A stretch of DNA of 64,000 bases, taken from Candidatus Auribacterota bacterium. Lineage in GTDB: Bacteria > Auribacterota > Tritonobacteria > UBA1439. A model generated the notes under the pieces. It ran no database searches. It was not told the DNA's origin and was given only the letters and a program-made list of their open reading frames with translations. The position numbers and the translations under genes are program-made. The stretch lies in contig JAPLCX010000059.1 in assembly GCA_026392035.1 (NCBI GenBank), positions 82 to 64,081 on the forward strand. The letters run 5' to 3'. Positions 1 to 64,000 of the stretch are shown in pieces. How positions within the stretch are numbered: the stretch's first letter is position 1; the number at the start of each line of letters is the position of its first letter.

Positions 1-405
1 AGAAAGAAAAGGCCGCATAAATAATACGTCACCGAACTTATGATCCAGAGCACTAAGTAATAGATACGAAATCCAGCAAAGTACTAAGCCATTAAGGAAA
101 AGCTGAGCCACCATGTGAGCTCCATGGTCAGGACAAAAAGGAATCAATTTTTCAAAAAAAGCCAGATAATAAAAGAGAATCGGACCGGGATGATGATGCT
201 CCCAGCGAGATGGGGGGCCAAGAAGTGCCGAGAACTTTGCAGCACGAATAACTTGAAGCCCATCTATTCCATAGTCAAAAGCCTTGTTTTTATATGTCCG
301 AAAAATGGTAATATTAAAAATAAGAAAGATAACTACCAGCAGGGTAGGAATACACCATATTGAGAGGATTCTTATAATAGAGCAACGTACTGACAAGGAT
401 TTCAT
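1..405 (-). CDS. partial CDS (the 5' part; the gene continues past the window start): integral membrane protein with a glycosyltransferase-like (ArnT/PMT-type) N-terminus
   Basis: On the minus strand there is an ATG at 403-405 and the frame stays open to position 1 with no stop, so it is missing from the ORF track. The translation begins MKSLSVRCSIIRILSIWCIPTLLVVIFLIF... It has several hydrophobic helices and the motif PGPILFYYLAFF. The region is about 35% GC while the window is about 60%. Confidence 0.4.
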   Translation of the reverse strand, partial: MKSLSVRCSIIRILSIWCIPTLLVVIFLIFNITIFRTYKNKAFDYGIDGLQVIRAAKFSALLGPPSRWEHHHPGPILFYYLAFFEKLIPFCPDHGAHMVAQLFLNGLVLCWISYLLLSALDHKFGDVLFMRPFLS

Positions 406-430
406 ATTATTAATCGGCTAACGCCATGCT

Positions 431-739
431 TCACCGGCGCGAAAACCGCCTGCGGGTTTCGCGTACGGTGGAAGCGCTTGTTCGCTGATCATCTTCATCT
501 TTGATTTGCTCCCACGGTATGCCCTTGCCCGCATGGATGCTGGCTCTCGATTCTTCAACCTTTTTCAGGAAACGAGGGTCGTTTTCCAGTCGGAAATCAA
601 ACCAGTCGTCTTCATCTTCAAATCCAATTAAAACGCCGGCCGGTTTCCCGTGCTTAGTAATAATGATTTTTTCTTTCCCCGCCTGTATTAAGTACCTCGA
701 AAAATGATCTTTGACCTTAGCTAATGCGACTTGTTTCAT
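431..739 (-). CDS. Phd/YefM-family type II antitoxin; no toxin gene adjacent
   Basis: The protein reads MKQVALAKVKDHFSRYLIQAGKEKIIITKHGKPAGVLIGFEDEDDWFDF..., which is a typical Phd/YefM fold signature. I chose the internal ATG (MKQVA) as the start; the ORF track begins 9 codons upstream. No YoeB/Doc-like ORF follows on the same strand. Confidence 0.6.
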   Translation of the reverse strand: MKQVALAKVKDHFSRYLIQAGKEKIIITKHGKPAGVLIGFEDEDDWFDFRLENDPRFLKKVEESRASIHAGKGIPWEQIKDEDDQRTSASTVRETRRRFSRR

Positions 740-835
740 GTTCGTTCTCCTTTTTCTCGCAGCCATTGTTCCGCATGGGACTTATTCACAATCCTTAGCA
801 CTACATATCCTATTCCACGGCAGAATAATATCGTG

Positions 836-905
836 GTCCGACCCCGCCACCCATCCGCGCCGGCAAGCCCAATTGTCAAGGATAAAGATTTGACCCCCAA
901 ACCTG
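836..905. repeat. partial copy of the right-hand module of the intergenic repeat family (CATCCGCGCCGG-AAGCCCAATTGTCAAGGATAAAGATTTGACCCCCAAACCT)
   Basis: It is near-identical to 5336-5396. It lies between the Phd antitoxin and the NUDIX gene. Confidence 0.5.
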
Positions 906-931
906 TTATAAGGGTTAGGCTGAATATTCAA

Positions 932-1420
932 TTAAATTTTAAGTAATTTATTTTCTATTTCTTCTCTCATCGAAATAATGTTCAACTGCTGATCATATTC
1001 AACATTGAACATAAAGTTTTTATTATCAACTAGATATTTATATATGTGCCAATCAGTTTTCGGTGCGGGAATTCCAAATAATTTTGAAAATCTGATCCAT
1101 TCAAGTTTACCTTCTTTGCAAGTAGGCGGATCAATATGCTCAATCTCGGCAAGATACACAAAACAGATCCAGTTATAATTAGTTGGTGAACTTTCAACCA
1201 TTACACCACAATATTTTGGATTTGTGATACGGATTCCAGTTTCTTCAAGTGTCTCTCGACTAGCTGAATGTATCGGACTCTCATATGGATCGATTTTTCC
1301 ACCAACCGGTGTATATTTACCTTTATTGGGTTCTTTTTTACGTTTCAACAGTAAGAAGCGGTCACCCGACTTCAAAATACACAAAACTGCTGGTTGTTTA
1401 TGTCCATTCGATACATACAT
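932..1420 (-). CDS. NUDIX hydrolase
   Basis: The Nudix box GX5EX7REUXEEXGU is present as GGKIDPYESPIHSASRETLEETGI. The protein is 162 aa. The gene is AT-rich compared with its surroundings. Confidence 0.8.
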   Translation of the reverse strand: MYVSNGHKQPAVLCILKSGDRFLLLKRKKEPNKGKYTPVGGKIDPYESPIHSASRETLEETGIRITNPKYCGVMVESSPTNYNWICFVYLAEIEHIDPPTCKEGKLEWIRFSKLFGIPAPKTDWHIYKYLVDNKNFMFNVEYDQQLNIISMREEIENKLLKI

Positions 1421-1436
1421 ATTTCAAACCATTTTC

Positions 1437-1487
1437 AGCCTAACGTCAGGAGTCAGGCGCGGGTAGCAACGTCGCCTGCACTCCTTG
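1437..1487. repeat. 51-bp imperfect inverted repeat with attC-like ends (GCCTAAC ... GTTAGGT)
   Basis: The sequence is GCCTAACGTCAGGAGTCAGGCG-CGGGTAGCAACG-TCGCCTGCACTCCTTGGTTAGGT. Its ends match the integron attC consensus RYYYAAC and GTTRRRY. The arms pair with unpaired extra bases, as attC sites do. It sits between two minus-strand cassettes. Confidence 0.35.
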
Positions 1488-1509
1488 GTTAGGTGGTTCT
1501 TCCTCGATC

Positions 1510-1929
1510 TTACTCCCGAATGCTATGTTCTTGAAAGTGCTGTCGAACTTTCGCCGCAACCTGACTATCAGTCATCTTGTCAATTGTTTCAATGCCAACG
1601 ACCCGTCCACCCAGTTTGTTTCTATCCAGACGTTTTTTCAGTTCGCCCTTGGCCTCACCGGGACCAAATATCAGAATAGATTCTGCATCACGAATACACG
1701 CAATTACCGCATCGTAGTAAATGTCGAGATGTCCCATAAACTTTCTATCGCGGATATCCCCTGCCGGTCCTTGCCGTGATCCATAGGGAGTCGTAGAACG
1801 TATATCATCAGAATGCCCGAGCTGTTTTTCAACCTTCGATATTAGCAGTTTTATCTCTTCCCCTCTGTCCGTAATCGCTACGATAAGAGCCTTCCTATGA
1901 TCAATCCACAAACCTACTTTTCTTTTCAT
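1510..1929 (-). CDS. hypothetical protein (139 aa)
   Basis: Intact ORF MKRKVGLWIDHRKALIVAITDRGEEIKLL...ILIFGPGEAKGELKKRL. I recognise no catalytic motif. It is flanked by repeat elements. Confidence 0.5.
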   Translation of the reverse strand: MKRKVGLWIDHRKALIVAITDRGEEIKLLISKVEKQLGHSDDIRSTTPYGSRQGPAGDIRDRKFMGHLDIYYDAVIACIRDAESILIFGPGEAKGELKKRLDRNKLGGRVVGIETIDKMTDSQVAAKVRQHFQEHSIRE

Positions 1930-1958
1930 AGATTTTCCTTTGTCTATTAAGTCCAGTT

Positions 1959-2097
1959 AACGACGGAATTGAGCGGCGCCCGCAGACGGGGCGGGGAGGA
2001 GCGAGCCGAAGGCTCGCGCATCCGCCCAACATAATGCTCACCCGTCGAGGGCCTAATGTCCGAAGATCTCGAGTGAAACGAGAGACCTTTGAGAAAA
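1959..2097. repeat. structured intergenic repeat, copy 1 (core plus a right module shared with 11890-11960)
   Basis: It starts AACGACGGAATTGAGCGGCG and contains the hairpin GCGAGCC-GAAG-GCTCGC inside an outer stem GGGCGG/CCGCCC. The right half matches CACCCATCGAGGGCCAATAGCCCAAAGATCTCGCGCAAAGAGAGCGACC near 11900. Confidence 0.6.
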
Positions 2098-2204
2098 CTA
2101 CAGTGCCAACCAAAAAAAACAACCACTGACGATTGCCACACCTGCGACTGCTGCTTATGCAAGTCACCGTTTCTCAGGTCGGGTGCAGCGGATAGTTTGC
2201 AGCT

Positions 2205-2501
2205 TCACTCTAGTTTGGATGGGTCAAGCAATCTAGCGCCGTGATGAATTGTAAGAAGCTCGACAAGTTCGGCGCGAAGCCGATAAACGATACGATAGCT
2301 TCCTGGGAGAATCTCACGGATAAGAGGGTCGTTCCTCTCCGGTACGATCCTTCCCAAGTTTGGGAAATTAGCAACCTGCTCAACAGCCTCAACGACGTCT
2401 GTGGCGAACAAACAAGCATAGTGTGGCGAGTCTTGCGAAATGAACTCAGTGATAGACTCCAGGTCATCGGCTGCTTGCGGAGTCCATCTCACTTCAGCCA
2501 T
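2205..2501 (-). CDS. RelE/ParE-family type II toxin
   Basis: The 98-aa protein MAEVRWTPQAADDLESITEFIS...YRIVYRL...ELLTIHHGAR has typical ParE/RelE features. Its start overlaps the upstream antitoxin gene. Confidence 0.7.
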   Translation of the reverse strand: MAEVRWTPQAADDLESITEFISQDSPHYACLFATDVVEAVEQVANFPNLGRIVPERNDPLIREILPGSYRIVYRLRAELVELLTIHHGARLLDPSKLE

Positions 2502-2671
2502 TTCGCCATCCGTTCCTTGACCTGAGCATGGGAAAGTGTCTTGCCGGCGTCAGCTTGCTGGAGCCCCCTTTCAATCTTCGAGAGAAACAGAAGACGCTCC
2601 ATCGCGTCTTCTACCGATGCATCATCTGGAAGCCCCTGCATAGCTTGGATCATCTTCTCTTTTTTCGTCAT
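2489..2671 (-). CDS. addiction-module antitoxin (ParD/RelB-like, 'putative addiction module component')
   Basis: The 60-aa protein MTKKEKMIQAMQGLPDDASVEDAMERLLFLSKIERGLQQADAGKTLSHAQVKERM overlaps the ParE gene by 13 nt, which is the classic antitoxin-toxin arrangement. Confidence 0.6.
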   Translation of the reverse strand: MTKKEKMIQAMQGLPDDASVEDAMERLLFLSKIERGLQQADAGKTLSHAQVKERMAKWLK

Positions 2672-2722
2672 ACCTGCAGCATACCTTTTTCGGTCTAGAG
2701 CGTCAACCGGCTATTCGCTGCC

Positions 2723-2826
2723 AACGACGGAATTGAGCGGCGATCCCGCCAAGGCGGGACGCGGTGAGGAGCGAGCGCATGAGCGCTCGCGCATCCGCGC
2801 CGGAAAGGCGGCAGTACCGCCCCGGG
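2723..2826. repeat. structured intergenic repeat, copy 2
   Basis: AACGACGGAATTGAGCGGCGATCCCGCCAAGGCGGGACGCGGTGAGGAGCGAGCGCATGAGCGCTCGCGCATCCGCGCCGG... The hairpin is GCGAGCGC-ATGA-GCGCTCGC. Confidence 0.65.
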
Positions 2827-2945
2827 CAAAACGTAAACTCCACCTCTTTGTTGGCCTCCTATTTCTTCTTGCTGATCAAACTTTTGTCCACATTCATCCA
2901 GATGGTAAATGAATTACCTGCTTCCATTTCTTAAGGATGTTGGCC

Positions 2946-5246
2946 CTAGGGTTGTAAATTTAGAGTCGAGAACATCGATGCTATGTCTTCGTCTTTAGTC
3001 ACTTCATCCTGACGGGATTCACTTGAAGAGAAATCGACATCGTCGTCACTTCTGGAGCTGTCTTGCTCTCGTTCATCAGCATGCTCTCTTATTGCAGCTA
3101 TATCTGCCTCGATATCGAGTTTGACAACCTTTGAAAGCGACTCCAGAGCTTCCGCCTCTTCGCGCAAGGCATCCGCATCAAGATCAGCATAGTCGGACGC
3201 GACGCTTTCAGCGACCTCCTGAATAGTGGCGGCCACTCGATCCATCTTTTCATCCGGGAAAAGTCCCGGGCGTGACTGCACGAGTCTGCACAAGGGCCGA
3301 AGGTCATCCGCCCACCGTGAGCCAACAAGCAACCCGTCGATAGCCTTTTCCATGAACGGCTCCGTCCATCTGCGGAAATCATCATCGGTAAGTGTTGTCA
3401 AGACATCGACAAGATCGGCTAGGCCGTCTCTATCGAATTCTTTTTTGGCGATGCGTGACTCAATTAGCGGAAAAGTCTCGCGTACAAATGAAAGAAGAGG
3501 TTTATGAGCATCCGCAGCGATCTCAGCAAATAGCGCGAGTCGTGACTCAATGGCATGCGGCCAGCGTTCTCTACTATCAACATTCCCTCTTCGCATGTTG
3601 ATCACGCGACACGGTTCTCCCGAAAGCAAACGGCGGAACATTTGCTCGGCCGTCTTTGAGTTGGCCTGGATAAGACCATACAGAAGCGGGCGCCGGTCAC
3701 GCCATGCCCAGAGGGAATCAAGTTGCTCGTAAAACACAACTGACAGAAACAACAAAGTGAACTCCGCATCGCTTGCCAAGAGATACTTTTTTACAAAATC
3801 AGCCACGGAGGGATTCTGAAAGCGAACCAGTATCTCCGCGCCCTCCTGATTATAAGAAAGAAAGTCACCCTCTAGCTCCTTGAGAGCGCTACGATAGTCC
3901 TGCGGCCCGATGGTTGCGGCATACTTTTTTGCATAGGCCAAGTTGTATGACTGATAAGCCTTCTCGGCGTCGCGTATGAAACACTGATGAGGCATGCTGG
4001 CCAGTACTAGCAGCAGGTTTCGGGCAGCCTGCGATAGCTGGTTGCTAAAAGCGTGTTCCCATAGGGCCAAAGGGTTTTCCATGCTGTTCATGAAGAACTC
4101 TATGTATCGAGCCGGCGGGACATCTCGGAGACGCGCGAACTCTGTCAAGAGTTGCACAATGCGGGGGCTATAGTTTCTGTGGTCAATGATCCGCAAATAG
4201 TTTTTGTCGGCCAGAATAGAGGCGCGATACTGAGTGGGCAAGGCGGAGAAGTAAATGTGGTTGAATAAGATGCGCGCCCGATTCATCCGCGTATACTTCG
4301 CAAGATCCACAATGCATTTCTGCGCGGTAAAGCCTTCTCGATTTAGTTTTTCATATTGCTGATATGCCTGCCGAAGGACGTATTCACGCGTTGTCAGAAT
4401 AAGCTTAATGCCGGTGGTCTTACGAATAGCATGAATAAAGTCGATGATACGTTGGTCTTCATTCTTGCGGAGCTTCTCCGAGAAGGATGTTTGTCCAAGA
4501 AAGTCGTCGTAGTAGAATACACGCCTTGTCTCGGGCGCCTTGAACTCCCACGCTTCAGCGATGTCTTCGCTGACCTTAATGACTTCGAAACCCGCGCGGC
4601 TATAGTGGAGAATAAGCATCTCCGCAAGGATGGTCTTTCCGATTCCAGGGATTCCGGCAATGATGCAGAAGTTGTCATGCTCGAGAATGTGGGCGGCTTC
4701 ATCAAAGCTCTCATTCTGAACATATAGCTTCGCATGCTCGCGAATTCTGTCCAACTCATGATTTGAGAAGTTCCTGACGGCCGCGTGGAGTACTTCTTCA
4801 AGCAGAGGAAGGCTAAATAACCACAGCTTGATTGTCTTACGTTCGACCTGCTCGAACTTACCGAGCAGATTGTTTAGATCGTCCTTGCCATAGACGTCAT
4901 CGGCGCATTTGATGAAAGGGTGAAGTGCCCGAACGATTTCGTCCTTCTTGGCCGGGTTCAATGGCACGGACGTAGCCACAATGTAACGCTCGGGCTTGAT
5001 CCGAGCCAGTTTAGGTAGTTCGTTGGTCGCTAGAACATGCAGAAGTGCATCGTAGCCCGATTCAACGTAGTGCTTACACTGGACGATCAGGTTGTTCTTG
5101 GCGTTGCGGGAATGACGGAAGTCTATGCCGCCGTCTCTGCCAGTGGTGAAAGACTGAAGTGTAAGGCCGAGTTCCTCCTGCAGTAGATCTCGAACGACTA
5201 CCTCAAAGTCAACTGGTGATAAGGTTCTGAAATCGTAGTTTGGCAT
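2946..5246 (-). CDS. Mrr-like PD-(D/E)xK nuclease domain fused to a STAND (NB-ARC/AP-ATPase-like) P-loop NTPase with a helical C-terminal region; candidate antiviral STAND (Avs-like) protein
   Basis: The true start is the ATG at 5246 (MPNYDFRTL...). The ORF-track N-terminus (MGFSGADARTLRAFAPPRVPPW...) is read-through into the upstream repeat. The N-terminal domain matches the Mrr catalytic fold: FEVVVRDLL...TGRDGGIDFR...IVQCKHY. Walker A is GIPGIGKT and Walker B is VFYYDDFLGQT. A sensor-1-like motif LILTTRE follows. About 450 aa of helical sequence lies downstream. The protein is 767 aa. Confidence 0.75.
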   Translation of the reverse strand: MPNYDFRTLSPVDFEVVVRDLLQEELGLTLQSFTTGRDGGIDFRHSRNAKNNLIVQCKHYVESGYDALLHVLATNELPKLARIKPERYIVATSVPLNPAKKDEIVRALHPFIKCADDVYGKDDLNNLLGKFEQVERKTIKLWLFSLPLLEEVLHAAVRNFSNHELDRIREHAKLYVQNESFDEAAHILEHDNFCIIAGIPGIGKTILAEMLILHYSRAGFEVIKVSEDIAEAWEFKAPETRRVFYYDDFLGQTSFSEKLRKNEDQRIIDFIHAIRKTTGIKLILTTREYVLRQAYQQYEKLNREGFTAQKCIVDLAKYTRMNRARILFNHIYFSALPTQYRASILADKNYLRIIDHRNYSPRIVQLLTEFARLRDVPPARYIEFFMNSMENPLALWEHAFSNQLSQAARNLLLVLASMPHQCFIRDAEKAYQSYNLAYAKKYAATIGPQDYRSALKELEGDFLSYNQEGAEILVRFQNPSVADFVKKYLLASDAEFTLLFLSVVFYEQLDSLWAWRDRRPLLYGLIQANSKTAEQMFRRLLSGEPCRVINMRRGNVDSRERWPHAIESRLALFAEIAADAHKPLLSFVRETFPLIESRIAKKEFDRDGLADLVDVLTTLTDDDFRRWTEPFMEKAIDGLLVGSRWADDLRPLCRLVQSRPGLFPDEKMDRVAATIQEVAESVASDYADLDADALREEAEALESLSKVVKLDIEADIAAIREHADEREQDSSRSDDDVDFSSSESRQDEVTKDEDIASMFSTLNLQP

Positions 5247-5262
5247 CTCTTTTCCCGTGGCC

Positions 5263-5396
5263 AACAACGGAATTGAGCGGCGATCCCGCCAAGGCGGGAC
5301 GCGGGGAGGAGCGAACGCCCGAAGCGTTCGCGCATCCGCGCCGGAAAAGCCCAATTGTCAAGGATAAAGATTTGACCCCCAAACCTCCCGTATGTC
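5263..5396. repeat. structured intergenic repeat, copy 3
   Basis: AACAACGGAATTGAGCGGCGATCCCGCCAAGGCGGGACGCGGGGAGGAGCGAACGCCCGAAGCGTTCGCGCATCCGCGCCGG, followed by the AAGCCCAATTGTCAAGGATAAAGATTTGACCCCCAAACCT module. The hairpin GCGAACGC-CCGAA-GCGTTCGC carries compensatory changes relative to copy 2. Confidence 0.65.
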
Positions 5397-5469
5397 CCGA
5401 TCCAGGTGATGAACTCTATATGATTGTCGCAAAATCGGCTTTTCTCATCTTTTACGCCCAACGTTGCTT

Positions 5470-6474
5470 TCACCGGCGGCGCGCTAGCGGCGTCCGGTGG
5501 AAGGCATGGTTGGGACGTTTTTCCATCGTCTTCCGAATCTGATACTTCACCTCAGGCTCATGCACGGCAGGGAACTCATCCATCCACGACAAATCCTTCC
5601 CAATAACCAATTCCTCCATTGTCGCATGATGCGTATTTCTCATGGGAATAAGACGCATTTGAAACCCATGTCTTCGGGCCATTGTCTTGACTTCTTCCGC
5701 GTTATCGTAGGTTATCAAGAAATCACCCCTCAACGACTCGCACACCGTAAACAATCGCTCATGGTCGATCTCGCAGTGGGTGTACAACCGCCTCCCAGCT
5801 TTCTTTCCACCAGCCGTATATGGAGGATCTATGAAATAGACTGCATGGCGGTTCGCTGCAAACTCCTGAATGACTTTTAACCCGTCATCACATCGGAAAT
5901 CAATTCTCGTTGCAACGTGGTTGAGGTCCGAGAGCCTCCTGGCGAGCGTCGCCGGGTACCAGCGAGAACGGATACCTTTCCCGTTCTCTCCGTACTTAAT
6001 GAATCCGGAACCATTGGCAAGAATTCCTCCATGGAGCGTTCGATTCTTAAGAATCGTCTGAAACGCTTTCTCTCGTCTTGTCTTCGGAGTTCTCGATAGT
6101 TCCTGTACAACGGATTCCTTGTTCAGGTCGAACGCAAGGATATGATTGGCCAGCCAGCCCGCGTCGCCATTGACCACCGTTTCCCATACTGCTGCGATTT
6201 CGTCGTCCAATTCGACCATCACTGCTTTCTGCACAAGATTCTCAAAGACAGCCGTAAGGCTGATAATTCCACCGCCAGCGAACGGCTCGACTAATATGCC
6301 AGGCTTCGAATACATGCGCGCGATCCAGTGCCGAAACGTTGGCACAAACCATGTCTTGCCGCCGGGGTAGCGGAAGGGGCTTCGTTGCGGGACCGATGCT
6401 ACATTGACCGGCCTCAGTGCTTCTATTTCTTCACGGAGCTCAGGGAATAAGAGGGATTGCTTGGGGATAGCCAT
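5470..6474 (-). CDS. DNA adenine (N6) methyltransferase, Dam / D12-class
   Basis: It carries FRYPGGK (motif I region) and the catalytic FIDPPY (DPPY). The protein is 334 aa. It ends 2 bp before the start of the endonuclease ORF. The C-terminal approximately 20 aa may be read-through toward the repeat. Confidence 0.8.
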   Translation of the reverse strand: MAIPKQSLLFPELREEIEALRPVNVASVPQRSPFRYPGGKTWFVPTFRHWIARMYSKPGILVEPFAGGGIISLTAVFENLVQKAVMVELDDEIAAVWETVVNGDAGWLANHILAFDLNKESVVQELSRTPKTRREKAFQTILKNRTLHGGILANGSGFIKYGENGKGIRSRWYPATLARRLSDLNHVATRIDFRCDDGLKVIQEFAANRHAVYFIDPPYTAGGKKAGRRLYTHCEIDHERLFTVCESLRGDFLITYDNAEEVKTMARRHGFQMRLIPMRNTHHATMEELVIGKDLSWMDEFPAVHEPEVKYQIRKTMEKRPNHAFHRTPLARRR

Positions 6475-6475
6475 G

Positions 6476-7384
6476 TCAGAATGGCCTCTCGATAGTCTTG
6501 TTTACGGGTGGAGTTTCGATCTGTTCATCCAGCTTTTCCTGAAGCAGTTTCACGAAGTCGTTGATCTTCCCTGGCGCGGGAGTTGTGATAGACATCAAGG
6601 CTGGCTCGAATTGGGTGAACACTTCATCGATCTTGGTTAGCTTGAGCCTCTCTTGTCCGCCTTCCTTGGTAATCTTGAGGTCGTAGATCAGCCAGGCAAT
6701 TTCGGCTTTTGATTTGCTCACCTTTGCCAACGGGGGGAGTGTCTCAAAAAAGCTCTTGTTCAAGGCGACAGCGGTCTTCTTCTGCCAGGAATGCAGAATC
6801 CCGCCCTTGAAGAGAAGTTGTGGTGCCAGGCGTTTACGGGAAGATGAAAGATAGTCCGGGCGCGGATAGTTCGGTTGGGTTGACCAATCCATTTGTGCGT
6901 GCGTCTTCGGGTTCTTCATATAGTACTCAAAGGGATCGCGCACGTTGCCGGATATGTAAACAGCCTGAACCTCGAGGGCGCCGAAGTCGAAGACCTTACC
7001 ATTCTCGTCGTAAGCGACGAGGACAACGTCAATGTTACCGGCTGACTTTCCATGCACATCGTTAAGTCTCACTTCTGTCAAGGAACTCCACCGGGTGCCA
7101 TCGTCAAAGAAAAAGGATGCGGCATCGTCAGCGATGAGCCAGTCTTCGCGGAACCGTATCGGGCATGTTATCACGGTACTTCTCTCGTGCAAGACACTAC
7201 ACACGCCGAGAGGATTCTTGGCCTTGTCTTTCGTGCAGTTTGGCACTTTGTTGTTGAAGGGACACAGACGCCGAGACCGGTATCTGTCTGCCTTGGCCGA
7301 GTGATCGGTCAAGAGATGGCCAAAGACCTCTGCAAGTGGTTGTACGGGTTCTTTCATAGTTTCTCTCAATTCACTGCTTTCCAT
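6476..7384 (-). CDS. type II restriction endonuclease, NotI-family fold (PD-(D/E)xK with an N-terminal Cys4 metal-binding region)
   Basis: The region AEVFGHLL...CPFNNKVPNC...GVCSV...CPIRF...GALEVQAVYISGN...LLFKGGILHSWQKK is similar to NotI (AEFFGH...CPF...GVCVV...CP.R...GVLEIQTMDFHGS...FKRTFYQMAYKF). This comparison is from memory. The start is uncertain: ATG at 7384 (MESSEL) or 7357 (MKEPVQ). The ORF-track N-terminus is repeat read-through. Confidence 0.6.
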   Translation of the reverse strand: MESSELRETMKEPVQPLAEVFGHLLTDHSAKADRYRSRRLCPFNNKVPNCTKDKAKNPLGVCSVLHERSTVITCPIRFREDWLIADDAASFFFDDGTRWSSLTEVRLNDVHGKSAGNIDVVLVAYDENGKVFDFGALEVQAVYISGNVRDPFEYYMKNPKTHAQMDWSTQPNYPRPDYLSSSRKRLAPQLLFKGGILHSWQKKTAVALNKSFFETLPPLAKVSKSKAEIAWLIYDLKITKEGGQERLKLTKIDEVFTQFEPALMSITTPAPGKINDFVKLLQEKLDEQIETPPVNKTIERPF

Positions 7385-7457
7385 AGGAGGATCATACTGA
7401 ATTCGTAACTCCTTTTCAACCTCAACTCCCCCTACCTTCGGGATTCTCCCTTGTCCC

Positions 7458-7577
7458 AACGATGGAATTGAGCGGCGCTCCCGCCAAGGCGGGACGCGGG
7501 GAGGAGCGAACGCGAGCGCGCGCGCATCCGCGCCGCCGGGCGCGGACAACACATGATAGCCGCTCAATTCCTTCGTT
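7458..7577. repeat. structured intergenic repeat, copy 4 (complete element with terminal inverted repeats)
   Basis: The left arm is AACGATGGAATTGAGCGGCG and the right arm is GCCGCTCAATTCCTTCGTT. That gives a 19-bp inverted repeat with one mismatch, ending AAC...GTT. The internal hairpin is GCGAACGC-GAGC-GCGCGCGC. It lies immediately 3' of brnA. Confidence 0.65.
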
Positions 7578-7583
7578 CGCTGA

Positions 7584-7784
7584 TTACTCTATCGCTTCTG
7601 CAAGACGCTTGTCTGACTTGATTAGGTCATTGACGACGGAAGATAAGTCAGAATCCTTGCGCTCTGCAATTCTCTGCACGAACGAAAGATTCTCCCGATC
7701 TAGATAGACAGGCAGATTGAACTTTGCGTTTGCCCTGTAGAACTTGCCCCGCTGACCCTTGGAAAAATCGTATTCTTTCTTCAT
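7584..7784 (-). CDS. brnA: BrnA-type antitoxin (RHH-like, DUF4415-like)
   Basis: The 66-aa protein MKKEYDFSKGQRGKFYRANAKFNLPVYLD... follows BrnT by 4 nt. Confidence 0.65.
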   Translation of the reverse strand: MKKEYDFSKGQRGKFYRANAKFNLPVYLDRENLSFVQRIAERKDSDLSSVVNDLIKSDKRLAEAIE

Positions 7785-7787
7785 GTT

Positions 7788-8078
7788 CTACTCCTCATAG
7801 TGCTTCGTTTCTCTTTTTGTGGCCTTCCGGCTGGAAATTATCCGAATCCTCACCATCAGGTCATCAAGCTGGTCGTAGGTGTGATGAACAACTAGCAAGG
7901 CGCCTGTCGCAGAAATGCCAAGAGTGAGCCAGCGTTCCTCTGATTCGCCATGTTCAGAATCGAACACAGATATGGCTTTCGGGTCTCTGAACACCGTCGA
8001 GGCCAGTTCGAAGCTCACTTTGTGCTTGCGCTTGTTAGCTCTGGCCTTCTCGGGATCCCATTCGAAGTTATAGCGCAT
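7788..8078 (-). CDS. brnT: BrnT-type ribonuclease toxin (DUF497)
   Basis: MRYNFEWDPEKARANKRKHKVSFELASTVFRDP matches the DUF497/BrnT signature FEWD...K...N..KH.V.FEEA..VF.DP. Confidence 0.7.
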   Translation of the reverse strand: MRYNFEWDPEKARANKRKHKVSFELASTVFRDPKAISVFDSEHGESEERWLTLGISATGALLVVHHTYDQLDDLMVRIRIISSRKATKRETKHYEE

Positions 8079-8169
8079 TCCACCTCTCCCGATTGTAACA
8101 AGCTCTCTTCATGATAAGGCATGCCGACAGTTGGATCAATATTTCATTTTTAGCGCCGCGAACGACGGA

Positions 8170-8290
8170 ATTGAGCGGCAATCCCGCTAAGCAGGACGCG
8201 GGAAAAGAGCGAGCGCCCGGAGCGCTCGCGCATCCGCGCCGGCAAGGCGGCAGTCCCGCCCTGCGGGAGCGCCCGCTCGAATGACTTGTT
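8170..8290. repeat. structured intergenic repeat, copy 5 (degenerate right arm)
   Basis: AACGACGGAATTGAGCGGCAATCCCGCTAAGCAGGACGCGGGAAAAGAGCGAGCGCCCGGAGCGCTCGCGCATCCGCGCCGG...GCCCGCTCGAATGACTTGTTCGC. The hairpin is GCGAGCGC-CCGGA-GCGCTCGC. GCCGCGAAC occurs at both flanks. Confidence 0.6.
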
Positions 8291-8745
8291 CGCACCGCAT
8301 TTACGCCGCGAACAGCTATTTCCCAGTTCATATATTTTAGCCGAAAAATGGCCTGATGTAATCAAGACAATTCACGAATATTCCGGATAAGGAGAGATGA
8401 AAACAGGTAATTCTACTCTATCTGGGGTAGATGATTTCGGAGAGTGCGGAGTCGGCTTGATGCGTAGGAATAGTATAGAGGAGAGAAAGGGAGCGGCGGC
8501 CGGAGCTTATTCACAGCCGTACTCAATCACCCTCACCCTGACCCTCCCTTCGGCAGGCGAATTTATCCTGAGCGAAGCCGAAGGAGGGCAAGCTCCCCGT
8601 CAGGAGGGGGAGGGGATAAGAAGAAAGAAAAAAAACGGGGGGATGGCACTGCGACGTCCCCCCGCCGCGATCAGGCCCCAGCCCGGCGAAGCCAACATAG
8701 GACAGGCGTGGCCGGCTCCACTAAACGCATGGTGAGGTTGTTGAT

Positions 8746-9231
8746 TTATTCCTTTTTGTAATCCTTTTTGTGATGCTTGGGGGCAACAAATTCCCCTTGC
8801 GGATTGACGCGGACATCGATCTTTGCTTTGTCCTGAAGCATTTTCACTTTGTACACAATCTGATCGCCTTTGATTTTCTTTTCTGCCGATACGATGACAC
8901 AGCCAGCATACTTCGTGGTGACTGCCTGGGACACCTTCGACGGCAGGTCGCTTGGTTTCAGCTCTTCCTCAATTTCCAATAAGTCCCCCTGTGCCGAGTA
9001 TTCCACGTTTCGATGTGTCGAGCCATCAATTGACTCTATCTCGTACGATGTTTTCCCACGGTGTTGCTCCGTTGAGTAGTTTTTCACCGTTGCGTTCGGA
9101 TACGCCTTCTCAAACGCTGCGATGACGGCGGAGGGGACATCAGCCTTCTTGATCGTTTGCTCTTCAGCCGATATCGCCACCGTGAGTGCTACGAGAAACA
9201 GACATGTAAGAACAGCCAATGCGCATCTCAT
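8746..9231 (-). CDS. PepSY-like (DUF2874-type) periplasmic/lipoprotein with a signal peptide
   Basis: The start is at MRCALAVLTCLFLVALTVAISA, a signal peptide. Two PepSY-like repeats are present: VPSAVIAAFEKAYPNATVKNYS...YEIE and LPSKVSQAVTTKYAGCVIVSAEKKIKGDQIVYKVKM. Confidence 0.55.
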   Translation of the reverse strand: MRCALAVLTCLFLVALTVAISAEEQTIKKADVPSAVIAAFEKAYPNATVKNYSTEQHRGKTSYEIESIDGSTHRNVEYSAQGDLLEIEEELKPSDLPSKVSQAVTTKYAGCVIVSAEKKIKGDQIVYKVKMLQDKAKIDVRVNPQGEFVAPKHHKKDYKKE

Positions 9232-9346
9232 GATTCGTCCTCCCCTGGTTGTTTTCTGCCGTGTGACACGGTGCTGCCGCATCGTCAGCGGCACGGAAAT
9301 ACCGAAATTGGCTCGCGGAGCCTGTCAGTCGCGTGTACCTCGCTTG

Positions 9347-10552
9347 TCACTTCAGTGTGATCTCTCGCCCACTCTTGATGACGTGCAACGGGGCTTCGTG
9401 GTTCCAGATGGCTTCCCAGACGCTCTCCGCATTCAGGACGACGAGGTCGGCTTTGTTTCCTTCCTTGAGCCCGAACTCCTTTATCCCGAGCGCTTGGGCG
9501 GCGCGCGTGGTGATCAGGTCATAGAGAATCTCCATGTCCTGAACGGTTATCATCCACATCAGGTGGGCCGCGAGGAATGCCACTTCGAGCATGTTGTTCC
9601 GGCCGAACGGATAATACGCGTCCGCGATGTCATCCTGGCCCAGCGCGATTCCCACACCGGCATTGTAGAGATCACGCACCCGGGCGTGCAGCGGGCCCGT
9701 CTGCGGATCGCTCACGACGCCGACTCGCGCCTTCTTGAGCAGCGCTTCGATCTTTCTATAGTACGGCTCGGGATAGAGCGCCATTGCGCGGGCGTGCTGA
9801 GCCGTCACACGACCTTCCCATCCATCCTTAATCGTTCTCAGGATGAGCATCTCGAGTGTGCGCAGTCCGGGATCGCCCGCGTCATCAACCAGCATGGAGA
9901 CGCCCTTGTTGTATTCCCTTGCAAGGGCGAACATCTGGTCAATGTGCGTCTGGGAATCCGCCTCGGTATACTCGATCCAGGGGATGCCGCCGACGACGTC
10001 CGCCCCAAGATCCATCGCCTGCCTGACATAATCTTCAGCCCCGGGGTCTCTCACCACGCCGTCCTGGGGGAAAGCGACGACCTGGATTTCAACCTGGTTC
10101 TTGAACTCCTCTCTCGCCCTGAGCAGCGCCTTGACGCCTTCCAGCTTTGCCTTGGTATCCGTGTCCGCGAACGCGCGGATGTGCGTGTTGCCGAACTTGA
10201 TCGCCAGTTTCACGGCTTTGCGGACATTCTCGATGATCCATTTCTCATTATATTGGGCTTTCACACTGGCGGCCTGCTCGATGGCGGTCATCGCGCCGCC
10301 CATCGCCCCGGCGGTGTAGGAGCTGAGGGCGTCCATTCCCACCATCGACAGCGTGTACACCTTGCAGAGGTGCAGATGCCCGTTGATGAATGACTCGGTG
10401 ACAAGCTTCCCGCCCGCATCAATCTTTTTCTTTGCGTCCGCGCCGAGTTTCTGGCCGATCTTGAGGATCCGTCCATCCTTGATTCCAATATCCAGCACTT
10501 TCCCCTTTGAAAACCGCGTGCGCGCATTCTTGATGCGCAGGTCAAACTTCAT
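9347..10552 (-). CDS. amidohydrolase-superfamily deaminase (cytosine deaminase-like)
   Basis: The metal-binding motif HxH is present as ESFINGHLHLCK. The length and the C-terminal ADLVVLNAESV match the amidohydrolase_1 / CodA-like family. The start is at MKFDLRIKNA. Confidence 0.6.
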   Translation of the reverse strand: MKFDLRIKNARTRFSKGKVLDIGIKDGRILKIGQKLGADAKKKIDAGGKLVTESFINGHLHLCKVYTLSMVGMDALSSYTAGAMGGAMTAIEQAASVKAQYNEKWIIENVRKAVKLAIKFGNTHIRAFADTDTKAKLEGVKALLRAREEFKNQVEIQVVAFPQDGVVRDPGAEDYVRQAMDLGADVVGGIPWIEYTEADSQTHIDQMFALAREYNKGVSMLVDDAGDPGLRTLEMLILRTIKDGWEGRVTAQHARAMALYPEPYYRKIEALLKKARVGVVSDPQTGPLHARVRDLYNAGVGIALGQDDIADAYYPFGRNNMLEVAFLAAHLMWMITVQDMEILYDLITTRAAQALGIKEFGLKEGNKADLVVLNAESVWEAIWNHEAPLHVIKSGREITLK

Positions 10553-10651
10553 TGTGGTCTCCTTTTCTGTAGCTGCCTGTTGCAACAGGTTTCTAAAGAG
10601 CTTTTCTACGCTATATTTATGTAGAGCCCCAGTATATACGGGTTAGGCAAT

Positions 10652-10858
10652 TTAATTCCTTAGATAAAATGGCAAAAGCATCAATGCTATTCCAATTGTA
10701 ATAACCAGGATCGTATTGGATATAAAATATTGATACGCACAGAGCGCTACACCGCAGATGAGCGCAACGGCTTGTTGCTGTTTTTTGCCATAGACAATAT
10801 ACCCCATGCCGATGGCGCTGAATATGACTGCAAGAAGGATATTTGTTGTTGAATCCAT
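10652..10858 (-). CDS. small membrane protein (two predicted TM helices)
   Basis: The 68-aa hydrophobic ORF reads LLAVIFSAIGMGYIVYG...ILVITIGIALMLLPFY. Confidence 0.4.
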   Translation of the reverse strand: MDSTTNILLAVIFSAIGMGYIVYGKKQQQAVALICGVALCAYQYFISNTILVITIGIALMLLPFYLRN

Positions 10859-10864
10859 TAGTGA

Positions 10865-11137
10865 TTATATGCCTATGCCGCTCAAGGCGTCTATCACTCG
10901 CCCCACGGCGAGCGTCAGCGGAAGGTGTGATTCTTCGAAATGCCGGGCAGATTCCCTGAGCCGCTCGAGGAACTGCTGGTGTCGATGCGATGGAATCTCT
11001 CCATGTTCCTCAATAAGCGCCTCGATCTCGTTCAGCACGCTCTGGATGCGCGCTCGAACGCGGGCATCGATTGATGGTGTGTTTTCGAGTTCTGCGCGGA
11101 GTTCTTGAATTGTTTCATGAAGCTGTCGTTCCTTCAT
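10865..11137 (-). CDS. hypothetical protein (DUF4404-like, 90 aa)
   Basis: Intact ORF with a helical, charged sequence. The family assignment is from memory only. Confidence 0.4.
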   Translation of the reverse strand: MKERQLHETIQELRAELENTPSIDARVRARIQSVLNEIEALIEEHGEIPSHRHQQFLERLRESARHFEESHLPLTLAVGRVIDALSGIGI

Positions 11138-11233
11138 AATGTTTTTCCTTTCTTAATTCGGTTTCTGGCAGGAGATTATTTGATGATATTAGTAAGCTGC
11201 AATCGTACAAAGTCCTAATGTGTTGCGTCGCGA

Positions 11234-11674
11234 TCACTCTCCTATCTCAAGTCTGAAGGCTACAAGTGTCTGATTCACGTCTTTGATAAAAGCGATGAGA
11301 GATACTATTAACGACAACATGCATCCGATAAAAAGGGCAATGATCAGCCACGCACCTTCACATTGGAGCAGCACGATGAAAAACAGCATGATGATCAGGA
11401 CCGCGGCCAGGAGCAGGCTGATCGAGGCGAGCATGATGGACAGCCGGATTAGGCGCGCTCTTTTCGATAGTATTTTAAGCTGGGCGTGAATAGCTTCCCG
11501 ATGTGCGCCAGGCACCTCGCGAAGTTCTCGCCACAGGAACCTTGAGCGGTCGACGACTCGCCCAAGGCGGTTTGTCATGGTGAGGAGAAGGAGTGCCACT
11601 CCCGAAACGAGAATAACCGGGCCGATTGCTGTCTGAAGGATCGGTATGAATTCACTGACAGAGATATTTGTCAT
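11234..11674 (-). CDS. membrane protein (DUF2721-like)
   Basis: The start is MTNISVSEFIPILQTAIGPVILVSGVALLL... Two hydrophobic blocks flank RLGRVVDRSRFLWREL, which is the pattern seen in DUF2721. Confidence 0.45.
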   Translation of the reverse strand: MTNISVSEFIPILQTAIGPVILVSGVALLLLTMTNRLGRVVDRSRFLWRELREVPGAHREAIHAQLKILSKRARLIRLSIMLASISLLLAAVLIIMLFFIVLLQCEGAWLIIALFIGCMLSLIVSLIAFIKDVNQTLVAFRLEIGE

Positions 11675-11757
11675 ATATACTCCCTCCACGGCATCAGGTA
11701 ATGTCAAAAGATATTGTAAAGCAACCACAGATTTCTCTGATTATTTACGCCTTTTCC

Positions 11758-11898
11758 GAGTAAATCAGTGGTGATTCATCTGTGGTAACATCCGTATAAT
11801 TAAGCCGCTGTATAGAAATTCTTTTCTTTCTCCATTTACCACAGATTTATTCACCACAGATTGGCGCAAACTTCCTCCCCCCCCCAAAAAATCTTCAC
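11758..11898. repeat. 141-bp repeat A; a perfect inverse-orientation copy lies at 48916-49056. It contains several ACCACAGAT motifs, a TATAAT hexamer and a C9 homopolymer.
   Basis: GAGTAAATCAGTGGTGATTCATCTGTGGTAACATCCGTATAATTAAGCCGC...TTTACCACAGATTTATTCACCACAGATTGGCGCAAACTTCCTCCCCCCCCCAAAAAATCTTCAC is identical to the reverse complement of 48916-49056. An extra CAACCACAGATT motif lies at 11723. Confidence 0.8.
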
Positions 11899-11977
11899 CA
11901 TCACGCAAGACTCACCCATCGAGGGCCAATAGCCCAAAGATCTCGCGCAAAGAGAGCGACCCGGCGTCAGATGTTTC

Positions 11978-12400
11978 TCAAGTCGGGTGCTGCACGGGGT
12001 CAGGTCGAGGGCGTACTATTCTAACGAATAACGGCAAAGATTTTTCGGATTTGCCGTCTATAGCCAGGTCTATTGAATACTGGCCCGCTTTTTCGATCTT
12101 GAAATTATGAATGTTTAAAATTAAATTGCTCACCACATAGTGCTGTTCTTCTTTAAATTTAATCTCCACGTTAGCGTTAAGACTCGGGAGAATAGGCTTT
12201 CCATCTTCATCGACGAAGTTGATTTTTATTCTATGTCCTCCCTCTTCTATTTGGCTGAATCGTATTCTCAGTGCGACTGAACACTGAGGATGTATCACGG
12301 GGAACTTCTGGGCATACAGGCAGTCAAATGCGCCTAATATATTGAGTTTTCCGCCGGTTTCCGTAGCCGCATCACAAAGGGCGAAGACTTCTATATCCAT
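11978..12400 (-). CDS. hypothetical protein (140 aa)
   Basis: Intact ORF MDIEVFALCDAATETGGKLNILGAFDCLYA... with no recognisable motif. Confidence 0.45.
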   Translation of the reverse strand: MDIEVFALCDAATETGGKLNILGAFDCLYAQKFPVIHPQCSVALRIRFSQIEEGGHRIKINFVDEDGKPILPSLNANVEIKFKEEQHYVVSNLILNIHNFKIEKAGQYSIDLAIDGKSEKSLPLFVRIVRPRPDPVQHPT

Positions 12401-12516
12401 AGAATTACCTCCAGTCTGTTAAAAAGGTCTTATATGAAGCTCACCAGTCCCCAAACACTTTTTTGGTCGGAGGCTGCGGGTGTTCATGCGCTACGATATG
12501 ATAAATCGACCGCCAT

Positions 12517-12852
12517 CTAATTTGAGTCATGACCACGACCTGATAATTCCCTGTTGAGGGAAAAATTTAAAACTGTTCTTATCGCAACTATTGCGCCCAG
12601 GACTATTATCTCATTTAAGCTCGGTTTAACAATAGTATTCACGATGTCTGCTGCGATTAAGAACTCCAGCCCCAGTAAAAGATAGGAGCCGAGATGGTGT
12701 CTTACTATCTCTCTGTTCCGGCATTTATCTACTCCTTTTAGCCTATTAGATTCCACTACTATGAATTCAATCAAGCTTGATAAAACACCCCATACGATAA
12801 TCGAAACGCCTATAAGCCCTATTCCCAGCGTTAGAAAATGCAATATCCTCAT
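12517..12852 (-). CDS. membrane protein (DUF1622-like)
   Basis: The 111-aa protein has hydrophobic helices (ILHFLTLGIGLIGVSIIVWGV, YLLLGLEFLIAADIV). Confidence 0.45.
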   Translation of the reverse strand: MRILHFLTLGIGLIGVSIIVWGVLSSLIEFIVVESNRLKGVDKCRNREIVRHHLGSYLLLGLEFLIAADIVNTIVKPSLNEIIVLGAIVAIRTVLNFSLNRELSGRGHDSN

Positions 12853-12939
12853 TTATAGCCTCCCTCTGATAACCGGAGATACATGAATGAATCCCTGACT
12901 ATGCCCCCCCTCGGCAGAGTCCCCTGCGACTTGGCCTGC

Positions 12940-13398
12940 TCATTCGCTCCCGGCTATCTTCCGTGTGCGATACCCCTCATAATCAGTTACCAGACGATCA
13001 TATTCTCCATCCATTAAGGGGGATGAGATCATGAAATCAGCGGAAGCCCGATTGCAGGCAATCGGGATGTTCCACACCACCGCCATCCGCAGGAGCGCCT
13101 TGACGTCGGGATCATGGGGCATCGGTTCGAGCGGATCCCGGAAAAAGATCAGGAAATCGATCTCGCCATCGGTGATCTTTGCGCCGATTTGCTGATCACC
13201 GCCCAATGGTCCGCTCTGGAGTTTCGTGACTTTGAAGCCAAGTTCGCGTTCCGGCATCTCGCCGGTGGCATACACTTTATGGTGCGCCAGGAGATCGCGG
13301 TTGAATTTGGCCCACTCCACCAGAGCCCCTTTCTTATTGTCATGCGCGACAATGGCAATCTTCTTATCATGTTTCATAGCGATTTTTTTATCAGCCAT
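12940..13398 (-). CDS. mgsA: methylglyoxal synthase
   Basis: IAIVAHDNKK...YATGEMPERELG...LQSGPLGGDQQIGAKITDGEIDFLIFFRDPLEPMPHDPDVKALLRMAVVWNIPIACNRASADF is close to E. coli MgsA. Confidence 0.85.
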   Translation of the reverse strand: MADKKIAMKHDKKIAIVAHDNKKGALVEWAKFNRDLLAHHKVYATGEMPERELGFKVTKLQSGPLGGDQQIGAKITDGEIDFLIFFRDPLEPMPHDPDVKALLRMAVVWNIPIACNRASADFMISSPLMDGEYDRLVTDYEGYRTRKIAGSE

Positions 13399-13921
13399 AT
13401 GATTTCTTCAGTCCTTTCTCCGCAGCGGCGGAACTACCCTGACCGTGTGGCACCAATGCAAACGGTTATGTTTCACTCCGCCTACGCACACCATCGCTTT
13501 AAAAAGGCCGCTCAAGACACATTAGACATACCAGGTTATTGAACATTTTACAGAGATCTCAATGCCCCGGCAATATTATTTGTTATTATCAAAGGGGTTA
13601 TGTCATAATTGAAATCACACCTCCTACTACAGAATTTCTCGGGCACACACACCGCGAGACGACAATAAGTTAAACACATATCAAGAGTGTAGGGGAGTAA
13701 GAAGCCTACTGGGCACGTTGGAATAATCAAACAGAGGAAAAGGTCGTAGACGTTATATGTCGTCCTATCTCTAAGAAAAGATTGCAGACAAATTCATTCC
13801 CCAGGGATGAATTAAGATTCAACCCGTTCGCATTGCGGCGGTTAGATAAAACGTCTACAACTTACTGGAGCATCTATGGAAAATTCTAATTAAAACTGTT
13901 AAAATTATAGGTGAAAATGTT

Positions 13922-14223
13922 ATGAACGCTCAAATGCGTATTGATCGGAAAAAATCGCCGAATTCTGCAAGCATCACCACATTCGCAAGTTATCATTATT
14001 CGGCTCAGTGTTGGAGCAAGGCTTCAGACCGGACAGCGATGTGGACATGCTCGTGGAATTTGATGCGGGGGTAACCGTTGGCCTTATAAACCTTGCAGGG
14101 ATGGAAATTGAGCTGTCGAAGATTCTCGGTCGGAAGGTTGACTTAAGAACCCCCGCAGAATTAAGCCGATACTTCAGGCAGGAGGTTTTGCGGTCGGCGG
14201 AGGTGCAATATGCGCAAGGATGA
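13922..14223 (+). pseudogene. nucleotidyltransferase (MNT-type antitoxin of a HEPN/MNT module), disrupted by a 1-nt frameshift in an A6 run
   Basis: ATG at 13922 gives [11 protein letters not shown]. After the run cggAAAAAAtcg the reading frame shifts, and the +1 frame continues [36 protein letters not shown] (the GSxxRG...DxD nucleotidyltransferase core). One extra A would restore a single ORF. The ORF track sees only the GTG-initiated C-terminal part, 14008-14223. Confidence 0.55.
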
Positions 14224-14558
14224 TACTGTGCGCATGCGACATATGCTAGATGCCGCCCGGGAGGCTACCGCCTTTACCCAAAACAAAGCAAGAAGCGATC
14301 TGCAGGGCAACCGTATGCGTGCACTCTCTTTAGTCAGGTTAATCGAGATTATCGGCGAAGCTGCATCGAAGGTCGGTCGGGAAAGTCAGCAGCGCTACGC
14401 CTCAGTTCATGGGCAAGCATCATCGCTATGAGAAACCGCCTTATCCACGCGTACTTTGATGTTGACCTTGATCGCCTCTGGGACACCATTAAAGCAGATC
14501 TGCCTCCACTTATAGCTGAACTAGAAAAGGCCCTACCACCCCCCAGCCCCTCAGTATG
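14210..14558 (+). pseudogene. HepT/HEPN (DUF86) toxin, disrupted by a 1-nt deletion
   Basis: [55 protein letters not shown]...QQRY is followed by a premature stop at 14431. The -1 frame continues WASIIAMRNRLIHAYFDVDLDRLWDTIKADLPPL, which carries the HEPN R-x4-HxY motif. It overlaps the MNT stop, as is typical for these modules. Confidence 0.55.
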
Positions 14559-14627
14559 AATTATGTGTATATCAAATCCGGCATACAATTTGTGCCGGAA
14601 AGAGGGGTATATCTGGAGAATACAAAA

Positions 14628-15482
14628 ATGACCAAGATTGACCCGGCAATAGTGAAAGATGTCGTCACGAGGGCGCTGGAGGAGGATATAGGCTCCGGGG
14701 ATATCACCACGCTCGCGCTCGTGCCGGCAACCGAGGAGGTGGAGGCTGAGATCACCGCGAAAGAGGACTGCGTTGTTGCAGGGCTCCCGGTTGCCGAAGC
14801 GGTATTCGAGCATCTCGACGTCCGCGTGAAATTCGAGGCGCGTGTGCAGGACGGCGAAAAAGCAGCGGCAGGCGGGATGCTCGCGGCCGTGACCGGCCCC
14901 GCAATGGCGATTCTCATGGGCGAGCGCACCGCACTCAATTTCCTCCAGCACCTCTCCGGGATCGCGACGCTCACGAGGAAGTTCGTGGATCTCACGAAGG
15001 ATACCGGTGCGACCATCCTCGACACGCGGAAGACGATGCCCGGTCTCCGCCATATGGAGAAATACGCCGTAAGCGCAGGCGGAGGCATCAACCACCGGAT
15101 GGGGCTCTTCGATCGTGTGCTCATCAAGGACAATCATCTCCGGATCCAGGAGCGCTACAGTGCCGACGCAATAGCCAGGGCGGTGGCGCTGGCGAGAGAG
15201 AAGAATCAGGGCGCGCCCGTGGAAGTCGAGGCGGGCAGCCTCGATGCGGTGGAGGCGGCAGTGAACGCCGGGGCGAACTGCATCCTGCTCGACAATATGA
15301 CCCCCGACGAGCTCCGCGAGGCGGTCGAACTGATCGCGGGGAGGGCAGCAACAGAGGCATCAGGCGGCATCACCCTCGACAGTGTGAGGGAGGTCGCACT
15401 CACCGGCGTTCAATTCATATCTATAGGTCGCCTGACGCACTCTGCCAGGGCCATTGACATAAGCCTGAAAATAGTACGGTAG
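14628..15482 (+). CDS. nadC: nicotinate-nucleotide pyrophosphorylase (quinolinate phosphoribosyltransferase)
   Basis: ILDTRKTMPGLRHMEKYAVSAGGGINHRMGLFDRVLIKDNH is the QPRTase signature. The start is chosen at MTKIDP, which follows GGAGAA. Confidence 0.85.
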   Translation: MTKIDPAIVKDVVTRALEEDIGSGDITTLALVPATEEVEAEITAKEDCVVAGLPVAEAVFEHLDVRVKFEARVQDGEKAAAGGMLAAVTGPAMAILMGERTALNFLQHLSGIATLTRKFVDLTKDTGATILDTRKTMPGLRHMEKYAVSAGGGINHRMGLFDRVLIKDNHLRIQERYSADAIARAVALAREKNQGAPVEVEAGSLDAVEAAVNAGANCILLDNMTPDELREAVELIAGRAATEASGGITLDSVREVALTGVQFISIGRLTHSARAIDISLKIVR

Positions 15483-15621
15483 CAGACGGGCTCCGCGAAG
15501 GGCGTCAGCAAGGATTCGGTTGTGGTGGCGTGCCGCCGCCCATGTGCTCTTTGCATATGCAATTATCGTTCTATTTATTACTGTGTCGATCAAGAATGAC
15601 GTGCTGGTAAAAGAAACTGCG

Positions 15622-16629
15622 ATGCAGACAGATCATAAAATCCATATAGAACGTCCCGATCAATGCGCGGAAGACAGAGTCATTGACCATCTGATCAATG
15701 CTTCAGGATACGTCTCGGGTGAAGAAATAGCGCAGGAATTGCGCATCTCGCGGACCGCCATCTGGAACCACGTGAACAATCTTAAAAAAATCGGGTTCCG
15801 GATAGAATCCCACCCCCACCTGGGCTACCATCTCATCGGCCTACCGGATAAGCTTTTGCCCGCGCTGATCTCCAATGGTCTCAAGACGGAACTCATTGGG
15901 AAAAAGATTGTTCACTGCGCGAGGACAACTTCCAGCAATGATGAAGCTGAGAGGCTCGCGAGGATGGGCGAACATGAGGGGACGGTGATAATTGCCGAGG
16001 AGCAGACCGCCGGCAAGGGGAGGGTGGGCCGCGTCTGGCACTCGCCGAGAGGGAAAGGCATTTATCTTTCGGTCATCCTGAGGCCGCAGCTTCCGCCCGC
16101 GAGGGTCTCGTATCTGACACTCTGTTCGGCAATCTCCGCAGTTGCGGCAATTCAGGCATGTTCCGGCCTGAGAGCTTTTGTGAAGTGGCCGAACGACGTG
16201 CTCGTCTCCGGCAGGAAAGTCTGCGGCATACTGACTGAGCTGGCCACGGAGGCCGACCGAATCAACTACGCGATTGTGGGAGTGGGCATTAATGCAAACC
16301 AGGAGCCCCCCGATCTCGCCGGCCTCAAAATGGCAACCTCGATCAAAATAGAGAAGGGGGGGGAGGTGTCCCGCCTCGAACTGAGCAGGGCTTTTCTGGA
16401 ATCCCTCGACAGCAACTACGCCCTTCTCCTGCACGAGCATTACCGGGAGATCATCGAACGATGGCTTCAGGTATCCGCGACTATCGGCAGGAGAATCCTG
16501 GCCGAATCCCTTTCAAATGAGCGATGGGAAGGGGTAGCCACGGGGCTCGATGAGGATGGATGTCTGTTGTTGCGGCTTGACAACGGTATGACAAAACGGA
16601 TCACGGGCGGAGATGTGAGCATTTTGTAA
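15622..16629 (+). CDS. birA: bifunctional biotin--[acetyl-CoA-carboxylase] ligase / biotin operon repressor
   Basis: The N-terminal HTH reads GYVSGEEIAQELRISRTAIWNHVNNLKKIGF. The ligase core is present (GKGRVGRVWHSPRGKGIYLSVILRP). The start is chosen at MQTDHK. Confidence 0.85.
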   Translation: MQTDHKIHIERPDQCAEDRVIDHLINASGYVSGEEIAQELRISRTAIWNHVNNLKKIGFRIESHPHLGYHLIGLPDKLLPALISNGLKTELIGKKIVHCARTTSSNDEAERLARMGEHEGTVIIAEEQTAGKGRVGRVWHSPRGKGIYLSVILRPQLPPARVSYLTLCSAISAVAAIQACSGLRAFVKWPNDVLVSGRKVCGILTELATEADRINYAIVGVGINANQEPPDLAGLKMATSIKIEKGGEVSRLELSRAFLESLDSNYALLLHEHYREIIERWLQVSATIGRRILAESLSNERWEGVATGLDEDGCLLLRLDNGMTKRITGGDVSIL

Positions 16630-16707
16630 GCCGTTGCACGTGCAGCGAATATGCGTCGAGATCATGAGTCAACAGGTAATGGACCAGTCCTAGGCGGGTC
16701 TTGATTT

Positions 16708-16781
16708 GTAGGGGTTCGATCCTTCGACTGCGCTCAGGACAAGTTTTATCGAACCCGGGCGCGATGAATCGCGCCCCTACA
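16708..16781. repeat. structured repeat family 2, copy 1 (28-bp core GCGCTCAGGACAAGTTTTATCGAACCCG plus hairpin GGGCGCGA-TGAA-TCGCGCCC plus CTACA)
   Basis: It shares an exact 28-mer and a covarying hairpin with 59832-59908. It contains the tRNA T-loop-like string GGGGTTCGATCC, but no cloverleaf can be drawn. It lies 3' of birA. Confidence 0.5.
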
Positions 16782-16812
16782 TCATAAATACATTCTGGGG
16801 TGTGCATTTCAA

Positions 16813-17622
16813 ATGAAAAAAACGAGTCAAATCTCAGCCCGAAGGCAACGCCGGAAGGAACGTTTCCTCGTCATCGACATCGGCAACACCACGGTTCATT
16901 TCGGCATCTGTGATCGGGAGAGAATCCTTAAGCAGTTCAGGATTTCCAGTATCGCATCGCGGTTCCGCAAAGAGGCGGCGCGCGCGCTGAGGGAGAGCGG
17001 GCCGTGGGATCTTCCGCTCGGGGGAGCATTGGTCTCCAGCGTCGTGCCGCTCCTTGACAGCTCGGTCAATTCCCTGTGCCGCCGCATGGGGATCATCCCC
17101 ATCTGGCTGAATCACAAGACGCCCACGGGCATCACATTGCTCTATAAGAAACCTCAGGAGATAGGCTCTGACCGCATCGCAAATGTGGCTGCCGCGAGAG
17201 CGCTCTATAGCGTTCCCGCGATAGTGGTGGATATAGGCACCGCCATTACCTTTGACTGCGTCTCCGAGAGGGGGGCTTATCTCGGCGGCGTGATTGCCCC
17301 GGGCCCCATGCTCTCACGAGCAGCGCTGGCGGAGTGTACCGGGCTGCTCCCGTTTGCTGAAATTGAAACCCCGCCCCAACTTATCGGCAAGAGCACGGTC
17401 CGCGCAATTCAGGCCGGTGTGATATTCGGGACGAGGGCGCTCATCTCCGGAATTATACGCGGGTTGCAAAAGGAGATGGGAGGCCGGCCGGAAATAATTT
17501 TCACGGGCGGCCAGCTTGAGCTGATCATCCATGGCTGGGATTACGCGAAATTGGTTGACCCATTGCTGACATTACAGGGTTTGAGGATCATCTACAACAG
17601 AGTAGTAGCTAGTAGTCGGTAG
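16813..17622 (+). CDS. coaX: type III pantothenate kinase
   Basis: LVIDIGNTTVHFGI, GSDRIANVAAA and IVVDIGTAITFD mark the CoaX (Bvg accessory factor) family. Confidence 0.85.
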   Translation: MKKTSQISARRQRRKERFLVIDIGNTTVHFGICDRERILKQFRISSIASRFRKEAARALRESGPWDLPLGGALVSSVVPLLDSSVNSLCRRMGIIPIWLNHKTPTGITLLYKKPQEIGSDRIANVAAARALYSVPAIVVDIGTAITFDCVSERGAYLGGVIAPGPMLSRAALAECTGLLPFAEIETPPQLIGKSTVRAIQAGVIFGTRALISGIIRGLQKEMGGRPEIIFTGGQLELIIHGWDYAKLVDPLLTLQGLRIIYNRVVASSR

Positions 17623-17700
17623 CTAGTAGTTAGGGATTCATGGTAATAGTGAAAGAGGAGCTCTTGCTTTGTCCCTTATCCCCTGGCTACTAGCTACTCA
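17598..17700. other. long hairpin / stop-codon-rich inverted repeat between coaX and mnmA
   Basis: GTAGCTAGTAGT occurs twice (17604-17630). Its complement GGCTACTAGCTACT lies at 17682-17697. The repeats contain TAG in all three frames. Confidence 0.4.
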
Positions 17701-17709
17701 CTGCTTTTT

Positions 17710-18762
17710 ATGAAGATCATTGTTGGCATGTCAGGCGGCGTTGACAGCTCCGTGGCTGCCCTCCTCCTCAAGGAGAAGGGATACGAGGTCACGGGAGTGA
17801 CGCTGAGGACATTTTCAGGCTGTCGGAATCCTGAGGATACCTGCGCCGACCAGGGGAGCATTGTCGCCGCGACAGGGGTCGCCCATAAGCTCGGCATAGC
17901 GCACAGGGTTGTGGATGTGCAGAACGCATTTAAAAAATTCGTGATTGATTATTTTTGCAGCGCGTACTCCTCCGGACGGACGCCAAACCCCTGCGTGGCA
18001 TGCAATGAGTCGGTAAAATTCACCTCGCTGCTGCAATGCGCCGATGAGCTCGGGGCGGAGAAGATCGCCACGGGCCACTACGCGAGGGTGAGGGAGGATC
18101 ACGGGCGCGCGCTGCTCGTGCGTGGGATTGATGAGCGCAAGGATCAGGCATATTTTCTTTCACGCCTCACGCAACCGGTTTTGAAACGGACCGTCTTCCC
18201 CCTCGGGGAGCATAGGAAAATCGGGGTGAGGAATTTTGCCCGTGAGCATGGCCTGGCGGCGCACGAGCGGCCTGAGAGCCAGGAAATCTGTTTTATCCCG
18301 GGCGACGATTACCGCGCGTTTCTCAAGGAGATGCGCGGCACGCGGATTGCCGGAGGCGATATACTTGACAGGGAAGGGAAGGTGGTGGGTAAACACCAGG
18401 GAGTTGAGTTCTACACGGTGGGGCAGCGGGGCGGATTGTCCCTGAACTCAAAGACACCGCGGTATGTGACCTCGATGGACCCCGTCAGACGCACCGTCAC
18501 CGTGGGCGGCATTAACGATCTCATCAAAAACGAGATGCGAGTCTCGGGTGTCAACTGGATTGCATGGGATGCGCCCGGGGGCCCGTTTCACGCGCTGGTC
18601 AAAATCCGCTATAATCATCCGGGCGTCATGAGCACGGTGCAGCCGCAGCCTGGTGGAGGAGCGCTCGTTGTTTTTGATTCACCGCAGAAAGCCGTCACGC
18701 CCGGCCAGGCGGCTGTTTTTTACAGTGGCGATGTCGTTATCGGAGGGGGATGGATAGATTAA
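17710..18762 (+). CDS. mnmA: tRNA-specific 2-thiouridylase
   Basis: The PP-loop reads MKIIVGMSGGVDSSVAALLL. The catalytic Cys region and overall length match MnmA/TrmU. Confidence 0.9.
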   Translation: MKIIVGMSGGVDSSVAALLLKEKGYEVTGVTLRTFSGCRNPEDTCADQGSIVAATGVAHKLGIAHRVVDVQNAFKKFVIDYFCSAYSSGRTPNPCVACNESVKFTSLLQCADELGAEKIATGHYARVREDHGRALLVRGIDERKDQAYFLSRLTQPVLKRTVFPLGEHRKIGVRNFAREHGLAAHERPESQEICFIPGDDYRAFLKEMRGTRIAGGDILDREGKVVGKHQGVEFYTVGQRGGLSLNSKTPRYVTSMDPVRRTVTVGGINDLIKNEMRVSGVNWIAWDAPGGPFHALVKIRYNHPGVMSTVQPQPGGGALVVFDSPQKAVTPGQAAVFYSGDVVIGGGWID

Positions 18763-18842
18763 ATCCCAAACCTGCCATCCGGCAGGCAAGTCACAAACTT
18801 GCCCCGTGAAGCGGGGTCCCAAATCCCAAAAAAGGAGAAAAA

Positions 18843-19187
18843 ATGGATGGCTGCATATTCTGTAAAGTTGCATGTAAAGAGATAAAGAGCACAATCGTCC
18901 ACGAGGATGATGAAATTGTAGTGTTCAAAGATATCGAGCCCCAGGCGCCGGTGCATCTGCTCATCATCCCCAGGAGGCATATCGGCGGGCTCACGGAACT
19001 GGGGCCGGGGGACGAGCAATTGATCGGGAAGATCATCGCCCTCTCGAAACAGCTTGCCGAGCGCTTTTCCTTTTCCCAGTGCGGATTCCGCCTCGTGGTT
19101 AATTCGGGGCCCGACGCGGGCCAGGCGGTAGATCATCTCCATTTCCACCTGCTCGGCGGCAGAAAATTCAGCTGGCCGCCAGGGTGA
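18843..19187 (+). CDS. HIT-family (histidine triad) nucleotide-binding protein
   Basis: The histidine triad is VDHLHFHLLGG. The N-terminal CIFCK matches the family. Confidence 0.85.
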   Translation: MDGCIFCKVACKEIKSTIVHEDDEIVVFKDIEPQAPVHLLIIPRRHIGGLTELGPGDEQLIGKIIALSKQLAERFSFSQCGFRLVVNSGPDAGQAVDHLHFHLLGGRKFSWPPG

Positions 19188-19207
19188 TAAAGTTATCCAC
19201 AGCCTTA

Positions 19208-19381
19208 GCCGACACTTACTAATGGGAGCACATTATTCTTTACACTTTTTTCCATGGTCATTGCGATCCCGCAAAGCGGGAGAAGCAATCTCCTGCTGCT
19301 CAATGAGTTAGGATTGCTTCGTCGCTGCGCTCCTCGCAATGACATGTCAAGTATTTAATGCTCCCCGTAATAAGTGTCGGC
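19208..19381. ncRNA. candidate structured small RNA (6S-like architecture); strand undetermined
   Basis: A 23-bp closing helix forms between GCCGACACTTACTAATGGGAGCA and TGCTCCCCGTAATAAGTGTCGGC. Inside are nested helices GTCATTGCGA/TCGCAATGAC and GAAGCAATC/GATTGCTTC, and the hairpin TCCCGC-AAA-GCGGGA. Single-stranded A/T-rich strands sit on both sides of the centre, as in the 6S central bubble. The length is about 174 nt. It is intergenic between HIT and cinA. Confidence 0.35.
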
Positions 19382-19415
19382 TGCAAGGGGTGCGCTACAG
19401 AGGTGGGGATAGGAA

Positions 19416-19937
19416 ATGCATGCGGAGAGACTTGAGGAGAAAGTGGGCAATTTTCTGAAAGCCCATGACCTCACGCTTGCTCTAGCTGAATCCTGTACCG
19501 GCGGCCTGGTCGGGCACACGATTACGCAGGTCGCCGGGAGTTCTGATTACTTTCTGGGCGGCGTCATCGCCTACAGCAACCGCGCCAAGGTTGAGCTCCT
19601 CGGCGTCAAGAGAGCAACGCTGAACAGATGCGGCGCGGCGAGCAGCGAAACCGCTGCGGAGATGGCCGAGGGTGCTCAAAGGATTTTTGGCGCTGATTGC
19701 GCATTGTCCACGACGGGTATCGCGGGGCCCACGGGCGGCAGCGACGCCAAGCCGGTCGGCCTTGTGTATATCGGGATGGCAATGAGGGGCAGAACTGTAA
19801 CCGCAAGACACCTGTTCAGCGGGACGCGACACAAGATCAAAACGCAGGCATCCAGGGCTGCGCTCGCAATGCTATGCGCATATATTAAAAGTAACTGCTC
19901 AGGAGCCGGAATTCAGGAGTCAGGAGCCAGGAGTTAG
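19416..19937 (+). CDS. CinA C-terminal domain protein / nicotinamide-nucleotide amidohydrolase PncC-like
   Basis: LTLALAESCTGGLVGHTITQVAGSSDYFLGGVIAYSNRAK...GIAGPTGG matches the family. It lies upstream of recA, as is common for cinA. Confidence 0.8.
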   Translation: MHAERLEEKVGNFLKAHDLTLALAESCTGGLVGHTITQVAGSSDYFLGGVIAYSNRAKVELLGVKRATLNRCGAASSETAAEMAEGAQRIFGADCALSTTGIAGPTGGSDAKPVGLVYIGMAMRGRTVTARHLFSGTRHKIKTQASRAALAMLCAYIKSNCSGAGIQESGARS

Positions 19938-20141
19938 AATAAGGACGCCGGCGGCGACCTCTGAGGACTTGGGCTACGGCGATGTTTCCGAGTTAATGCA
20001 GTTACTCGAAGAGGTCAGCAAGCTCCTGGAAGCTTATGCGCGATCCATTCTGGATTCTGGCTCCTGGCTTCTGACTACCTGAGTAGTTACCTTAAAACAT
20101 GTACTTTCAACCTTAGGCCTTAAACTTCTGGCTATTTTTAG

Positions 20142-20705
20142 ATGAGCATACGATCCTTCATCGCGATAGAGCTCGGAGACAAGGAGAAGCGGTCTCTTGA
20201 GCTTATTCAAAATAAGCTGAAACGTGAGCTGCCCGCCGTGAGGTGGGTCAAGCCGCATACGATCCATCTCACGCTCAAATTCCTCGGCTACATAGAGGAG
20301 AGCCGGATAGCCGGGATTAAGGAGATAGTTGACACTGCCGCTAAGAATTGCAGGCCTTTCCGGATACTGCTGAGCGGCATCGGAGCCTTCCCGAATGCCA
20401 GAAATCCACGAGTGGTCTGGATTGGAGTCCGGGAAGAGAGCGGAACGCTGAAAAAATTTGCAGAAGCGCTTGACAGGCTTCTCTCCGGGATAGGCATTGA
20501 ACCCGAAGACCGCGCCTTCAGCCCGCACCTCACGCTCGGAAGGGTGAAGGAGCGGGGGGGCAGGGATATTTTTAGCGGCGTGTTAACTCTGTTTAAAGAT
20601 CAAGAAGCCGGCGAGATGGGGGTAGATAGAATCTCCCTCATGCGCAGCGATCTCACGCCACAGGGACCTATCTACAGCACGCTGCATCTGGCTGAATTGC
20701 ATTGA
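20142..20705 (+). CDS. thpR: RNA 2',3'-cyclic phosphodiesterase (2H / LigT family)
   Basis: Two H-x-T/S-x motifs are present: HTIHLTLKFLG and PHLTLGRV. Confidence 0.8.
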   Translation: MSIRSFIAIELGDKEKRSLELIQNKLKRELPAVRWVKPHTIHLTLKFLGYIEESRIAGIKEIVDTAAKNCRPFRILLSGIGAFPNARNPRVVWIGVREESGTLKKFAEALDRLLSGIGIEPEDRAFSPHLTLGRVKERGGRDIFSGVLTLFKDQEAGEMGVDRISLMRSDLTPQGPIYSTLHLAELH

Positions 20706-20953
20706 GTTCCTACCTATTTACAGGTCTGCATTGTTGATCCAACGGCACGTTACCGCGTGCTCACCGCTTACCGGCATACTCTCGCGCGATCGATCCGTGA
20801 AAAATAATGGAATAAAAGTCAATGTCACTTCGTCTATTATAGTGAAGAGCTGAAGAATCTTTATAGCGGGTGAACGCGATGTGTTATAATGTGGGGCATT
20901 TGACGGCAAAGCGAACCATATGAACGCCTATCAGCTCAGGGAGGAGGTGCGCA

Positions 20954-21982
20954 ATGGCGCAAAAAGATGATGTAAAGGAAGTAAAACTGGACGAGGGTAA
21001 GGCTAAAGCGCTTGAGGTCGCCGTATCGCAGATTGAGAAGCAGTTCGGCCAGGGCGCCATTATGAAGCTCGGCAGTCAGGCAGCCAAGGTGAGTGTGCCC
21101 ACCATTTCGACAGGCGCCCTCACCCTTGATATCGCGCTGGGGATAGGTGGAGTGCCCCGGGGAAGGGTCATAGAAATTTTCGGGCCTGAATCTTCCGGGA
21201 AAACGACACTCGCCATGAGTATTGTCGCAAATGCCCAGCGGGCGGGCGGCACCGCTGCGTTCATTGACGCCGAACACGCCTTCGATGCGGCATACGGGCA
21301 GAGGATCGGGATCAACCTGGATAATCTCCTCATCTCGCAACCTGACTGCGGCGAAGACGCCCTCAATATCGCCGAGGTGCTCGTGCGCAGCAATGCGGTT
21401 GACGTGGTCGTGGTTGATACCGTCGCCGCGCTTGTCCCGAAGGCTGAGATTGAGGGGGACATAGGAGATTCACACGTCGGTCTCCAGGCAAGGCTCATGT
21501 CCCAGGCGCTGCGCAAGCTCACGGCCAGCATCAATCGCTCTAAAACGTGCTGCATTTTTATAAACCAGATCAGGGAAAAGATCGGCGTGATGTTCGGGAA
21601 CCCCGAGACGACCCCCGGGGGGCGGGCGCTCAAGTTCTACTCATCAGTGCGATTGGACCTCCGAAGGATTGAGAGCTTCAAAAACAGCCAGGGGGTTGTT
21701 ATGGGAAACCGCGTCAGGGCAAAGGTCGTGAAAAACAAGCTGGCGCCCCCGTTCCGCACCGCCGAGTTCGAGATCTTCTTCGATGAGGGCATTTCACGGG
21801 AGGGAACAATCCTCGATGTCGCGATCGAGCACGGGATCGTGGAGAAGAAAGGGGCCTGGCTCGCCTTTGGGGGGGAGCATATAGGACAGGGTCGTGAGGC
21901 CGCCCGACTGGCGCTGAAGGGGAACCCGAAACTCGCCAAGGAGATCACCCAGGAGATAAAGAAGAAGTTAGACCTTAAATGA
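20954..21982 (+). CDS. recA: recombinase RecA
   Basis: Walker A is GPESSGKTT. The region [23 protein letters not shown] and the L1/L2 loop sequences are canonical RecA. Confidence 0.95.
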
Positions 21983-22824
21983 AGAGATACGTACTGTTGC
22001 TCACACTGATGGTAGTCTGCGCGTCAGCGTTGATTGTGTTTATTTCAGACTATCAGGCCCTCGTGAAAAAGAGCAAGGGGCGGCGTGGGTTCGCCGGGGA
22101 GGCTGCCGAGAGGTCAATCGAAGATATCGTCGAGGCGGTCGGTCCCTCAGTGGTCGCGATCAATACCAGGGAGAGGAGGCTCGTACGCCCCCGCGGCGGG
22201 GACCCGCTCCTGCGCTATTTCGGGGACGATTCGGATCTGCTCGCTGAATCTGAGGGGATAGGCTCCGGCGTCATATTCGATCCAGATGGTTATGTCCTGA
22301 CGAATGGCCACGTCGTGGGGCGCGCGCAGGAAATTCAGGTGACTCTGGCTGATGGACGGCGGGTTGAAGCGACACTCTGCGCGATAGACCAGGAACGCGA
22401 TCTGGCGTTAATCAAGTTGGCCGAGGGCGGCCTCCACGCTGCCGAGTTCGGGGACTCTGAAAACCTCAGGGTGGGGCAGTGGGTCATCGCGTTTGGCAAT
22501 CCTTTCGGAACGGCGTCGAGGAACGCCCAGCCCTCGGTGACGAGTGGTGTGATCAGCGCGCTTCAGAGGAACCTGAAAGTCGGGCATGGGCTTATTTACC
22601 GTGATCTCATTCAAACTGATGCCGCGATCAACAGCGGCAATAACGGCGGGCCGCTCGTAGACCTGAGCGGCAGGGTGATAGGGTTAAACACATTGATCCT
22701 CACCTCTTCGGGCGCCTCGACCGGTTTAGGATTCGCAATACCCATTGATTCCATTAAAGAGAGGCTGGATGAGCTGAAGCGGCAGTGCCTGAAAAGACAA
22801 GGCGTCAGGGGTGCCACGAGGTGA
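21979..22824 (+). CDS. trypsin-like serine protease (S1C/HtrA-like core without a PDZ domain)
   Basis: The catalytic His lies in VLTNGHVV and the catalytic Ser in GNNGGPLVD. It has an N-terminal TM/signal segment. It is 281 aa. Confidence 0.7.
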
Positions 22825-23354
22825 GGAAACGGTCGCTTTTGAAGGGGAAGGGCGCGTCTGGCAATCGCGCGGAGGATGCATCCGGCGGTTACTCCAAGGC
22901 CATGAGTGCTGCCTTGAGGCTCCTCTCCTTCCGGCCGCGCACAGAGCAGGAGCTGGCGAGCCGCTTATATGCAAAGGGCTTTGCTCAGGATCTGATCGCA
23001 CGGGTGTGCGAGAGATTGAAAGCGCTGGCCTATATTGATGACCGCCAGTTTGCCATATCCTGGATCAAGGCCTTCTCCGGTCCCAGGTGCCGAAATGCCT
23101 GGGTGTTGAAGCGGGAGCTCAAGAAGAAGGGAATTGTTCCCGAGCTCGCTGATGAGGTCGTCAAAGATAATTTTAAAAAGGAGGAAGTTTTTAAGGCCGC
23201 CTGCGAGCTCGCGCGGCAGAGGATGAGCAAAGCGGCCTCACGCGAGGCCGATAGGGTGAAAACACGGGTACAAAACCTGCTCCTCCGCAGGGGGTTCGAC
23301 TACGATTTTATCCGGGAGGTCATTGCCGGAGCGATCGACACAAAGGAAGAATAG
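22785..23354 (+). CDS. recX: recombination regulator RecX
   Basis: ALRLLSFRPRTEQELASRLYAKGF...FIREVIAGAI shows the RecX helical repeats. It lies downstream of recA. The start is uncertain and may be the internal ATG at 22902; the upstream part overlaps the protease gene. Confidence 0.75.
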   Translation: MPEKTRRQGCHEVRKRSLLKGKGASGNRAEDASGGYSKAMSAALRLLSFRPRTEQELASRLYAKGFAQDLIARVCERLKALAYIDDRQFAISWIKAFSGPRCRNAWVLKRELKKKGIVPELADEVVKDNFKKEEVFKAACELARQRMSKAASREADRVKTRVQNLLLRRGFDYDFIREVIAGAIDTKEE

Positions 23355-23436
23355 AAACCGCGGATGAGGCGGATTGGACGGATTATTGTTGGAGCTCGTT
23401 GTGTCTCAATCCGCATAATCCTCGCAGAGTTTTTAT

Positions 23437-26097
23437 ATGGAATCGAGTGAAATACGGCAGCAATTTATCGACTACTTTTGCAATCTTGGCCACCGCCATG
23501 TGCCGAGCGCCCCGCTCATCCCGGCTGACGACCCCACGCTCCTTTTCACAAATGCGGGGATGAACCAATTCAAGGATGTTTTCCTGGGCACCGGCACGAG
23601 GGATTATCCGCGCGCGGTAAATTCACAGAAGTGCATGCGTGTTTCCGGCAAGCACAATGACCTCGATGATGTCGGGAGGGATACCTACCACCACACGTTT
23701 TTCGAGATGCTCGGAAACTGGTCTTTCGGCGATTACTACAAGCGCGAGGCGATTGAGTGGGCCTGGAATCTTCTCACGGCAAAATGGAAGATATCGCCTG
23801 AGCGACTCTGGGCAACGGTTTTCACGGGCGACGATGAGGCTGCCCGCATCTGGCCTGAGGTCAGCGGGATCAGTCCCGAGCGCGTACTCCGCTTCGCTGA
23901 AGATGAGAATTTCTGGGAGATGGCTGAGACCGGTCCCTGCGGCCCTTGCTCTGAGATCCATATCGATATGGGGGAAAAACATTGTCTCCGGAGGGGAGAG
24001 CCGGGACACCGCTGCGTGGTAAACGGCAATTGCGGCAGATACATGGAGATATGGAATCTCGTGTTCATTCAATACAACAAGGATGAGCAGGGCGCCCTTC
24101 AGCCATTGCCGAAAAGGCATGTTGATACCGGCATGGGCTTTGAGCGCCTGGTGGCGGTTCTGCAGGGGGTGGACTCGAATTACGCGACCGATCTGTTTGT
24201 TCCGATTTTGGCTGCGCTGGAGGAGGCAGCCGGTGAGCGGTTCGCGCCCGACAGCCCGCACGCGACCCCCTTCCGGGTGATTGCGGACCATCTGCGCGGC
24301 CTGAGTTTTGCCATCGCCGACGGCGCCCTCCCCTCGAATGAAGGGCGCGGCTATGTCCTCCGTATGCTCCTGAGGCGCGCGGTTCGCTACGGACGCACGC
24401 TCGGGATCGAGGAACCGTTCCTCTACAGGATGGTGCCCGTGGTGGCGTCAATCATGGGGAACGCGTACCCGGAACTGGTACAGCATCGAGAACATGTGAG
24501 CAGGGTGATACTTTCCGAGGAGGAGAGGTTTCATAACACGCTCAGCTTCGGCCTCGAGTTGCTCTCTGAGATAATCAAGAACGCGAAAACGAATGGCCAG
24601 AAGGCCCTTGCCGGGAAAGATGTCTTCAAGCTCTACGACACCTACGGTTTCCCGGTCGACCTCACGGGCATGATCGCGAGGGAGGAAGGCCTCTCGATTG
24701 ACGAAAAGACTTTCAAGGAACTCATGGAGGGCCAGAGAGAGAGAGCCCGGGTGACATGGAAAGCCGCTCCCGCCGGCAGGACAGCCGCGGTGTATAGAGA
24801 GATCTTGGAACGCGGCGGCGGGACGGAGTTTTGCGGATACGAGAGGCTCTCGGTTGAAGCGACGATTACGGCGCTTCTCAAGCAGGGAAGGGAGGTGGAC
24901 AACCTCGCGGAAGGGGAGGAGGGCGAGCTCGTCCTCGACAGGACGCCATTCTATGCTGAGGCGGGCGGGCAGGTTGGCGATGAGGGGCGGATCTGCAGCG
25001 ATACGGCTACCGCCCTGGTCTTCGGTACCCAGTCCCCCCTCCCTGGCCTCGTCGTCCACCGGGTGAAGATGATCAACGGTGGGGTGCGGGGGGGGGAGCG
25101 GGTGAAGGCCGAGGTGAACGAGGGGAAAAGGCTGGAGACCGCGAGAAATCACACCGCGACGCATCTTCTCCAGAATGCCCTCAAACAGGTACTGGGTGAG
25201 CACATCAAGCAGTCGGGCTCCCTCGTGGCGCCGGGCCGGCTGCGGTTTGACTTCACCCACTTTACGGCGATGTCTCCGAGAGAGATCGAACGGGTGGAGG
25301 AGATTGTCAACAAGCGGATCCGTGAAAACGCGCGGGTTGGGGTATATGAAATGCTATTCGAGGAAGTTCGCACGAAGGATATCATTGCGATCTTCGGGGA
25401 AAGGTACGGTGACAGGGTTCGCGTCATCGATATCGGGGAATACAGCAGGGAGCTCTGCGGGGGGACGCACGTCAATGCGGTCGGGCAGATCGGGCTGTTC
25501 ACAATACTCGGTGAGGCCTCCGTCGCTGCGGGGGTGCGGCGCATTGAGGCCCTGAGTGGCGAGGCGGCGTTCCACCTGTTGAGGAAGCGGGAGCGCCAGA
25601 TCGCGGAGCTCGCAGAGATGCTCAAGGTTGAATCAGACAAGGTCGTGGAGAGGGTGGATGCGCTCCGTGGAGAGTGCAAAAGTCTCAAGAAACGAGCCGG
25701 CCGTGAGCACGAGAAGGAAGCGATCGGTGACGTCTCAGAACTCATTCGCGAGGCGATGGACGTGGGGGGGATTCAGGTAGTTGCCGCCGAGCTCAAAGGG
25801 CTCCAGGTCGATGGTCTGAGAAACGCCGGGGATCGGATCAGGCAAAAGCTTGGGTCTGGAGTAATTCTCCTCGGGGCACGCCATGACAACAACGCGCACC
25901 TTATCTGCATGGTGAGCGAAGACCTGGTTAAAAAGGGCCTCCACGCCGGCGCGATTGTGAAGGATATTGCCAAAGTCATAGGGGGAAGCGGCGGCGGGCG
26001 GCCTCAGATTGCCCAGGCGGGTGGGCCCCGGGCAGACAAGCTAGTTGAGGCCCTTCAGGAGGCCCGCGACGTCATCGGGAAGATGATAAAAAAATAG
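23437..26097 (+). CDS. alaS: alanine--tRNA ligase
   Basis: 886 aa. The class II core, the editing-domain motif HTATHLL and the C-terminal DHHA1-like region are all present. Confidence 0.95.
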   Translation: MESSEIRQQFIDYFCNLGHRHVPSAPLIPADDPTLLFTNAGMNQFKDVFLGTGTRDYPRAVNSQKCMRVSGKHNDLDDVGRDTYHHTFFEMLGNWSFGDYYKREAIEWAWNLLTAKWKISPERLWATVFTGDDEAARIWPEVSGISPERVLRFAEDENFWEMAETGPCGPCSEIHIDMGEKHCLRRGEPGHRCVVNGNCGRYMEIWNLVFIQYNKDEQGALQPLPKRHVDTGMGFERLVAVLQGVDSNYATDLFVPILAALEEAAGERFAPDSPHATPFRVIADHLRGLSFAIADGALPSNEGRGYVLRMLLRRAVRYGRTLGIEEPFLYRMVPVVASIMGNAYPELVQHREHVSRVILSEEERFHNTLSFGLELLSEIIKNAKTNGQKALAGKDVFKLYDTYGFPVDLTGMIAREEGLSIDEKTFKELMEGQRERARVTWKAAPAGRTAAVYREILERGGGTEFCGYERLSVEATITALLKQGREVDNLAEGEEGELVLDRTPFYAEAGGQVGDEGRICSDTATALVFGTQSPLPGLVVHRVKMINGGVRGGERVKAEVNEGKRLETARNHTATHLLQNALKQVLGEHIKQSGSLVAPGRLRFDFTHFTAMSPREIERVEEIVNKRIRENARVGVYEMLFEEVRTKDIIAIFGERYGDRVRVIDIGEYSRELCGGTHVNAVGQIGLFTILGEASVAAGVRRIEALSGEAAFHLLRKRERQIAELAEMLKVESDKVVERVDALRGECKSLKKRAGREHEKEAIGDVSELIREAMDVGGIQVVAAELKGLQVDGLRNAGDRIRQKLGSGVILLGARHDNNAHLICMVSEDLVKKGLHAGAIVKDIAKVIGGSGGGRPQIAQAGGPRADKLVEALQEARDVIGKMIKK

Positions 26098-26119
26098 TCG
26101 CAGGAAGCTTTTCCACAGT

Positions 26120-27340
26120 ATGAGCGCATTTGAAAAAAAGGTGGCCCTGATCATTGAGCAGGTGAGGCGGGGGGGGGACCGCGCGCTCGTCCGCTTCACC
26201 AGGGACTACGACCGCGTGCGCATCCGGCAAGGCGGGATCCGTGTCACCAGGGGGGAAATTGCGGCTGCCCTCAAGGAAACGGGCGCCGGTTTTACGCGAT
26301 TCGTGAGGAGGATGGGCAGGAATGTTTCGTCCTATCACAGGAAGCAGGTGTCAGCCGCCAGATTTTTCAAGAACGTTCATGGAGCCCAGGTCGGCTGGCT
26401 CTATCGTCCCGTCGAGAAAGTGGGTGTGTATCTCCCTGCGGGGAGTGCCCCACTGGTGTCCACGGCCCTGATGACCATTGTGCCGGCGAAGGTAGCGGGC
26501 GTTCGTGAGATCGTCGTCGCAACGCCCCCCGGTAAGAACGGGAGGATCAATCCGTTCCTCCTTGCCGCCTGCCACGAGCTGGGCGCGAATTGTATCGTCG
26601 GCATTGGCGGGGCCCAGGCGATCGCGGCGATGGCATTCGGGACGCGGAGCGTCCCCAGGGTTGATATGATTGTCGGCCCTGGCAATAGGTATGTCACCGA
26701 GGCAAAGCGCCAGCTCTACGGGAAGGTGGGAATTGATATGACTGCGGGGCCGAGCGAGGTGGCGATTATCGCTGACTGCACCGCTCATCCGTCATTCATT
26801 GCCGCCGATCTTCTGGCGCAGGCGGAGCACGACCCTCTGAGTACCGCCGTTCTCTTAACGCCCTCCGTGCGGCTCCTGCGCCGGGTGAGGAGAGAGATTC
26901 AGAATCAGTTGCAGTCGCTCGAAAGAAAAGAGATACTCTCTAAGGCGATGGCGCGCGGCCTCAAACTTATTAAATGCCGCAGCCTCGGCGATGCGGTGGC
27001 AAGGGTCAACCTGATGGCTCCTGAGCATCTCGAGATCATTGTCCGCGATCCCGGGGAGATTCTCATGGGGATCCGTCATGCGGGAGCCATCTTCGTGGGG
27101 GCATACAGCCCCACCGTGTTGGGTGATTATGTCGCGGGGCCGAGCCATGTGCTCCCCACGGGCGGGACGGCCAGGTATTTTTCTGTGCTCTCGATTGATA
27201 CTTTTTTGAAGCGCGTGAGCGTGGTGAGATATGGCAGGGCTTCGCTCAGAAAGGCCTCTCGGTCGGCAGAGCGCCTGGCCATGCTGGAGGGACTCGGTGC
27301 ACACGCGAGGTCCATCCGGCTGAGATTGGAAAAGAAATAG
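26120..27340 (+). CDS. hisD: histidinol dehydrogenase
   Basis: GPSEVAIIADCTAHPSFIAADLLAQAEHDP is the HisD signature. Confidence 0.9.
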   Translation: MSAFEKKVALIIEQVRRGGDRALVRFTRDYDRVRIRQGGIRVTRGEIAAALKETGAGFTRFVRRMGRNVSSYHRKQVSAARFFKNVHGAQVGWLYRPVEKVGVYLPAGSAPLVSTALMTIVPAKVAGVREIVVATPPGKNGRINPFLLAACHELGANCIVGIGGAQAIAAMAFGTRSVPRVDMIVGPGNRYVTEAKRQLYGKVGIDMTAGPSEVAIIADCTAHPSFIAADLLAQAEHDPLSTAVLLTPSVRLLRRVRREIQNQLQSLERKEILSKAMARGLKLIKCRSLGDAVARVNLMAPEHLEIIVRDPGEILMGIRHAGAIFVGAYSPTVLGDYVAGPSHVLPTGGTARYFSVLSIDTFLKRVSVVRYGRASLRKASRSAERLAMLEGLGAHARSIRLRLEKK

Positions 27341-27427
27341 TAAGGACGCGATACGCGCCTCAGTATTGACAGGGATATCATGCAAAAGAAAATTTCCTTA
27401 CTATTTCAGCGCGCTCAAGGGAAAGAG

Positions 27428-28483
27428 ATGAGCCCCATTCGCAAAAACATAGCGCGGATGGAGGGGTATAAGCCGGGCGAGCAGCCGTCTACCACGGATT
27501 ACATCAAGCTCAATACGAACGAGAATCCCTATCCGCCCTCGCCGCGCGTCCAAAAGGCGCTGGTCGCCGAGATTGAGCGGCTCCGCCTCTATCCGGATCC
27601 GATGGCGACCAGGCTGCGGGAGAGAATCGCCGAACTCCATCAGGTACCGCTGGAAAATATTCTCGTGGGGAATGGCTCTGATGAACTTCTGACAATCGTG
27701 ATCCGGACATTTACCGACAGGGGCGATCTTGTGGCGAGTCCCTCACCAACGTACACACTTTACAAGACATTGTGTGAGATACAGGGGGCGCGGTACGTCC
27801 CCGTTGAATACCGGGATGACTACTCGCTGAACGAGAATCTGATCCCCTCACGGGCGAAGATTGTTTTCGTCGCCAACCCCAACTCCCCTTCCGGGACGCT
27901 CCTGCCGGAGGAAACCCTTGCCAAAATCGCGGCCACTATCTCCGGCGTCCTCGTCATTGATGAGGCGTATGTGGATTTCTCCAGGAAGAACTGCCTGGGT
28001 CTCTTGAAGAACCACACAAATGTGATCATCCTGCGCACCCTCTCGAAGTCATTCTCACTCGCGGGGCTGAGGATTGGCTATGCGCTCGCCGATAAGGATA
28101 TCATCGCAAATTTCATCAAAGTCAAAGATTCATACAATGTGAGCCGGCTGGCGATCGCGGGCGGCCTCGCGGCACTGAGCGACCTCGAATGGATGAGGGC
28201 GAATATCCGGAAAATAATCGGCACCAGGAGGCGACTCATATGGGGGCTTGAAGAGCTCGGCTTCTCTGTGTACCCCTCGGAAGCCAATTTTGTGCTCGCG
28301 AGGCTCGACGCCTTCCCGGCCGACCAGCTATACCGGCAACTCAAGAGAAAGAAAATTCTCGTGCGCTATTACGACACCCCGTGCTTAAGAAACTGCCTGA
28401 GGATCAGCGTGGGGACAGACCGCGAAATAAAGCAGCTCGTCATTCATATTGCGGAGATCATGGGCTGGAGGAGCAGGAGTTAA
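27428..28483 (+). CDS. hisC: histidinol-phosphate aminotransferase
   Basis: It is a class II aminotransferase with KLNTNENPYPPSP and the PLP lysine region LRTLSKSFSLAGLRIGY. The start is chosen at MSPIRKN. Confidence 0.85.
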   Translation: MSPIRKNIARMEGYKPGEQPSTTDYIKLNTNENPYPPSPRVQKALVAEIERLRLYPDPMATRLRERIAELHQVPLENILVGNGSDELLTIVIRTFTDRGDLVASPSPTYTLYKTLCEIQGARYVPVEYRDDYSLNENLIPSRAKIVFVANPNSPSGTLLPEETLAKIAATISGVLVIDEAYVDFSRKNCLGLLKNHTNVIILRTLSKSFSLAGLRIGYALADKDIIANFIKVKDSYNVSRLAIAGGLAALSDLEWMRANIRKIIGTRRRLIWGLEELGFSVYPSEANFVLARLDAFPADQLYRQLKRKKILVRYYDTPCLRNCLRISVGTDREIKQLVIHIAEIMGWRSRS

Positions 28484-28555
28484 CTACGGCTCAAAGTTGA
28501 AGGTGTAAAGTTTAAAGTAGGTTAACGATACACTCATGACGAATGGGGGCATGAG

Positions 28556-29146
28556 ATGGCAGCCAGAAAAGTAACGGTCAACAGGAAAACCCGCGAGACG
28601 GATATCCGGATGCAGGTCAATCTCGACGGGACGGGAGCCTCGCGCATCTGCACGGGGATCGGCATCTTCGATCACATGCTCGAGCTCTTTTCAAAACACT
28701 CACGCATAGACATGGTTCTCACTGCGCGGGGAGACCTCCGGGTCGATGCGCACCATACCGTGGAGGATATAGGAATCTGCCTGGGCGAGGGGATCAAGAA
28801 AGCCCTCGGCCGCAAGGAGGGCATTGCCCGATACGGGTTCTGCAATCTCCCGATGGATGAGGCACTGGCCTCGATAGCGATTGACCTGAGCGGGCGTTCC
28901 TACCTCCGGTACGAGGCAAAGCTGGGGAGGAGGAAGATCGGGGGTTTTGATCTCCAGCTCATCGAGGAGTTTTTTCAGTCCTTCGTGAACCATGCCGGCC
29001 TCACCCTGCACATCGAGATGCTCAGCGGCAGGAATCCCCACCACATCATAGAGGCGATTTTTAAGGGTGTGGCGAGGGCAATGGCAATGGCGATCAGCAG
29101 GAGCGGAAAGAAGAGGGGGATCCCCTCGACCAAAGGCGCGCTGTAG
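28556..29146 (+). CDS. hisB: imidazoleglycerol-phosphate dehydratase
   Basis: TRETDIRMQVNLDGTG...HHIIEAIFKGVARA is the IGPD signature. Confidence 0.9.
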   Translation: MAARKVTVNRKTRETDIRMQVNLDGTGASRICTGIGIFDHMLELFSKHSRIDMVLTARGDLRVDAHHTVEDIGICLGEGIKKALGRKEGIARYGFCNLPMDEALASIAIDLSGRSYLRYEAKLGRRKIGGFDLQLIEEFFQSFVNHAGLTLHIEMLSGRNPHHIIEAIFKGVARAMAMAISRSGKKRGIPSTKGAL

Positions 29147-29166
29147 CGCACGAGAGGGGAAAGGCC

Positions 29167-29838
29167 ATGCCCAGGGTTCTGATCCTCGACTACGGGATGG
29201 GGAATCTCCACAGCGTCCGGAAGGCGTTTGAGGTATGCGGCTGCACGGCTGCCCTCTCGCACAGCGCCGGGGAAATACAGACGTGCGATGCGCTGGTGGT
29301 CCCCGGCGTGGGTTCTTTCGGCGATTGTGTGTTAAACCTGAGTCGCCTGGGACTGAGAGAAGCGCTCGCGAACTATATACAATCAGGGAAACCGTATCTC
29401 GGCCTCTGCCTGGGCCTCCAGATCCTTTTCTCGTCGAGCGAAGAATCTCCAGGAATTCAGGGGCTGGATGTGTTTCATGGGCGGGTGAGAAGGTTCACTC
29501 ACGAACTTAAAATCCCGCACATGGGGTGGAACACCCTGACCTTTATACCGGCCCGCGCGGGGGATCGTTCACGCAGCCAACCATCCGTCGGCGCGGATGC
29601 GGAGTGCCCGTTGTTCAGGGGGATTGAGGATGGCGCGTACGTCTACTTCGTTCACTCGTATTACCCCGAAATCATTGAACGCGGGATCATCGCTGCGACA
29701 ACTGACTATGGCGTGACATTTGCGTCGGCGGTGTGGCGGGGCGCTCTCATGGCTACACAGTTTCACCCCGAAAAGAGCCAGCGCGTCGGCCTGGCGATGA
29801 TCAGGAACTTTATCGAGTTTGTGGAGTCAAAAGAGTAA
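29167..29838 (+). CDS. hisH: imidazole glycerol phosphate synthase, glutamine amidotransferase subunit
   Basis: The catalytic Cys lies in LGLCLGLQ and the catalytic His/Glu in QFHPEKS. Confidence 0.9.
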   Translation: MPRVLILDYGMGNLHSVRKAFEVCGCTAALSHSAGEIQTCDALVVPGVGSFGDCVLNLSRLGLREALANYIQSGKPYLGLCLGLQILFSSSEESPGIQGLDVFHGRVRRFTHELKIPHMGWNTLTFIPARAGDRSRSQPSVGADAECPLFRGIEDGAYVYFVHSYYPEIIERGIIAATTDYGVTFASAVWRGALMATQFHPEKSQRVGLAMIRNFIEFVESKE

Positions 29839-29883
29839 AGCAATCTGCATTGACGGTGAGTTGGTTGCAACAACTGGTTGTGT

Positions 29884-30642
29884 ATGCTTATCATTCCGGC
29901 AATTGATATAAAGAACGGCAAATGCGTGAGGCTCTACCAGGGGAGAGAGGATCGAGAAACTGTCTATGGAGACGATCCCGGCGCCATGGCGGTCCGCTGG
30001 CAGCAGGGCGGAGCTCAGTACCTCCATGTGGTCGACCTCGATGGGGCGTTCAAGGGCGCGCCCCAGAACCTGCGGACGGTCAAGGAGTTACTTGAGCGGG
30101 TGACCATTCCCGTGGAATTTGGGGGTGGCCTGAGAGATATCGGGGCAATCAGGCAGGTGTTCAAGATGGGGGTTGATAGGGTGGTTCTCGGCACGGCCGC
30201 GATCCGAGACAGGGATTTCCTCAGGGCGGCGGTGAAGGAGTACGGGCGGCAGATTTTTGTGGGGCTCGACATAAAAGAGGGGCGCCTCGCCATCGAGGGA
30301 TGGACAAGGATCGCTGGAGTGAGCCCGCGCCGGATACTTCCCGAACTTCAGGAAATCGGAGTGGGGGGGGTGGTGTGCACCGATGTGCTGACTGACGGGG
30401 CCATGTCCGGTCCGAATTTCAAAGTTCTGGATGAGATACTGGCCTCGTGCCCCATCAGCGTCATCGCCTCAGGCGGGGTGAGCTCGGTTGAGCACGTGAG
30501 GCGGCTCAGGGCCCTGCGTGGAGGCACGCTCTTTGGCGTGATTATCGGGAGAGCGCTCTACTCGGGAGACATCGAGTTGCGCGAGGCATTTGATGCGGCG
30601 GCTGACCGGGGCGAGCCCGAGAGGAGCGCGCCGCCATGCTAG
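29884..30642 (+). CDS. hisA: 1-(5-phosphoribosyl)-5-[(5-phosphoribosylamino)methylideneamino]imidazole-4-carboxamide isomerase
   Basis: [15 protein letters not shown] plus a TIM-barrel. The start is the ATG two codons inside the ORF-track start. Confidence 0.85.
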
Positions 30643-31391
30643 CCAAGAGGATCATCCCCTGCCTCGACGTCAAAGAGGGCAGGGTCGTCAAGGGGGTCAA
30701 TTTCGTTCGGCTGCGCGATGCCGGCGACCCCGCCGAGGCAGCTCAGGCGTATGACGCGGCGGGAGCCGATGAGCTCGTGTTCCTTGATATCACCGCGTCT
30801 CACGAAAAGAGGCCGACGCTCATTGATGTGGTGCGGCGCACGGCGGACCTCATCTTCCTGCCGCTCACCGTAGGGGGCGGCATCGACGACCTTGACGGTA
30901 TCCGCGCGCTGCTTCTGGCGGGGGCCGATAAGGTATCCATAAATACCGCTGCGGTGGACGATCCCGGCTTCATCAGCCGCGCGGCAAAATCTTTTGGTTC
31001 GCAGTGTATCGTGCTCGCGATTGACGCGCGGAGGAGCGCGGACAGCTGGGAGGTGTACACGCACGGCGGGAGAGAGGCGACGGGAATGGATGCGATCCTC
31101 TGGGCGCGACGCGGCGCCGAGTGCGGCGCTGGAGAGATCCTCCTCACGAGCATGGATGCCGATGGCACGGAAAACGGATACGATCTCGATCTGACACGGC
31201 GGGTCGCGGAGAGTGTCCATGTGCCGGTAATCGCGTCAGGAGGCGCCGGGACCCTTGAACACCTACATGCCGCGCTCACCGCGGGAAAAGCGGACGCGGC
31301 CCTCGCGGCATCGATTTTCCATTTTGGCAAGTATTCAGTTGGGGAGGCCAAGCGCTACCTGAAGGGGAAAGGGATCGAGGTGCGTGTATGA
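30636..31391 (+). CDS. hisF: imidazole glycerol phosphate synthase, cyclase subunit
   Basis: [16 protein letters not shown]...[11 protein letters not shown]. Confidence 0.9.
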
Positions 31392-31771
31392 AGATAGTGC
31401 AGGAGCTTACGTTCGATGAGCGAGGGCTCATTACCGCCATCATCCAGGACGTCCGAACGAACGAGGTCCTGATGGTGGCGCATATGAATAGGGATGCCCT
31501 CATGAAAACGGTGGAATCAGGCATGACCCATTTCTGGAGCCGGTCGAGAAAGAAATTATGGTTGAAGGGTGAATCCTCGGGGCACGTCCAGAGCGTCCGC
31601 GGGATCTTTGTCGACTGCGATGGGGACGCGCTGCTCATCAAGGTTGATCAAAAGGGAGGAGCCTGCCACACGGGATATCGCTCCTGTTTCTATCGCAAGC
31701 TCGCCGCGGGAGATGCCGGGTTTGAGATAGTGGGAGAAAAAGTATTCGAGCCTGATAAGGTGTATAAATAG
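31388..31771 (+). CDS. hisI: phosphoribosyl-AMP cyclohydrolase
   Basis: LITAIIQD...VLMVAHMNR...[17 protein letters not shown]; the metal-binding Cys residues are present. Confidence 0.85.
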
Positions 31772-31812
31772 CACCGGAGAGCGCACGTGAGTGCCATCAC
31801 AGGATAACGCGC

Positions 31813-33291
31813 ATGTATACCCCGACAAAAAAGGAATTCATTGCAAAGGCGAGCGAGGGGAACCTGATCCCCGTCTATAAGGAGATCATGGCAGACATGG
31901 AGACCCCGCTCTCCGCGTTCCTCAAGCTCGAGCGCGGGCAATACTCCTATCTCCTGGAGAGCGTTGAGGGAGGTGAAAAGGTCGGGCGCTACTCGTTCCT
32001 CGGAAGCAATCCCGAGAGAATTTTCATGGCCAAGGGGAAAAAGATCACTATCGAGGAAAACTCAAAGAGGCGCAGCTTCGAGTGCGCGTCGGACCCGCTC
32101 GACACCCTGGCTCAGATGATGGCCGAATACAGACCGGTCCCGATCAGCGGCCTCCCTCGTTTTTGCGGCGGCGCGGTTGGCTATGTCGCGTACGACGCGG
32201 TTCGCTATTTCGAGAGGCTCCCCGATAAGAATCCGGATGATCTCTGTCTCCCCGATCTCTTTTTTATGATCACGGATACGATTCTCATATTTGATCATGT
32301 GCGCCACACGATTAAAGTTGTGTCCAATGCGCACGTGACCGATACACCGGAGCGTTCCTATGAAGCCGCGATCAGGAAAATAGAACGGATAGAGGCGTGC
32401 ATACGGAACTCTCTCCCCGCAATACAGTTGGAGCTTGCTCCTCCCGCGGGCAGTATATCGTTCAGGTCAAACGTGACACGAGCGGAGTACATATCGATGG
32501 TCGAGAGAGCAAAGGAGTACATCAGGGCGGGCGACGTGATCCAGGTCGTTCCCTCGCAGCGTCTGGAGACGGACGTTCAGGCCCCCCCCTTCAACCTCTA
32601 CCGGGCGCTTCGGTCGATCAACCCCTCGCCGTATATGTTCTACCTCCAATTCGGCGACGTGTATCTCGTGGGCTCCTCGCCGGAGATTCACGTGCGCTGT
32701 GAGGACGGCATCGTGGAGGTCCGTCCCATCGCCGGCACGAGGCCCCGGGGCCGCGACGAGGAAGAGGACCGCGCTCTGGAGCGCGACCTCCTCGCCGACC
32801 CGAAGGAGCGCGCTGAACACATCATGCTCGTGGACCTGGGCAGGAACGACATCGGAAGGGTATGCCGCTACGGGACCGTCACCCCGAAGGCGCTGATGAC
32901 CATCGAGCGTTACTCGCACGTGATGCACATCGTCTCAGACATTCAGGGGAGATTGTGCGAGGGGAAGAACGCTTTTGATGTGATGAGGGCATCATTCCCC
33001 GCGGGTACCGTTTCGGGAGCGCCCAAGATCAGGGCGATGGAAATTATCGACGAACTGGAAAATCGGAGGCGCGGCCCGTACGCGGGGGCCGTCGGCTACT
33101 TCAGCTTTACCGGGAATCTCGACTCATGCATTACCATCAGGACCATCCTCGTCAAGGGCGGGAAGGCGTACATTCAGGCGGGTGGAGGGATCGTCGCCGA
33201 CTCGGTCCCCGAGACAGAGTATGAGGAGACCCTGAATAAGGCCCAAGCGATGCTGCGGGCGATCGCAATGGCGGAGGGGCTCCACAAGTGA
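31813..33291 (+). CDS. trpE: anthranilate synthase component I
   Basis: 492 aa. LESVEGGEKVGRYSF and the chorismate-binding C-terminus (GAVGYFSFTGNLDSCITIR) are present. Confidence 0.9.
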   Translation: MYTPTKKEFIAKASEGNLIPVYKEIMADMETPLSAFLKLERGQYSYLLESVEGGEKVGRYSFLGSNPERIFMAKGKKITIEENSKRRSFECASDPLDTLAQMMAEYRPVPISGLPRFCGGAVGYVAYDAVRYFERLPDKNPDDLCLPDLFFMITDTILIFDHVRHTIKVVSNAHVTDTPERSYEAAIRKIERIEACIRNSLPAIQLELAPPAGSISFRSNVTRAEYISMVERAKEYIRAGDVIQVVPSQRLETDVQAPPFNLYRALRSINPSPYMFYLQFGDVYLVGSSPEIHVRCEDGIVEVRPIAGTRPRGRDEEEDRALERDLLADPKERAEHIMLVDLGRNDIGRVCRYGTVTPKALMTIERYSHVMHIVSDIQGRLCEGKNAFDVMRASFPAGTVSGAPKIRAMEIIDELENRRRGPYAGAVGYFSFTGNLDSCITIRTILVKGGKAYIQAGGGIVADSVPETEYEETLNKAQAMLRAIAMAEGLHK

Positions 33292-33397
33292 AAATCAAAA
33301 ATCCCAGGCTCAAAATCCAAATAAATAAACCCCGGTATTCTCCTCATGTGTTGAAATCTATTGAAATTTATCTCTTTGGGATTTGGGATTTAATCTT

Positions 33398-33967
33398 ATG
33401 ATTCTCGTCATCGACAACTACGACTCGTTCGTCTACAACCTCGTCCAGTACCTCGGGGAATTGGGGCAGGAGCCGGTGGTGTACCGCAACGACCGGATCA
33501 CGGTCGACCAGGCGCGCACCTTGGGCCCGATGCGCATCGTGATCTCGCCGGGCCCCTGCACCCCTCGTGAGGCAGGGGTCTCGAAGGAGATCATCGCCGA
33601 GTTCGCCGGGAAGGTGCCCATCTTGGGCGTGTGCTTGGGCCACCAGTGCATCGGGGAGGTCTTCGGCGGCGAGGTCGTGCGTGCAGATCGATTGATGCAC
33701 GGAAAAACCTCGATGATTTACCACGCGCAGCGCGAACTATTCGATGGCCTTCCGAATCCATTCGAGGCGACACGATATCACTCGCTCATCGTGAAGCGCG
33801 AGAATCTGCCGCAGTGCCTGGAAATAATCGCCGAGACGGAAGAGAAGGAAATCATGGGGCTGAAACACAAGAGGTACCCCGTGTGGGGTGTCCAGTTTCA
33901 CCCGGAGTCGATTCTCACCAGGGACGGCAAGAAGCTGCTGCAGAACTTTCTGGGAGCATCTCCCTGA
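33398..33967 (+). CDS. trpG: anthranilate synthase component II (glutamine amidotransferase)
   Basis: [15 protein letters not shown]. The catalytic Cys lies in GVCLGHQ and the catalytic His in GVQFHPES. It is 190 aa with no TrpD fusion. Confidence 0.85.
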
Positions 33968-33990
33968 GCTCGCCACGGGAAGGTAATGCG

Positions 33991-35451
33991 ATGAACCCCG
34001 ATATGAGGGATGTGGAGGAATCAGATTCCGGCGAGCGCTGCTCAACCCACCGCCCCCAACGGGTTTTTTATCTCCCACTCACGGAAAGGGTCATCCGCTG
34101 CCTCTGGTACGCTCAGCATCTCTATCTCAAGAGAAAAATCACCGCGCTGGACGGCCGAACGATTCAGGTAATCTCCCCCGGCTATTGGAACACGGGACGA
34201 GGCCCGGATTTTCTCCATGGTGTGTTCTATCTGGGAAAGGGCAAGAAGCTGTGCGGGGACGTGGAGATTCACCGGGAACAGGCCGACTGGAAGGCTCACG
34301 GTCATCAGGCCGACCCCTTTTTCAAGAATGTGAGGCTCCATGTATTCATGGGGACGCATTCCAAGAATGGCTCATGTCGTGAGCTCGGGGGAAAGAGAAT
34401 CACTGAGGTGTGCCTGCTGAAGCAAATGCGCAATGACCTGAGGGGCCTCATCGGTGCAATCAACCCCGAGCGGTATCCCTATGCGGTGGATGTCGCGAGA
34501 GGGCGGTGCAGTTCGGTTTTTAAGAAAGTGGGTGAGCGGACAGCCGTCAGGGTGCTCCGCGAGGCGGGCGAGAAGAGGCTCGCCCGAAAGGCAGTAAGAG
34601 TCGGCGCGCTGGCGCGAAAGCTGGGAGAGGAGCAGGCGATATACCGGCTGCTGCTTGAATCGCTGGGATACGCGTCCTGCAAGAAATCTTTCGCTCAGCT
34701 CTCAGAGCGGCTCCCATGGAAGTTATTGCGGCGGATCGTGGTTAAGAGCAGAGGGGATTCAGGACAAGCCCGCGTGGAGGCAGCGCTTCTGGGGATCGCC
34801 GGCCTGATCCCCGATCGGCCCGCCCCAGGGTGGGACAGCGAATCGAAGCGTCACTGGGAAAAATCGTACCGCGCGTGGGAGAACCTTCAATCCCATTGGG
34901 GACTTAAACCGATGGATGGCGTGATCTGGAAAAGGTGGGGGAGTAGACCTGCCAACAGCCCCCATCGGAGAGTGAGCGCGATCGGCCCCCTCTTATCCCA
35001 CGCCGCGGAGAGCGGCTTGGCAATGACCATTCTCCCACCCAATTTAAAGATGGACAGACATTCGCTGGAAGATCATTTCCGAGAACTCCTGGGCGGGCAT
35101 AGAGATCTATTCTGGCAGCGCCATTACACCTGGGGAGGGGAAAGGCTTTCCAGCTCAACCGCGCTCCTCGGGAGAGACCGGATCCTCGCGATTATTGCAA
35201 CTGTTCTCCTCCCGCTGCTCTCCCACCGAGAAGGAGAGGCTTCAGCCCGCAGGATTCTTAACCAGCTTCCGGCGGGTGCCCCAAATTCCATCACAAGGCT
35301 TATGAGGGCTCGCCTTTTCGGGAACGAGTATGCTGTTGCGCGTTCGGGGGGCATGGCGGCGCAACAGGGATTGATCCAGATTTATAAGATGTACTGCGCC
35401 CGTGACAGATCTGGTTGTCAGAGATGCGGATTCCCATGCAGCATAAAATAA
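33991..35451 (+). CDS. DUF2851-family protein (486 aa)
   Basis: The real start is MNPDMRD, at the ATG after GGGAAGG. The ORF-track N-terminal 120 aa overlap trpG in another frame. Conserved features include IRCLWYAQHL...DGRTIQVISPGYWNTGRGPDF...GDVEIHREQADWKAHGH...NVRLHVFMG. The family assignment is from memory. Confidence 0.5.
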   Translation: MNPDMRDVEESDSGERCSTHRPQRVFYLPLTERVIRCLWYAQHLYLKRKITALDGRTIQVISPGYWNTGRGPDFLHGVFYLGKGKKLCGDVEIHREQADWKAHGHQADPFFKNVRLHVFMGTHSKNGSCRELGGKRITEVCLLKQMRNDLRGLIGAINPERYPYAVDVARGRCSSVFKKVGERTAVRVLREAGEKRLARKAVRVGALARKLGEEQAIYRLLLESLGYASCKKSFAQLSERLPWKLLRRIVVKSRGDSGQARVEAALLGIAGLIPDRPAPGWDSESKRHWEKSYRAWENLQSHWGLKPMDGVIWKRWGSRPANSPHRRVSAIGPLLSHAAESGLAMTILPPNLKMDRHSLEDHFRELLGGHRDLFWQRHYTWGGERLSSSTALLGRDRILAIIATVLLPLLSHREGEASARRILNQLPAGAPNSITRLMRARLFGNEYAVARSGGMAAQQGLIQIYKMYCARDRSGCQRCGFPCSIK

Positions 35452-35582
35452 AAATCGCAGCGTTCGGCCCCGGGAAAGCTGCTGCGATAACTCAAGGGGC
35501 GCAAGAGGCGTCATCGGGGCGCCGCGCGCGCCACATGCACCAGGGAAAATGTACGCCACCAAATAACCCAAGGAGGTAAACC

Positions 35583-36131
35583 ATGTCGAGCCCGGTTGAA
35601 TTGAAGGAAACGGCTGTCGCATCGCCAGAGGATTCCCACCATATCACGCAACGAAAAACGGCATCGCTCATTAAGGCGCTCGGCATTATTACCATCGTCC
35701 TGGGCGCCCTGCCCGTACTCAATTATCTGCTCATGATAATGTATATCCTTCGCGCAATTTTCGCAAAGGGGAGGCCGCCGGAGAGGATGTCGGTTCTGTT
35801 CATCATTATCGCATTCTCGCTGGTGCTGCCGGTCGCCAAGGTCATCGGAGGCTATGGCCTGTTGAAGATAAGGCTCTGGGCGAGAAAACTCACGATCGCC
35901 GTTTTCGCGATCGAATATCTCATAGGCTTCACCGCGGCGATGTTCTTTGGGATTCAGTGCTACCGTCTGCGGCACATGCCGCCCTCGATGTATGATAATG
36001 CGATTACCGTTGGCACGTTGAGCATGCTGCCGACGTACATTTTTGCGCTCGTATCACTGCTCGTTATAGCGCTCCTCACGAGGAATTCCGTGAGAAAAGC
36101 ATTTCCCGGAAACGACACCAGGTCGCCGTGA
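35583..36131 (+). CDS. integral membrane protein (hypothetical)
   Basis: 182 aa with 4-5 hydrophobic helices. Confidence 0.5.
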   Translation: MSSPVELKETAVASPEDSHHITQRKTASLIKALGIITIVLGALPVLNYLLMIMYILRAIFAKGRPPERMSVLFIIIAFSLVLPVAKVIGGYGLLKIRLWARKLTIAVFAIEYLIGFTAAMFFGIQCYRLRHMPPSMYDNAITVGTLSMLPTYIFALVSLLVIALLTRNSVRKAFPGNDTRSP

Positions 36132-36174
36132 CCCACCATGTATCTCGACGGCCACGCTCGTATCGGCTGAGCTT

Positions 36175-36747
36175 ATGGTGAATGCCTTGTATCAATACCT
36201 GTTGATTATCTCGACGCTCCTCCTGTCATGGCTCGGCATGATGCTCGTGCATGAGTTCGGCCATTGTTTTCATGCCTGGCTCAGCGGAGGCGCGGTGACG
36301 AGGGTTGTGCTCCACCCACTCGTCATTTCCCGCACCGATTGTGCAATGAATCCCCATCCGCTTTTAACAGCGTGGGGAGGACCATTGATCGGTTCGCTGC
36401 TCCCCCTCGCGATCCTCCTGATTGCCAGGTTCATGCGCACATCTGTTTGGTACATTTTTCAATTCTTCGCAGGCTTCTGTCTGATCATCAATGGAATTTA
36501 TATTGCCGAAGACTCATTCCTTATGGCGGGGGATGGCGGTGACATGCTCCGGAACGCGATGCCGCGTTGGATCCTGGTCGCGTTCGGCGCCGTCACAGTC
36601 CCGCTTGGGCTCTATCTCTGGAATGGGCTCGGCCCCTCGTTTGGCCTCGGCGAGGCGAAGGGCAATGTCAGCCGGAAGGCGGCGGTAGGTGCTTTTTGCG
36701 CTCTCGCAATCATTGTGCTCGCGGAGGCATTGCTCGCGAGCGGATAG
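36175..36747 (+). CDS. small integral membrane protein with an HEXXH motif (putative zinc metalloprotease-like, M50-like)
   Basis: HEFGHCFHAW sits inside a predicted TM helix. It is 190 aa with 4-5 TM segments. Confidence 0.4.
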   Translation: MVNALYQYLLIISTLLLSWLGMMLVHEFGHCFHAWLSGGAVTRVVLHPLVISRTDCAMNPHPLLTAWGGPLIGSLLPLAILLIARFMRTSVWYIFQFFAGFCLIINGIYIAEDSFLMAGDGGDMLRNAMPRWILVAFGAVTVPLGLYLWNGLGPSFGLGEAKGNVSRKAAVGAFCALAIIVLAEALLASG

Positions 36748-36765
36748 GCGCGCACTGGTAACACT

Positions 36766-37377
36766 ATGGTAGTCAATCAGCTGGCGGTCGGCGGCCTCGA
36801 CTCAAATTTCTCGTATCTCATCCATGACGAAAGAAGCGGGGACGCGGCGCTCGTGGATCCCTGCGGCGACATGCGGGTCATAGAGAGTGCGGTCGCGGCG
36901 ATAAGAGAGGCACATCCGCGATACATTCTTCTGACCCATGGGCACCGCGATCACTGCTCCGGCGTGACTGCGGTGCGGGAGTTTTTCAATGCGCCGGTTG
37001 CCGCGCACCCCGCGTGCCCCTTCAGGCATAATGTTGACCTTGACAACAGGCAACAACTGCCATTCGGGGCAATGTATATCGAGTGCCTTTATACGCCGGG
37101 GCACTCCGTGGATAGTGTTGTGTACCATCTGAGCGATGATTCCGCACTCTTTACCGGCGATACGCTCTTCATTGACTGGTGCGGCTATTGCGATCCCAGA
37201 GCCATGTTTCACACCATGCGCGAGATTCTTTATCCGCTCGCCGGCGGCAACGAGGTCTATCCGGGACACGACTACGGTCGTCATCCCCATGCGTCTCTCG
37301 AGAGGGAGAAAAAAGAGAACCCCTACCTCTACACTGCCGCGTATGATCAGTTCTGCGAAGAATTGAAAAAATTATAG
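36766..37377 (+). CDS. MBL-fold metallo-hydrolase (glyoxalase II-like)
   Basis: The metal-binding motif HxHxDH is present as LLTHGHRDHCSG. Confidence 0.75.
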   Translation: MVVNQLAVGGLDSNFSYLIHDERSGDAALVDPCGDMRVIESAVAAIREAHPRYILLTHGHRDHCSGVTAVREFFNAPVAAHPACPFRHNVDLDNRQQLPFGAMYIECLYTPGHSVDSVVYHLSDDSALFTGDTLFIDWCGYCDPRAMFHTMREILYPLAGGNEVYPGHDYGRHPHASLEREKKENPYLYTAAYDQFCEELKKL

Positions 37378-37405
37378 GGACTGCTGTCAGGGAGCGGAAA
37401 AACGT

Positions 37406-38683
37406 ATGAGCCCGAAGATCGGCCAACAAATTGAGTGCACCATCGAGAGCCTCGCCTTCGGTGGAGCAGGGGTTGCCCGGCTCGATGGGATGGCGCTCTT
37501 TGTTGAGGATGCCCTGCCTGGAGAGAGAGTAATTGCTGAAATCACAAAGCCGAGCAAGAAATTCGCGCATGCACGCACGTTAAAAATACATGAGCCATCC
37601 GCAGAAAGAGTGGTTCCCCCCTGCCGTTACTACGGCCAGTGCGGCGGTTGCCAACTCCAGCACCTTCGCTACGACGTCCAGGTGGAATGGAAAAAGAAAC
37701 AGGTAGGAGAGCTCCTCAAGAGGATAGGTGGCGTAAGCAATTTTACTCTAACTGACAGCGTGCCTTCTCCGAATCCATATGGCTATAGAAACACCATCCG
37801 CCTGCACCGTATCCCCGGCAACCCATTGCGGTACGGTTATTATTGCAGGGATGGCCGGAGCCTTATCGCGATATCGCGCTGCCTCATCGCCCAGAACGTA
37901 ATCAACGAGATTTTATCAGACCACAAAAATTTCATTGATTCCGGAAGGAGTCCTGCAGAGATTATTTTGCACGCGGGCACCGACGGCAACGTCGCGGTGT
38001 GCACCGGCGGGGGAAACACAGCTGACATTGTTGAAGTTTTGTGCGACACTCGCTTCACAATTCCGCCCGCGTCATTTTTTCAGGTGAACAGAGCAGTCGC
38101 GGCGCTGCTCGTTGAAAAGGTGCGGGGATGGATGCAGTCCAGCCGTTGTCAGGGGACCTTTTTTGATCTCTACTGTGGCGTCGGTGTATTCTCAGTGCTC
38201 CTCGGGAGATCTTTCTCGCGTGTGATCGGGATAGATTGCGATGTGCGCGCCATCGCGCACGCGAGAGTCAATAGCGCCCCGCTCGATGATAAAAGGTTCA
38301 GCTTTATTGCTGGGCAAGTGGAAAGTTCCCTCCCGGGGATATACAAACGCCACATCCTCCCGAGGAGCATCATGCTGCTTGATCCTCCCCGCACGGGAGT
38401 GGGGGAGGGGGTAATCAAATTCCTCAGGGAAGCGGATCGGCGCGTCGAAAAGATCATCTACGTTTCATGCAATCCCGCGACGCTTTCGAGGGATTTGAAC
38501 CGGCTCTGCACGAATAGCCGCTGGCGCCTTGACACGGTAGCAATCTTTGATATGTTTCCCCAGACGGCGCACATTGAGGTATGCTGTTCTATCGTCAGGG
38601 AAAATTGCGAGGCGGGGATCGCCCAAGACATGCCGACGCGCATGAAGCACCACAGACCTAGAGGTCCAGATGAGATTTCTTGA
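37406..38683 (+). CDS. rlmD: 23S rRNA (uracil-C5)-methyltransferase RlmD/RumA family (TRAM + 4Fe-4S + SAM MTase)
   Basis: The N-terminal TRAM domain and the CRYYGQCGGCQLQHL iron-sulfur cluster are present. The C-terminal class I MTase has the catalytic Cys in YVSCNPATL. Confidence 0.8.
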   Translation: MSPKIGQQIECTIESLAFGGAGVARLDGMALFVEDALPGERVIAEITKPSKKFAHARTLKIHEPSAERVVPPCRYYGQCGGCQLQHLRYDVQVEWKKKQVGELLKRIGGVSNFTLTDSVPSPNPYGYRNTIRLHRIPGNPLRYGYYCRDGRSLIAISRCLIAQNVINEILSDHKNFIDSGRSPAEIILHAGTDGNVAVCTGGGNTADIVEVLCDTRFTIPPASFFQVNRAVAALLVEKVRGWMQSSRCQGTFFDLYCGVGVFSVLLGRSFSRVIGIDCDVRAIAHARVNSAPLDDKRFSFIAGQVESSLPGIYKRHILPRSIMLLDPPRTGVGEGVIKFLREADRRVEKIIYVSCNPATLSRDLNRLCTNSRWRLDTVAIFDMFPQTAHIEVCCSIVRENCEAGIAQDMPTRMKHHRPRGPDEIS

Positions 38684-39227
38684 GCTTGTGCGGAAGCGGC
38701 ACAGCGTAAGGAATTACGCCCAGGCTCCCGTGTCGAGAGAAATCATAGACCGATGTCTGGAAGCGGCACGACTCGCGCCGTCCGCCTGCAATTCACAACC
38801 ATGGACTTTTATCGTGATCGATGACAGGAATCTGATCGCTGCGTGTGCGGATCAGGTATTTTCAGGGATGTACTCAATGAACTCCTTTGTCAAAAACGCC
38901 CCGGTGCTCATCGTGGTGATCACCGAACGGTCCGCGTACTCAGCCACACTCGGCGGCTACTTCCGCGGCACGCAGTACAGCCTGATCGACATCGGGATCG
39001 CGTGTGAGCATCTTGTCCTCCAGGCAGCAGAGGAGGGGCTGGGGACGTGCTGGATTGGCTGGTTCAATGAAAAAAAGATGAAGAAACTGCTGGGCCTTTC
39101 GCGCCCGGCGAAGATCGACGTCATCATCAGCATGGGCTATCCCATCGATCAGCCAGCGGGGGGTACACCAAGAAAATCACTGGATCAGATCAGGCGTTAC
39201 CATCCCGCGCACGGGAGCACCCCATGA
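38670..39227 (+). CDS. nitroreductase-family protein
   Basis: RHSVRNYAQAPVSREIIDRCLEAARLAPSACNSQPWTFIV. Confidence 0.8.
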   Translation: MRFLELVRKRHSVRNYAQAPVSREIIDRCLEAARLAPSACNSQPWTFIVIDDRNLIAACADQVFSGMYSMNSFVKNAPVLIVVITERSAYSATLGGYFRGTQYSLIDIGIACEHLVLQAAEEGLGTCWIGWFNEKKMKKLLGLSRPAKIDVIISMGYPIDQPAGGTPRKSLDQIRRYHPAHGSTP

Positions 39228-39874
39228 AATATGATGCGGTGCTCTTCGACCTCGACGGGACACTCCTTGATACCATCGAGGACATCACCAACGCGATGAA
39301 CTCTACCCTCGCGCACCTCGGTTTTCGCGGCCACGAGAGGGATGAATATAAATACCTTGTCGGTGCCGGCATCGAGACGCTCGTCTACAGAGCCCTTCCT
39401 GAAAACCAACGGGATGATTTGACAATAGATCGTTGCCTCACTGCCATGAATGAGCTTTACCGCTCCCAGGGGTTTAGAAACACCACCCCCTACCCAGGCA
39501 TCCCCGAACTTTTAGATTCTCTGCAATCGCGGGACGTCAGGATGGCGGTGCTCTCTAATAAACCGGACGATTCCACGAGGGCGATTGTCTCGACGCTGCT
39601 CCACGGGTGGAAATTTGACGCGGTGCGCGGCTCGCGCCCCCCCGCCCCCCTAAAACCCGATCCCGCGGTGGCCCTGGAGATAGCAGCGCATGTGGGGATT
39701 GCACCCGAGCGATTCATCTATTGTGGTGATACAGATATCGATATGCGCCTGGCACACGCAGCCCGCATGTATCCCGCAGGAGCCCTGTGGGGATATCGCA
39801 CGGCTGAGGAACTGCTCTTGAGCGGCGCGAAGGTGCTGCTCAAGGAACCAGGCGATCTCCTCAATTATCTGTAG
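39224..39874 (+). CDS. HAD-superfamily hydrolase (phosphoglycolate phosphatase-like)
   Basis: Motif I is LFDLDGTLLDT. The protein is 216 aa. Confidence 0.75.
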   Translation: MKYDAVLFDLDGTLLDTIEDITNAMNSTLAHLGFRGHERDEYKYLVGAGIETLVYRALPENQRDDLTIDRCLTAMNELYRSQGFRNTTPYPGIPELLDSLQSRDVRMAVLSNKPDDSTRAIVSTLLHGWKFDAVRGSRPPAPLKPDPAVALEIAAHVGIAPERFIYCGDTDIDMRLAHAARMYPAGALWGYRTAEELLLSGAKVLLKEPGDLLNYL

Positions 39875-39940
39875 TGGGGCACTGATGCAGATTTGCACAG
39901 GTGTGGATGGTGCCGATATATGTGTGGGCTTCCCAGGATG

Positions 39941-39970
39941 CTGCAGCGCACACTTACGCGTGCGCTACAG
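39941..39970. promoter_or_regulatory. imperfect palindrome upstream of rubrerythrin (candidate operator)
   Basis: CTGCAGCGCAC-ACTTACGC-GTGCGCTACAG has 11-bp arms with one mismatch. It lies about 120 bp upstream of rbr. A separate hairpin ACCCGGA-TAGT-CCGGGT follows it. Confidence 0.25.
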
Positions 39971-40092
39971 GGCCCTTGAGAGTACACACCTTTACCCGGA
40001 TAGTCCGGGTGGGAAGCGTCAAAACAACCGTTTGCATCTGTATCGCTTTAGTTTAGAATTAGCAGCAACAATAAGAAAGGAGGGGGAAGAGA

Positions 40093-40668
40093 ATGAAAAA
40101 GCTCAAGGGCAGCAGGACTGAAAAGAATCTTCTGGCTGCATTTGCGGGCGAGTCCCAGGCGCGGAACAGGTACACCTACTTCGCCAGCGCAGCGAAGAAG
40201 GAAGGCTACGAGCAGATTTCCAAAATTTTCCTTGAAACCGCCGACAATGAAAAAGAGCACGCGAAGGTATTCTTCAAGCACCTCGAGGGTGGCGACGCTG
40301 AAATTACCGCCACCTACCCTGCGGGGAAGATACGGGAGACCAGAAGCAATCTCGAGGCGGCGGCGGCCGGTGAGAATCTGGAATGGACAACACTCTACGC
40401 CGATTTCGCGAAGGCCGCGAAGGATGAAGGGTATCCCGAGGCGGCGAAGTCGTTCGAGCAGATCGCGAAGGTGGAGCGCTTCCACGAGTCGCGCTACCGA
40501 AAGCTGATCGATAATATCGTCAACAAGGAAGTGTTCAAAAAGAAAGTTCCAGTCAAGTGGCACTGCACGAACTGCGGTTACGTCGTCGAGGGCACCCAGG
40601 CGCCGGAAAAATGCCCCTCCTGCCTTCACCCGATGAGCTATTACGAGATGCTGGCAGAAAATTACTAG
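40093..40668 (+). CDS. rbr: rubrerythrin
   Basis: The N-terminal ferritin-like diiron domain has ExxH motifs (EKEHAK..., ERFHE). The C-terminal rubredoxin-like domain has CTNCGY...CPSC. Confidence 0.9.
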   Translation: MKKLKGSRTEKNLLAAFAGESQARNRYTYFASAAKKEGYEQISKIFLETADNEKEHAKVFFKHLEGGDAEITATYPAGKIRETRSNLEAAAAGENLEWTTLYADFAKAAKDEGYPEAAKSFEQIAKVERFHESRYRKLIDNIVNKEVFKKKVPVKWHCTNCGYVVEGTQAPEKCPSCLHPMSYYEMLAENY

Positions 40669-40725
40669 CCTGTGGTGGATTGGTGCGCCTCTTCACTAAT
40701 CTGACAGCACGCCGAGAGCACGGAT

Positions 40726-41169
40726 ATGAAGATCGCCCTGGGGGCAGATCACGCGGGATTTCGCCATAAGGAGCGTATCAAAAAATATCTCCTCCAGGGG
40801 GGATACACGGTCGTCGACTTTGGCACGCACTCAGAAAAGCCCGTCGACTACCCAGGAATAATCAGGCCGGTGGCGGAAGCCGTGGCGAGCGGGGACTGCG
40901 ATAGAGGCATTGTGCTCGGCGGTTCCGGGAATGGCGAAGCCATCGTGGCGAACAGGGTGAAGGGAATACGTTGTGCGCTGTGCTGGAATGCAACGACCGC
41001 CCGTCTTTCCAGGGAACACAATGATGCGAACATGCTCTCCATGGGGGAGAGGACCACTCCGCTCAAAGCCACTTTGAAGATAGTGGACGTATGGCTCACC
41101 ACAAGATTCAAGGGGGGCCGCCACAGAAGAAGGATCGAGCAGATCGACGGCGCGTATCGCGCATCCTGA
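40726..41169 (+). CDS. rpiB: ribose 5-phosphate isomerase B
   Basis: MKIALGADHAGF...GIVLGGSGNGEAIVANRVKGIRCALCWN. Confidence 0.85.
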   Translation: MKIALGADHAGFRHKERIKKYLLQGGYTVVDFGTHSEKPVDYPGIIRPVAEAVASGDCDRGIVLGGSGNGEAIVANRVKGIRCALCWNATTARLSREHNDANMLSMGERTTPLKATLKIVDVWLTTRFKGGRHRRRIEQIDGAYRAS

Positions 41170-41200
41170 TCAATGGCGCGGTGCGTGATAGGATTGTCCC

Positions 41201-42097
41201 TTGCGAATTGCCAGCTTGCTTAAAACCGGGAAACCGTTTGTCTCCCTGGAATTTTTCCCACCAAAGGACCGGACGAAGTGGCCCGGCTTTTTCAACGCGG
41301 TGGAGAAGACACTGATCGTAAATCCCCTGTTCGTGTCCGTCACGTATGGGGCCATGGGCAGCACCCGCGCCAACACACTGGAGATCGTCTCCAGGCTCAA
41401 AAAAGAATTCGGTCTGGAAACCATGGCGCACCTGACCTGTGTTGGTGCGTCCGGTCAAGATGTTGGCTCCTATTTAGGAGATCTTGTGCGGGCTGGCGTG
41501 GACAACGTGCTGGCGCTGCGGGGCGACCTCCCCCAGGGAGAGATTACCTTTGCCCCCTCTGCCCACGACTTCACGTGCGCCGCTGACCTGGTGTCCTATA
41601 TCCGCGCTCGTTTCCCCGGCCTGGGAATCGGCGTCGCCGCCTATCCGGAAGGGCATCCGGAGGCTCCAAGCATCGAGAAAGACCTGATTTTTTTGAAACG
41701 GAAACTTGATCGGGGCGCGGATTTCGCCATCACCCAGCTCTTTTTCGACAACGGCCTGTACTGGAACTTTGTACAGCGTGCCAGGGGCATCGGCATCGAC
41801 AAGCCGATTATCCCTGGTATATTGCCGATCGTTAACCTGTCAAATGTCGCCCGCATAATCTCGCTCTGCGGGGCTACCATCCCTGGCCCGTATCTTAAGA
41901 AGCTCCATGATGCGCAGAGAGGGGAGGGGGGAGAGGCGGTGAGGATGATAGGAGTCGAGTATGCCAGAAAGCAGGCACAGGAACTCCTGGACAGGGGGGC
42001 GCCAGGCGTCCATTTGTATACACTGAACAAGGCTGAGGCATGCGTGAGTCTCGTGAGGGGCTTGGATCTTGAAACCAGGAGAGAGCGCCAGGCCTGA
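41201..42097 (+). CDS. metF: methylenetetrahydrofolate reductase
   Basis: FVSLEFFPPKDRT...SVTYGAMGSTR...MAHLTCVG. Confidence 0.85.
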   Translation: MRIASLLKTGKPFVSLEFFPPKDRTKWPGFFNAVEKTLIVNPLFVSVTYGAMGSTRANTLEIVSRLKKEFGLETMAHLTCVGASGQDVGSYLGDLVRAGVDNVLALRGDLPQGEITFAPSAHDFTCAADLVSYIRARFPGLGIGVAAYPEGHPEAPSIEKDLIFLKRKLDRGADFAITQLFFDNGLYWNFVQRARGIGIDKPIIPGILPIVNLSNVARIISLCGATIPGPYLKKLHDAQRGEGGEAVRMIGVEYARKQAQELLDRGAPGVHLYTLNKAEACVSLVRGLDLETRRERQA

Positions 42098-42159
42098 CAT
42101 TCTCTCCTGAGAAGCGAGCGGCTCCTCGTAGCCCGATCGGGGGAATCGTACCATAGAAG

Positions 42160-43044
42160 ATGGACACAGCTTTTTTTATTGTAACCAACCGATGTTCGAA
42201 AAGCTGCTCATTCTGTTTCTATTTCACGCACTCCCTCAGCCATCCTGCCAGTGAGATGGGCGAGAAAGGCCTTTTTAACGCACTTGAGAGGCTCGCGGCT
42301 CTGGGCGTGAGGCAGCTCATCATCACGGGTGGAGAGCCGCTCATCCGCGCGGAGACGGCGGAGCTCATACGCAGGTCGGGGGCCCTCGGGATGACACGGC
42401 TGCTCCTGACCAACGGAGACCTCCTGGACCGGGCGACGGCACGCGGGCTTCTGGACTGCGGGCTCGAGGGGCTTTCCCTCTCCGTGAACAGCCGCGATGA
42501 CGCCCGGAGGCTGGAGGGAGCGGCCGCACTCCTGCGCGGGGCGCCTCGCATGACCCTGACCGCGACGACCGTCTTCACCAGGGAAAACGCAGGGGATCTC
42601 GGAGCGCTCTACGAGTGGGCAAGCCGAAATGGGCTTGGAGCAATCTTCCAACCGGCGTATATCCCGGTAGATTCGAAGCAATTTGGTCCTCTCTCGCCGC
42701 ATCGCCTGAGCAGAACGCAATGGGAAATCGCGGCCACGCTGCTGCGGGAATGGGGCCTCAGGGAACACGTGACTCACTATGTCGATTTTATCCTCAGCCT
42801 CTATGGTCAGGGCGGCGGCGCGAAGCCACGGCGCTGCGCTATGGGCTCGCAGGCCTTTGTGCTCGATTGCGACGGCACAGTATATCCGTGTTTCCATCGC
42901 CGTGACTTGAAGGCGGGGAACGTGTTCCAGACTCCCGAGGAGGTCATTGTAAAGAACCTGGAATATTCCTCCATGGAGACATGCAATGCGCGCTGCTATG
43001 GCGAGCACTGCGTGTCGCTGTTTTATGGTCAGCATTCTAATTGA
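42160..43044 (+). CDS. radical SAM protein with a C-terminal SPASM/twitch-like Cys cluster
   Basis: CxxxCxxC is present as CSKSCSFC. C-terminal Cys residues follow (CAMGSQAFVLDCDGTVYPC...CNARCYGEHC). No precursor-peptide ORF is evident nearby. Confidence 0.7.
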   Translation: MDTAFFIVTNRCSKSCSFCFYFTHSLSHPASEMGEKGLFNALERLAALGVRQLIITGGEPLIRAETAELIRRSGALGMTRLLLTNGDLLDRATARGLLDCGLEGLSLSVNSRDDARRLEGAAALLRGAPRMTLTATTVFTRENAGDLGALYEWASRNGLGAIFQPAYIPVDSKQFGPLSPHRLSRTQWEIAATLLREWGLREHVTHYVDFILSLYGQGGGAKPRRCAMGSQAFVLDCDGTVYPCFHRRDLKAGNVFQTPEEVIVKNLEYSSMETCNARCYGEHCVSLFYGQHSN

Positions 43045-43104
43045 CGTCAAAGCAAGAAGTTAGTACATTCTGTGTAAGGGGAGTAAGGGGAGCAGGGGGG
43101 ACGC

Positions 43105-43612
43105 ATGAAGGCGCTCGTGTTCGATGGCGCTTTGAAATTCAATGCCGATTATCCGAAGCCTGAGCGCGTACCGGGAGAGTCCCTTATAGCTGTTGCCCTT
43201 GCGGGAATCTGTGCCACTGATATTGAAATTGTCAAGGGATATATGGGGTTCCGAGGCGTGCTGGGGCATGAGTTTGTCGGGCGGGTTGAGGAGAGCGACC
43301 GGAAGGAGTTGGTGGGGAAAAGAGTAGTGGGCGAAATCAACTGCGCCTTTCGTGCGCCCTGCGGGGAGGATTATCATGAAAACAACAGTCGCGGAATCCT
43401 CCAGGATACCACTCGCCCGGATGGTCGTCGACGAGCTGTCCCTCATCGGTTCTCGCTGCGGTCCCTTCGGCAGAGCCCTCCAGCTCCTCGCCGATAAAAA
43501 AGTGGCGGTACAATCTATGATCAGCGCCGAATATCCTCTGGAGAGAGGAGTAGAGGCTTTTAAAAAGGCTCAGGCGACTGATACGCTTAAGGTGCTGTTG
43601 ACGATTTCTTGA
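43105..43612 (+). pseudogene. zinc-dependent alcohol dehydrogenase (MDR family) remnant with an internal deletion
   Basis: The N-terminal GroES-like part (MKALVFDG...GICATDIEIVKG...GHEFVGRVEE...GEINC) sits in frame 1. The ADH C-terminus (VDELSLIGSRCGPF...KVLLTIS) sits in another frame from about 43380. The Rossmann domain of about 170 aa is missing. Confidence 0.6.
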
Positions 43613-43749
43613 TGAAAACAGGGCTCAACAGGGGAGGCGTTCGCCGCATGCTCAGGTACACCGCCGGTCATATGGTGGTTGCACATACAGGGGCGCACCG
43701 TGAGCGCACGTTAAAGAAGCTGAGAGGGATTTTCGGGAGGTTCTGAACC

Positions 43750-44262
43750 ATGAAGCCGTTGATTGCGATTCTGGCGCTGTTACTTTTCCAGTCGCATGGA
43801 GCGGGCGCTGAGGAAATACGGATCCTCGCCCCTGACCGGAGTCAATTGACGCTGCGGGCTGGCCGGCTGGCGAGGGATGCGTCGGGAAATATCTCTGCGA
43901 GCGGGAAGGTTGAGGTGAAGCATGGGAGTGTTGAAATCGCGTGCGAGGGCACTGTGAAGGTGTATGTGTCCCGCAGCGTGTTTTCAGCCCTTGAGGCGCA
44001 GGGCGTCATCGAGGCCACTGCAGCACGCAAGAAAATATGGTGCCAGCACCTATTTTATGAGGAGCCTCGGCGCCTGATCACGGCGAGCGGCGATCCGCGC
44101 GTCCAGGAGGGCAGCACCACATACAGGGCCACACAGAGGATCCTCTTGTATACGGAAACCGGCGTGATGAAGTTTGAGCCGTCGGCTCAGATCCTTATCG
44201 ACAAGGGACTGGACCACAAGAAAAAGAAGCGTGAGAGGAAATCGTTCCTTGGGCTCTTTTAG
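43750..44262 (+). CDS. periplasmic LptA/OstA-like protein with a signal peptide
   Basis: The signal peptide is MKPLIAILALLLFQSHGAGA. A beta-rich repeat pattern (KVEVKHGSVEIACEGTVKVY...ITASGDPRVQEGSTTYRATQRILLYTETGVMKFE) resembles the OstA N-terminal domain. Confidence 0.45.
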   Translation: MKPLIAILALLLFQSHGAGAEEIRILAPDRSQLTLRAGRLARDASGNISASGKVEVKHGSVEIACEGTVKVYVSRSVFSALEAQGVIEATAARKKIWCQHLFYEEPRRLITASGDPRVQEGSTTYRATQRILLYTETGVMKFEPSAQILIDKGLDHKKKKRERKSFLGLF

Positions 44263-45067
44263 ACACGCGGGGGATATACTGGAAGCGATTGTGGGAGCGA
44301 AACGGGACGACGTCGAGCGTCTCAAGAGGGGCACTCCTCGCCGTGCGCTCATCGCGCGCGCGGCGGCGAGGGAGCCGAGAGACTTTCACGCCGCGCTGGC
44401 GGGAGAGGGCATTGCCATCATCGCCGAGCTTAAGAAGGCTTCGCCGTCTGCCGGTATTCTGCGGCGCGTGTATCATCCCGTGGACATCGCGCGCGGGTAT
44501 GAAACGGCTGGCGCGGCGGCACTCTCCGTGCTCACCGAGGAGCACTACTTCCAGGGGAACCTCGATCACCTCACCGCGGCAAGGGACGCCGTATCGATTC
44601 CCGTGCTGAGGAAGGATTTCATCATTGACGAATACCAGGTGTATGAATCAGCAGCAGCGGGGGCTGATGCAGTACTGTTGATCGCCCGCCTCCTCGGCCG
44701 GGAGGAACTTGCGAGGCTGGTCGAATTGTGCTATACATTGCGCGTTTCACCCCTCGTCGAAATTTACAGCGAAGACGACATCGGCAAAGCGAATGCCTCG
44801 GGAGCACGTATACTCGGGATCAACAACCGCGATCTGAGGAGCGCCCAAGTAAACATCGAGCGGACGATCGCGCTCAAAAAATCGCTCCCGGAGGACTGCC
44901 TCGTCGTGAGCGAGAGCGGAATCAGAAACGCAGATGACCTCAGCACTCTCGTGCGCGCTGGTGTGCGCGCGGCGCTCATCGGCGAGAGTCTGCTCAGGCA
45001 CGAAGACCCGGGGCGTGCGCTGGCAAACCTTCGGCGGGAGCTCATACAGGCCCATGGTCAAAGTTAA
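44249..45067 (+). CDS. trpC: indole-3-glycerol phosphate synthase
   Basis: IAELKKASPSAGIL...LSVLTEEHYFQG...ILGINNRDL. The ORF track starts at 44174, inside the upstream gene. I chose the TTG at 44249, which follows GAGAGGAAA. A GTG at 44231 is an alternative. Confidence 0.8.
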   Translation: MGSFRHAGDILEAIVGAKRDDVERLKRGTPRRALIARAAAREPRDFHAALAGEGIAIIAELKKASPSAGILRRVYHPVDIARGYETAGAAALSVLTEEHYFQGNLDHLTAARDAVSIPVLRKDFIIDEYQVYESAAAGADAVLLIARLLGREELARLVELCYTLRVSPLVEIYSEDDIGKANASGARILGINNRDLRSAQVNIERTIALKKSLPEDCLVVSESGIRNADDLSTLVRAGVRAALIGESLLRHEDPGRALANLRRELIQAHGQS

Positions 45068-45671
45068 GATATGCGGAATCACCAACCGGGACGATGCCCA
45101 CGCGGCGGTGCACGCGGGGGCTGACGCACTCGGTTTTGTATTTGCCCCGAGCCCGCGCCGCGTCGCTCCGGAGCGCGCGCGGGAGATCATCGGGTCTCTG
45201 CCACTCTTCGTGTCCACCGTGGGCGTGTTCGTGGACGAAGACCCCGCGAGCGTGAGAGAGGTTGTTTCCTTCTGCAACCTGCGCTACATTCAATTTCATG
45301 GGGATGAACCGCCGGAGATATGCAACGCGTTCGGCGACCGTGCGATCAAGGCGGTGCAAATTAAAGACGAGGGGGACCTGCGTGGCCTTGAGCGCTACCA
45401 CGTTTCCGCGTTCTTGCTCGATAGCCATGTGGCGGGGAGGCGCGGAGGGACGGGCACCTCCTTCCCGTGGGAGCTTGCCGCCAGGGTGGGGTCGATGGGA
45501 AGATCGGTGATCCTTTCCGGGGGATTGAACAGCGGAAACGTCGCTCAGGCCATCAGGATTGCAGCGCCTTACGCGGTTGACGTGAGCAGCGGAGTTGAAT
45601 CTGAACCAGGCAAAAAAGACCCCGCCCTCGTGAGAGAATTTATCAGAATTGCGAAAACTGATTCCCGGTGA
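45054..45671 (+). CDS. trpF: phosphoribosylanthranilate isomerase
   Basis: MVKVKICGITNRDDAHAAVHAGADALGFVFAPSPRRV. The start ATG overlaps the trpC stop. Confidence 0.85.
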   Translation: MVKVKICGITNRDDAHAAVHAGADALGFVFAPSPRRVAPERAREIIGSLPLFVSTVGVFVDEDPASVREVVSFCNLRYIQFHGDEPPEICNAFGDRAIKAVQIKDEGDLRGLERYHVSAFLLDSHVAGRRGGTGTSFPWELAARVGSMGRSVILSGGLNSGNVAQAIRIAAPYAVDVSSGVESEPGKKDPALVREFIRIAKTDSR

Positions 45672-45703
45672 GCGGCTGGATGCTGCAGAAAACGGTAACG
45701 TAA

Positions 45704-46894
45704 ATGAAATTTCCGGATCGCAGGGGATACTTCGGGGATTACGGGGGGCGTTTTGTGCCGGAAACGCTGGTGCCGGCGCTGCAGGAACTTGAGCGGGAGT
45801 TTAGACATGCTCGGCGAGACAGGAAGTTTCGCGCCGAATTAGACCACTACCTGCGGCAGTATGCCGGCCGGCCGACCGCCCTCACATTCGCGTCCACACT
45901 GACACGTCTCCTGAGAGGCGCGAGGATCTACCTCAAACGGGAGGATCTCGCGTTTACGGGAGCTCATAAGATCAACAACTGTCTCGGCCAGATTCTGCTC
46001 GCCAAGAGAATGGGGAAAAAGAGGATCATCGCTGAAACCGGCGCCGGCCAGCATGGTGTCGCCACTGCCACCGTTGCGGCAAAATTCGGGATGCCATGCA
46101 CCATCTATATGGGAGAGGATGATATCGAGCGCCAGGCGCTCAATGTGTTTCGCATGGAACTTCTGGGGGCGACTGTCGTACCGGTGAAGAGCGGGAGCAG
46201 GACGCTCAAGGACGCTATTGACGAGGCCATGCGCGACTGGGTCACCAATGTGCGCGACACTCATTTCGTGCTGGGCTCTGTTGCGGGCGCTCATCCCTAT
46301 CCGCTGATCGTGAGGGAATTCCAGCGGGTCATCGGAAGGGAGACCAAGCGTCAGATCCTGAGACGAGAGGGCCGTGTGCCCGATTGTCTCATCGCCTGCG
46401 TCGGCGGTGGGAGCAATGCAATAGGCTTCTTCTATGATTTTCTCTCCTGCAGGAAGGTGCGCATGTACGGTGTCGAGGCGGGCGGTCTCGGTATTGCGAG
46501 CGGGAGGCACGCCGCGCGCTTCAGTGGAGGGCGCCCCGGCGTTTTCCAGGGCAGTCTGAGCTATGTACTTCAGGACAGGGCGGGTCAGATCAGAACCACT
46601 CACTCGATATCAGCAGGTCTCGATTACGCGGGGGTGGGGCCCGAGCACAGCTACCTCTATGAAACCGGCCGCGTGCGCTACGTGAATGTTTCCGACAGGA
46701 AGGCGGTAGAGGGGTTCATGCTCCTGAGCGAAACAGAGGGGATAATCCCTGCGCTTGAGTCTGCCCACGCGATTGCCTATGCCCGTGAGGTCGTCCCGAA
46801 AATGAAGAAGGGCGAGATTGTCATTATCAATGTTTCCGGGCGCGGCGATAAGGACGTCGAAATCATTGAAAAGTTCATAAAGAACCGAGTATGA
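45704..46894 (+). CDS. trpB: tryptophan synthase beta chain
   Basis: The PLP lysine lies in [24 protein letters not shown] is also present. Confidence 0.95.
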
Positions 46895-47727
46895 GCAATC
46901 GAATTGATGCCAGATTCAATGAGCTTGCCCGGGAACGCCGCACGGGTTTTATCGCCTATATCACCGCCGGCGATCCACAGCCGTCCCTGACCGCGCCCCT
47001 CGTTCTCGAAATAGAGAAGCGGGGGGCGGACTTCATCGAGCTGGGGGTTCCGTTTTCCGATCCCCTCGCCGATGGCGCCGTGAACCAGAGGGCCGCGGAA
47101 CGGGCCCTCGCTCATGGCGTGGACGTGCGAAGGGTCTTTGGTATTGTCACGAAGATCAGGAAGAGTTCAGAGATCCCGATCATCATCTTCACCTACCTCA
47201 ATCCCGTGCTGAGTTACGGGTACGCTCGATTCGCCCGAGACGCAGCGCGCGCGGGCGTGGACGGGATCCTGAGCCTTGATCTCCCGCCTGAAGAGGCGGC
47301 ACGCTACGAAGCCGAGCTCGCGCGCCGCGGCGTCAACGGCATCTTCATTATCGCTCCCACAACGCCGGCTGATCGCATGAAGCTCATTGCCCGCCACGCG
47401 CGTGGGTTCATCTACTATGTTTCAAGAACGGGTGTCACGGGAGTGCGCGCGCACCTCGCCGCCGAGCTCGCACACCGGCTGCGCCTCGTCAGGCGCATGA
47501 CCCACACCCCCATCGCCGTGGGGTTCGGGATTTCGACCGCCGCGCACGTCCGGGCTGTCGCCAGGCTGGCCGATGCGGTGGTGGTGGGGAGTGCCCTCGT
47601 GAGCGAGATAGAACATCACCGTGAGAAGTCGGATCTCGTCACACGGGTCGGGGAAAAGGTCGCGCAGCTCACCGCACCGCTCAGGACGGGTGGCCGGGGG
47701 CGTGCGCAAGAGGTCAATGACCGATAA
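46891..47727 (+). CDS. trpA: tryptophan synthase alpha chain
   Basis: [10 protein letters not shown]...[13 protein letters not shown]. Confidence 0.9.
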
Positions 47728-47740
47728 GGGGTTGTACGCT

Positions 47741-48841
47741 ATGCAATTCGAGGAAATCAAGAAACACATCTACGCGCTGATCATGGCCGGAGGGGGAGGG
47801 GAGAGGTTCTGGCCGAAGAGCCGGCAGGCATACCCGAAGCAACTGCATAAGATTTTCGGGGACCGAACCATGATTCAGGAGACCGTGGACCGAATATCTC
47901 AACTTGTGCCCCGGGAGCAGATCATCGTGATTACCAACAAAGTGCAGGCGCCGCTTATTAAAAAGCAGCTCAGGGGTGTGCCGGCTTCCGCAATCGTCGC
48001 CGAGCCGCTCGGGCGGGACACCGCCGCCTGTATCGCGCTCGGTGCCGCAGTAGTCATGGAGAGAGACCGGGATGGCATCATGCTGGTGTTGCCCGCGGAT
48101 CATGTCATCAAAGACGTGAAGAAGCTCGTTGCCAACCTGCGGGATGCCTGTCAGGTAGCATGGGAGCGCGGCTGCCTGGTAACACTCGGTATCAAGCCCA
48201 CCAGCCCCGCCACAGGATATGGCTACATACGCAAAGGGAAAAGGCTCGACTGCGGGCTGAAGACAACCTTCTCGAAAGTTGCAGCGTTCGCAGAAAAGCC
48301 AGATGGCGCGATGGCGAGACGCTACCTCAAGAGCGGGCGCTATTTCTGGAACAGCGGCATGTTTGTCTGGAGAGCGGCGGTCATCGCGGACGCGCTCAAG
48401 AAACAGATGCCGGACCTCTATCGCGGGTATGAGAGAATCAGGAGGGCCATGGCATCTCCGGCGAGAGAAAAGGTTGTCCGGAGGGTGTACGCCGGGCTGA
48501 AAAAGGTATCAATAGACTACGGTGTCATGGAGAAGGCGGACAACACGGTCGTCGCGAAGGCGGATTTCGACTGGGATGATGTTGGCTCATGGCTGGCGCT
48601 CGAACGGCACCTGCCTGCAGATAAGAATCGGAATGTCATCCTCGGGGAAAGTATCGCGCTGGATACGAAACGGTGTATAATAATCGCGGACGAGGGTATT
48701 GTGGGTTGCCTTGGCCTGGAAGACCTCATCGTCGTTAAAACACCGGATGCCGTTCTCGTTTGCCACCGGAGGGCATTGCAGGATCTCAAGAAGATCATAC
48801 AGAAGCTCAAGTCGCGTGGGGAGTGGGTGCGGTACATGTAG
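47741..48841 (+). CDS. mannose-1-phosphate guanylyltransferase (GDP-mannose pyrophosphorylase, nucleotidyltransferase domain only)
   Basis: LIMAGGGGERFWPKSRQAYPKQL matches the GMPP/ManC N-terminus. The start ATG is at 47741, after the trpA stop. Confidence 0.75.
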   Translation: MQFEEIKKHIYALIMAGGGGERFWPKSRQAYPKQLHKIFGDRTMIQETVDRISQLVPREQIIVITNKVQAPLIKKQLRGVPASAIVAEPLGRDTAACIALGAAVVMERDRDGIMLVLPADHVIKDVKKLVANLRDACQVAWERGCLVTLGIKPTSPATGYGYIRKGKRLDCGLKTTFSKVAAFAEKPDGAMARRYLKSGRYFWNSGMFVWRAAVIADALKKQMPDLYRGYERIRRAMASPAREKVVRRVYAGLKKVSIDYGVMEKADNTVVAKADFDWDDVGSWLALERHLPADKNRNVILGESIALDTKRCIIIADEGIVGCLGLEDLIVVKTPDAVLVCHRRALQDLKKIIQKLKSRGEWVRYM

Positions 48842-48915
48842 CAATCGCAGGTGCGCAGGTAGTGTCAAAAGTTCTATGAAAGAGCTGAATGCAACCACAG
48901 ATTGCACAGATAGTT

Positions 48916-49056
48916 GTGAAGATTTTTTGGGGGGGGGAGGAAGTTTGCGCCAATCTGTGGTGAATAAATCTGTGGTAAATGGAGAAAGAAAAGAATTTCT
49001 ATACAGCGGCTTAATTATACGGATGTTACCACAGATGAATCACCACTGATTTACTC
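48916..49056. repeat. 141-bp repeat B, the perfect reverse-complement copy of 11758-11898 (includes a G9 tract)
   Basis: Exact identity to the reverse complement of repeat A. It ends 19 bp before the prs start codon. An extra CAACCACAGATTGCACAGATAG lies at 48893. Confidence 0.8.
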
Positions 49057-49074
49057 CACAAAGGAGGGGTGACA

Positions 49075-50013
49075 ATGAAAATATTTTGCGGTCGTTCCAA
49101 TCCGGAACTCAGCCGCGAGATCTGCAACTATCTCGGCGTGGAGATGGGGAAATGCATTGTACACAAGTTCAAGAATGACAACACATTCGTGCGCATCGAG
49201 GAGAATGTCCGCGGGAAGGATGTTTTCGTCGTCCAGACCAGCGCCATCCCGGTGAATGACTACCTCGTGGAATTGTTGATAATGATCGACACCCTCAAAC
49301 ACGCCTCCGCGAGCCGCGTGACGGCAGTGATCCCCTACTATCCATATGCCCGCTCCGACAAGAAGGATCAACCACGCATTTCTATAACCGCCAGGCTCGT
49401 CGCCGATCTGCTGGAGACTGCAGGCGCCGACCGCGTGCTCACCATGAATCTGCACTCCGAACAAATTCAGGGGTTCTTCAGGGTCCCTGTCGATCAGCTG
49501 CTCGCATCGCCCATCCTGTGCGAATATTTCTCAAAAATCGGACTCGAAAACTTCATCGTCGTAGCGCCCGACGCGGGCAGCGCAAAACGCGCGGAGAAAT
49601 ATGCACTCGCGCTCGGCCTCCGGATGGCGGTACTCGACAAGCGCCGCGATCCGCTCAACGACACGGTGGAAATCTTCCACATCATCGGGGATGTGGAGGG
49701 TAAAAACGCGATCGTGTTTGATGATGAGATTGCGACGGGGGGGTCGATGATAGAAACGGCTCATGCCCTCATAGAACACGGGGCAAAAGAGATCTATGCG
49801 GGCGCCGCGCACGCCGTCCTCTGCGGCGATGCTCCCCAGAGGCTCCAGAAATCACCGTACAAACAAATCGTGGTGACCAACTCCCTCCCCGTGGAGAGAG
49901 AAAAGAAAATTGCGAAGATAAAAGTCCTCTCGGTCGCAGGGCTGTTTGGTGAGGCGATAAAAAGAATTCACGAAGGCAAGTCGGTGAGCGAGCTCTTCAG
50001 GAAGCACCTATAA
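49075..50013 (+). CDS. prs: ribose-phosphate pyrophosphokinase
   Basis: MKIFCGRSNPELSREI...DLHSEQIQGFF...VDRAHGAGA-like PRPP motifs. The start ATG follows AGGAGGGG. Confidence 0.9.
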   Translation: MKIFCGRSNPELSREICNYLGVEMGKCIVHKFKNDNTFVRIEENVRGKDVFVVQTSAIPVNDYLVELLIMIDTLKHASASRVTAVIPYYPYARSDKKDQPRISITARLVADLLETAGADRVLTMNLHSEQIQGFFRVPVDQLLASPILCEYFSKIGLENFIVVAPDAGSAKRAEKYALALGLRMAVLDKRRDPLNDTVEIFHIIGDVEGKNAIVFDDEIATGGSMIETAHALIEHGAKEIYAGAAHAVLCGDAPQRLQKSPYKQIVVTNSLPVEREKKIAKIKVLSVAGLFGEAIKRIHEGKSVSELFRKHL

Positions 50014-50030
50014 TCCAGAGGAGGCTGAAG

Positions 50031-50465
50031 ATGAGGGTGCTCGCCCTGGACGTGGGGGAGAGGCGAATCGGAATGGCGATGAGCGATCCCCTTGGGATAA
50101 CCGCCCAACGCGCGGGCACCATAGAGCGGGGGGCGCTCGAGGAGACGCTTCGTCGTCTGCAGGAGATCGTCATCAGGGATGAGATCGGCACGGTCGTGGT
50201 CGGCCTCCCCCTGAGCATGGATGGTTCACGGGGCACGAGCGCAGCGGGCATGGGCAGGTTCGCTGAGGACCTCAGACGCGCCCTCGCTATCCCCGTCACG
50301 CTGTGGGATGAGCGGCTGACCACCGCGGAGGCGGACAGGCTCATGAGATCGGCTGGGGTTTCTCGGAAGGAGAGGATGAGGCACCTCGATGAGGTTGCTG
50401 CCCAGCTCATCCTCCAATCATACATGGACAGCCGCAGAGAAGGTTCAGAACGCGAGCACTGCTGA
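50031..50465 (+). CDS. ruvX: Holliday junction resolvase-like protein RuvX/YqgF
   Basis: MRVLALDVGERRIGMAMSD...VVGLPLSMDGS. Confidence 0.85.
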   Translation: MRVLALDVGERRIGMAMSDPLGITAQRAGTIERGALEETLRRLQEIVIRDEIGTVVVGLPLSMDGSRGTSAAGMGRFAEDLRRALAIPVTLWDERLTTAEADRLMRSAGVSRKERMRHLDEVAAQLILQSYMDSRREGSEREHC

Positions 50466-50538
50466 TATTTCAGAGCCGCCCCGCTGCCCGCCTACCATGG
50501 GACGGGACAGGTACGAGCCTTTGAGTCCATTGGAGCGC

Positions 50539-51813
50539 ATGTATACCACAACCGTGCTTGATAACAACCTGAGGGTAACCACTCACGAGATGCCTTCCAT
50601 GGAGTCGGTTGCCCTCGGGCTCTGGGTGGGGATTGGCGGCCGCCATGAGGAGAAGCAGTTCAACGGCATTTCCCATTTTCTCGAACACATCCTCTTCAAG
50701 GGGACGTCGAGACGTTCGGCCATACAGATCTCCGAGGAGATTGAGGGCGTGGGCGGATCGCTCAACGGATTCACGAGCGAGGAGTACACCTGTTATATCG
50801 TCAAGGTGCCGCACGCCCATCTCCGGCTCGCCTCCGACGTCCTCTTCGATATGTACCTGCATCCGGCCATACGAGAGGAAGATGTACAAAAGGAAAAGAC
50901 GGTAATCAAAGAGGAAATCAATCTGTACCGCGACACCCCTCAGCACCATGTCCTGGACCTGTTCAACGAGGTAATGTGGACTGATCACCCGTTGGGACGC
51001 CCGCTCGTAGGCACCGCTACGACGATCAGCGCGCTGTCGCGGGAATCCCTGCGTGGCTACCAGAGACGATACTACACGCTGCGCAATGCGGTCCTCGCCG
51101 CAGCGGGGCGCCTGCGGCACGGTGAATTGCTCGAGGCGGTGGGCGGCTCCCTCCCGAAGCGAAGCGGGGCCTCGCGTGGCCCGAGGTGCATTTCCGCTGC
51201 TGATGCCCAGCGGTCTCCCGGCTTGCTCCTGCATCAAAAAAACACCGAGCAAACACATATCTGCGTGGGAGTGCGGGGATATCACCAGGAGCACCCGGAT
51301 AGGTACGCGCTCCAGCTGCTGAGCATTGCGATGGGGGAGAACATGAGCTCGCGGCTCTTTCAGAGGATCCGGGAGAAACACGGCTTGGCGTACGCGATAC
51401 ATTCATCTGTCGCGCGCTACAAAGACACGGGGTTCTTTTCCATCTATGCCGGCGTGGAAAGCAGCAAATTTGTCAAAGCCATCTCCTTGATCATGAAAGA
51501 GCTCGCGATGCTTCGGAAGACAGGGTTGCGAAAGATCGAACTGGCACGCGGAAAGGAGTACTGGATCGGGCAGCTCTCAATGGAGATGGAAAAAACAACT
51601 CCGCAGATGATCCATATAGGCGAGAGCCTTATCTGCTCTGGACGGATTTTGACAATGGATGAAATATTATCTAAGATTATGTGCGTGAGCCTCGATGATG
51701 TGCAGAGGGTGGCGGTTGATATTTTGAATGACCGCAGACTCAATATGGCAGTCATAGGCCCCCTCCGCGAAGAGGAGAGTCAGGTGAGGGAAAATCTCCA
51801 TTTCGACTACTAA
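50539..51813 (+). CDS. M16-family zinc peptidase (pitrilysin/insulinase-like)
   Basis: The inverted zinc motif HxxEH is present as GISHFLEHILFKGT, with the downstream E in LNGFTSEEYTCY. The start is uncertain; ATG at 50497 is an alternative. Confidence 0.75.
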   Translation: MYTTTVLDNNLRVTTHEMPSMESVALGLWVGIGGRHEEKQFNGISHFLEHILFKGTSRRSAIQISEEIEGVGGSLNGFTSEEYTCYIVKVPHAHLRLASDVLFDMYLHPAIREEDVQKEKTVIKEEINLYRDTPQHHVLDLFNEVMWTDHPLGRPLVGTATTISALSRESLRGYQRRYYTLRNAVLAAAGRLRHGELLEAVGGSLPKRSGASRGPRCISAADAQRSPGLLLHQKNTEQTHICVGVRGYHQEHPDRYALQLLSIAMGENMSSRLFQRIREKHGLAYAIHSSVARYKDTGFFSIYAGVESSKFVKAISLIMKELAMLRKTGLRKIELARGKEYWIGQLSMEMEKTTPQMIHIGESLICSGRILTMDEILSKIMCVSLDDVQRVAVDILNDRRLNMAVIGPLREEESQVRENLHFDY

Positions 51814-51837
51814 TTGTAAATACTATGTTCATCTGTG

Positions 51838-51866
51838 TTTATCTGTGGTTATACGTTAGTTTCCAC
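51838..51866. repeat. partial ACCACAGAT-type motif cluster (third, degenerate occurrence) upstream of rpe
   Basis: CATCTGTGTTTATCTGTGGTTATACG resembles TTCATCTGTGGTAACATCCGTATAAT from repeat A/B. Confidence 0.3.
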
Positions 51867-51897
51867 ATTTAGTTCTATTTAGCTATAGAGGTGTCCG

Positions 51898-52581
51898 GTG
51901 CGAACTGCTCCGGGAATCAAAATTGCCCCCTCGCTGCTGGCGGCCGATTTCGGCAGGCTGGGAGATGAGGCGCAGGCCGCTGAATCGTCAGGCGCCGATA
52001 TGCTGCATCTCGACGTGATGGACGGCCACTTCGTGCCCAACATCACCATCGGACCGGGAACAGTAGCGGCGATCCGGAAGCGGGTCAGGATTCCCCTGGA
52101 TGTCCACCTTATGATCAGCGAGCCTGATAAATATATTGATGCGTTCGTCGAGGCAGGGGCCGATATCCTCACCGTGCACGCCGAGGTCCTCCCTCGCCTC
52201 CACCACACGCTCCAGGTGATTCGCTCCAGAGGCATCAAAGCGGGCGTTTCCATAAATCCGGCGACTCCGTTGAGGGATATCGAGGCCGTGCTCGACGAGG
52301 CCGACCTCGTGTTGCTCATGACCGTCAACCCGGGATTCGGCGGCCAGAAATTCATTCGCTCCGTTCTGCCGAAAATAGCGGACTTGCGGAAGATCGCCGA
52401 CACAAGGGGATACGCATTTGACATTGAGGTGGACGGCGGAATAACACTGCATTCCGCGCGGGAGGCGGCGGAGGCGGGCGCCACTATTATCGTGGCAGGC
52501 ACCGCGATCTTCGGCGCGAGCGATATCGCTCACGCCATTAAGGTGCTACGAGAAGCCGCTCAGTTCGTTGCAGGTGAATGA
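51898..52581 (+). CDS. rpe: ribulose-phosphate 3-epimerase
   Basis: IAPSLLAADF...HLDVMDGHFVPN...DVHLM. Confidence 0.9.
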   Translation: MRTAPGIKIAPSLLAADFGRLGDEAQAAESSGADMLHLDVMDGHFVPNITIGPGTVAAIRKRVRIPLDVHLMISEPDKYIDAFVEAGADILTVHAEVLPRLHHTLQVIRSRGIKAGVSINPATPLRDIEAVLDEADLVLLMTVNPGFGGQKFIRSVLPKIADLRKIADTRGYAFDIEVDGGITLHSAREAAEAGATIIVAGTAIFGASDIAHAIKVLREAAQFVAGE

Positions 52582-52633
52582 GTTATAGTACACTCACAAT
52601 CAGTTATGATGTGCGTGGCAGGACGGGATATCT

Positions 52634-52661
52634 CGAGCCCGAAACTCACTTCGGGCTTTTT
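52634..52661 (+). terminator. Rho-independent terminator downstream of rpe
   Basis: GAGCCCGAAACTCACTTCGGGCTTTTTT has a 7-bp GC-rich stem and a U-tract. Confidence 0.7.
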
Positions 52662-52678
52662 TAGCCTGGACACAAATT

Positions 52679-54481
52679 ATGACTCCTCGCATAGATCATA
52701 TAAGAAACTTCTCGATTATCGCTCATATAGACCACGGCAAGTCCACGCTGGCTGACCGTCTTCTCCAGCTGACTCACACCATTGATGAACGGCAGTTCAG
52801 GGACCAGTTTCTTGACGATATGGACCTGGAGAGGGAGCGTGGGATCACGATCAAGGCTCATCCCGTCCGCATGCGCTATGTGGCGCGGGACGGCAAAGAA
52901 TACATTCTCAACCTGATTGATACTCCCGGCCACGTTGATTTCAGCTATGAGGTCTCACGCAGCCTCTCGGCGTGCGAGGGAGCGCTGCTCGTCGTTGACG
53001 CATCGCAAGGCGTTGAAGCTCAAACAGTTGCGAACTGCCACCTCTGCATGCAGAACAATCTCAAGATCATTCCCGTCATCAATAAGATAGATATCGCGAG
53101 CGCCGACGTTGATGAAACCAAGCGCCAGCTCGAGGATGTGCTCGCGCTGCCCTCGGAAGACGCCATCTGTGTGAGCGCCAAGGAGGGCACCGGGATTGAT
53201 CAGTTGATGGAGGCAATCGTGAGGCTCATCCCCCCACCCGAGATGCCGAAAAGGGATGAGCTTAAGGCCCTGATTTTTGATTCTCTCTTCGATACCTTCC
53301 GCGGCGTGATTGTCCACGTGCGCGTCTTCAGCGGCCATGTGGAGGCGGCGACAAGGATCCAGCTCATGGCGACCGGGAAGACCTTTGAAGTCCATGAGGT
53401 CGGTATTTTCATGCCCGAGGCTGACTCCCGTGAACAGCTTCAGGCGGGGGAGGTGGGCTACATTATCGCCAACATTAAGGATTCAGCCGATGTGCGGATC
53501 GGCGATACCATCACCAGCGCGAGCAGGCCAGCCGCTCAGCCGCTCCCGGGCTTCAGGCGGCTGCGCCCGATGGTGTTCAGCGGCTTTTACCCGGTCAACA
53601 CCTCAGAATACGAAGGCCTCAAATCCTCCCTGAACCGCCTCCGGCTCAATGACCCCTCCTTCACCTATGAAGCGGAAAACTCGGTTGCCCTCGGGTTCGG
53701 CTTCCGCTGCGGTTTCCTCGGGCTCCTGCACATGGAGATCATCCAGGAGCGCCTCGAGCGCGAATATAACATGGGCATTGTGGCAACTGTTCCCAGTGTG
53801 ATCTACTCCGTCAAGAAAAAGGATGGGAGCACCATTGAAATTGACAACCCCGTGCGCCTGCCGCCGACACAAGAAACAGAGGAAATCCGCGAACCGATGA
53901 TCCGGGCATGCATCATCGTGCCCAATCAAATGATCAGTTCAATGATGAAACTCGCTCAGGAACGAAGGGGTGAGTGCGTCGGGACTGAATCGCTCGATAA
54001 ACATCGCGTCATCCTCACCATGGAGCTCCCATTCAATGAGGTCGTGATTGACTTTTACGACCGTCTGAAAACAGTCACGAGCGGCTATGGGTCGATGGAC
54101 TACGAACACATCGGCTTCCGGGCGTCGGACATCGTCAAGCTGGACATCCTCATCAACAAAGAGCCTGTTGACGCGTTCTCATGCCTCGTCCACCGGAGCA
54201 AGGCCGAGCACAGGGGACGCCAGCTCGCGGAGAAGCTCAAAGAGGTCATTCCCCAGCAGCTCTTCCGCGTGGCCATCCAGGCGGCCATAGGCAACCGGAT
54301 CATCGCGAGCGAGGTGGTGCGGCCGCTCAAGAAGGATGTGACGGCGAAGTGCTACGGCGGCGACATCACGCGCAAGCGCAAGCTCTGGGAGAAGCAGAAA
54401 GAGGGGAAGAAGAAAATGAAGCAGATCGGCAAAATCAACATTCCTCAGAAGGCCTTTATCGAAGTGCTGAAGATGGACTGA
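52679..54481 (+). CDS. lepA: elongation factor 4 (translational GTPase LepA)
   Basis: The G1-G4 motifs are present (AHIDHGKST, DTPGH, NKID). The LepA-specific C-terminal domain is present. Confidence 0.95.
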   Translation: MTPRIDHIRNFSIIAHIDHGKSTLADRLLQLTHTIDERQFRDQFLDDMDLERERGITIKAHPVRMRYVARDGKEYILNLIDTPGHVDFSYEVSRSLSACEGALLVVDASQGVEAQTVANCHLCMQNNLKIIPVINKIDIASADVDETKRQLEDVLALPSEDAICVSAKEGTGIDQLMEAIVRLIPPPEMPKRDELKALIFDSLFDTFRGVIVHVRVFSGHVEAATRIQLMATGKTFEVHEVGIFMPEADSREQLQAGEVGYIIANIKDSADVRIGDTITSASRPAAQPLPGFRRLRPMVFSGFYPVNTSEYEGLKSSLNRLRLNDPSFTYEAENSVALGFGFRCGFLGLLHMEIIQERLEREYNMGIVATVPSVIYSVKKKDGSTIEIDNPVRLPPTQETEEIREPMIRACIIVPNQMISSMMKLAQERRGECVGTESLDKHRVILTMELPFNEVVIDFYDRLKTVTSGYGSMDYEHIGFRASDIVKLDILINKEPVDAFSCLVHRSKAEHRGRQLAEKLKEVIPQQLFRVAIQAAIGNRIIASEVVRPLKKDVTAKCYGGDITRKRKLWEKQKEGKKKMKQIGKINIPQKAFIEVLKMD

Positions 54482-54606
54482 ATCAATCTGCGCATACGAC
54501 ACCCCATGTTTTGCCTATTTTATGGATGAAGAGTTATGGTATCCTTTTAAAACTTTTTCCGACTGAGCATGTGGGCAATATGGATCTGGGGTAGGGGAGA
54601 GGGGAA

Positions 54607-55578
54607 ATGAGTTTCTGGAAAAATAGAAAGATAGTCAGCTATGCCAGGCTGGTGCTCAAAACAACGCGAAAGAGCTACCTGAGACATGGCAAAAAGCTCA
54701 TCGAGCGCGATGCGCATTGCCTCGAGAATGACATAACGGCGGTTGCTGACGCGCTGCGGAGCGGGAATATTTCCGATGTAGAGAAATCTGCCGAGAAACT
54801 GCACAGCAGTTTCGAGAGGTACCTTGGGTTTGCCAAGAAATCGGTTATCAGGGAATATGCAGAGGCCTTCCTTTTCGCCCTCATCCTGGCGGTCTTCTTG
54901 CGCACCTTCGTGATACAGCTCTTCAAAATCCCCACGGGCTCCATGGAACCCACGCTCCACGGCGCTCAGAATTACGGCTTCGGAGACCATATCGTGGTGA
55001 ATAAGTTCATCTATGGCCCGCAGACGCTCGATTGGGTCGGCGTCCCGTGGACAAATTATGGGTTTGATCTGCCCACCTGGCGCTTTACAAAACTCGCGCT
55101 GCGGGAACCGAAGCGCGGCGATATCGTCGTCTTTAAATTTCCGTTTAACTACCACTGCAATCAATGCTATGTCGATTTCAATCTGTCAAGAGGTACGCCC
55201 CGGGTATGCCCATCCTGTGGGTCCCGGCATGTAGAATACCAGAATAAGGATTTCGTCAAACGTTGCATAGGGCTCCCTGGCGAGACGGTTGAGATACGCG
55301 ACGGTGATATCTATATCGATGATGCGCTCGTAACCGAACCGAAGATTGTCAAGGATATCCACTATACCAATATTCTCTCCGGCAACGGGCCGGGGCGGGG
55401 GGTATACGGCTATAGAGGGCAAAGATTCAAGGTGCCCCAGAACGCCTATTTTGTCCTGGGCGACAATAGCGCCAACAGCAAGGACAGCCGTTTCTGGGGT
55501 TTTGTCCCGTGTGAGGATATCCGCGGGGAAGCCTTTTTTATCTACCTCCCACCGAAGAGAATAGGGTTAATTAGATAG
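54607..55578 (+). CDS. lepB: signal peptidase I
   Basis: The catalytic Ser lies in IPTGSMEPTL and the Lys box in KRCIGLPGE. GDNSANSKDSR is also present. Confidence 0.85.
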   Translation: MSFWKNRKIVSYARLVLKTTRKSYLRHGKKLIERDAHCLENDITAVADALRSGNISDVEKSAEKLHSSFERYLGFAKKSVIREYAEAFLFALILAVFLRTFVIQLFKIPTGSMEPTLHGAQNYGFGDHIVVNKFIYGPQTLDWVGVPWTNYGFDLPTWRFTKLALREPKRGDIVVFKFPFNYHCNQCYVDFNLSRGTPRVCPSCGSRHVEYQNKDFVKRCIGLPGETVEIRDGDIYIDDALVTEPKIVKDIHYTNILSGNGPGRGVYGYRGQRFKVPQNAYFVLGDNSANSKDSRFWGFVPCEDIRGEAFFIYLPPKRIGLIR

Positions 55579-55612
55579 GGTTTCCTGATCCATTGGGAGA
55601 GAATATTGCGCA

Positions 55613-58600
55613 GTGATTATTTTGCACGCTGGATACAGTGGTGGGCATTTGCTTCTCTGGGGAGAGACACACGCTAAAAACGAATATTTCCCTGCGAAGC
55701 TGCGGAGGCAAAAGCCCAAAGCGCTCCCTTATGACGCCCGGTCTGATATGGTTGTCACCGCTCTTAGACAAGCCGGCGTCTGTTCTACGATCAGGAAAAG
55801 TCAGGTAGCTACGGTAGTCTCTTGGATTCCGACAGTCGATCATGCTCCTCTGCCCTCCAGTGCTATTATTGCGCAATTGCCCCATTCACATAAAAAGCCT
55901 GTATTGAACCCATGGAATGTCTCGGTAATTCGGCTGACCAGAGAACAGATGGTTGAAATCCTCTGCGCCTGCGTTGGAAAACAAAACCTGGCGCCCGGCC
56001 TAATTGTTGGGAGCGACTTGGCATTCTGGGCAAGGGCTATGCGCTTTGCAGGCGCGCTTATCACAAGACAGAAATATCTTCCCGCGATAACCGAAGACAA
56101 CGGGACATGCTATGCACAGTGGAAGCCTGTCTTCACCGGTGCCGACGTTGATATTCTAGAAAAGCTTGCCAAAGCCATGCCGGCGGCCGCGCGCGCGTTG
56201 ACGCAGGGAGATAATTCGCCGCCAAATGAATCCTCACGTTCAACGCTTGCTGATTTCACTGGAGAAATTGTTGATCATCTAGTCCGCGCTCCATGTTCTT
56301 CTTCTGTAATGATACAAAAACGAGGGAGGAGGAGGAAGGTCCCAACTTTTTCCAGCATGCACGATCAGTGGTTGCATGCGCTGCGTTCGCCTGATGGGCT
56401 TATGGAGGGCGATGAAGGCGAGTTGGCTCAGCTTAAGGCCCAGGTGTGCGATTGGCAACGGCTGATATCTCTTCCTACATCGGCGCCTTTTCGGCTTTGT
56501 TTCCGGTTGGAAGAGCCCGGGATCAAGATGGAGGGGACGGAAATGGTTCAAAGCGCGGATGAGGCCTGGTATGTACGTTACCTGCTTCAGTCGGTCAATG
56601 ATCCAAGCCTGCTCATTCCGGCAACAGAGGCATGGAGCACTACCGGTAAACAAAAGTCGCTTCTCGATCTCACTGGATTTGACCATCGCGAATACGTATT
56701 GTTGTCATTGGGGCAGGCATCGATGATTTGCCCGCGTATAGAAGGAAGTTTAAGAACCTCTATTCCCGGCGGTTACGAACTCGATACCGCAGAGGCATAT
56801 AAATTTCTCACAGAAAAAGCGATGGTGTTGGAGGAGGCGGGGTTTAAGATTATGCTGCCGGCATGGTGGACCCGCAAGGGAACGAAGCTGCGTCTGAAGG
56901 CCAGCGCAAATGCGAGGAGCCCAGTGATGACAGGGCACGGTCGACTGTCACTTGAAAGCGTAGTTGAGTTCGACTGGGAAGTCGCATTGGGCGGTGAGAA
57001 GATATCCCTGGTGGAACTCCAGGAACTCGCAAAACTCAAGGCGCCGCTTATCAGATTTCGCGGCCAATGGGTACAAATGACCGCTGAGGAGATAGCGGCG
57101 GCCCGCGACTTCTGGAAGGAAAAGGCTTCAGGCCGAGCAACCGTGCATGAAATAATCCGGATGGCTTTGGGGGCGGCACGAACTCCGAGTTCTATTGATT
57201 TCGAAGGGGTAAGGGCAACGGGTTGGCTTGCAGATCTTTTGAAACAGTTGGAAGAGGGCACGCCTTTCGAAGAGCTGCCTCACCCGGAAAGTTTCCAAGG
57301 GAGACTGCGCCCTTATCAAATAAAGGGTTATTCGTGGTTGAGTTTCTTGCGGCGATGGGGACTGGGGGCATGCCTGGCCGATGACATGGGATTGGGAAAA
57401 ACCGTGCAGACACTTGCGCTTATCCAGAGAGACTGGCTGGCGAATAGCCATGGCCCGGTGCTGCTTGTATGTCCCATGTCTGTCATTGCCACTTGGCTGA
57501 AGGAGGCCGGCTGTTTCACTCCTGAGTTGCCTATAATGGTCCATCACGGCGCCAGCAGATTAAAAAGCGAGGTATTTGAAGCAGAGGCGGGGAAGCACGC
57601 CATGGTAGTTACCAGTTACGCTTTGCTCCATCGTGATTTTGAGATATTCAAGGGTGTGCCGTGGGCGGGGATGGTTTTGGACGAGGCGCAGAATATCAAG
57701 AATCCAGAAACCAAGCAGGCTCGAGCTGCGCGAGCCATTGGATCGAGCTATCGAATCGCGCTCACCGGTACGCCTGTCGAAAACAATGTTGGTGACCTTT
57801 GGTCTATAATGGAATTCTTGAATCCCGGATTGCTTGGCACACAGACCGAATTCAAAAGAACTTTTTTTATCCCTATCCAGGCCGATCGCGACCAGGAGGC
57901 CATGCAGAGCCTTAAGCGCCTGACGGGGCCGTTCATCCTCAGGCGCCTCAAGGCAGACAAAGCGATAATCGCGGATCTGCCCGAGAAAATGGAAATGAAG
58001 GTGTTCTGCACTTTGACAAAAGAGCAGGCCTCTCTTTATGCTGCGGTGGTTGATGATGCTTCCAATGCCCTTGACTCGGTCGAAGGGATCGAGCGCAAGG
58101 GAGTGATCCTGGCAACACTGTCCAAGCTCAAGCAGGTATGCAATCATCCGAGGCAGTTTCTTGGCGACAATTCCGAAATTCATGGGCGGTCGGGCAAGCT
58201 CTCCCGCTTGACTGAAATGCTGGAGGAAGTCATGGAGGTTGGGGACAGAGCGCTGATATTTACGCAATTCGCCGAGATGGGCGAAATCCTTAAGTGCCAC
58301 CTTCAGGAATGGTTTGGTCGTGAGGTGCTCTTCCTGCACGGCGGTGTGCCGAAAGCGCGGCGTGACCGAATGGTTGAACGCTTCCAGACAGATGCCGGAG
58401 GACCGTCTATCTTCATCCTCTCACTCAAGGCCGGCGGCTTCGGGTTGAATCTACAGCGCGCCAATCATGTTTTTCACTTCGACCGTTGGTGGAATCCTGC
58501 GGTGGAGAACCAGGCAACCGACCGTGCGTTTCGTATCGGTCAAAAACGGAATGTTCAGGTCCATAAGTTTCTCTGCGCCGGGACGCTGGAAGAGAAGATT

Positions 58601-58732
58601 GATGAGATGATCGAGAGCAAGAAAGAGATTGCTCAGGCCGTGGTTGGAGTGGGGGAGGGTTGGCTGACGGAGCTTTCAACTAACGAACTCAGGGAATTCT
58701 TCAAGCTTCGGAAAGAAGCCTGGGGGGATTAA
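55613..58732 (+). CDS. SNF2-family DEAD/DEAH-box helicase with an approximately 520-aa N-terminal SNF2-associated region
   Basis: Motif I is LADDMGLGKT. Motif II is DEAQNIKN. LTGTPVENNVGDLWSIMEFLNPG is present. The C-terminal helicase domain has QATDRAFRIGQKRNVQVHKF. The start is a GTG after GGGAGAG. Confidence 0.85.
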   Translation: MIILHAGYSGGHLLLWGETHAKNEYFPAKLRRQKPKALPYDARSDMVVTALRQAGVCSTIRKSQVATVVSWIPTVDHAPLPSSAIIAQLPHSHKKPVLNPWNVSVIRLTREQMVEILCACVGKQNLAPGLIVGSDLAFWARAMRFAGALITRQKYLPAITEDNGTCYAQWKPVFTGADVDILEKLAKAMPAAARALTQGDNSPPNESSRSTLADFTGEIVDHLVRAPCSSSVMIQKRGRRRKVPTFSSMHDQWLHALRSPDGLMEGDEGELAQLKAQVCDWQRLISLPTSAPFRLCFRLEEPGIKMEGTEMVQSADEAWYVRYLLQSVNDPSLLIPATEAWSTTGKQKSLLDLTGFDHREYVLLSLGQASMICPRIEGSLRTSIPGGYELDTAEAYKFLTEKAMVLEEAGFKIMLPAWWTRKGTKLRLKASANARSPVMTGHGRLSLESVVEFDWEVALGGEKISLVELQELAKLKAPLIRFRGQWVQMTAEEIAAARDFWKEKASGRATVHEIIRMALGAARTPSSIDFEGVRATGWLADLLKQLEEGTPFEELPHPESFQGRLRPYQIKGYSWLSFLRRWGLGACLADDMGLGKTVQTLALIQRDWLANSHGPVLLVCPMSVIATWLKEAGCFTPELPIMVHHGASRLKSEVFEAEAGKHAMVVTSYALLHRDFEIFKGVPWAGMVLDEAQNIKNPETKQARAARAIGSSYRIALTGTPVENNVGDLWSIMEFLNPGLLGTQTEFKRTFFIPIQADRDQEAMQSLKRLTGPFILRRLKADKAIIADLPEKMEMKVFCTLTKEQASLYAAVVDDASNALDSVEGIERKGVILATLSKLKQVCNHPRQFLGDNSEIHGRSGKLSRLTEMLEEVMEVGDRALIFTQFAEMGEILKCHLQEWFGREVLFLHGGVPKARRDRMVERFQTDAGGPSIFILSLKAGGFGLNLQRANHVFHFDRWWNPAVENQATDRAFRIGQKRNVQVHKFLCAGTLEEKIDEMIESKKEIAQAVVGVGEGWLTELSTNELREFFKLRKEAWGD

Positions 58733-58838
58733 TATGACCAGTGACAAGAGGAGCGGGTATGACAGAGAATGGGCTGAAGAGAAAAAAAGGTACCGCGTGA
58801 ATATGGAAACGATTCGAATCTGAAAAGAGGAGAGCACT

Positions 58839-59756
58839 ATGTACTGGCGCTATGGCTATTTCACACCGTCAAAACCGCGTGCGGTAAGAGGCGGTATTAA
58901 GGCGCAATCAGGCCGAAGAGCCGTTGGTAAAAATTGGTGGGCAGAGCGCTGGAATGCCGTGTTGGAAGAACTTTATGCGGGTAACAGGTTGACGCGGGGC
59001 AGATCCTATGCTCGCCGGGGACAGGTTTTGCGCATTGATATTGAAAAAGGGATGGTAAAGGGGCAGGTGCAGGGCTCCCGCTCCAGACCATATGATATCT
59101 CTATCAGGGTAAAAGTTATGTCAAAACCCGGCTGGAAAAAAGTGGTAAAGACGCTCTCGGAAAAATCCCTTTTCACCGCGAAGCTTTTAGCCGGTGAGAT
59201 GCCTCAGGATATTGAAGAGGTTTTTAAAAAGGCCGGATTATCGCTTTTCCCTGAGAGAGGCAATGACCTAAAAACGGAGTGCTCGTGCCCGGACTGGGCG
59301 AATCCATGCAAACACATTGCGGCTGTCTATTATCTGCTGGGCGAAGAATTTGATCGAGACCCTTTTTTGATTTTCAAACTGCGAGGGATGAGCAGAAAAG
59401 AATTCGTTAATCTCTTGAGCCACATCAGCAAAACAGCCGGCGCACCCAAGGCGTGCGAGATGGCCAAAAGCCTGGATGGCCATGCGGAAGTTTCCTCAAC
59501 AGATGAACCGATCTCGTCAGATCTCAAAACCTACTGGGACGGGGGGGAGATACCGGATGATTTATTCGGAGAGGTTTCGATTCCACGAGTTCCGGCCGCT
59601 CTGCCTAAGCGATTGGGCAGTTTTCCATTTTGGCGCGGTGAAGAACGATTCCTCGAAGCTATCGAGCCGATTTACGAAGCTGCGTCCCCCCGCGGTCTTG
59701 ATACCTATATCGGCGAATATACTATGGCGGTCGCTGAGGATAATGCGCCGACGTGA
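58839..59756 (+). CDS. SWIM zinc-finger protein
   Basis: CxCxnCxH is present as ECSCPDWANPCKHIAAVYYLL. It follows the SNF2 gene by 107 bp on the same strand. Confidence 0.75.
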   Translation: MYWRYGYFTPSKPRAVRGGIKAQSGRRAVGKNWWAERWNAVLEELYAGNRLTRGRSYARRGQVLRIDIEKGMVKGQVQGSRSRPYDISIRVKVMSKPGWKKVVKTLSEKSLFTAKLLAGEMPQDIEEVFKKAGLSLFPERGNDLKTECSCPDWANPCKHIAAVYYLLGEEFDRDPFLIFKLRGMSRKEFVNLLSHISKTAGAPKACEMAKSLDGHAEVSSTDEPISSDLKTYWDGGEIPDDLFGEVSIPRVPAALPKRLGSFPFWRGEERFLEAIEPIYEAASPRGLDTYIGEYTMAVAEDNAPT

Positions 59757-59831
59757 GCGAAATCGGAGATTACATGTCATTGGGGAGGGAGAGGCAATCC
59801 GGCTATCTGAGTTTATACTGAGCTTGCCGAA

Positions 59832-59908
59832 GCGCTCAGGACAAGTTTTATCGAACCCGCTCTATGCCAAGCAGATTGGTGCGGGCCTGATAAATCAGGC
59901 CCCTACAG
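59832..59908. repeat. structured repeat family 2, copy 2
   Basis: It has the same 28-mer GCGCTCAGGACAAGTTTTATCGAACCCG as copy 1. Its hairpin GGGCCTGA-TAAA-TCAGGCCC covaries with GGGCGCGA-TGAA-TCGCGCCC in copy 1, followed by CTACA. Confidence 0.5.
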
Positions 59909-60049
59909 GTCTTGTCTTGGGTGCGCACTAGTCATTCCCCCGACACCCTTCGTGAGGGTCTCTGATTTACGGTTGTCATAACATCCCTGCCACCAGTTAA
60001 ATATGTAATGCATCTTGGCAATTTTCCGATAAACAATATCCGGAAACCG

Positions 60050-60078
60050 GACATCTCAAAAATCGACATCTCAAAAAT
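60050..60078. repeat. tandem direct repeat (GACATCTCAAAAAT x2) upstream of the EVE/mcrBC genes
   Basis: The sequence is GACATCTCAAAAAT-C-GACATCTCAAAAAT, about 190 bp upstream of the EVE-protein start. Confidence 0.5.
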
Positions 60079-60267
60079 ATGCTTCCCTACCTCCCGCTCA
60101 ACGTGTCATAATCCCATGGCAAAGCAGGGCGGCGTTATCAGTCAATTTGGCCTGATTGGCTCTTGGAACTCCGCAAGGATTGACCCGTTAGCGTGGCATT
60201 GTGCTACGGAGGGATGTCGGGGTATAAGATCCCCCGACACGGCATTTGCCAGAGAGGATAGGTACAT

Positions 60268-61668
60268 ATGAGAGCATTCACGTGGATTCCGTTATACAAG
60301 GAACTGGCAGACAAGCTGTTGGCGTACCGGGACCGCCAGGGCGACCTCATTGCGATTCTGAAGGAACTCAAAGACCAGGGACTCCCGGTCATAGGACTTA
60401 CCGACAAGGACAAGAGGGGAAAAGCGGTTCCGCTTGAGGCAATAGACCCGTTCACGTTCTTTGCCTCATTCAATCGCAAGGCCACGGATCAAAACCGCCG
60501 AGCTATCTTGACTATGATCAAGGAACGACTGCAACTGCAGGCGGGAGTCCCTGCCGATTTCGACGGCATCCCGATCATGTCTCCCATGCAGTCATGGTTT
60601 TTTGCCTTTTATCCTGAGAGGAAACCTGACGATATAACAGCCTTATGGGCATTCGCTGAGGCCATTGTCAGGCGCGCGCCGGAGGATGTTACCCCGGAAC
60701 TGTTCAACCGATGTCTCGAAGTCGCTTACGTGAAAGTCCCCAACCTCACCATGGGCATGTTCTGGATGCGACCAGAAATATATCTGGCACTGGACAGACG
60801 AAACCGCAAGCTTCTTGACGAACGCGGCGTCGCGCACGAGGTGAAAGACTGGGCATCGTACCTTCAGTTCCTAAAGAACGCTCGGTCGCTCGTACCGGAA
60901 CCGCACTATGAATTCTCACACGCAGCATACGCGGGCGAGTCTGGTAGGAGATACTGGGTATTCCAGGGCAACCCGAAGATCTACGACGTAGTGGGCGCAC
61001 TTCGGGCTGGGGAGGTGAAAACTTGGCGAGTGAACCAGCGCATGAAGGACATTCATCCTGGTGACAAGGTTATTGTCTGGGTCACCGGCGAAGCCGCCGG
61101 CTGCTACGCACTGGCAACGGTCATGTCCGAAGTTTGCACTGTTGCAGAAGATGCCAAGGAGGCTTCCTACTACCGTAAAGGGCCTGGCAAGAGTACTCCG
61201 TTTACGGGTGTCAAGCTCCGCATTGATACGAAGTTGTGGGATAACCCGGTCTCAAAGGCAGACATTGCCGGGCAGCCGGCGTTCCGTGATTTTCCGGCCG
61301 GTCGACAAGGGACAAATCTGGCCGCCACAAAGGCCTACTACGACGGCATTCTGGCGCTGGCCAGAGGGAGGACGGAAATGCGCTACTGGCTCTACGCTCC
61401 TGGACGCTATGCAAAGTATTGGGATGAATGTTGGCAGAAAGGCATCATGCTATTTGGTGCCGACGAGCTTTCCGACCTGAGCGCCTTTTCCGACAAGGCG
61501 GCGATCGAAGAAGCGTTCAAGAAGGCAAACCGGTTGAAGCACCGTCCAACCAACGACGCGCGTGCCGCGTGGGAGTTCTCGCACGTCCTCAGTCCCGGGG
61601 ACATCGTCATAGCTAAGAAAGGCGCGCGGCAATACGTTGGCTATGGCGTTGTTTCCGGGCCCGTATAG
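60268..61668 (+). CDS. modified-base reader protein: N-terminal McrB-associated domain, an EVE (PUA-like) domain, and the N-terminal half of a second EVE domain
   Basis: The first EVE domain spans RYWVFQGNPKIYDVVGALRAGEVKTWRVNQ...GDKVIVWVTGEAAGCYALATVMSEV...GVKLRIDTKLWDNPVS. The second EVE begins RYWLYAPGRYAKYWDECWQKG...SPGDIVIAKKGARQYVGYGVV and appears to continue in the mcrB reading frame. Confidence 0.6.
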   Translation: MRAFTWIPLYKELADKLLAYRDRQGDLIAILKELKDQGLPVIGLTDKDKRGKAVPLEAIDPFTFFASFNRKATDQNRRAILTMIKERLQLQAGVPADFDGIPIMSPMQSWFFAFYPERKPDDITALWAFAEAIVRRAPEDVTPELFNRCLEVAYVKVPNLTMGMFWMRPEIYLALDRRNRKLLDERGVAHEVKDWASYLQFLKNARSLVPEPHYEFSHAAYAGESGRRYWVFQGNPKIYDVVGALRAGEVKTWRVNQRMKDIHPGDKVIVWVTGEAAGCYALATVMSEVCTVAEDAKEASYYRKGPGKSTPFTGVKLRIDTKLWDNPVSKADIAGQPAFRDFPAGRQGTNLAATKAYYDGILALARGRTEMRYWLYAPGRYAKYWDECWQKGIMLFGADELSDLSAFSDKAAIEEAFKKANRLKHRPTNDARAAWEFSHVLSPGDIVIAKKGARQYVGYGVVSGPV

Positions 61669-63139
61669 ACACGAGGCCGAACGGACGACCTACCGCAATG
61701 TGAGACCTGCGAGATGGGTCAAAAAAGGGGAATGGCAGAAGAATGAAGGGGGGCCGATCGTCCAGAAAGCCCTGACCGACATCACGAAGTACCCGGAATA
61801 CGTCCAGGAACTGCGGGAGTTGATAGGGATTGAAGACACTGCGATTGGCAACCGAACACCACTGCCGCTGAACATCATCCTCTACGGCCCCCCGGGGACG
61901 GGGAAGACGTACACGCTCCGCAATAAGTACATGGAGCAATTCACAGAGCGCGCGGCCGCGCTGAGCAGGGAGGATTTCGCTGCGGATCTAGTCGCGGACC
62001 TGGCATGGTGGCAGGTCATCACGATGGTAATGCTGGATCTCAAGACCAGTAATGTCAGCGGCATTCTTGCGCACCCCCTCATGGAGGCACGGATCCGGCG
62101 CGCCAGCAACCGCACACCGCGGGCAGCGATCTGGGCCCACCTGCAGATGCACACCAAGACAGACTGCCCAGAGGTGAAGTATGCCAAACGGTACGAGCCG
62201 CTCCTGTTTTCGAAGGATGCCGAATCGGTCTGGTCGATCGACGAGAAACTCGCGACCGAGGAGGCGCCTGACCTCGTCGAGGCCCTGGAACGCTACCGTG
62301 GCTATACGCCGGATCAAGGCGCGGTGATCAAGCGCTATGAGTTCACCACCTTCCACCAGTCGTACAGTTACGAGGATTTCGTCGAGGGCATCAAACCCGT
62401 CATGTCCGAGGAAGTGGCGGAGACATTGGCCTATGAAGTCAAGCCGGGCATCTTCAAAACCATGGTGCAGCGAGCCCTAGCAGACCCCAACCACGACTAC
62501 GCACTCCTCATTGACGAGATCAATCGCGGCAACGTTGCCAACATCTTCGGGGAGCTGATCACGCTCATCGAAGATGATAAGCGCCAAGGCACCCCGAATG
62601 AGCTACGCGCCCGCTTACCCTACTCGCGTGAGGAATTCGCTGTGCCGAAGAACCTGTACATCATCGGAGCAATGAATACCGCGGATCGCAGCGTCGAGGC
62701 GCTGGATACCGCCCTGCGCCGACGGTTCGCATTCGTTGCCATCCCGCCGCAACCGGAATTCATTAAGCAACCGGCGAATCTGGATGTGGATCTCCGGAAA
62801 CTTCTCGGCGTGATCAACGCGCGGATCGAGAAGCTCTTGGACAAGGATCACTGCATCGGCCACTCGTACTTCATGGGCATAGCCGCAAGCAGCGACCCTC
62901 TGGCCGAGTTGCGGAATGTCTTCGCGACGAAGATCCTGCCGCTGATGGAGGAGTACTTCTATGGCGATCCAGCCAAGATCGGCATGGTCCTGGGTGAACG
63001 GTTCGTATCGCGCAAAGACGAGGCCATCGAATGGGCAGAGGGTGATTGGGGAATGGACGAGTTCGAGGAGCGCCATGTGTACACCTTGCAGGATCCCAGG
63101 ACAATGAAGGACGGGGACTTCCGCGCCGTCTATGAGTGA
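61637..63139 (+). CDS. mcrB: McrB-family AAA+ GTPase (type IV modification-dependent restriction); probably the C-terminal part of an EVE-McrB fusion
   Basis: Walker A is NIILYGPPGTGKTYT. The McrB signature is ALLIDEINRGNVANIFGELITLIEDDKR. YIIGAMNTADRS is also present. The ORF-track start is a TTG that overlaps the upstream gene by 32 nt. The encoded N-terminus YRHEAERTTYRNVRPARWVKKGEW looks like the tail of the preceding EVE domain. Confidence 0.8.
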   Translation: MAMALFPGPYRHEAERTTYRNVRPARWVKKGEWQKNEGGPIVQKALTDITKYPEYVQELRELIGIEDTAIGNRTPLPLNIILYGPPGTGKTYTLRNKYMEQFTERAAALSREDFAADLVADLAWWQVITMVMLDLKTSNVSGILAHPLMEARIRRASNRTPRAAIWAHLQMHTKTDCPEVKYAKRYEPLLFSKDAESVWSIDEKLATEEAPDLVEALERYRGYTPDQGAVIKRYEFTTFHQSYSYEDFVEGIKPVMSEEVAETLAYEVKPGIFKTMVQRALADPNHDYALLIDEINRGNVANIFGELITLIEDDKRQGTPNELRARLPYSREEFAVPKNLYIIGAMNTADRSVEALDTALRRRFAFVAIPPQPEFIKQPANLDVDLRKLLGVINARIEKLLDKDHCIGHSYFMGIAASSDPLAELRNVFATKILPLMEEYFYGDPAKIGMVLGERFVSRKDEAIEWAEGDWGMDEFEERHVYTLQDPRTMKDGDFRAVYE

Positions 63140-64000
63140 CGTCATCCAAGTGTTCGAGCACACCACGCTCCCGGTGGGAGGGCAGTTCACGTCCACCCGC
63201 TTTGCCCGCCTCGTGCAATACAACGAACGTCACGGGAACCGCTTCTTTGACGTCGGTCACAACCGTATCCATTTCCGGAACTGTGTCGGCGTCATCCAGG
63301 TCGGCAATCTGACCATTGAGATCCTGCCCAAGGCCGACAAGACGCCGGATTCGCCCGCTCAGAAGCGGAAATGGCAGCGTGCTCTGGTCGAGATGCTGCG
63401 ACAGTCAGGCTTCATTCGATTGGCCTCGGTGTCAGACGCCAGACTGAGGCTGCGCGCATCCTCGCTACTGGACATCTACTTCGAGTCATTTCTAGCGGAG
63501 GTCGAGGATCTCGTGCACCACGGACTGGTCCGAAAGTATCGCCAGACCCGCGGGAATCTCCCTGCCCTGAAGGGGCGCATCCTCTTTCAACAGCATCTCT
63601 CCCAGAACCTCGTCCACCGGGAACGGTTCTTCACTGAGCACGTATTCTATGACCGCAACAACCGGTTCAACCAGGTCCTGCGCGTCGCCTTGGATGTGCT
63701 TGCTCGGGTGTCCGCCAACCCTCACCTGGTTGCCCTCGCACGCAGCCTCTCGATGACCTTCCAAGACGTGGATGACATTGCTGTGAGCGAACGGACTTTC
63801 ACCCGGCTTCCTCACACGCGAAACACGGAACGCTACCGCCGGGCGCTGCAACTCGCCCGCCTGATCATCTTGAACTACAGCCCGGACGTTCGAAGCGGCA
63901 GAGAGGATGTCCTGGCGATCCTGTTCGACATGAACTGCCTGTTTGAACGCTTTATCTATGCCCAACTGAAAAGAGCGGAGGCGAGGCAGCCCTCACACAA
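63132..64000 (+). CDS. mcrC: McrC-family subunit (partial; continues past the window end)
   Basis: The ATG overlaps the mcrB stop (ATGAGTGA). The N-terminus MSDVIQVFEHTTLPVGG...NRIHFRNCVGVIQVGNLTIEILPK is typical of McrC. There is no stop before position 64000. Confidence 0.7.
   Translation, partial: MSDVIQVFEHTTLPVGGQFTSTRFARLVQYNERHGNRFFDVGHNRIHFRNCVGVIQVGNLTIEILPKADKTPDSPAQKRKWQRALVEMLRQSGFIRLASVSDARLRLRASSLLDIYFESFLAEVEDLVHHGLVRKYRQTRGNLPALKGRILFQQHLSQNLVHRERFFTEHVFYDRNNRFNQVLRVALDVLARVSANPHLVALARSLSMTFQDVDDIAVSERTFTRLPHTRNTERYRRALQLARLIILNYSPDVRSGREDVLAILFDMNCLFERFIYAQLKRAEARQPSH

What the first reader, a model, noticed from the sequence alone, without database searches (positions are those of the whole stretch)
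1400..8330. Co-oriented defense and toxin-antitoxin cassettes punctuated by a covarying structured repeat: integron-like cassette array (CALIN-like) candidate
Seven gene modules all sit on the minus strand. They are the Phd antitoxin, NUDIX, a 139-aa unknown protein, ParE with its antitoxin, the Mrr-STAND protein, the Dam methyltransferase with a NotI-like endonuclease, and BrnTA.

Each module is separated by a copy of one repeat family, with copies at 1959, 2723, 5263, 7458 and 8170 and a fragment at 836. Every copy starts AACGACGGAATTGAGCGGC. It then has the hairpin CCCGCC-AA-GGCGGG, followed by a stem-loop that shows compensatory changes between copies. The stem-loop is GCGAGCGC-ATGA-GCGCTCGC in one copy, GCGAACGC-CCGAA-GCGTTCGC in another and GCGAGCC-GAAG-GCTCGC in a third. 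The outer stem also differs, CGCGG/CCGCG versus GGCGG/CCGCC. Copy 4 is a complete 120-bp element with 19-bp terminal inverted repeats ending AAC...GTT.

The selection here acts on structure rather than sequence, on elements of 57-140 bp placed 3' of each cassette. That is the hallmark of integron attC sites, and chromosomal integron cassettes are typically rich in toxin-antitoxin modules. No intI gene is present in the window at the position where one would be expected, to the right of 8.3 kb. The alternatives are a MITE/REP family or a small-RNA family that marks insertion hot spots.
Basis: partly seen in the sequence, partly recalled or inferred. Interest (0 to 1): 0.8.

Follow-up and report, generated by a model that had tools for sequence, protein, structure and literature searches.

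The report
Integrase-less integron gene cassette array
This stretch is a chromosomal array of integron-type gene cassettes (toxin-antitoxin pairs, restriction and other anti-phage genes) separated by attC recombination sites, with no integrase gene nearby; this is a known kind of element (a CALIN), seen here in a poorly studied candidate phylum.

Summary
Five copies and one fragment of a structured repeat separate co-oriented minus-strand gene modules, and the repeat's hairpins covary.

The integron reading holds. I built a covariance model from 13 class 1 integron attC sites taken from clinical plasmids. In 64 kb it finds exactly four significant sites, all on the gene strand.

Cassettes show the integron hallmark: the variable bases of their own attC R'' box complement the first bases of the cassette in 8 of 15 cases, against 1.3% in controls.

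Near-identical strains carry different cassettes at the same locus. For example, the 2.5-kb Mrr-STAND cassette is replaced by a 0.47-kb one.

No integrase was found in the window or in about 90 related loci, so this is a CALIN. The host is probably related to Candidatus Auribacterota.

Four of the five window copies are not canonical attC sites: one is truncated, one chimeric, one a perfect palindrome, and one has its 5' arm replaced by a conserved 40-nt hairpin module of unknown role.

This is a new member of a known kind, of moderate interest.

The parts
1..405 (-). 5' part of the next cassette gene. It runs off the left end of the window and is a 659-aa protein in a sister contig.
   Evidence: The gene list of ENA contig ERZ1426817 shows, after this gene, a hydrolase, valS and leuA.
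416..486 (-). Short canonical attC site (S1). It overlaps the stop codon of the Phd gene.
   Evidence: Model R1 scores 25.6 bits, E 5e-4, full length. The DNA fold shows an L box with an extrahelical G.
431..766 (-). Phd/YefM-type antitoxin gene
   Evidence: Pfam PF02604, E 1.4e-9.
836..925 (-). Truncated A1-type family copy. It has the A1 module and the start of hairpin B. The in-phase R'' 7-mer GCCTAAC lies at 913-919.
   Evidence: (D3, D5). GCCTAAC complements the NUDIX cassette start GTTAGGC.
932..1420 (-). NUDIX hydrolase cassette gene
   Evidence: Pfam PF00293, E 8.6e-17. There is a weak PADLOC PDC-S07 match. The same cassette sits directly after the PepSY gene in strain L041.
1438..1494 (-). 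Short canonical attC site (S2): ACCTAAC...GTTAGGC
   Evidence: R1 scores 38.1 bits, E 3.5e-7, on the minus strand, against 11.8 bits on the plus strand. Fold.
1510..1929 (-). 139-aa cassette ORF of unknown function
   Evidence: ORF list. No Pfam or PADLOC hit.
1959..2031 (-). Family copy 1. It has the L'-spacer-R' arm and two hairpins, but the 5' arm is missing (truncated).
   Evidence: Not detected by R1.
2205..2671 (-). ParE toxin (2205-2501) and a 60-aa antitoxin (2489-2671) cassette, with a promoter-like site at 2706-2678
   Evidence: Pfam PF05016. Promoter scan. The same cassette is present in L051.
2720..2863 (-). Family copy 2, a chimeric attC. Its 5' arm matches the short attC type found in strain L105; the interior and 3' arm are family type. 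The R'' GGCCAAC is in phase with the cassette start GTTGGCC.
   Evidence: Not detected by R1.
2946..5249 (-). Mrr_cat + nSTAND3 NTPase defence gene. Its cassette spans 5264-2725 (2.54 kb).
   Evidence: Pfam PF20720, E 5e-52, and PF04471. PADLOC PDC-S73, E 1.7e-159. In the 99.3%-identical strain L105 it is replaced by a 0.47-kb cassette.
5259..5389 (-). Family copy 3, A1-type. The 5' arm is replaced by the 40-nt module GGGGTCAAATCTTTATCCTTGACAATTGGGC. It forms an ORF-less 197-bp unit.
   Evidence: (D5). It fails R1.
5456..5515 (-). Short canonical attC site (S3): TCCCAAC...GTTGGGC. It overlaps the 3' end of the methyltransferase gene.
   Evidence: R1 scores 41.3 bits, E 5e-8. The fold has extrahelical G and T. 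The R'' matches the cassette start GTTGGGA at 7 of 7 positions.
5470..7357 (-). Restriction-modification cassette: D12 N6-adenine methyltransferase (5470-6474) and NotI-like endonuclease (6476-7357). A promoter-like site lies at 7419-7391.
   Evidence: Pfam PF02086 and PF12183. PADLOC MTase_II and REase_II. Promoter scan.
7454..7581 (-). Family copy 4. Both arms are present as a near-perfect 19-nt inverted repeat. It has no unpaired spacer and no extrahelical bases.
   Evidence: (I6). Not detected by R1. Its 5' arm corresponds to an inverted mini-site in L066.
7584..8078 (-). BrnT toxin (7788-8078) and a 66-aa partner (7584-7784) cassette. A promoter-like site lies at 8139-8111.
   Evidence: Pfam PF04365, E 7e-26. 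Promoter scan.
8157..8294 (-). Family copy 5, a complete long (about 135 nt) canonical attC. It is the first site of the array.
   Evidence: R1 scores 25.2 bits, E 6.5e-4. The 5' arm AAC-AAGTC-ATT-C-GAGCGG is built like the arm of aadA/psp attC sites. Fold.
8295..8745 (-). Leader region between the PepSY gene and the first attC. It is conserved in strain L051 and absent in L066 and L041. A promoter-like site lies at 8362-8334.

Best explanation
The region from before position 1 to about 8.3 kb is an integron-type gene cassette array. It is a cluster of attC sites lacking an integron integrase (a CALIN) in the chromosome of a bacterium related to Candidatus Auribacterota.

**How it works.** Each unit is a promoterless or self-promoted gene, or gene pair, followed by an attC site. 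The bottom strand of the attC (here the + strand) folds into a hairpin with an R box, an unpaired spacer, an L box and extrahelical bases. An integron integrase, which must be encoded elsewhere or is now lost, cuts between G and TT of the 3' core site (R'). Whole cassettes are inserted and excised at that point.

**Cargo.** The cassettes carry toxin-antitoxin pairs (Phd, ParDE, BrnTA) and anti-phage genes (a NotI-like restriction enzyme with a Dam-like methylase, and Mrr-nSTAND3).

It is the lineage's own long attC family, about 130 nt.
- Copy 5 is intact.
- Copies 1 to 4 are derivatives (truncated, chimeric, A1-type, palindromic) that can no longer fold canonically.
- These copies are probably frozen as recombination sites. 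They still offer about 100 nt of homology for ordinary homologous recombination.

**Shown:** site anatomy, model scores, strand polarity, cassette phase and strain-level cassette replacement.

**Inferred:** that an integrase made the junctions, and whether the array is still active.
For: 1. **Independent attC model.** Model R1 was built from 13 attC sites of class 1 integrons on clinical plasmids. It gives four hits in the window: 41.3, 38.1, 25.6 and 25.2 bits. All are on the minus strand and all lie between cassette genes. Nothing else in 64 kb scores below E about 1.
2. **Folded structure.** DNA folds show an R box, a spacer and an L box. G/T (or C/T) extrahelical bases sit in the 3' arm of the + strand, at the canonical distances from the core.
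3. **Arm sequences.** The arms of the repeat family match aadA/psp-type attC arms: AAC-AAGTC-ATT-C-xAGCxG and ...AAT-TCnGnC-GTT.
4. **Cassette phase.** In 8 of 15 neighbouring site pairs, the four variable bases of R'' complement the start of the same cassette. Non-cognate pairs do so in 1.3% of comparisons. The mean match is 3.1 of 4 against 1.5 of 4.
5. **Related loci.** Full-length family members in Auribacterota MAGs and metagenomes also pass R1 and sit in arrays with short attC sites.
6. **Same locus, different cassettes.**
   - L105 is 99.3% identical to the window but carries a 0.47-kb cassette instead of Mrr-STAND.
   - L051 carries a Type IIG restriction-modification enzyme, a GIY-YIG/RAMA protein and HicAB.
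   - L041 has only NUDIX, and L066 starts with BrnTA.
   - The NUDIX cassette starts at the same G|TTAGGC behind two different sites.
7. **CALIN criteria.** The criteria of Cury et al. 2016 are met: at least 2 attC sites on one strand less than 4 kb apart, and no integrase within 4 kb (PMC4889954). The gaps between sites are 952, 3962 and 2646 nt.
8. **Base composition.** GC content is 0.42-0.53 in the array against about 0.57 in the rest of the window.
Against: - No integron integrase, or any other tyrosine recombinase, was found in the window or in about 90 related loci of 1-14 kb. No partner enzyme is therefore shown.
- Only one of the five window copies of the repeat passes the attC model. 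The most common local variant (A1-type) fails it even with filters off.
- The left breakpoint of the L105/window cassette swap lies inside the hairpin B loop of copy 3, not at G|TT. This points to homologous rather than site-specific recombination for that event.
- R1 is my surrogate for the IntegronFinder model, and its E-values are rough.
- No attI site could be recognised.
Confidence: 0.88

Rival explanations
1. The repeat is a REP/BIME-like or MITE-like dispersed element that merely accumulates between genes. The gene modules are an ordinary defence island, not cassettes.
For: - Copy 4 has 19-nt terminal inverted repeats.
- Most local copies (A1-type, truncated, chimeric) cannot form an attC hairpin.
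- The A1 module has a fairly sharp 5' boundary and can be tandemly repeated.
- Several large metagenome contigs carry a single copy.
Against: - Copies are confined to one 8-kb locus in 64 kb, and all share the orientation of the genes.
- Whole MAGs give only 1-4 clustered exact matches.
- Family homology ends exactly at GTT, and the next ORF starts 11-100 nt later.
- Full-length members and interleaved unrelated short sites pass an attC model trained on class 1 integrons.
- Cassette phase is 8 of 15 against 1.3%.
- No target-site duplications were seen.
Confidence: 0.04
2. The repeat works mainly at the RNA level, as a terminator, a transcript-stabilising hairpin set or a small RNA between genes. 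Its covariation would then reflect RNA structure, not DNA recombination.
For: - Hairpins B and C covary.
- The copy 5 hairpin is followed by a T-rich run and is flagged terminator-like.
- The elements lie in transcribed orientation between genes.
Against: - There are no Rfam matches, even at E up to 1.
- Only one copy has a T-run.
- The conserved parts are the attC arms and the GTT junction, not the hairpins.
- attC sites are known to keep their central hairpins by structure, so covariation is expected under the integron reading too.
Confidence: 0.05
3. The array is a fossil. The lineage no longer has any integron integrase, and all present-day cassette turnover comes from homologous recombination between the roughly 100-nt family repeats, for example after DNA uptake. 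The attC features are relics.
For: - No integrase was found in any locus.
- Four of five family copies in the window are degenerate.
- The L105/window swap has its left breakpoint inside the repeat.
- At 13470-13700 there is a possible decayed recombinase C-terminus.
Against: - Four sites remain fully canonical and high-scoring.
- Phase is perfect in many cassettes, and such junctions would decay without selection or recent activity.
- The recombinase remnant has no statistical support.
- Only about 5 kb around each related locus was seen, so a trans-acting intI elsewhere in the genome is not excluded. Half of known CALINs are in replicons that encode IntI (PMC4889954).
Confidence: 0.3

Closest known systems
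CALIN, a cluster of attC sites lacking an integron integrase (Cury et al. 2016, IntegronFinder; PMC4889954)
   Same: - There are four or more attC sites on one strand, less than 4 kb apart, with no integrase within 4 kb.
- The cassettes are not antibiotic-resistance genes.
- No clear intI pseudogene lies nearby, as for 95% of CALINs.
   Different: - The host phylum is new: Auribacterota-like. No paper in the searched library pairs that name with 'integron'.
- About half of the sites are chimeric or truncated derivatives of one long attC family.
Sedentary chromosomal integrons with species-specific attC repeats (for example the Vibrio cholerae superintegron and its VCRs)
   Same: - It is chromosomal and sits at a fixed locus in several strains.
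- It has a homogeneous long (about 130 nt) attC family.
- It is rich in toxin-antitoxin and anti-phage cassettes.
- Cassette content differs between strains.
   Different: - There is no intI or attI at the head of the array.
- The array is small: about 9 sites in the window plus its left flank, not tens to hundreds.
- Canonical short attC sites of other types are interleaved.
attC sites of class 1 mobile integron cassettes (aadA1/aadA2, psp, qacL type)
   Same: The arm architecture is the same and the arm sequence is nearly the same: R'' AAC, a 5-nt spacer AAGTC, ATT, an extrahelical C (G on the bottom strand), then a 6-bp stem. The 3' arm is AAT-TCnGnC-GTT.
   Different: The central part is about 80 nt with three hairpins, instead of a 4-nt loop. 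The cargo is not resistance genes.
Anti-phage defence cassettes in integrons (bioRxiv 10.1101/2024.07.02.601719; PMC12614218)
   Same: Defence genes are carried as integron cassettes: restriction-modification, a STAND NTPase, and candidate PADLOC systems.
   Different: At 2.0 and 2.5 kb the cassettes are at the upper end of usual cassette size. Function is not tested here.

Membership tests
Integron attC recombination site | Core sites R'' (RYYYAAC) at the 5' end and R' (GTTRRRY) at the 3' end of the top strand | tested here: met
   - S2: ACCTAAC...GTTAGGC.
- S3: TCCCAAC...GTTGGGC.
- S1: AGCGAAC...GTTAGCC.
- Copy 5: GCGAAC...GTTCGCG.

AAC and GTT are invariant; the outer bases fit loosely.
Integron attC recombination site | Imperfect palindrome that folds as R box, unpaired central spacer, L box and a variable terminal structure | tested here: met
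   DNA folds of 416-486, 1438-1494, 5456-5515 and 8157-8294, and their alignment to the R1 structure. Not met by copies 1, 2 and 3. Copy 4 folds but has no spacer.
Integron attC recombination site | Extrahelical bases on the bottom strand, in the R''/L'' arm. These set the polarity, so the top strand has the sense of the cassette ORF. | tested here: met
   - The + strand (the bottom strand) carries an unpaired G and T in S3 and S1, a C and T in S2, and a G and C in copy 5. They lie 8-9 nt and a further 5-7 nt in from R''.
- S2 scores 38.1 bits on the gene strand against 11.8 bits on the other.
Integron attC recombination site | Significant score with an attC covariance model | tested here: met
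   The surrogate model R1, built from 13 class 1 sites, gives four hits with E from 5e-8 to 6.5e-4. Copies 1-4 are not detected. IntegronFinder's own model was not available.
Integron attC recombination site | Cassette phase: the first bases of a cassette (TTNNNN) complement the R'' of that cassette's own attC | tested here: met
   8 of 15 pairs match 4 of 4, against 1.3% of non-cognate comparisons. In the window, the RM cassette matches 7/7, the Mrr-STAND cassette 7/7, NUDIX 7/7 and BrnTA 6/7.
Integron attC recombination site | Recombined by an integron integrase as folded single-stranded DNA | not testable with these tools
   This needs a recombination assay.
CALIN (Cury et al. 2016) | At least two attC sites on the same strand, each less than 4 kb from the next | tested here: met
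   Four model-supported sites on the minus strand, with gaps of 952, 3962 and 2646 nt. The definition is in PMC4889954.
CALIN (Cury et al. 2016) | No integron integrase within 4 kb of the cluster | tested here: met
   - tblastn with IntI1 (the query proved 100% identical to plasmid intI1) and with XerD finds nothing in the window.
- Pfam hits for the right-hand neighbours include no recombinase.
- The genes on the left flank, seen in a sister contig, include no recombinase.
Complete integron | An intI gene (a tyrosine recombinase with the IntI-specific insertion) next to the array, divergent from the cassettes | tested here: not met
   The motif FLGHTHRETTIS*THI at about 13640-13700 is the only trace. 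It has no Pfam or BLAST support.
Complete integron | An attI site and a Pc promoter at the head of the array | tested here: inconclusive
   A 110-nt leader upstream of the first attC is conserved with strain L051. It holds a promoter-like site at 8362-8334, matching 9 of 12 positions. Promoter-like sites are not enriched over shuffles, and attI has no general model.
Sedentary chromosomal integron | A large array (about 20 or more attC sites) of homogeneous, lineage-specific attC sites at a fixed chromosomal locus | tested here: inconclusive
   A fixed locus downstream of the PepSY gene is seen in the window, L051, L066, L041, L105 and the ENA contigs. A lineage-specific family is present. Only about 9 sites are present, and there is no intI.
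REP/BIME or MITE | Many copies dispersed over the genome, in both orientations, unrelated to gene boundaries; for MITEs, terminal inverted repeats with target-site duplications | tested here: not met
   Copies are confined to 836-8295 in the window and are all in one orientation. There are 1-4 clustered exact matches per MAG. Only copy 4 has terminal inverted repeats, and there are no duplications.

The most novel reading that the evidence does not exclude
The A1-type elements are more than decayed attC sites. In them a nearly invariant 40-nt hairpin module (GGGGTCAAATCTTTATCCTTGACAATTGGGC) replaces the R''/L'' arm, while the covarying hairpins and the L'-R' arm are kept.

They could be one of two things:
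- a distinct, still-spreading unit, that is an R''-less recombination site used in a non-canonical way, perhaps as double-stranded DNA like an attI or by an unknown partner protein;
- a mobile regulatory or operator module that overwrites the 3' half of resident attC sites and so fixes cassettes in place.

Their R' ends are genuine in-phase cassette junctions, and they head the array in two strains.
Probability: 0.12. Interest if true: 0.65.

Novelty: new member of a known kind. Interest (0 to 1): 0.35.

Why it matters
- It extends integron-type cassette arrays, with toxin-antitoxin and anti-phage cargo, to a barely studied PVC-group candidate phylum.
- It gives a clean natural example of cassette replacement between 99%-identical strains.
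- It shows how a lineage-specific attC family decays into chimeric and truncated forms when no integrase is nearby.
- The cassettes (Mrr-nSTAND3 / PDC-S73, a NotI-like restriction-modification pair, a 139-aa unknown protein, a NUDIX protein) are candidates for defence-gene screens.
- None of this changes how integrons are understood.

Tried and rejected
- **Rfam.** Scans at gathering threshold over the whole window, and at E up to 1 over 300-8800, found nothing.
- **Hairpin scan.** A home-made scan for AAC...GTT pairs ranked by folding energy was not specific. Long GC-rich coding stretches outscored real sites, so I dropped it.
- **Integrase search.** tblastn with IntI1 and XerD against the window and all loci found nothing. 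A stitched translation of the possible recombinase remnant at 13470-13700 got no Pfam hit, so I do not count it as an intI pseudogene.
- **Exact-protein look-ups.** Look-ups for the Phd gene, with two different starts, found nothing. Logan contigs found with NUDIX and mnmA were 100% identical to the window and added no variation.
- **A1-type copies.** I looked for a hidden R'' arm upstream of A1-type copies with R1, filters off, and found none. I tested A1 as a sigma-70 promoter: it has TTGACA but no -10 box at 16-18 nt (by eye).
- **Replication origin.** A DnaA-box search to explain the GC-skew minimum near 13 kb showed no enrichment.

Full report
**What is in the sequence**

The 19-mer AACGACGGAATTGAGCGGC occurs at + 1959, 2723 and 8161 exactly. 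It occurs at 5263 and 7458 with one mismatch, and in inverted form at 7559-7577. That is six matches against 0.04 expected, and there are none elsewhere in the 64-kb window. Self-BLAST and repeat finding define five copies of 75-145 nt and a fragment at 836-904.

- Phd (431-766)
- NUDIX (932-1420)
- ParE (2205-2501)
- Mrr_cat+nSTAND3 (2946-5249)
- D12 methyltransferase (5470-6474)
- NotI-like endonuclease (6476-7357)
- BrnT (7788-8078)

PADLOC models add three matches: PDC-S73 for the STAND protein (E 1.7e-159), type II MTase/REase for the restriction pair, and a weak PDC-S07 match for NUDIX. GC content is 0.42-0.53 here against about 0.57 in the rest of the window.

On 35 family members from the window and related loci, the three helices are 90% paired, and 8 of 18 pairs have changes on both sides. 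None of 500 shuffles reaches the observed score, and sliding the partner columns drops pairing to 31-58%.

Three boundaries carry short hairpin sites unrelated in sequence to the repeat: 416-486, 1438-1494 (ACCTAAC...GTTAGGC on the gene strand) and 5456-5515 (TCCCAAC...GTTGGGC). Folded as DNA, each shows:
- a paired R box
- a 2-5 nt unpaired spacer
- an L box
- two unpaired bases (G and T; C and T in one site) in the 3' arm of the + strand, 8-9 nt and a further 5-7 nt in from the core

This is the geometry of the bottom strand of textbook attC sites such as attC-aadA7 (the comparison rests on established knowledge of attC structure). It makes the minus strand the top strand, which is the sense of the genes.

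**Independent model test**

No attC model is in Rfam, so I built one.
- I took 13 attC sites of class 1 integron cassettes from clinical plasmids: aacA4, aac(6')-IIc, ereA2, aadA1, aadA2, lnuF, dfrB1, estX, psp, cmlA1, qacL, dfrA27 and dfrA14.
- I found the plasmids with IntI1 as a protein query. My recalled IntI1 sequence proved 100% identical to the plasmid genes.
- I aligned the sites and gave them the canonical structure of R box, spacer, 3-bp L stem, bulge, 6-bp stem and bulge. From this I built model R1.

Searched over the whole window on both strands with filters off, R1 gives four significant hits, all on the minus strand:

| Site | Bits | E-value |
|---|---|---|
| 5456-5515 | 41.3 | 5e-8 |
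| 1438-1494 | 38.1 | 3.5e-7 |
| 416-486 | 25.6 | 5e-4 |

The next best hit has E about 1. The same site, 1438-1494, scores only 11.8 bits on the other strand. The remaining 56 kb serve as an internal negative control.

The arms of copy 5 (AAC-AAGTC-ATT-C-GAGCGG ... CCGCTC-AAT-TCCGTC-GTT) are almost those of the psp/aadA/qacL attC sites (AAC-AAGTC-ATT-C-AAGCCG ... CGGCTT-AAT-TCTGGT-GTT).

**The repeat family elsewhere**

An exact scan of one genome per species found the family in three contigs of two Candidatus Auribacterota MAGs (L007, L008, L022). There are only 1-4 clustered matches per MAG.

L007 also shares housekeeping genes with window 50.5-55.5 kb at 67-76% nucleotide identity. The host is therefore probably related to that PVC-group phylum.

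A metagenome scan gave 71 more loci. Across all loci, about 30 copies have both canonical arms (35-141 nt), 16 are A1-type (described below), and about 10 are near-perfect palindromes.

Full-length copies pass R1: L082 36.8 bits, L029 35.6, L008 34.1, L028 30.4, L036 27.7. They sit in arrays interleaved with short attC sites of other types that score up to 42 bits. L022 shows a tidy array with a HicAB cassette.

**Cassette phase**

In an integron, the six bases after the G of R' belong to the next cassette, and they come from that cassette's own attC. They should therefore complement its R''.

For 15 neighbouring site pairs in which the downstream site is defined by the model, the four variable bases match 4 of 4 in 8 cases and 3 of 4 in 3 more. 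The mean is 3.1. Non-cognate comparisons give a mean of 1.5, and 1.3% are perfect.

In the window:
- The RM cassette matches GTTGGGA to TCCCAAC.
- The Mrr-STAND cassette matches GTTGGCC to GGCCAAC at 2857-2863.
- The NUDIX cassette matches GTTAGGC to GCCTAAC at 913-919.
- BrnTA matches 6 of 7 positions.

This is hard to explain without recombination at G|TT.

**Strain variation**

Several contigs carry the same chromosomal locus, downstream of the PepSY and amidohydrolase genes, with different cassettes.
- **L105** is 99.3% identical to window 8382-5261, then has a 0.47-kb small-membrane-protein cassette where the window has the 2.54-kb Mrr-STAND cassette. Homology resumes at the R'' arm and at GTTGGCA before ParD. 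Its own attC passes R1 at 20.6 bits.
- The gene list of ENA contig **ERZ1426817** fits the L105 form. It also shows that the array ends two genes to the left of the window, next to a hydrolase gene, valS and leuA.
- **L051** has, after the same leader, an unknown gene, a Type IIG restriction-modification enzyme with a GIY-YIG/RAMA protein, a PIN/SWIM unit, HicAB, and then ParDE.
- **L066** goes from PepSY straight to an A1-type element and BrnTA.
- **L041** goes from PepSY to an A1-type element, NUDIX and another A1-type element.

The NUDIX cassette starts at the same G|TTAGGC behind a short attC in the window and behind a family element in L041.

**No integrase**

- tblastn with IntI1 and XerD finds nothing in the window or in any of about 90 loci.
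- Pfam hits for the right-hand neighbours are PepSY, amidohydrolase, DUF2721, DUF6941, an MGS-like protein, nadC, birA, coaX and mnmA.
- A motif at about 13640-13700 (+), FLGHTHRETTIS*THI, looks like the C-terminal end of a tyrosine recombinase. It has no Pfam or BLAST support, so I do not rely on it.

By the published definition (at least 2 attC sites on one strand less than 4 kb apart, no integrase within 4 kb; PMC4889954) this is a CALIN. The gaps between sites are 952, 3962 and 2646 nt.

- **Copy 5 (8157-8294)** is an intact long attC.
- **Copy 4 (7454-7581)** has a 5' arm that is the exact complement of its 3' arm. It therefore has no spacer and no extrahelical bases. In L066 the same place holds an inverted mini-site followed by a canonical site.
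- **Copy 2 (2720-2863)** is a chimera. Its in-phase R''/L'' arm matches the short attC of the L105 cassette, and the rest is family interior. The arms cannot pair.
- **Copy 1 (1959-2031)** lacks a 5' arm.
- **Copy 3 (5259-5389) and the fragment (836-904)** are A1-type. The R''/L'' arm is replaced by a nearly invariant module, GGGGTCAAATCTTTATCCTTGACAATTGGGC, with a GTCAA/TTGAC hairpin.

A1-type copies fail R1 even with filters off. Yet their GTT is a true, in-phase junction (L068). In 3 of 8 cases the in-phase R'' lies 15-62 nt upstream of A1, as if A1 and the rest had overwritten the 3' part of an older attC. I cannot say what A1 does. It has a TTGACA but no -10 box, and it can be tandemly repeated (L040).

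**Mechanism**

The best-supported reading has five parts.
1. Cassettes were assembled by an integron integrase acting on folded bottom-strand attC sites. This is inferred from the site anatomy, strand polarity and cassette phase.
2. The enzyme is now either elsewhere in the genome or lost.
3. Toxin-antitoxin cassettes with their own promoter-like sites (8139-8111 and 2706-2678) stabilise the array, as established for chromosomal integrons.
4. Defence genes as cassettes are already documented (bioRxiv 10.1101/2024.07.02.601719; PMC12614218).
5. Some turnover is by homologous recombination between the family repeats. In the L105/window swap, the sequences diverge from the loop of hairpin B inside copy 3, not from G|TT.

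**Rivals**

- A REP/MITE family is contradicted by confinement to the locus, orientation, exact GTT boundaries, model hits and cassette phase.
- An RNA element is not excluded as a side role, but it explains none of the junction data and has no Rfam support.
- A fossil array without any integrase in the genome remains a live sub-hypothesis (about 0.3).

**Verdict**

This is a CALIN-type integron cassette array, a new member of a known kind in an understudied phylum. It has an unexplained derived form of its attC family. Interest is moderate (0.35).

Noticed in passing
window 11758-11898 and 48916-49056: A 141-nt exact inverted repeat lies 37 kb apart. Each copy sits just upstream of a gene start: the DUF2721 gene on the minus strand, and an ORF starting at 49069 on the plus strand. 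Both copies carry repeated CCACAGAT motifs. A Logan contig (L002) joins the reverse complement of 48858-48887 directly to 11899.
   Followed up: partly
window about 12000-14500: The cumulative GC skew has its minimum at about 13-14 kb. Gene orientation switches there too, from minus-strand genes on the left to plus-strand genes on the right, as at a replication origin. A DnaA-box search showed no enrichment.
   Followed up: partly
window 5259-5389 and 836-904; L035, L040, L041, L042, L050, L051, L053, L062, L063, L066, L068, L092: A conserved 40-nt 'A1' module (GGGGTCAAATCTTTATCCTTGACAATTGGGC, with a GTCAA/TTGAC hairpin) replaces the 5' arm of the attC family in 16 copies. It can be tandemly repeated (L040 10116 and 10155) or stand alone (L035 2083). 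Its role is unknown.
   Followed up: partly
window 2040-2085 and 11905-11950; 2170-2190 and 11965-11990; L049: Two further short repeated motifs lie downstream of the ParE gene and of the DUF6941 gene: CGAGATCTTYGGRCWATTRGCCCTCGAYGGGTGAG and GCACCCGACYTGAGAAAC. The second is also found upstream of a family attC in L049.
   Followed up: no
window 6476-7357; L105 1031-1912; L106: The NotI-like endonuclease is one 293-aa ORF in the window. In 99.3%-identical strains it is called as two ORFs (94 + 193 aa), which suggests the restriction enzyme is inactivated there while the methylase stays intact.
   Followed up: no
window 13470-13700 (+): The translated motif FLGHTHRETTIS*THI resembles the C-terminal LGH..TT.IYTH box of tyrosine recombinases, with a stop where the catalytic Tyr would be. 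It lies divergent from the minus-strand gene block. It has no Pfam or BLAST support.
   Followed up: yes
window 13900-14540 (+): A nucleotidyltransferase/HepT-like (MNT-HEPN) toxin-antitoxin pair appears broken into several short ORFs.
   Followed up: no
window 8500-8700; L041 8139-8200: A CCCCTCCCC / GGGGAGGGG-type palindromic sequence lies downstream of the PepSY gene. It is present in differing forms in two strains.
   Followed up: no
L023, L026, L052, L057, L059, L069, L073, L075, L079: Hits I first took for chance matches of the 19-mer, including one in a 2.9-Mb Planctomycetota contig, also carry the matching R'' arm AACAAGTCATTCGAGCGG. This attC arm type is therefore widespread across phyla in environmental metagenomes.
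   Followed up: partly

Follow-up and report, generated by a model that had tools for sequence, protein, structure and literature searches.

Among the described systems closest to the protein considered here are two groups of antiviral STAND (Avs) proteins. The first is Avs5 (AVAST type 5; EfAvs5, PDB 9jap; filament, 9nc9), in which the NTPase domain is, according to published text, nSTAND3 and the N-terminal effector is a SIR2 NADase. EfAvs5 requires the Walker motifs and the TTR arginine, binds ATP without hydrolysing it and is activated by filamentation; its activator is the T7 nucleotide kinase gp1.7, with ATP levels acting as a modulator, and PaAvs5 senses an early jumbo-phage protein. 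The second group consists of Avs4 (PDB 8dgf) and SeAvs7 (Cap4 nuclease), which place an N-terminal PD-(D/E)xK-type nuclease on a STAND scaffold and carry large TPR sensors. The Cap4 nuclease of SeAvs7 is autoinhibited in the apo protein and tetrameric in the activated complex. EcAvs4 is reportedly equipped with an Mrr-like nuclease, and we know of no nSTAND3 assignment for the NTPase of Avs4 or SeAvs7.

The gene analysed here lies on the minus strand of the window, that is, the whole stretch of 64,000 nucleotides under analysis, and its product is identical to MCX6339342.1 of NCBI, labelled 'restriction endonuclease' and derived from a Candidatus Auribacterota metagenome-assembled genome. The longest ORF covers 2946..5354 (minus strand) and would encode 802 aa from a TTG start. 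The homologues, however, begin with MPxYDF and keep M1 in at least 90% of cases, and the ATG at 5246 was therefore accepted as the real start, giving 766 aa plus the stop, or 767 codons. The figure of 767 aa in the earlier note is thus right as a codon count and includes the stop codon as a protein length. Scans for promoters and terminators around the gene gave counts equal to the shuffled expectation. The features of the coding region are as follows.

2946..5246, minus strand: STAND gene, complete coding sequence, 766 aa plus stop.
4962..5246, minus strand: Mrr-type PD-(D/E)xK nuclease, predicted effector (residues 1-95; Pfam Mrr_cat, E 1.9e-7).
5073-5123, minus strand: D42 to K58 within the motif DGGIDFR...IVQCKHY.
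4725..4961, minus strand: helical linker between nuclease and NTPase (residues 96-174; helices 98-173 in the model).
4242..4724, minus strand: nSTAND3-type nucleotide-binding domain (residues 175-335; Pfam PF20720, E 5.2e-52, profile 1-155 of 155).
4632-4655, minus strand: Walker A, GIPGIGKT.
4503-4520, minus strand: Walker B, VFYYDD.
4386-4394, minus strand: TTR with the sensor arginine.
3813..4241, minus strand: helical and winged-helix domains completing the STAND oligomerisation module (residues 336-478).
3060..3812, minus strand: variable HEAT/ARM-like alpha-solenoid, predicted sensor (residues 479-729), with one beta-hairpin at 548-561.
2949..3059, minus strand: acidic linker (pLDDT <50 at 731-748) and C-terminal amphipathic motif D-x-x-I-x-S-M-F-S-T-L (helix 752-762).

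All the motifs quoted in the earlier note were located, with their coordinates verified, and the order that it had proposed, a nuclease effector followed by a STAND NTPase and a helical sensor, is supported by the Pfam domains Mrr_cat and nSTAND3, whose matches lie far above chance, and by the solenoid of the structural model. The predicted catalytic residues D42...Q56-C-K58 lie within the Mrr_cat domain, which was found by Pfam in 60 of 63 diverse relatives (31-39% identity), and D38, G40, D42, Q56 and K58 are invariant among the 63. The same Mrr_cat with a D...QxK motif occurs in E. coli Mrr and Type IV restriction endonucleases, from which the window protein differs in that its Mrr_cat is N-terminal and fused to a STAND NTPase; neither the Mrr N-terminal DNA-binding domain nor any other DNA-recognition domain was detected by Pfam. 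Nuclease and linker together make up an N-terminal module, about 195 aa in length, which recurs in other PADLOC families, namely Aga_TIR-PNTD1-PNTD2 (residues 3-197, E 1.3e-38, matched by all 63 relatives) and Aga_REase-TIR-PNTD1-PNTD2 (E 2.5e-26). The proteins of these families are probably effectors that accompany short prokaryotic Argonautes. The remaining TIR and PNTD domains of these profiles have no counterpart in the window protein.

In the NTPase, LILTTR is present alongside GIPGIGKT and VFYYDD, the motif set of a STAND NTPase; K204, D247, D248 and T285 are invariant among the 63 relatives, and T286 and R287 are kept in at least 90% of them. In Pfam nSTAND3 is by far the best match, with no match to NACHT or SIR2 and with NPHP3_N reaching only E 0.001, below its cut-off; Mrr_cat occupies the effector position. 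The nucleotide-binding domain is followed by helical and winged-helix domains, completing a NOD module that separates the protein from plain AAA+ ATPases. The C-terminal part is indeed helical, and the repeat-like sensor proper takes up about 290 aa (residues 479-766); the extent of about 450 aa previously given to it includes the helical and winged-helix part of the NTPase (approximately 336-478). Conservation is 0.71-0.75 in the effector and NTPase and falls to about 0.42 at the C-terminus, and many relatives can be aligned over residues 172-515 only, a pattern expected of a diversifying sensor. The C-terminal amphipathic motif is found in 43 of the 63 relatives, F759 is kept by at least 90% of all 63, and the stretch preceding the motif contains 32% D+E as compared with 15% overall; linker and motif may form an autoinhibitory or docking tail.

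A full-length AF2 model (pLDDT 84.8, pTM 0.77) gave EfAvs5, Avs4 (second-best), the Avs5 filament, SAMD9 and Apaf-1 as the best Foldseek matches. Neither phmmer nor a 55-sequence profile found anything significant among all PDB sequences, and the link to Avs5, Avs4 and NLRs comes from fold comparison only. The protein shares an nSTAND3-type NTPase with Avs5 but has Mrr_cat in place of the SIR2 NADase, and neither an Avs5/SAMD9-like sensor nor a match to the Avs5 sequence model was found in it; none of the PADLOC Avs models, Avs4 included, matches it. It shares the N-terminal type of nuclease with Avs4 and SeAvs7, which are about twice as long (Avs4 chain, 1,534-1,540 aa) and have an NTPase of another clade. 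Its compact size is not unusual, since Avs5 with nSTAND3 has 768-833 aa in solved structures, and the statement that it is far shorter than the described families is not supported.

The check for a known system proposed earlier was run with PADLOC and identified the single-gene candidate PDC-S73 (HMM PDLC05079; E 1.7e-159, 531 bits, residues 1-526 aligned to positions 1-524 of a 752-position profile), a system described by Payne et al. (bioRxiv 10.1101/2024.01.29.577857) that was likewise matched by all 63 relatives and from which no family-defining difference was seen. The last 240 aa of the protein are not aligned to profile positions 525-752, which reflects a diverged sensor. The idea of a novel effector does not hold, the protein falling squarely inside PDC-S73 and the Pfam pair Mrr_cat + nSTAND3; as for membership in an already named Avs or bNACHT subfamily, a name exists as that of a candidate, and, as far as checked, it does not correspond to an experimentally named Avs or bNACHT type. 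PDC systems, of which PADLOC holds 145, are defined by their embedding in known defence systems and are candidates only. Our verdict is that nothing sets the window protein apart within a candidate family that is already known but uncharacterised. Nothing relevant on PDC-S73 or PNTD1 came to light in the literature, and in the literature searched no experimental validation, known trigger or structure was found for any member of the family; the text of Lee et al. 2026 (PMC13581612) does not mention the Mrr_cat + nSTAND3 architecture.

When clustered at 50% identity, the family is represented by at least 1,830 clusters, and its distribution is patchy and very broad, including many bacterial phyla and archaea. 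With few exceptions the proteins have a length of 750-790 aa, and members are labelled 'restriction endonuclease' in RefSeq and GenBank. Members were recorded on 52 plasmids, 29 of which are conjugative; examples are the Pseudomonas fluorescens plasmid NZ_OP918264.1, the Agrobacterium tumefaciens plasmid NZ_CP048577.1 and the Bacillus thuringiensis plasmid NZ_CP094625.1, and a chromosomal copy is found in Pseudomonas fontis ID656. Three phage-collection records also contain the family, one being Clostridium phage HM T and the other two contigs of human faecal origin, entered without annotation as 'Bacteriophage sp.'. Some copies, several in number, are truncated in their genomes. A search for exchanged effectors was carried out with residues 170-766 only as the query against 1.84 billion representatives. 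In nearly all of the best 150 matches the NTPase starts at about residue 170-175, and no SIR2 or TIR swaps on the same scaffold were seen within reach of this search.

The neighbourhood of the gene agrees with the earlier description of an island of toxin-antitoxin and restriction-modification genes that is enclosed by two copies of a repeat. ParE and an antitoxin-like ORF lie downstream, a D12 N6-adenine methyltransferase and a NotI-family endonuclease upstream, with BrnT beyond these two. Judged qualitatively, the context appears mobile and rich in defence genes: the window island and seven other contexts contain restriction-modification systems, toxin-antitoxin systems, OLD/PARIS-type ATPases and integrases, and some neighbours of family members are housekeeping genes. 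In a survey of 146 nearest-neighbour ORFs (49 genomes), none of the families of Pfam or PADLOC was met more than two times, so that the gene has no conserved partner and is a stand-alone system. An AAA_13/AAA_23 ATPase, directly upstream in two of the first three contexts, was considered as a partner and rejected after this wider survey. The gene forms part of a cassette array delimited by repeats and is bracketed by two copies of a structured, intergenic repeat.

5250..5386, plus strand: upstream repeat copy (5250-5350) and adjoining 40-nt module, identical to 865-904.
2710..2810, plus strand: downstream repeat copy, separating the STAND gene from the ParE toxin-antitoxin cassette.

Read-through of the upstream copy by the ORF accounts for the spurious N-terminal extension of the longest ORF, whose origin in the repeat had been correctly recognised and whose length is 36 aa instead of 35. 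The attC site of an integron is built as R''/L''...L'/R', forms a single imperfect hairpin, carries the core GTTRRRY and is accompanied by the intI integrase. The repeats of the window fold into a 13-pair hairpin and a small second hairpin, not end-to-end; in 9 of the 12 copies a GTT lies close to the 3' end, and the complementary R'' box is absent. No integrase ORF adjoining either array was evident among the ORFs listed or scanned, and no Rfam family matched the repeats or any other part of window positions 1-12000. On the canonical criteria of hairpin shape, R'' box and integrase ORF, an identity of these repeats with integron attC is unsupported.

In our judgement this is probably a defence gene of the Avs-like (antiviral STAND) kind that belongs to the Mrr_cat + nSTAND3 family and acts alone through a single protein. 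It would operate in the following way. The protein would be present in the uninfected cell as a closed, autoinhibited monomer, whose variable C-terminal HEAT-like solenoid would bind a signal of infection, a phage protein being the likeliest. Binding of this signal would free the NOD module, ATP would be bound through K204, D247/D248 and R287, and oligomerisation would follow, joining the N-terminal Mrr PD-(D/E)xK domains (D42, Q56, K58) into an active nuclease that would degrade DNA indiscriminately and abort the infection. We infer the role in defence, the nature of the trigger and of the oligomer, and DNA as the substrate; the oligomer may be a SeAvs7-like tetramer or an Avs5-like filament.

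That the same Avs-like chassis answers to an indirect cue, such as a disturbance of the nucleotide pool, an infection-altered host factor (guard-type) or a nucleic-acid structure, is a possibility that we hold to be unlikely. The nearest relatives by NTPase type are atypical in their triggers (gp1.7 and ATP levels for EfAvs5, an early jumbo-phage protein for PaAvs5), a sensor of about 290 aa is short beside the TPR sensors of those Avs families whose targets are structural proteins of phages, and the conserved acidic tail could be a regulatory element; most characterised Avs families nevertheless bind phage proteins directly, and nothing found here speaks positively for an indirect cue. The database label of family members, the Mrr_cat domain itself and the restriction-modification systems that adjoin the gene in the window and at several other loci could also be read as signs of an NTP-regulated Mrr-type (Type IV-like) restriction enzyme, which would recognise foreign or modified DNA directly and use its NTPase and helical domains to regulate or position the nuclease, with no phage protein being sensed. 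Such an enzyme is quite unlikely, since the NTPase is a STAND NOD with a winged-helix domain and not a translocase, a helicase or a McrB-type GTPase, no domain for the recognition of DNA was reported by Pfam, and a hypervariable solenoid suits the sensing of proteins or ligands better than that of a fixed DNA modification. It is very improbable that the gene is not primarily anti-phage but a selfish or addiction-type module or a weapon between mobile elements, kept on plasmids and in cassette arrays, for although it is frequent on conjugative plasmids, has toxin-antitoxin cassettes around it in an array delimited by repeats and has several truncated genomic copies, the tripartite STAND architecture with a nuclease effector has so far been tied to immunity and no antitoxin-like partner is encoded.

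Within the preferred reading of an Avs-like defence gene, a bolder version is unlikely, namely that the family is a functionally distinct Avs family, in which a short HEAT-like sensor would respond to a class of trigger new to Avs, the conserved acidic linker and the C-terminal Phi-x-x-Phi-F-x-x-L helix would inhibit the Mrr nuclease or the NOD module from within the same molecule, by DNA mimicry or by docking, and be released on activation, and the gene, in this lineage, would travel as a cassette in an array without an integron integrase. If true, such travel would point to a mechanism of cassette exchange other than that of integrons.

Taken alone, the window gene adds little, as it is typical of a very large family that Pfam and PADLOC already index and follows the established logic of Avs. 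The family is worth testing, being abundant, compact (about 766 aa) and widespread, with members in bacteria and archaea, on plasmids and in one named phage or more. Such tests would turn one of the 145 candidates of PADLOC into a characterised system, and the family could show how a nuclease is assembled on nSTAND3, whether as a filament, as in Avs5 with SIR2, or as a tetramer, as reported for the SeAvs7 nuclease.

Re-examination of the Mrr-STAND open reading frame on the minus strand of the window (2946-5246) concerned its start, its motifs and its domains. All of the Mrr, Walker A, Walker B and TTR motifs quoted in the earlier note are present, and their coordinates were verified as follows.

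2946..5354, minus strand: longest reading of the Mrr-STAND ORF, 802 aa from TTG
5073-5123, minus strand: Mrr motif D42...Q56-C-K58
4632-4655, minus strand: Walker A, GIPGIGKT
4503-4520, minus strand: Walker B, VFYYDD
4386-4394, minus strand: TTR

Read from the ATG at 5246, the ORF comprises 766 aa plus a stop codon. Because related sequences open with MPxYDF and M1 is kept in at least 90% of them, this ATG is the real start. The N-terminal extension of the TTG reading had been attributed to translation of the upstream repeat, which is correct (read-through of the intergenic copy at 5250-5350), and its length is 36 rather than 35 residues. NCBI MCX6339342.1, a 'restriction endonuclease' by annotation from a Candidatus Auribacterota MAG, has exactly the same protein sequence.

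Pfam analysis identified Mrr_cat at residues 7-60 (E 1.9e-7) and a full-length match to nSTAND3 (PF20720) at residues 175-333 (E 5.2e-52), the remaining matches being to weak generic P-loop families only; nothing significant was found in NCBIfam. Among PADLOC models, PDC-S73 matches residues 1-526 (E 1.7e-159), Aga_TIR-PNTD1-PNTD2 and Aga_REase-TIR-PNTD1-PNTD2 cover only the N-terminal 140-197 residues, and no Avs model was matched. PDC-S73 is one of 145 'phage defence candidates' derived from genes that lie inside known defence systems (Payne et al., bioRxiv 10.1101/2024.01.29.577857), and no mention of it was found in the literature searched.

A word-indexed search retrieved 2,125 relatives, the best 120 of which are nearly all 760-785 aa long, carry Mrr_cat and nSTAND3, and come from bacteria and one archaeon, Methanothrix. 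HMMER was also run exhaustively over 1.84 billion cluster representatives, with residues 170-766 only as query. It gave 3,300 matches at E<=1e-3, of which 1,830 reached E<=1e-30; among the best 150, almost every protein has a length of 750-790 aa and an NTPase that begins at residue 170-175. In 63 diverse members, nSTAND3 (63/63), Mrr_cat (60/63) and PDC-S73 (63/63) were detected. Given the PDC-S73 match and these numbers, the novelty proposed in the earlier note is not supported; nor is the supposed unusual compactness, given the uniform length of the family and the sizes of EfAvs5 (833 aa) and the Avs5 filament protein (767-769 aa). The window protein is an ordinary representative of a very large candidate family that has already been catalogued.

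The AlphaFold2 model, based on 55 homologues, is confident (pLDDT 84.8, pTM 0.77). It begins with an alpha/beta nuclease domain, which a helical linker joins to a P-loop domain of five strands; a helical domain and a winged-helix domain, the latter with a beta-hairpin (463-476), come next, and the chain ends in an all-helical C-terminal domain, an acidic stretch that is disordered (731-748) and a short last helix. Foldseek against the PDB ranked EfAvs5 (9jap), Avs4 (8dgf), the Avs5 filament (9nc9), human SAMD9 and Apaf-1 at the top, with RPP1 tenth, below an ORC/Cdc6 chain. The top rank of EfAvs5, together with Mrr_cat and nSTAND3, supports the Avs-like interpretation. nSTAND3 is also the reported Pfam domain of the NTPase of Avs5, which are SIR2-STAND proteins. 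EfAvs5 consists of SIR2, NBD, HD and WHD followed by a short sensor at the C-terminus; it depends on the TTR arginine and on the Walker motifs, and binds ATP and does not hydrolyse it. SAMD9 clusters with Avs5 sensors, Avs6 and Avs9 being further SAMD9-like families. A recent survey with Mrr among its seed effectors described 589 clades of STAND proteins and at least 90 sensor families associated with defence (Lee et al. 2026, PMC13581612).

Invariant residues among the 63 relatives (31-39% identity) include those of the nuclease (D38, G40, D42, Q56, K58), Walker A (G198, G201, G203, K204), Walker B (D247, D248) and the TTR motif (T285), as well as P361-R362. Conservation falls towards the C-terminus (Mrr 0.71, NTPase 0.75, helical domain 0.63, winged helix 0.57, C-terminal solenoid about 0.42), and many relatives, including all plasmid and phage-collection matches, are alignable only to about residue 490-555. 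Such a pattern is expected where a sensor diversifies and the effector-and-switch chassis that carries it is conserved. The last residues (730-766; window 2949-3059) form an acidic disordered linker followed by a conserved amphipathic motif, DxxIxxxFxxL. D and E make up 32% of the 30 residues preceding the motif versus 15% of whole proteins, and F759 is kept in at least 90% of the 63 relatives even where the sensor is not alignable; the linker and motif may serve as a tail for autoinhibition or docking.

Of the 52 plasmids on which the family was found, 29 are conjugative. Three matches came from a phage collection: one is Clostridium phage HM T, and the other two are 'Bacteriophage sp.' contigs that lack annotation and stem from human faecal samples. 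The HM T member (phage record KU517658.1, 10223-11755), annotated as 'restriction endonuclease', has 26% identity over residues 4-514, and therefore a phage genome, too, carries the gene. When one genome per species was scanned, 49 loci were obtained, distributed over Melainabacteria, Patescibacteria, Planctomycetes, Actinomycetota, Bacteroidota, Pseudomonadota, Bacillota, Campylobacterota and Verrucomicrobiota. Among the compared loci, much longer ORFs of 920-1151 aa occur in L018, L030, L049, L054, L031 and L057 (Asaia, Tenacibaculum, Paenibacillus, Clostridium), and shortened genomic copies of 235-490 aa, which may be pseudogenes or assembly breaks, in L016, L034, L047, L048 and L056.

In the window, a ParE toxin and an antitoxin-like ORF lie downstream of the Mrr-STAND gene, and a D12-class N6-adenine methyltransferase, a NotI-family endonuclease and then BrnT lie upstream.

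1510-1929, minus strand: 139-aa ORF without Pfam match
2489-2671, minus strand: 60-aa ORF overlapping the ParE gene start, without Pfam match, probably the ParE antitoxin
5470-7567: NotI-family restriction endonuclease (Pfam E 2.3e-62) paired with the methyltransferase

As listed, the NotI-family ORF starts within a repeat copy and matches Pfam only from residue 92, so its true start is probably further downstream. Seven further contexts, obtained by exact-protein look-up, hold PIN, HEPN/MNT and ParE toxin-antitoxin pairs, TIR and AAA_13 ATPase genes, type I restriction-modification systems, OLD-type nucleases, and integrase and resolvase genes. Among the 146 nearest-neighbour ORFs of the 49 loci, defence genes (RhuM/PDC-S05, PDC-S02, AriA, SIR2, McrBC, Type ISP, DpnI and DarT) are intermixed with housekeeping genes, and no Pfam or PADLOC family occurs more than twice, which argues that the Mrr-STAND gene works alone. 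At several loci unrelated to one another, the direct neighbours of the family gene include ABC-type ATPases, either AAA_13/AAA_23 proteins of about 830-855 aa or OLD-type AAA_15+TOPRIM proteins.

L003/L004, 3386-5869: ABC-type ATPase
L005, 3392-5959: ABC-type ATPase
L006, 9449-11141: ABC-type ATPase
L008, 4072-5973: ABC-type ATPase

They were rejected as recurrent neighbours, AAA_15/AAA_21 occurring only twice among the 146 ORFs, and this adjacency therefore probably reflects co-residence in defence islands.

The Mrr-STAND gene is one of several co-oriented cassettes (window 1960-8250), each with copies of one structured repeat (about 95-100 nt) at its boundaries: the 139-aa ORF, ParE with antitoxin, Mrr-STAND, methyltransferase with NotI-like endonuclease, and BrnT/BrnA. 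Copies of the repeat core ACGGAATTGAGCGG lie at 1963, 2727, 5267, 7462 and 8165, and a partial one in inverted orientation at 7560 (6 matches versus 0.6 expected by chance); the core is also present in 17 other metagenome contigs. One compared locus, L067 (200-8300), has 7 co-oriented copies, 0.9-1.8 kb apart, separating toxin-antitoxin and accessory cassettes (Gp49/HTH, MNT/HepT, BrnT, Phd/YoeB, SPFH and NADAR-like genes). The repeat hairpin has 13 pairs and is conserved, with one covarying pair. Both layouts resemble a sedentary integron array, but canonical attC features are absent from the repeats; no integrase beside either array was evident among the ORFs listed or scanned. A 40-nt sequence, AAGCCCAATTGTCAAGGATAAAGATTTGACCCCCAAACCT, is present in two identical copies, one between the Phd-like antitoxin and NUDIX genes (865-904) and one adjoining the repeat copy that precedes the STAND gene (5347-5386); several L067 repeats are preceded by a similar GGGGTCAAATCT...TTGACAATTGGGC module. 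GC content is 0.42-0.53 in the island (1-9000) versus 0.55-0.63 in most of 14000-64000, and GC skew has the opposite sign, consistent with an island horizontally acquired or otherwise distinct. No tRNA genes occur in the 64-kb window.

Three less likely explanations were considered: the same chassis with its cue sensed indirectly or in guard fashion, an NTP-regulated Mrr restriction enzyme sensing DNA directly, and a role in addiction or mobile-element conflict. By analogy, the window protein is most likely an Avs-type abortive-infection sensor, with predicted mechanism and defence activity. The C-terminal solenoid would bind an infection cue, the NOD module (nucleotide-binding, helical and winged-helix domains) would open, bind ATP and oligomerise, and the assembled Mrr domains would become an active nuclease degrading DNA. 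Precedents are EfAvs5, in which T7 gp1.7 induces filamentation and thereby activation, and SeAvs7, whose Cap4 nuclease is autoinhibited in the apo protein and tetrameric in the activated complex.

Follow-up and report, generated by a model that had tools for sequence, protein, structure and literature searches.

The window (the whole 64-kb stretch of DNA analysed here, to which all coordinates refer) contains two intergenic segments that share a sequence of 141 nt in inverse orientation. Positions 11758-11898 are the exact reverse complement of 48916-49056, as a first, sequence-only reading of this DNA had claimed, and with three mismatches past one edge the repeat can be extended to 149 nt at 98% identity. 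The segments, hereafter copies A and B, each lie upstream of a gene and in the same relative orientation to it. Downstream of copy A, on the minus strand, a DUF2721 membrane protein is encoded (11234..11683; Pfam PF11026), whose ATG at 11683 follows 22 nt after the right end of the element described below. Downstream of copy B, on the plus strand, lies prs, encoding ribose-phosphate pyrophosphokinase (49075..50013), whose ATG at 49075 follows the right end by 24 nt in full-length versions. The genes around the two copies are those for the DUF2721 protein and a DUF6941 protein, manC and prs.

The 9-mer ACCACAGAT occurs nine times exactly in the 64-kb window, where 0.44 occurrences are expected and none of 100 shuffles reaches nine. 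All nine fall in three intergenic spots: four at copy A (11724, 11778 on the minus strand, 11838 and 11853), four at copy B (48894, 48953 and 48968 on the minus strand, and 49028) and one upstream of rpe (51841, minus strand). The 141-mer itself contains three exact occurrences and one variant, ACCACTGAT (11764 / 49042), which makes the earlier count of at least four motif copies slightly generous. The other features then described are present: a TATAAT hexamer at 11795-11800, a homopolymer that is C9 in copy A (11877-11885) and G9 in copy B (48929-48937), additional motif copies flanking the repeats (11724 and 48894), and a degenerate third motif cluster upstream of rpe (51831-51849). The 9-mer units are arranged as inverted arms, without a direct array.

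Element structure

We consider it very likely (probability about 0.88) that the 141-nt segments are the parts common to two inverted copies of one non-autonomous, gene-less mobile element of ~260 nt in a Candidatus Auribacterota MAG (PVC group). From left to right, it begins with a 14-bp TIR and an outer arm (GCAACCACAGATT-nCnCAGAT), continues with a G-rich leader, an inner arm (AATCTGTGGTGAATAAATCTGTGGT) and a 45-nt ORF remnant, and closes with an inner arm, outer arm and TIR in mirror image. As a single strand, the full element is predicted to form one long, imperfect foldback (DNA z = -7.1, RNA z = -6.6) in which the TIRs, the outer arms and the inner arms each pair with their counterparts. 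These nested inverted arms are built from the ACCACAGAT motifs.

Copy A lies on the minus strand. Its right end is marked by a TSD copy at 11689..11696 (CGGCATCA on the plus strand, TGATGCCG in element orientation) and the right TIR at 11697..11710 (GGTAATGTCAAAAG on the plus strand, CTTTTGACATTACC in element orientation), a terminus that is also seen in L001-5, L007, L035 and relatives. The outer arm of the right end module (11721..11748) contains the additional ACCACAGAT at 11724, is kept in an alignment with gene-carrying relatives (A3) and forms pairs with its left counterpart when the full element is folded. That alignment also gives the anatomy of the core (11758..11898), which comprises the right inner arm (11760-11788), the ORF remnant (11789-11833), the left inner arm (11834-11862) and the leader including C9. 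It is followed by five residual nucleotides (CATCA) of the left TSD at 11899..11903.

Copy B lies on the plus strand and starts after a TSD copy, GGTGCGCA, at 48850..48857. Its left TIR (48858..48871, GGTAGTGTCAAAAG) is the same terminus that is found with unrelated flanks in L035, L008, L023, L025 and L166. The outer arm of the left end module (48891..48915, GCAACCACAGATTGCACAGATAGTT), with the additional motif at 48894, is kept in all relatives. The core (48916..49056), the exact reverse complement of that of copy A, comprises the leader including G9, the left inner arm (48952-48980), the ORF remnant (48981-49025) and the right inner arm (49026-49054), after which two residual nucleotides (CA) of the right TSD are found at 49057..49058. 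The cluster upstream of rpe is a degenerate, solo end-module fragment on the plus strand (51815..51870; GTAAATA..ATCTGTGTTTATCTGTGGTTAT..TTTCCACATT), with the GTG start of rpe (51898) ~27 nt further downstream. It aligns locally, and weakly, to the right end module and has one exact and one near copy of the motif. All ACCACAGAT occurrences in the window are restricted to copies of the element.

Presence, absence and target duplications

For comparison we used contigs of other samples whose encoded proteins are exactly those of the window. At locus A, L035 has a complete element of 258 nt, GGTAGTGTCAAAAG...CTTTTGACATTACC, with 14-bp TIRs that are complementary at 13/14 positions and a perfect 8-bp TSD, TGATGCCG on both sides (8/8). 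At locus B, L006 has an empty manC-prs site: its spacer is only 37 nt (manC-stop..GCAGGTGCGCACAAAGG..ATG) and contains one GGTGCGCA, and relative to it the window has ~209 additional nucleotides between GGTGCGCA and CAAAGG. In the window and in L042-45 the left junction reads GGTGCGCA followed directly by GGTAGTG; in L001-5 and L007 the right junction reads CATTACC followed directly by GGTGCGCA CAAAGG. From these independent left and right junctions and the single GGTGCGCA of L006, an 8-bp duplication can be reconstructed at locus B.

The same ends are accompanied by an 8-bp TSD in unrelated genomes, matching at 8/8 positions in L025 and L166, at 7/8 in L008, L167 and L168 and at 6/8 in L023. 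The TSD sequences are mutually unrelated, and the insertion sites have no common sequence except a nearby Shine-Dalgarno motif. Many unitigs break within ~30 nt of the element ends, which is repeat-like behaviour; L036 provides a third right-flank context, and the unitig break patterns imply at least three left ends. The 64 kb contain two copies and one fragment, and the population shows three flank contexts or more.

Prokaryotic MITEs are recognised as multicopy, intergenic, non-coding elements of less than 500 bp with short TIRs, flanking direct repeats and a stable stem-loop (PMC10969869). The element measures 258-260 nt, has no transposase ORF and only the 45-nt ORF remnant; its TIRs of 14 bp fall in the range of ~4-30 bp, it is flanked by an 8-bp TSD, and L006 provides presence/absence polymorphism with a precise empty site. 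With TIRs, 8-bp TSD and filled and empty sites, it has the structure expected of a prokaryotic MITE (PMC10969869), and of the explanations first offered for the duplicate, that of a mobile or selfish element is the one borne out.

Opposite truncations of the copies as assembled

In the window, copy A lacks the left 61 nt of the element (CCG, the left TIR and the left outer arm) and copy B the right 67 nt (the right outer arm, the right TIR and GGTGCG). The 141-mer is what both retain, and with one end missing from each, both would be immobile as assembled.

An alternative is that the assembler created the repeat, or at any rate its length of 141 nt and its two truncations. We find this rather probable for the boundaries. 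Contigs with 100.000% identity to the window (L034 over 6502 nt, L001 over 5320 nt and L042 over 7168 nt) have full-length ends exactly at the points where the window copies are truncated. Where copy A stops, L034-L040 run on with GTGATG followed by CCGGGTAGTGTCAAAAG, and where copy B stops, L001-5 and L007 read TTGCTTTACAATATCTTTTGACATTACC GGTGCG followed by CACAAAGG. The junctions of the window, GCGTGATGGTGAAGATT in copy A and GATTTACTCCACAAAGG in copy B, occur in no other assembly compared, and the identity edges 11898/11899 and 49056/49057 are absent from all of these; split at the break point, the unique junctions join GCGTGATG to GTGAAGATT and GATTTACTC to CACAAAGG, and neither has microhomology. 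The repeat length of 141 nt equals the largest k-mer that MEGAHIT uses by default, and a 'k141_' contig, L036, is chimeric across the element, with a TSD that matches at 2/8 positions only.

The element itself, however, is borne out at both loci by many independent assemblies, no concrete de Bruijn-graph path was found that deletes one end module per copy, and the fragment upstream of rpe is a degenerate solo end. MITE copies truncated at one end are, moreover, common in nature (PMC10969869). A single inversion or recombination between the copies was also considered; this does not yield the two truncations. The suspicion of an assembly artefact, raised at the outset as what might refute the duplicate, therefore fails for the repeat as such and probably holds for its exact 141-nt boundaries. 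On balance we lean towards both copies being full-length in reality.

Relatives with a nuclease gene

Species-representative genomes were scanned for the tandem inner-arm motif, which identified seven related copies in the Omnitrophota MAG JBDRCZ01. These have termini as in the window element and 8-bp duplications of their own; L025 measures 435 nt, L008 472 nt and L023 187 nt. The larger copies contain a decayed small gene that is assigned by Pfam to PF13366 (PDDEXK_3, 'GxxExxY'). The same scan also gave 15-nt tandem arrays in Planctomycetaceae and Saprospiraceae and single matches in other phyla, which were treated as unrelated or unproven.

A single protein search with the decayed PF13366 fragments resulted in more than 7,900 homologues at E<=1e-10, the closest of which sit in complete elements of ~620 nt with identical anatomy. 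These are L166 (614-617 nt, TSD CTTGTGTA, 23 nt to the next ATG), L167 (624 nt, 23 nt to the next ATG) and L168/L169 (597 nt, 19 nt to the next ATG, between hisD and hisB). The sole ORF of L166, L167 and L168 encodes a PF13366 / TIGR04256 protein of ~125 aa. Alignment A3 shows a deletion series from ~620 nt via 472 and 435 nt to 258 nt, throughout which the two end modules persist while the ORF alone disappears, and the central GGAGAAAGAAAAGAATTTCTATACAGCGGCTTAATTATA of the window element corresponds to the initial codons (..EKDFPYK) of the L166 and L167 PF13366 ORF fused to its final ones (EYKRVI*). The alignment identifies the window element as an internal-deletion derivative of the ~620-nt PF13366 elements. 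No intact PF13366 gene is present in the 64-kb window. All compared loci were searched for TIR pairs around a long ORF, which revealed no transposase-sized element, and two scans of viral contigs for TIR-plus-arm patterns gave 0 matches.

The alignment also bears on the hexamer and the homopolymer. TATAAT, a leftover of decayed coding sequence, falls within the ORF remnant and is not conserved in the relatives. The G9 tract aligns with the variable G-rich leader upstream of the lost ORF. The homopolymer had been put forward as a plausible slipped-strand phase-variation switch. Strains do differ in tract length, with T6G9 in the window against T5G8 in L035 and L036, and the relatives have G4-G6, but a switch acting on the neighbouring genes is very improbable: the tract belonged to the 5' leader of the PF13366 ORF that was deleted, the host start codons are more than 120 nt away, the tract falls in neither a predicted promoter spacer nor a host ORF, and what the relatives have at this position is a variable G-rich stretch rather than a conserved homopolymer.

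Insertion ahead of start codons

Eleven insertions could be compared (A, B, the L036 copy, L008, L017, L023, L025, L028, L166, L167 and L168). In 11/11 the element points the same way as the gene that follows, whose start codon comes 19-25 nt after the right end, and the Shine-Dalgarno motif begins 0-6 nt past the TSD. The gap to the gene upstream of the element varies between -22 and +82 nt. Given that the right-end distance is tight and the upstream gap variable, the position is anchored to the downstream start and not imposed by short spacers. The tight spacing could come from selection instead of targeting, for example by a need for co-transcription and for keeping the host ribosome-binding site.

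A position this regular might also suggest a host regulatory module, with the 9-mers as transcription-factor operators that co-regulate prs and rpe, both of the pentose-phosphate pathway, and the DUF2721 gene. The motif is strongly over-represented, and clusters of it immediately precede prs and rpe, two genes of ribose-5-phosphate metabolism, with the same orientation and a fixed spacing to the start codon. We nevertheless regard co-regulation as very unlikely, given the presence/absence polymorphism with TSD at prs and the lack of element and motif in the manC-prs spacer of a sister species (L180). Furthermore, a scan of the full element predicted neither a sigma-70 promoter nor a terminator, and the genes that follow the same element in other genomes are unrelated (a ribH-like gene, hisB, pfk, an ABC ATPase gene and others). 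There are cases in which a single small nuclease gene is wedged between, or next to, conserved operon genes: between hisD and hisB, between fba and pfk, and after neuB.

RNA and replication-origin readings

The first reading had further considered a regulatory or small-RNA module and, for the motif, a DnaA box or iteron; neither is supported. A small or structured RNA gene duplicated by gene conversion would agree with the perfect identity of the copies, with the strong structure predicted for the RNA (z = -6.6) and with the presence of a TATAAT hexamer. That hexamer is the unconserved one discussed above and has no -35 partner; there is no terminator. No Rfam 15 family reaches its gathering score in the window, seven related loci give at E<=1 only sub-threshold miRNA-hairpin noise and one unrelated tRNA, and the structure is fully explained by the inverted transposon end modules, and an RNA gene is very unlikely.

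Least likely of all, to the point of being negligible, is a DnaA-box or iteron cluster of a replication origin: although TT(T/C)ACCACA matches TTATCCACA at 7/9 positions and a cumulative GC-skew minimum with a gene-strand switch lies at ~13.4-14.0 kb, ~2 kb from copy A, sequences within one mismatch of TTATCCACA are not enriched (12 against 8.7 expected) and lie scattered, near neither switch nor element, the motif is confined to mobile copies 37 kb apart that are polymorphic between strains, no dnaA or rep was found among the flanking ORFs scanned at either copy, and where plasmid iterons are direct repeats beside rep, the units here form inverted arms.

Mobilisation and the wider family

On the preferred reading, that of a mobile element, the copies would have moved through a reaction of the cutting or copying kind, with an 8-bp stagger at the target. 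This reaction would be catalysed in trans, because the window has neither a PF13366 gene nor a transposase, and the ACCACAGAT-type 9-mers may be recognition and/or structural units of the ends. Candidate catalysts are the PF13366 nuclease of the intact members and an unseen DDE transposase with GGnnnTG-type ends. No transposase was found linked to the element, and the full-length relatives encode only the small PD-(D/E)XK protein.

Inverted arrays of 9-nt units are not confined to elements with these termini. The outer-arm pattern GCAACCACAGATTNCNCAGAT was found at no fewer than (at least) 120 metagenome loci; among the matches listed, most are gene-less palindromes, GCAACCACAGATT-ACACAGATT-TCACAGATT followed by a loop and the mirror image of these 9-nt units, that lack the GTGTCAAAA TIR. 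Inverted arrays of such units also stand on both sides of each of three PF13366 genes that were picked regardless of the motif (L171, L175 and L176), those at L176 with a variant unit, CACTAATTA/CACGAATTA. Inverted-repeat scores of PF13366 flanks amount to 15-22.5 at 6/8 distinct loci, compared to 8.1 +/- 1.4 for 2,000 controls (99th percentile 12.5). At PF13366 loci that are more distant, the inverted 9-mer arrays are present, but neither a TIR nor a TSD is clearly recognisable.

In the PF13366 protein residues G32, E35, Y38, E84 and K86 are invariant and D74 is nearly so. A structural model (pLDDT 90) gave only weak, generic matches to PD-(D/E)XK nucleases with Foldseek. A superfamily survey of 2012 lists the GxxExxY family as of unknown function and subject to multiple horizontal transfers (PMC3424549). 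The literature found on GxxExxY / PF13366 / PDDEXK, of which coverage was incomplete so that this is absence of evidence only, contains nothing on repeats or mobility, and searching by sequence strings of the element gave primer coincidences only. As far as we found, a family that combines a PD-(D/E)XK gene, 9-mer foldback arms and start-codon-anchored insertion has not been described.

It is conceivable that the ~620-nt parents are autonomous and that the PF13366 'GxxExxY' PD-(D/E)XK protein is itself the mobility enzyme. The protein would then recognise the inverted arrays of 9-nt units around its own gene, and insertion would take place with an 8-bp stagger, anchored ~10 nt upstream of a Shine-Dalgarno sequence; the 260-nt element and the widespread gene-less hairpins would be non-autonomous derivatives, analogous to REPs and their RAYTs. 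We consider this unlikely, since to our knowledge no PD-(D/E)XK protein transposes DNA alone.

For the genome of the window, the analysis removes a tempting false lead (an origin, iteron or regulon) and flags two probably wrong spots in the assembly. In a broader sense it links three things that are unconnected in the available literature: the GxxExxY / PF13366 family, the CACAGATTn hairpins and an element with TIRs and 8-bp duplications that is anchored to start codons inside operons. If the nuclease were the mobility enzyme, this would imply a new transposition chemistry and a new class of minimal prokaryotic transposon, and would provide a function for the very large GxxExxY / PF13366 family. 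If it were not, the start-codon-anchored targeting would still have to be explained, and it may affect operon expression in PVC-group bacteria.

Comparison with known systems

The arrangement of the gene-carrying relatives resembles that of REPtrons, where REP/BIME repeats accompany a RAYT gene: a small nuclease-type gene lies between inverted copies of one short repeat, which also occurs without a gene as palindromic hairpins scattered in intergenic DNA. RAYTs are HUH/Y1 enzymes, REPs carry a GTAG-type head, and REP insertion makes no TSD. Here, by contrast, the flanked gene is not a Y1/HUH gene but encodes the PF13366 / TIGR04256 protein of the PD-(D/E)XK type with conserved D74, E84 and K86, the repeat unit is nine nucleotides long (CACAGATTn), and TIRs with 8-bp TSDs occur in one lineage. 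In mobile insertion cassettes (MICs), IS ends surround passenger genes. They are similar in that transposon ends enclose a non-transposase gene and mobilisation would be in trans; they differ in that no cognate IS with the present ends was found and in that the PF13366 family is tied to the arms across distant lineages, including the variant 9-mer of L176, which is unexpected for a casual passenger.

Homing leaves neither TIRs nor target duplications. Free-standing homing endonuclease genes share with the present family the lone small nuclease gene between operon genes and multiple horizontal transfers (PMC3424549), whereas the element described here has TIRs and target duplications and its sites share only the nearby Shine-Dalgarno motif.

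Among insertion sequences, the IS6/IS26 family has ends that resemble those of the element. It makes 8-bp TSDs and has two catalogued MITEs, MITEBth2 and MITEHarch3 (PMC6807381, PMC7986276). The 14-bp TIR of our element likewise starts with GG and has G at position 7 (G1, G2, G7), next to an 8-bp TSD; the right end in the window, GGTTCTGTCAAAAA, matches the consensus GGTTCTGTTGCAAA at 11/14 positions, the ends overall at 9-11/14. Unlike IS6, positions 9-11 read CAA instead of TGC, subterminal hairpin arrays are present, and the gene-carrying relatives encode PF13366 only and no DDE (IS240-type) transposase. Because GGnnnTG is also common to IS1 (PMC6807381) and the complete relatives lack a DDE transposase, membership of IS6/IS26 is not supported.

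The element can further be compared with prokaryotic MITEs in general. With these, for example Correia/CREE, ERIC, Chunjie and QMITE1/2, it shares a size below 500 bp, the non-coding nature, short TIRs, direct repeats, intergenic location and, probably, multiple copies, as well as a stable stem-loop and the coexistence of full-length and truncated copies (PMC10969869). Unlike these, its interior consists of two mirror-image modules of nested 9-nt-unit arms, its full-length relatives encode a PD-(D/E)XK protein and no recognised transposase, and all of the eleven insertions lie 19-25 nt upstream of a co-oriented start codon. The element is MITE-type and as such ordinary in kind; it is the family behind the element that is unusual.

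Insertion of the element into and beside genes

In L168 (2884-2905), and likewise in L169, both carrying a complete relative of 597 nt, the hisD frame enters the left TIR for 22 nt and ends at a stop codon that the TIR supplies, so that the insertion has rewritten the C-terminus of this housekeeping gene. A different junction is present in L036 (ENA ERZ27313048 k141_934402), where the element occupies 2050-2307. The sequence passes from the flank of locus A, the copy A site upstream of the DUF2721 gene, into the element and then out into a different gene (MPTFKYFAKDLQG..); the right end is a variant, CTTTTTACATTACC, and the TSD matches at 2/8 positions. Whether the contig is a recombinant or was joined chimerically in assembly, it is proof of a third site at which the element has inserted.

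The gene of the PD-(D/E)XK 'GxxExxY' family (PF13366), sole ORF of the complete relatives, begins within or directly after the inner arm in L166 (~3085), L167 (259), L175 (1501) and L171 (1501), as exemplified by ATCTGTG followed directly by the start GTG AAT AAA. None of these four starts is preceded by a clear Shine-Dalgarno motif with normal spacing, and this, together with their position, suggests unusual translation initiation or RNA processing at the foldback. At two further loci (L088 and L048) an array of 9-mers precedes an intact PF13366 gene on one side only, and the ORF directly after the gene encodes a zinc-binding transposase domain of the IS91 type (PF14319).

Hairpins of 9-nt units in metagenomes

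Palindromic hairpins of 9-nt units, mostly gene-less, were found at at least 120 metagenome loci (L046-L165), in the order GCAACCACAGATT ACACAGATT TCACAGATT, loop and mirror image. In many cases the palindrome is lengthened by flanks rich in purines and in pyrimidines, and start codons immediately follow many of the hairpins. A search of seven related loci against Rfam returned no family matching them. At L046, L057, L062 and L075, and partly at L152, a stretch of about 150 nt (..TACACAGACnTTTTTGTTTCTTCTGTTTTAGGCTCG..GGGGATAGGCCAAACC.AAACCACTACGCCAGTT.CCTACTC) is conserved 3' of the motif in several unrelated samples and resembles a non-coding element in its own right.

Other features of the window

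The minus strand of 1-8700 holds a defence-type island with an nSTAND3+Mrr_cat protein (2946-5354, minus), a D12 methyltransferase (5470-6474, minus) and a NotI-like endonuclease (6476-7567, minus). Every copy of a repeat that is GC-rich and some 100 nt long (..CCGGCGCGGATGCGCGAGCGC..GTCCCGCCTTGGCGGGATCGCCGCTCAATTCCGTCGTTGG..; at 2710, 5250, 7445 and 8148, identity 66-77%) overlaps the 5' end of a long island ORF, and the long ORFs are therefore probably over-extended at that end. In addition, 40 nt are repeated without mismatch, in direct orientation, at 865-904 and 5347-5386. Between 13399 and 14007 some 600 nt of AT-rich sequence (39-43% GC) form a gap with minus-strand genes before it and plus-strand genes after it, and the cumulative GC skew has its minimum here; a DnaA-box scan found no cluster of canonical boxes in this gap.

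Repeats in other genomes

In the sister species (GCA_026392015.1, L180) two intergenic spacers, 5380-5700 and 7390-7660, are occupied by a distinct repeat, GC-rich and roughly 250 nt long (..TTCTCTTACGTTTTGTGTnGGTT.CTTTAG.TATTCCCTC.CCCCTGTGAAGGGGGGAGGTTAGGA..), and the interval from the M16 peptidase gene to lepA lacks rpe. Tandem arrays of 15-nt period containing AATCTGTGGT, for instance seven units of AATCTGTGGTGAATA, occur in a Saprospiraceae MAG (L014, L033) and a Planctomycetaceae MAG (L015, L021), and in the latter two loci they are adjoined by hairpins of CTCTGTGnn and ATCTGCGnn units.
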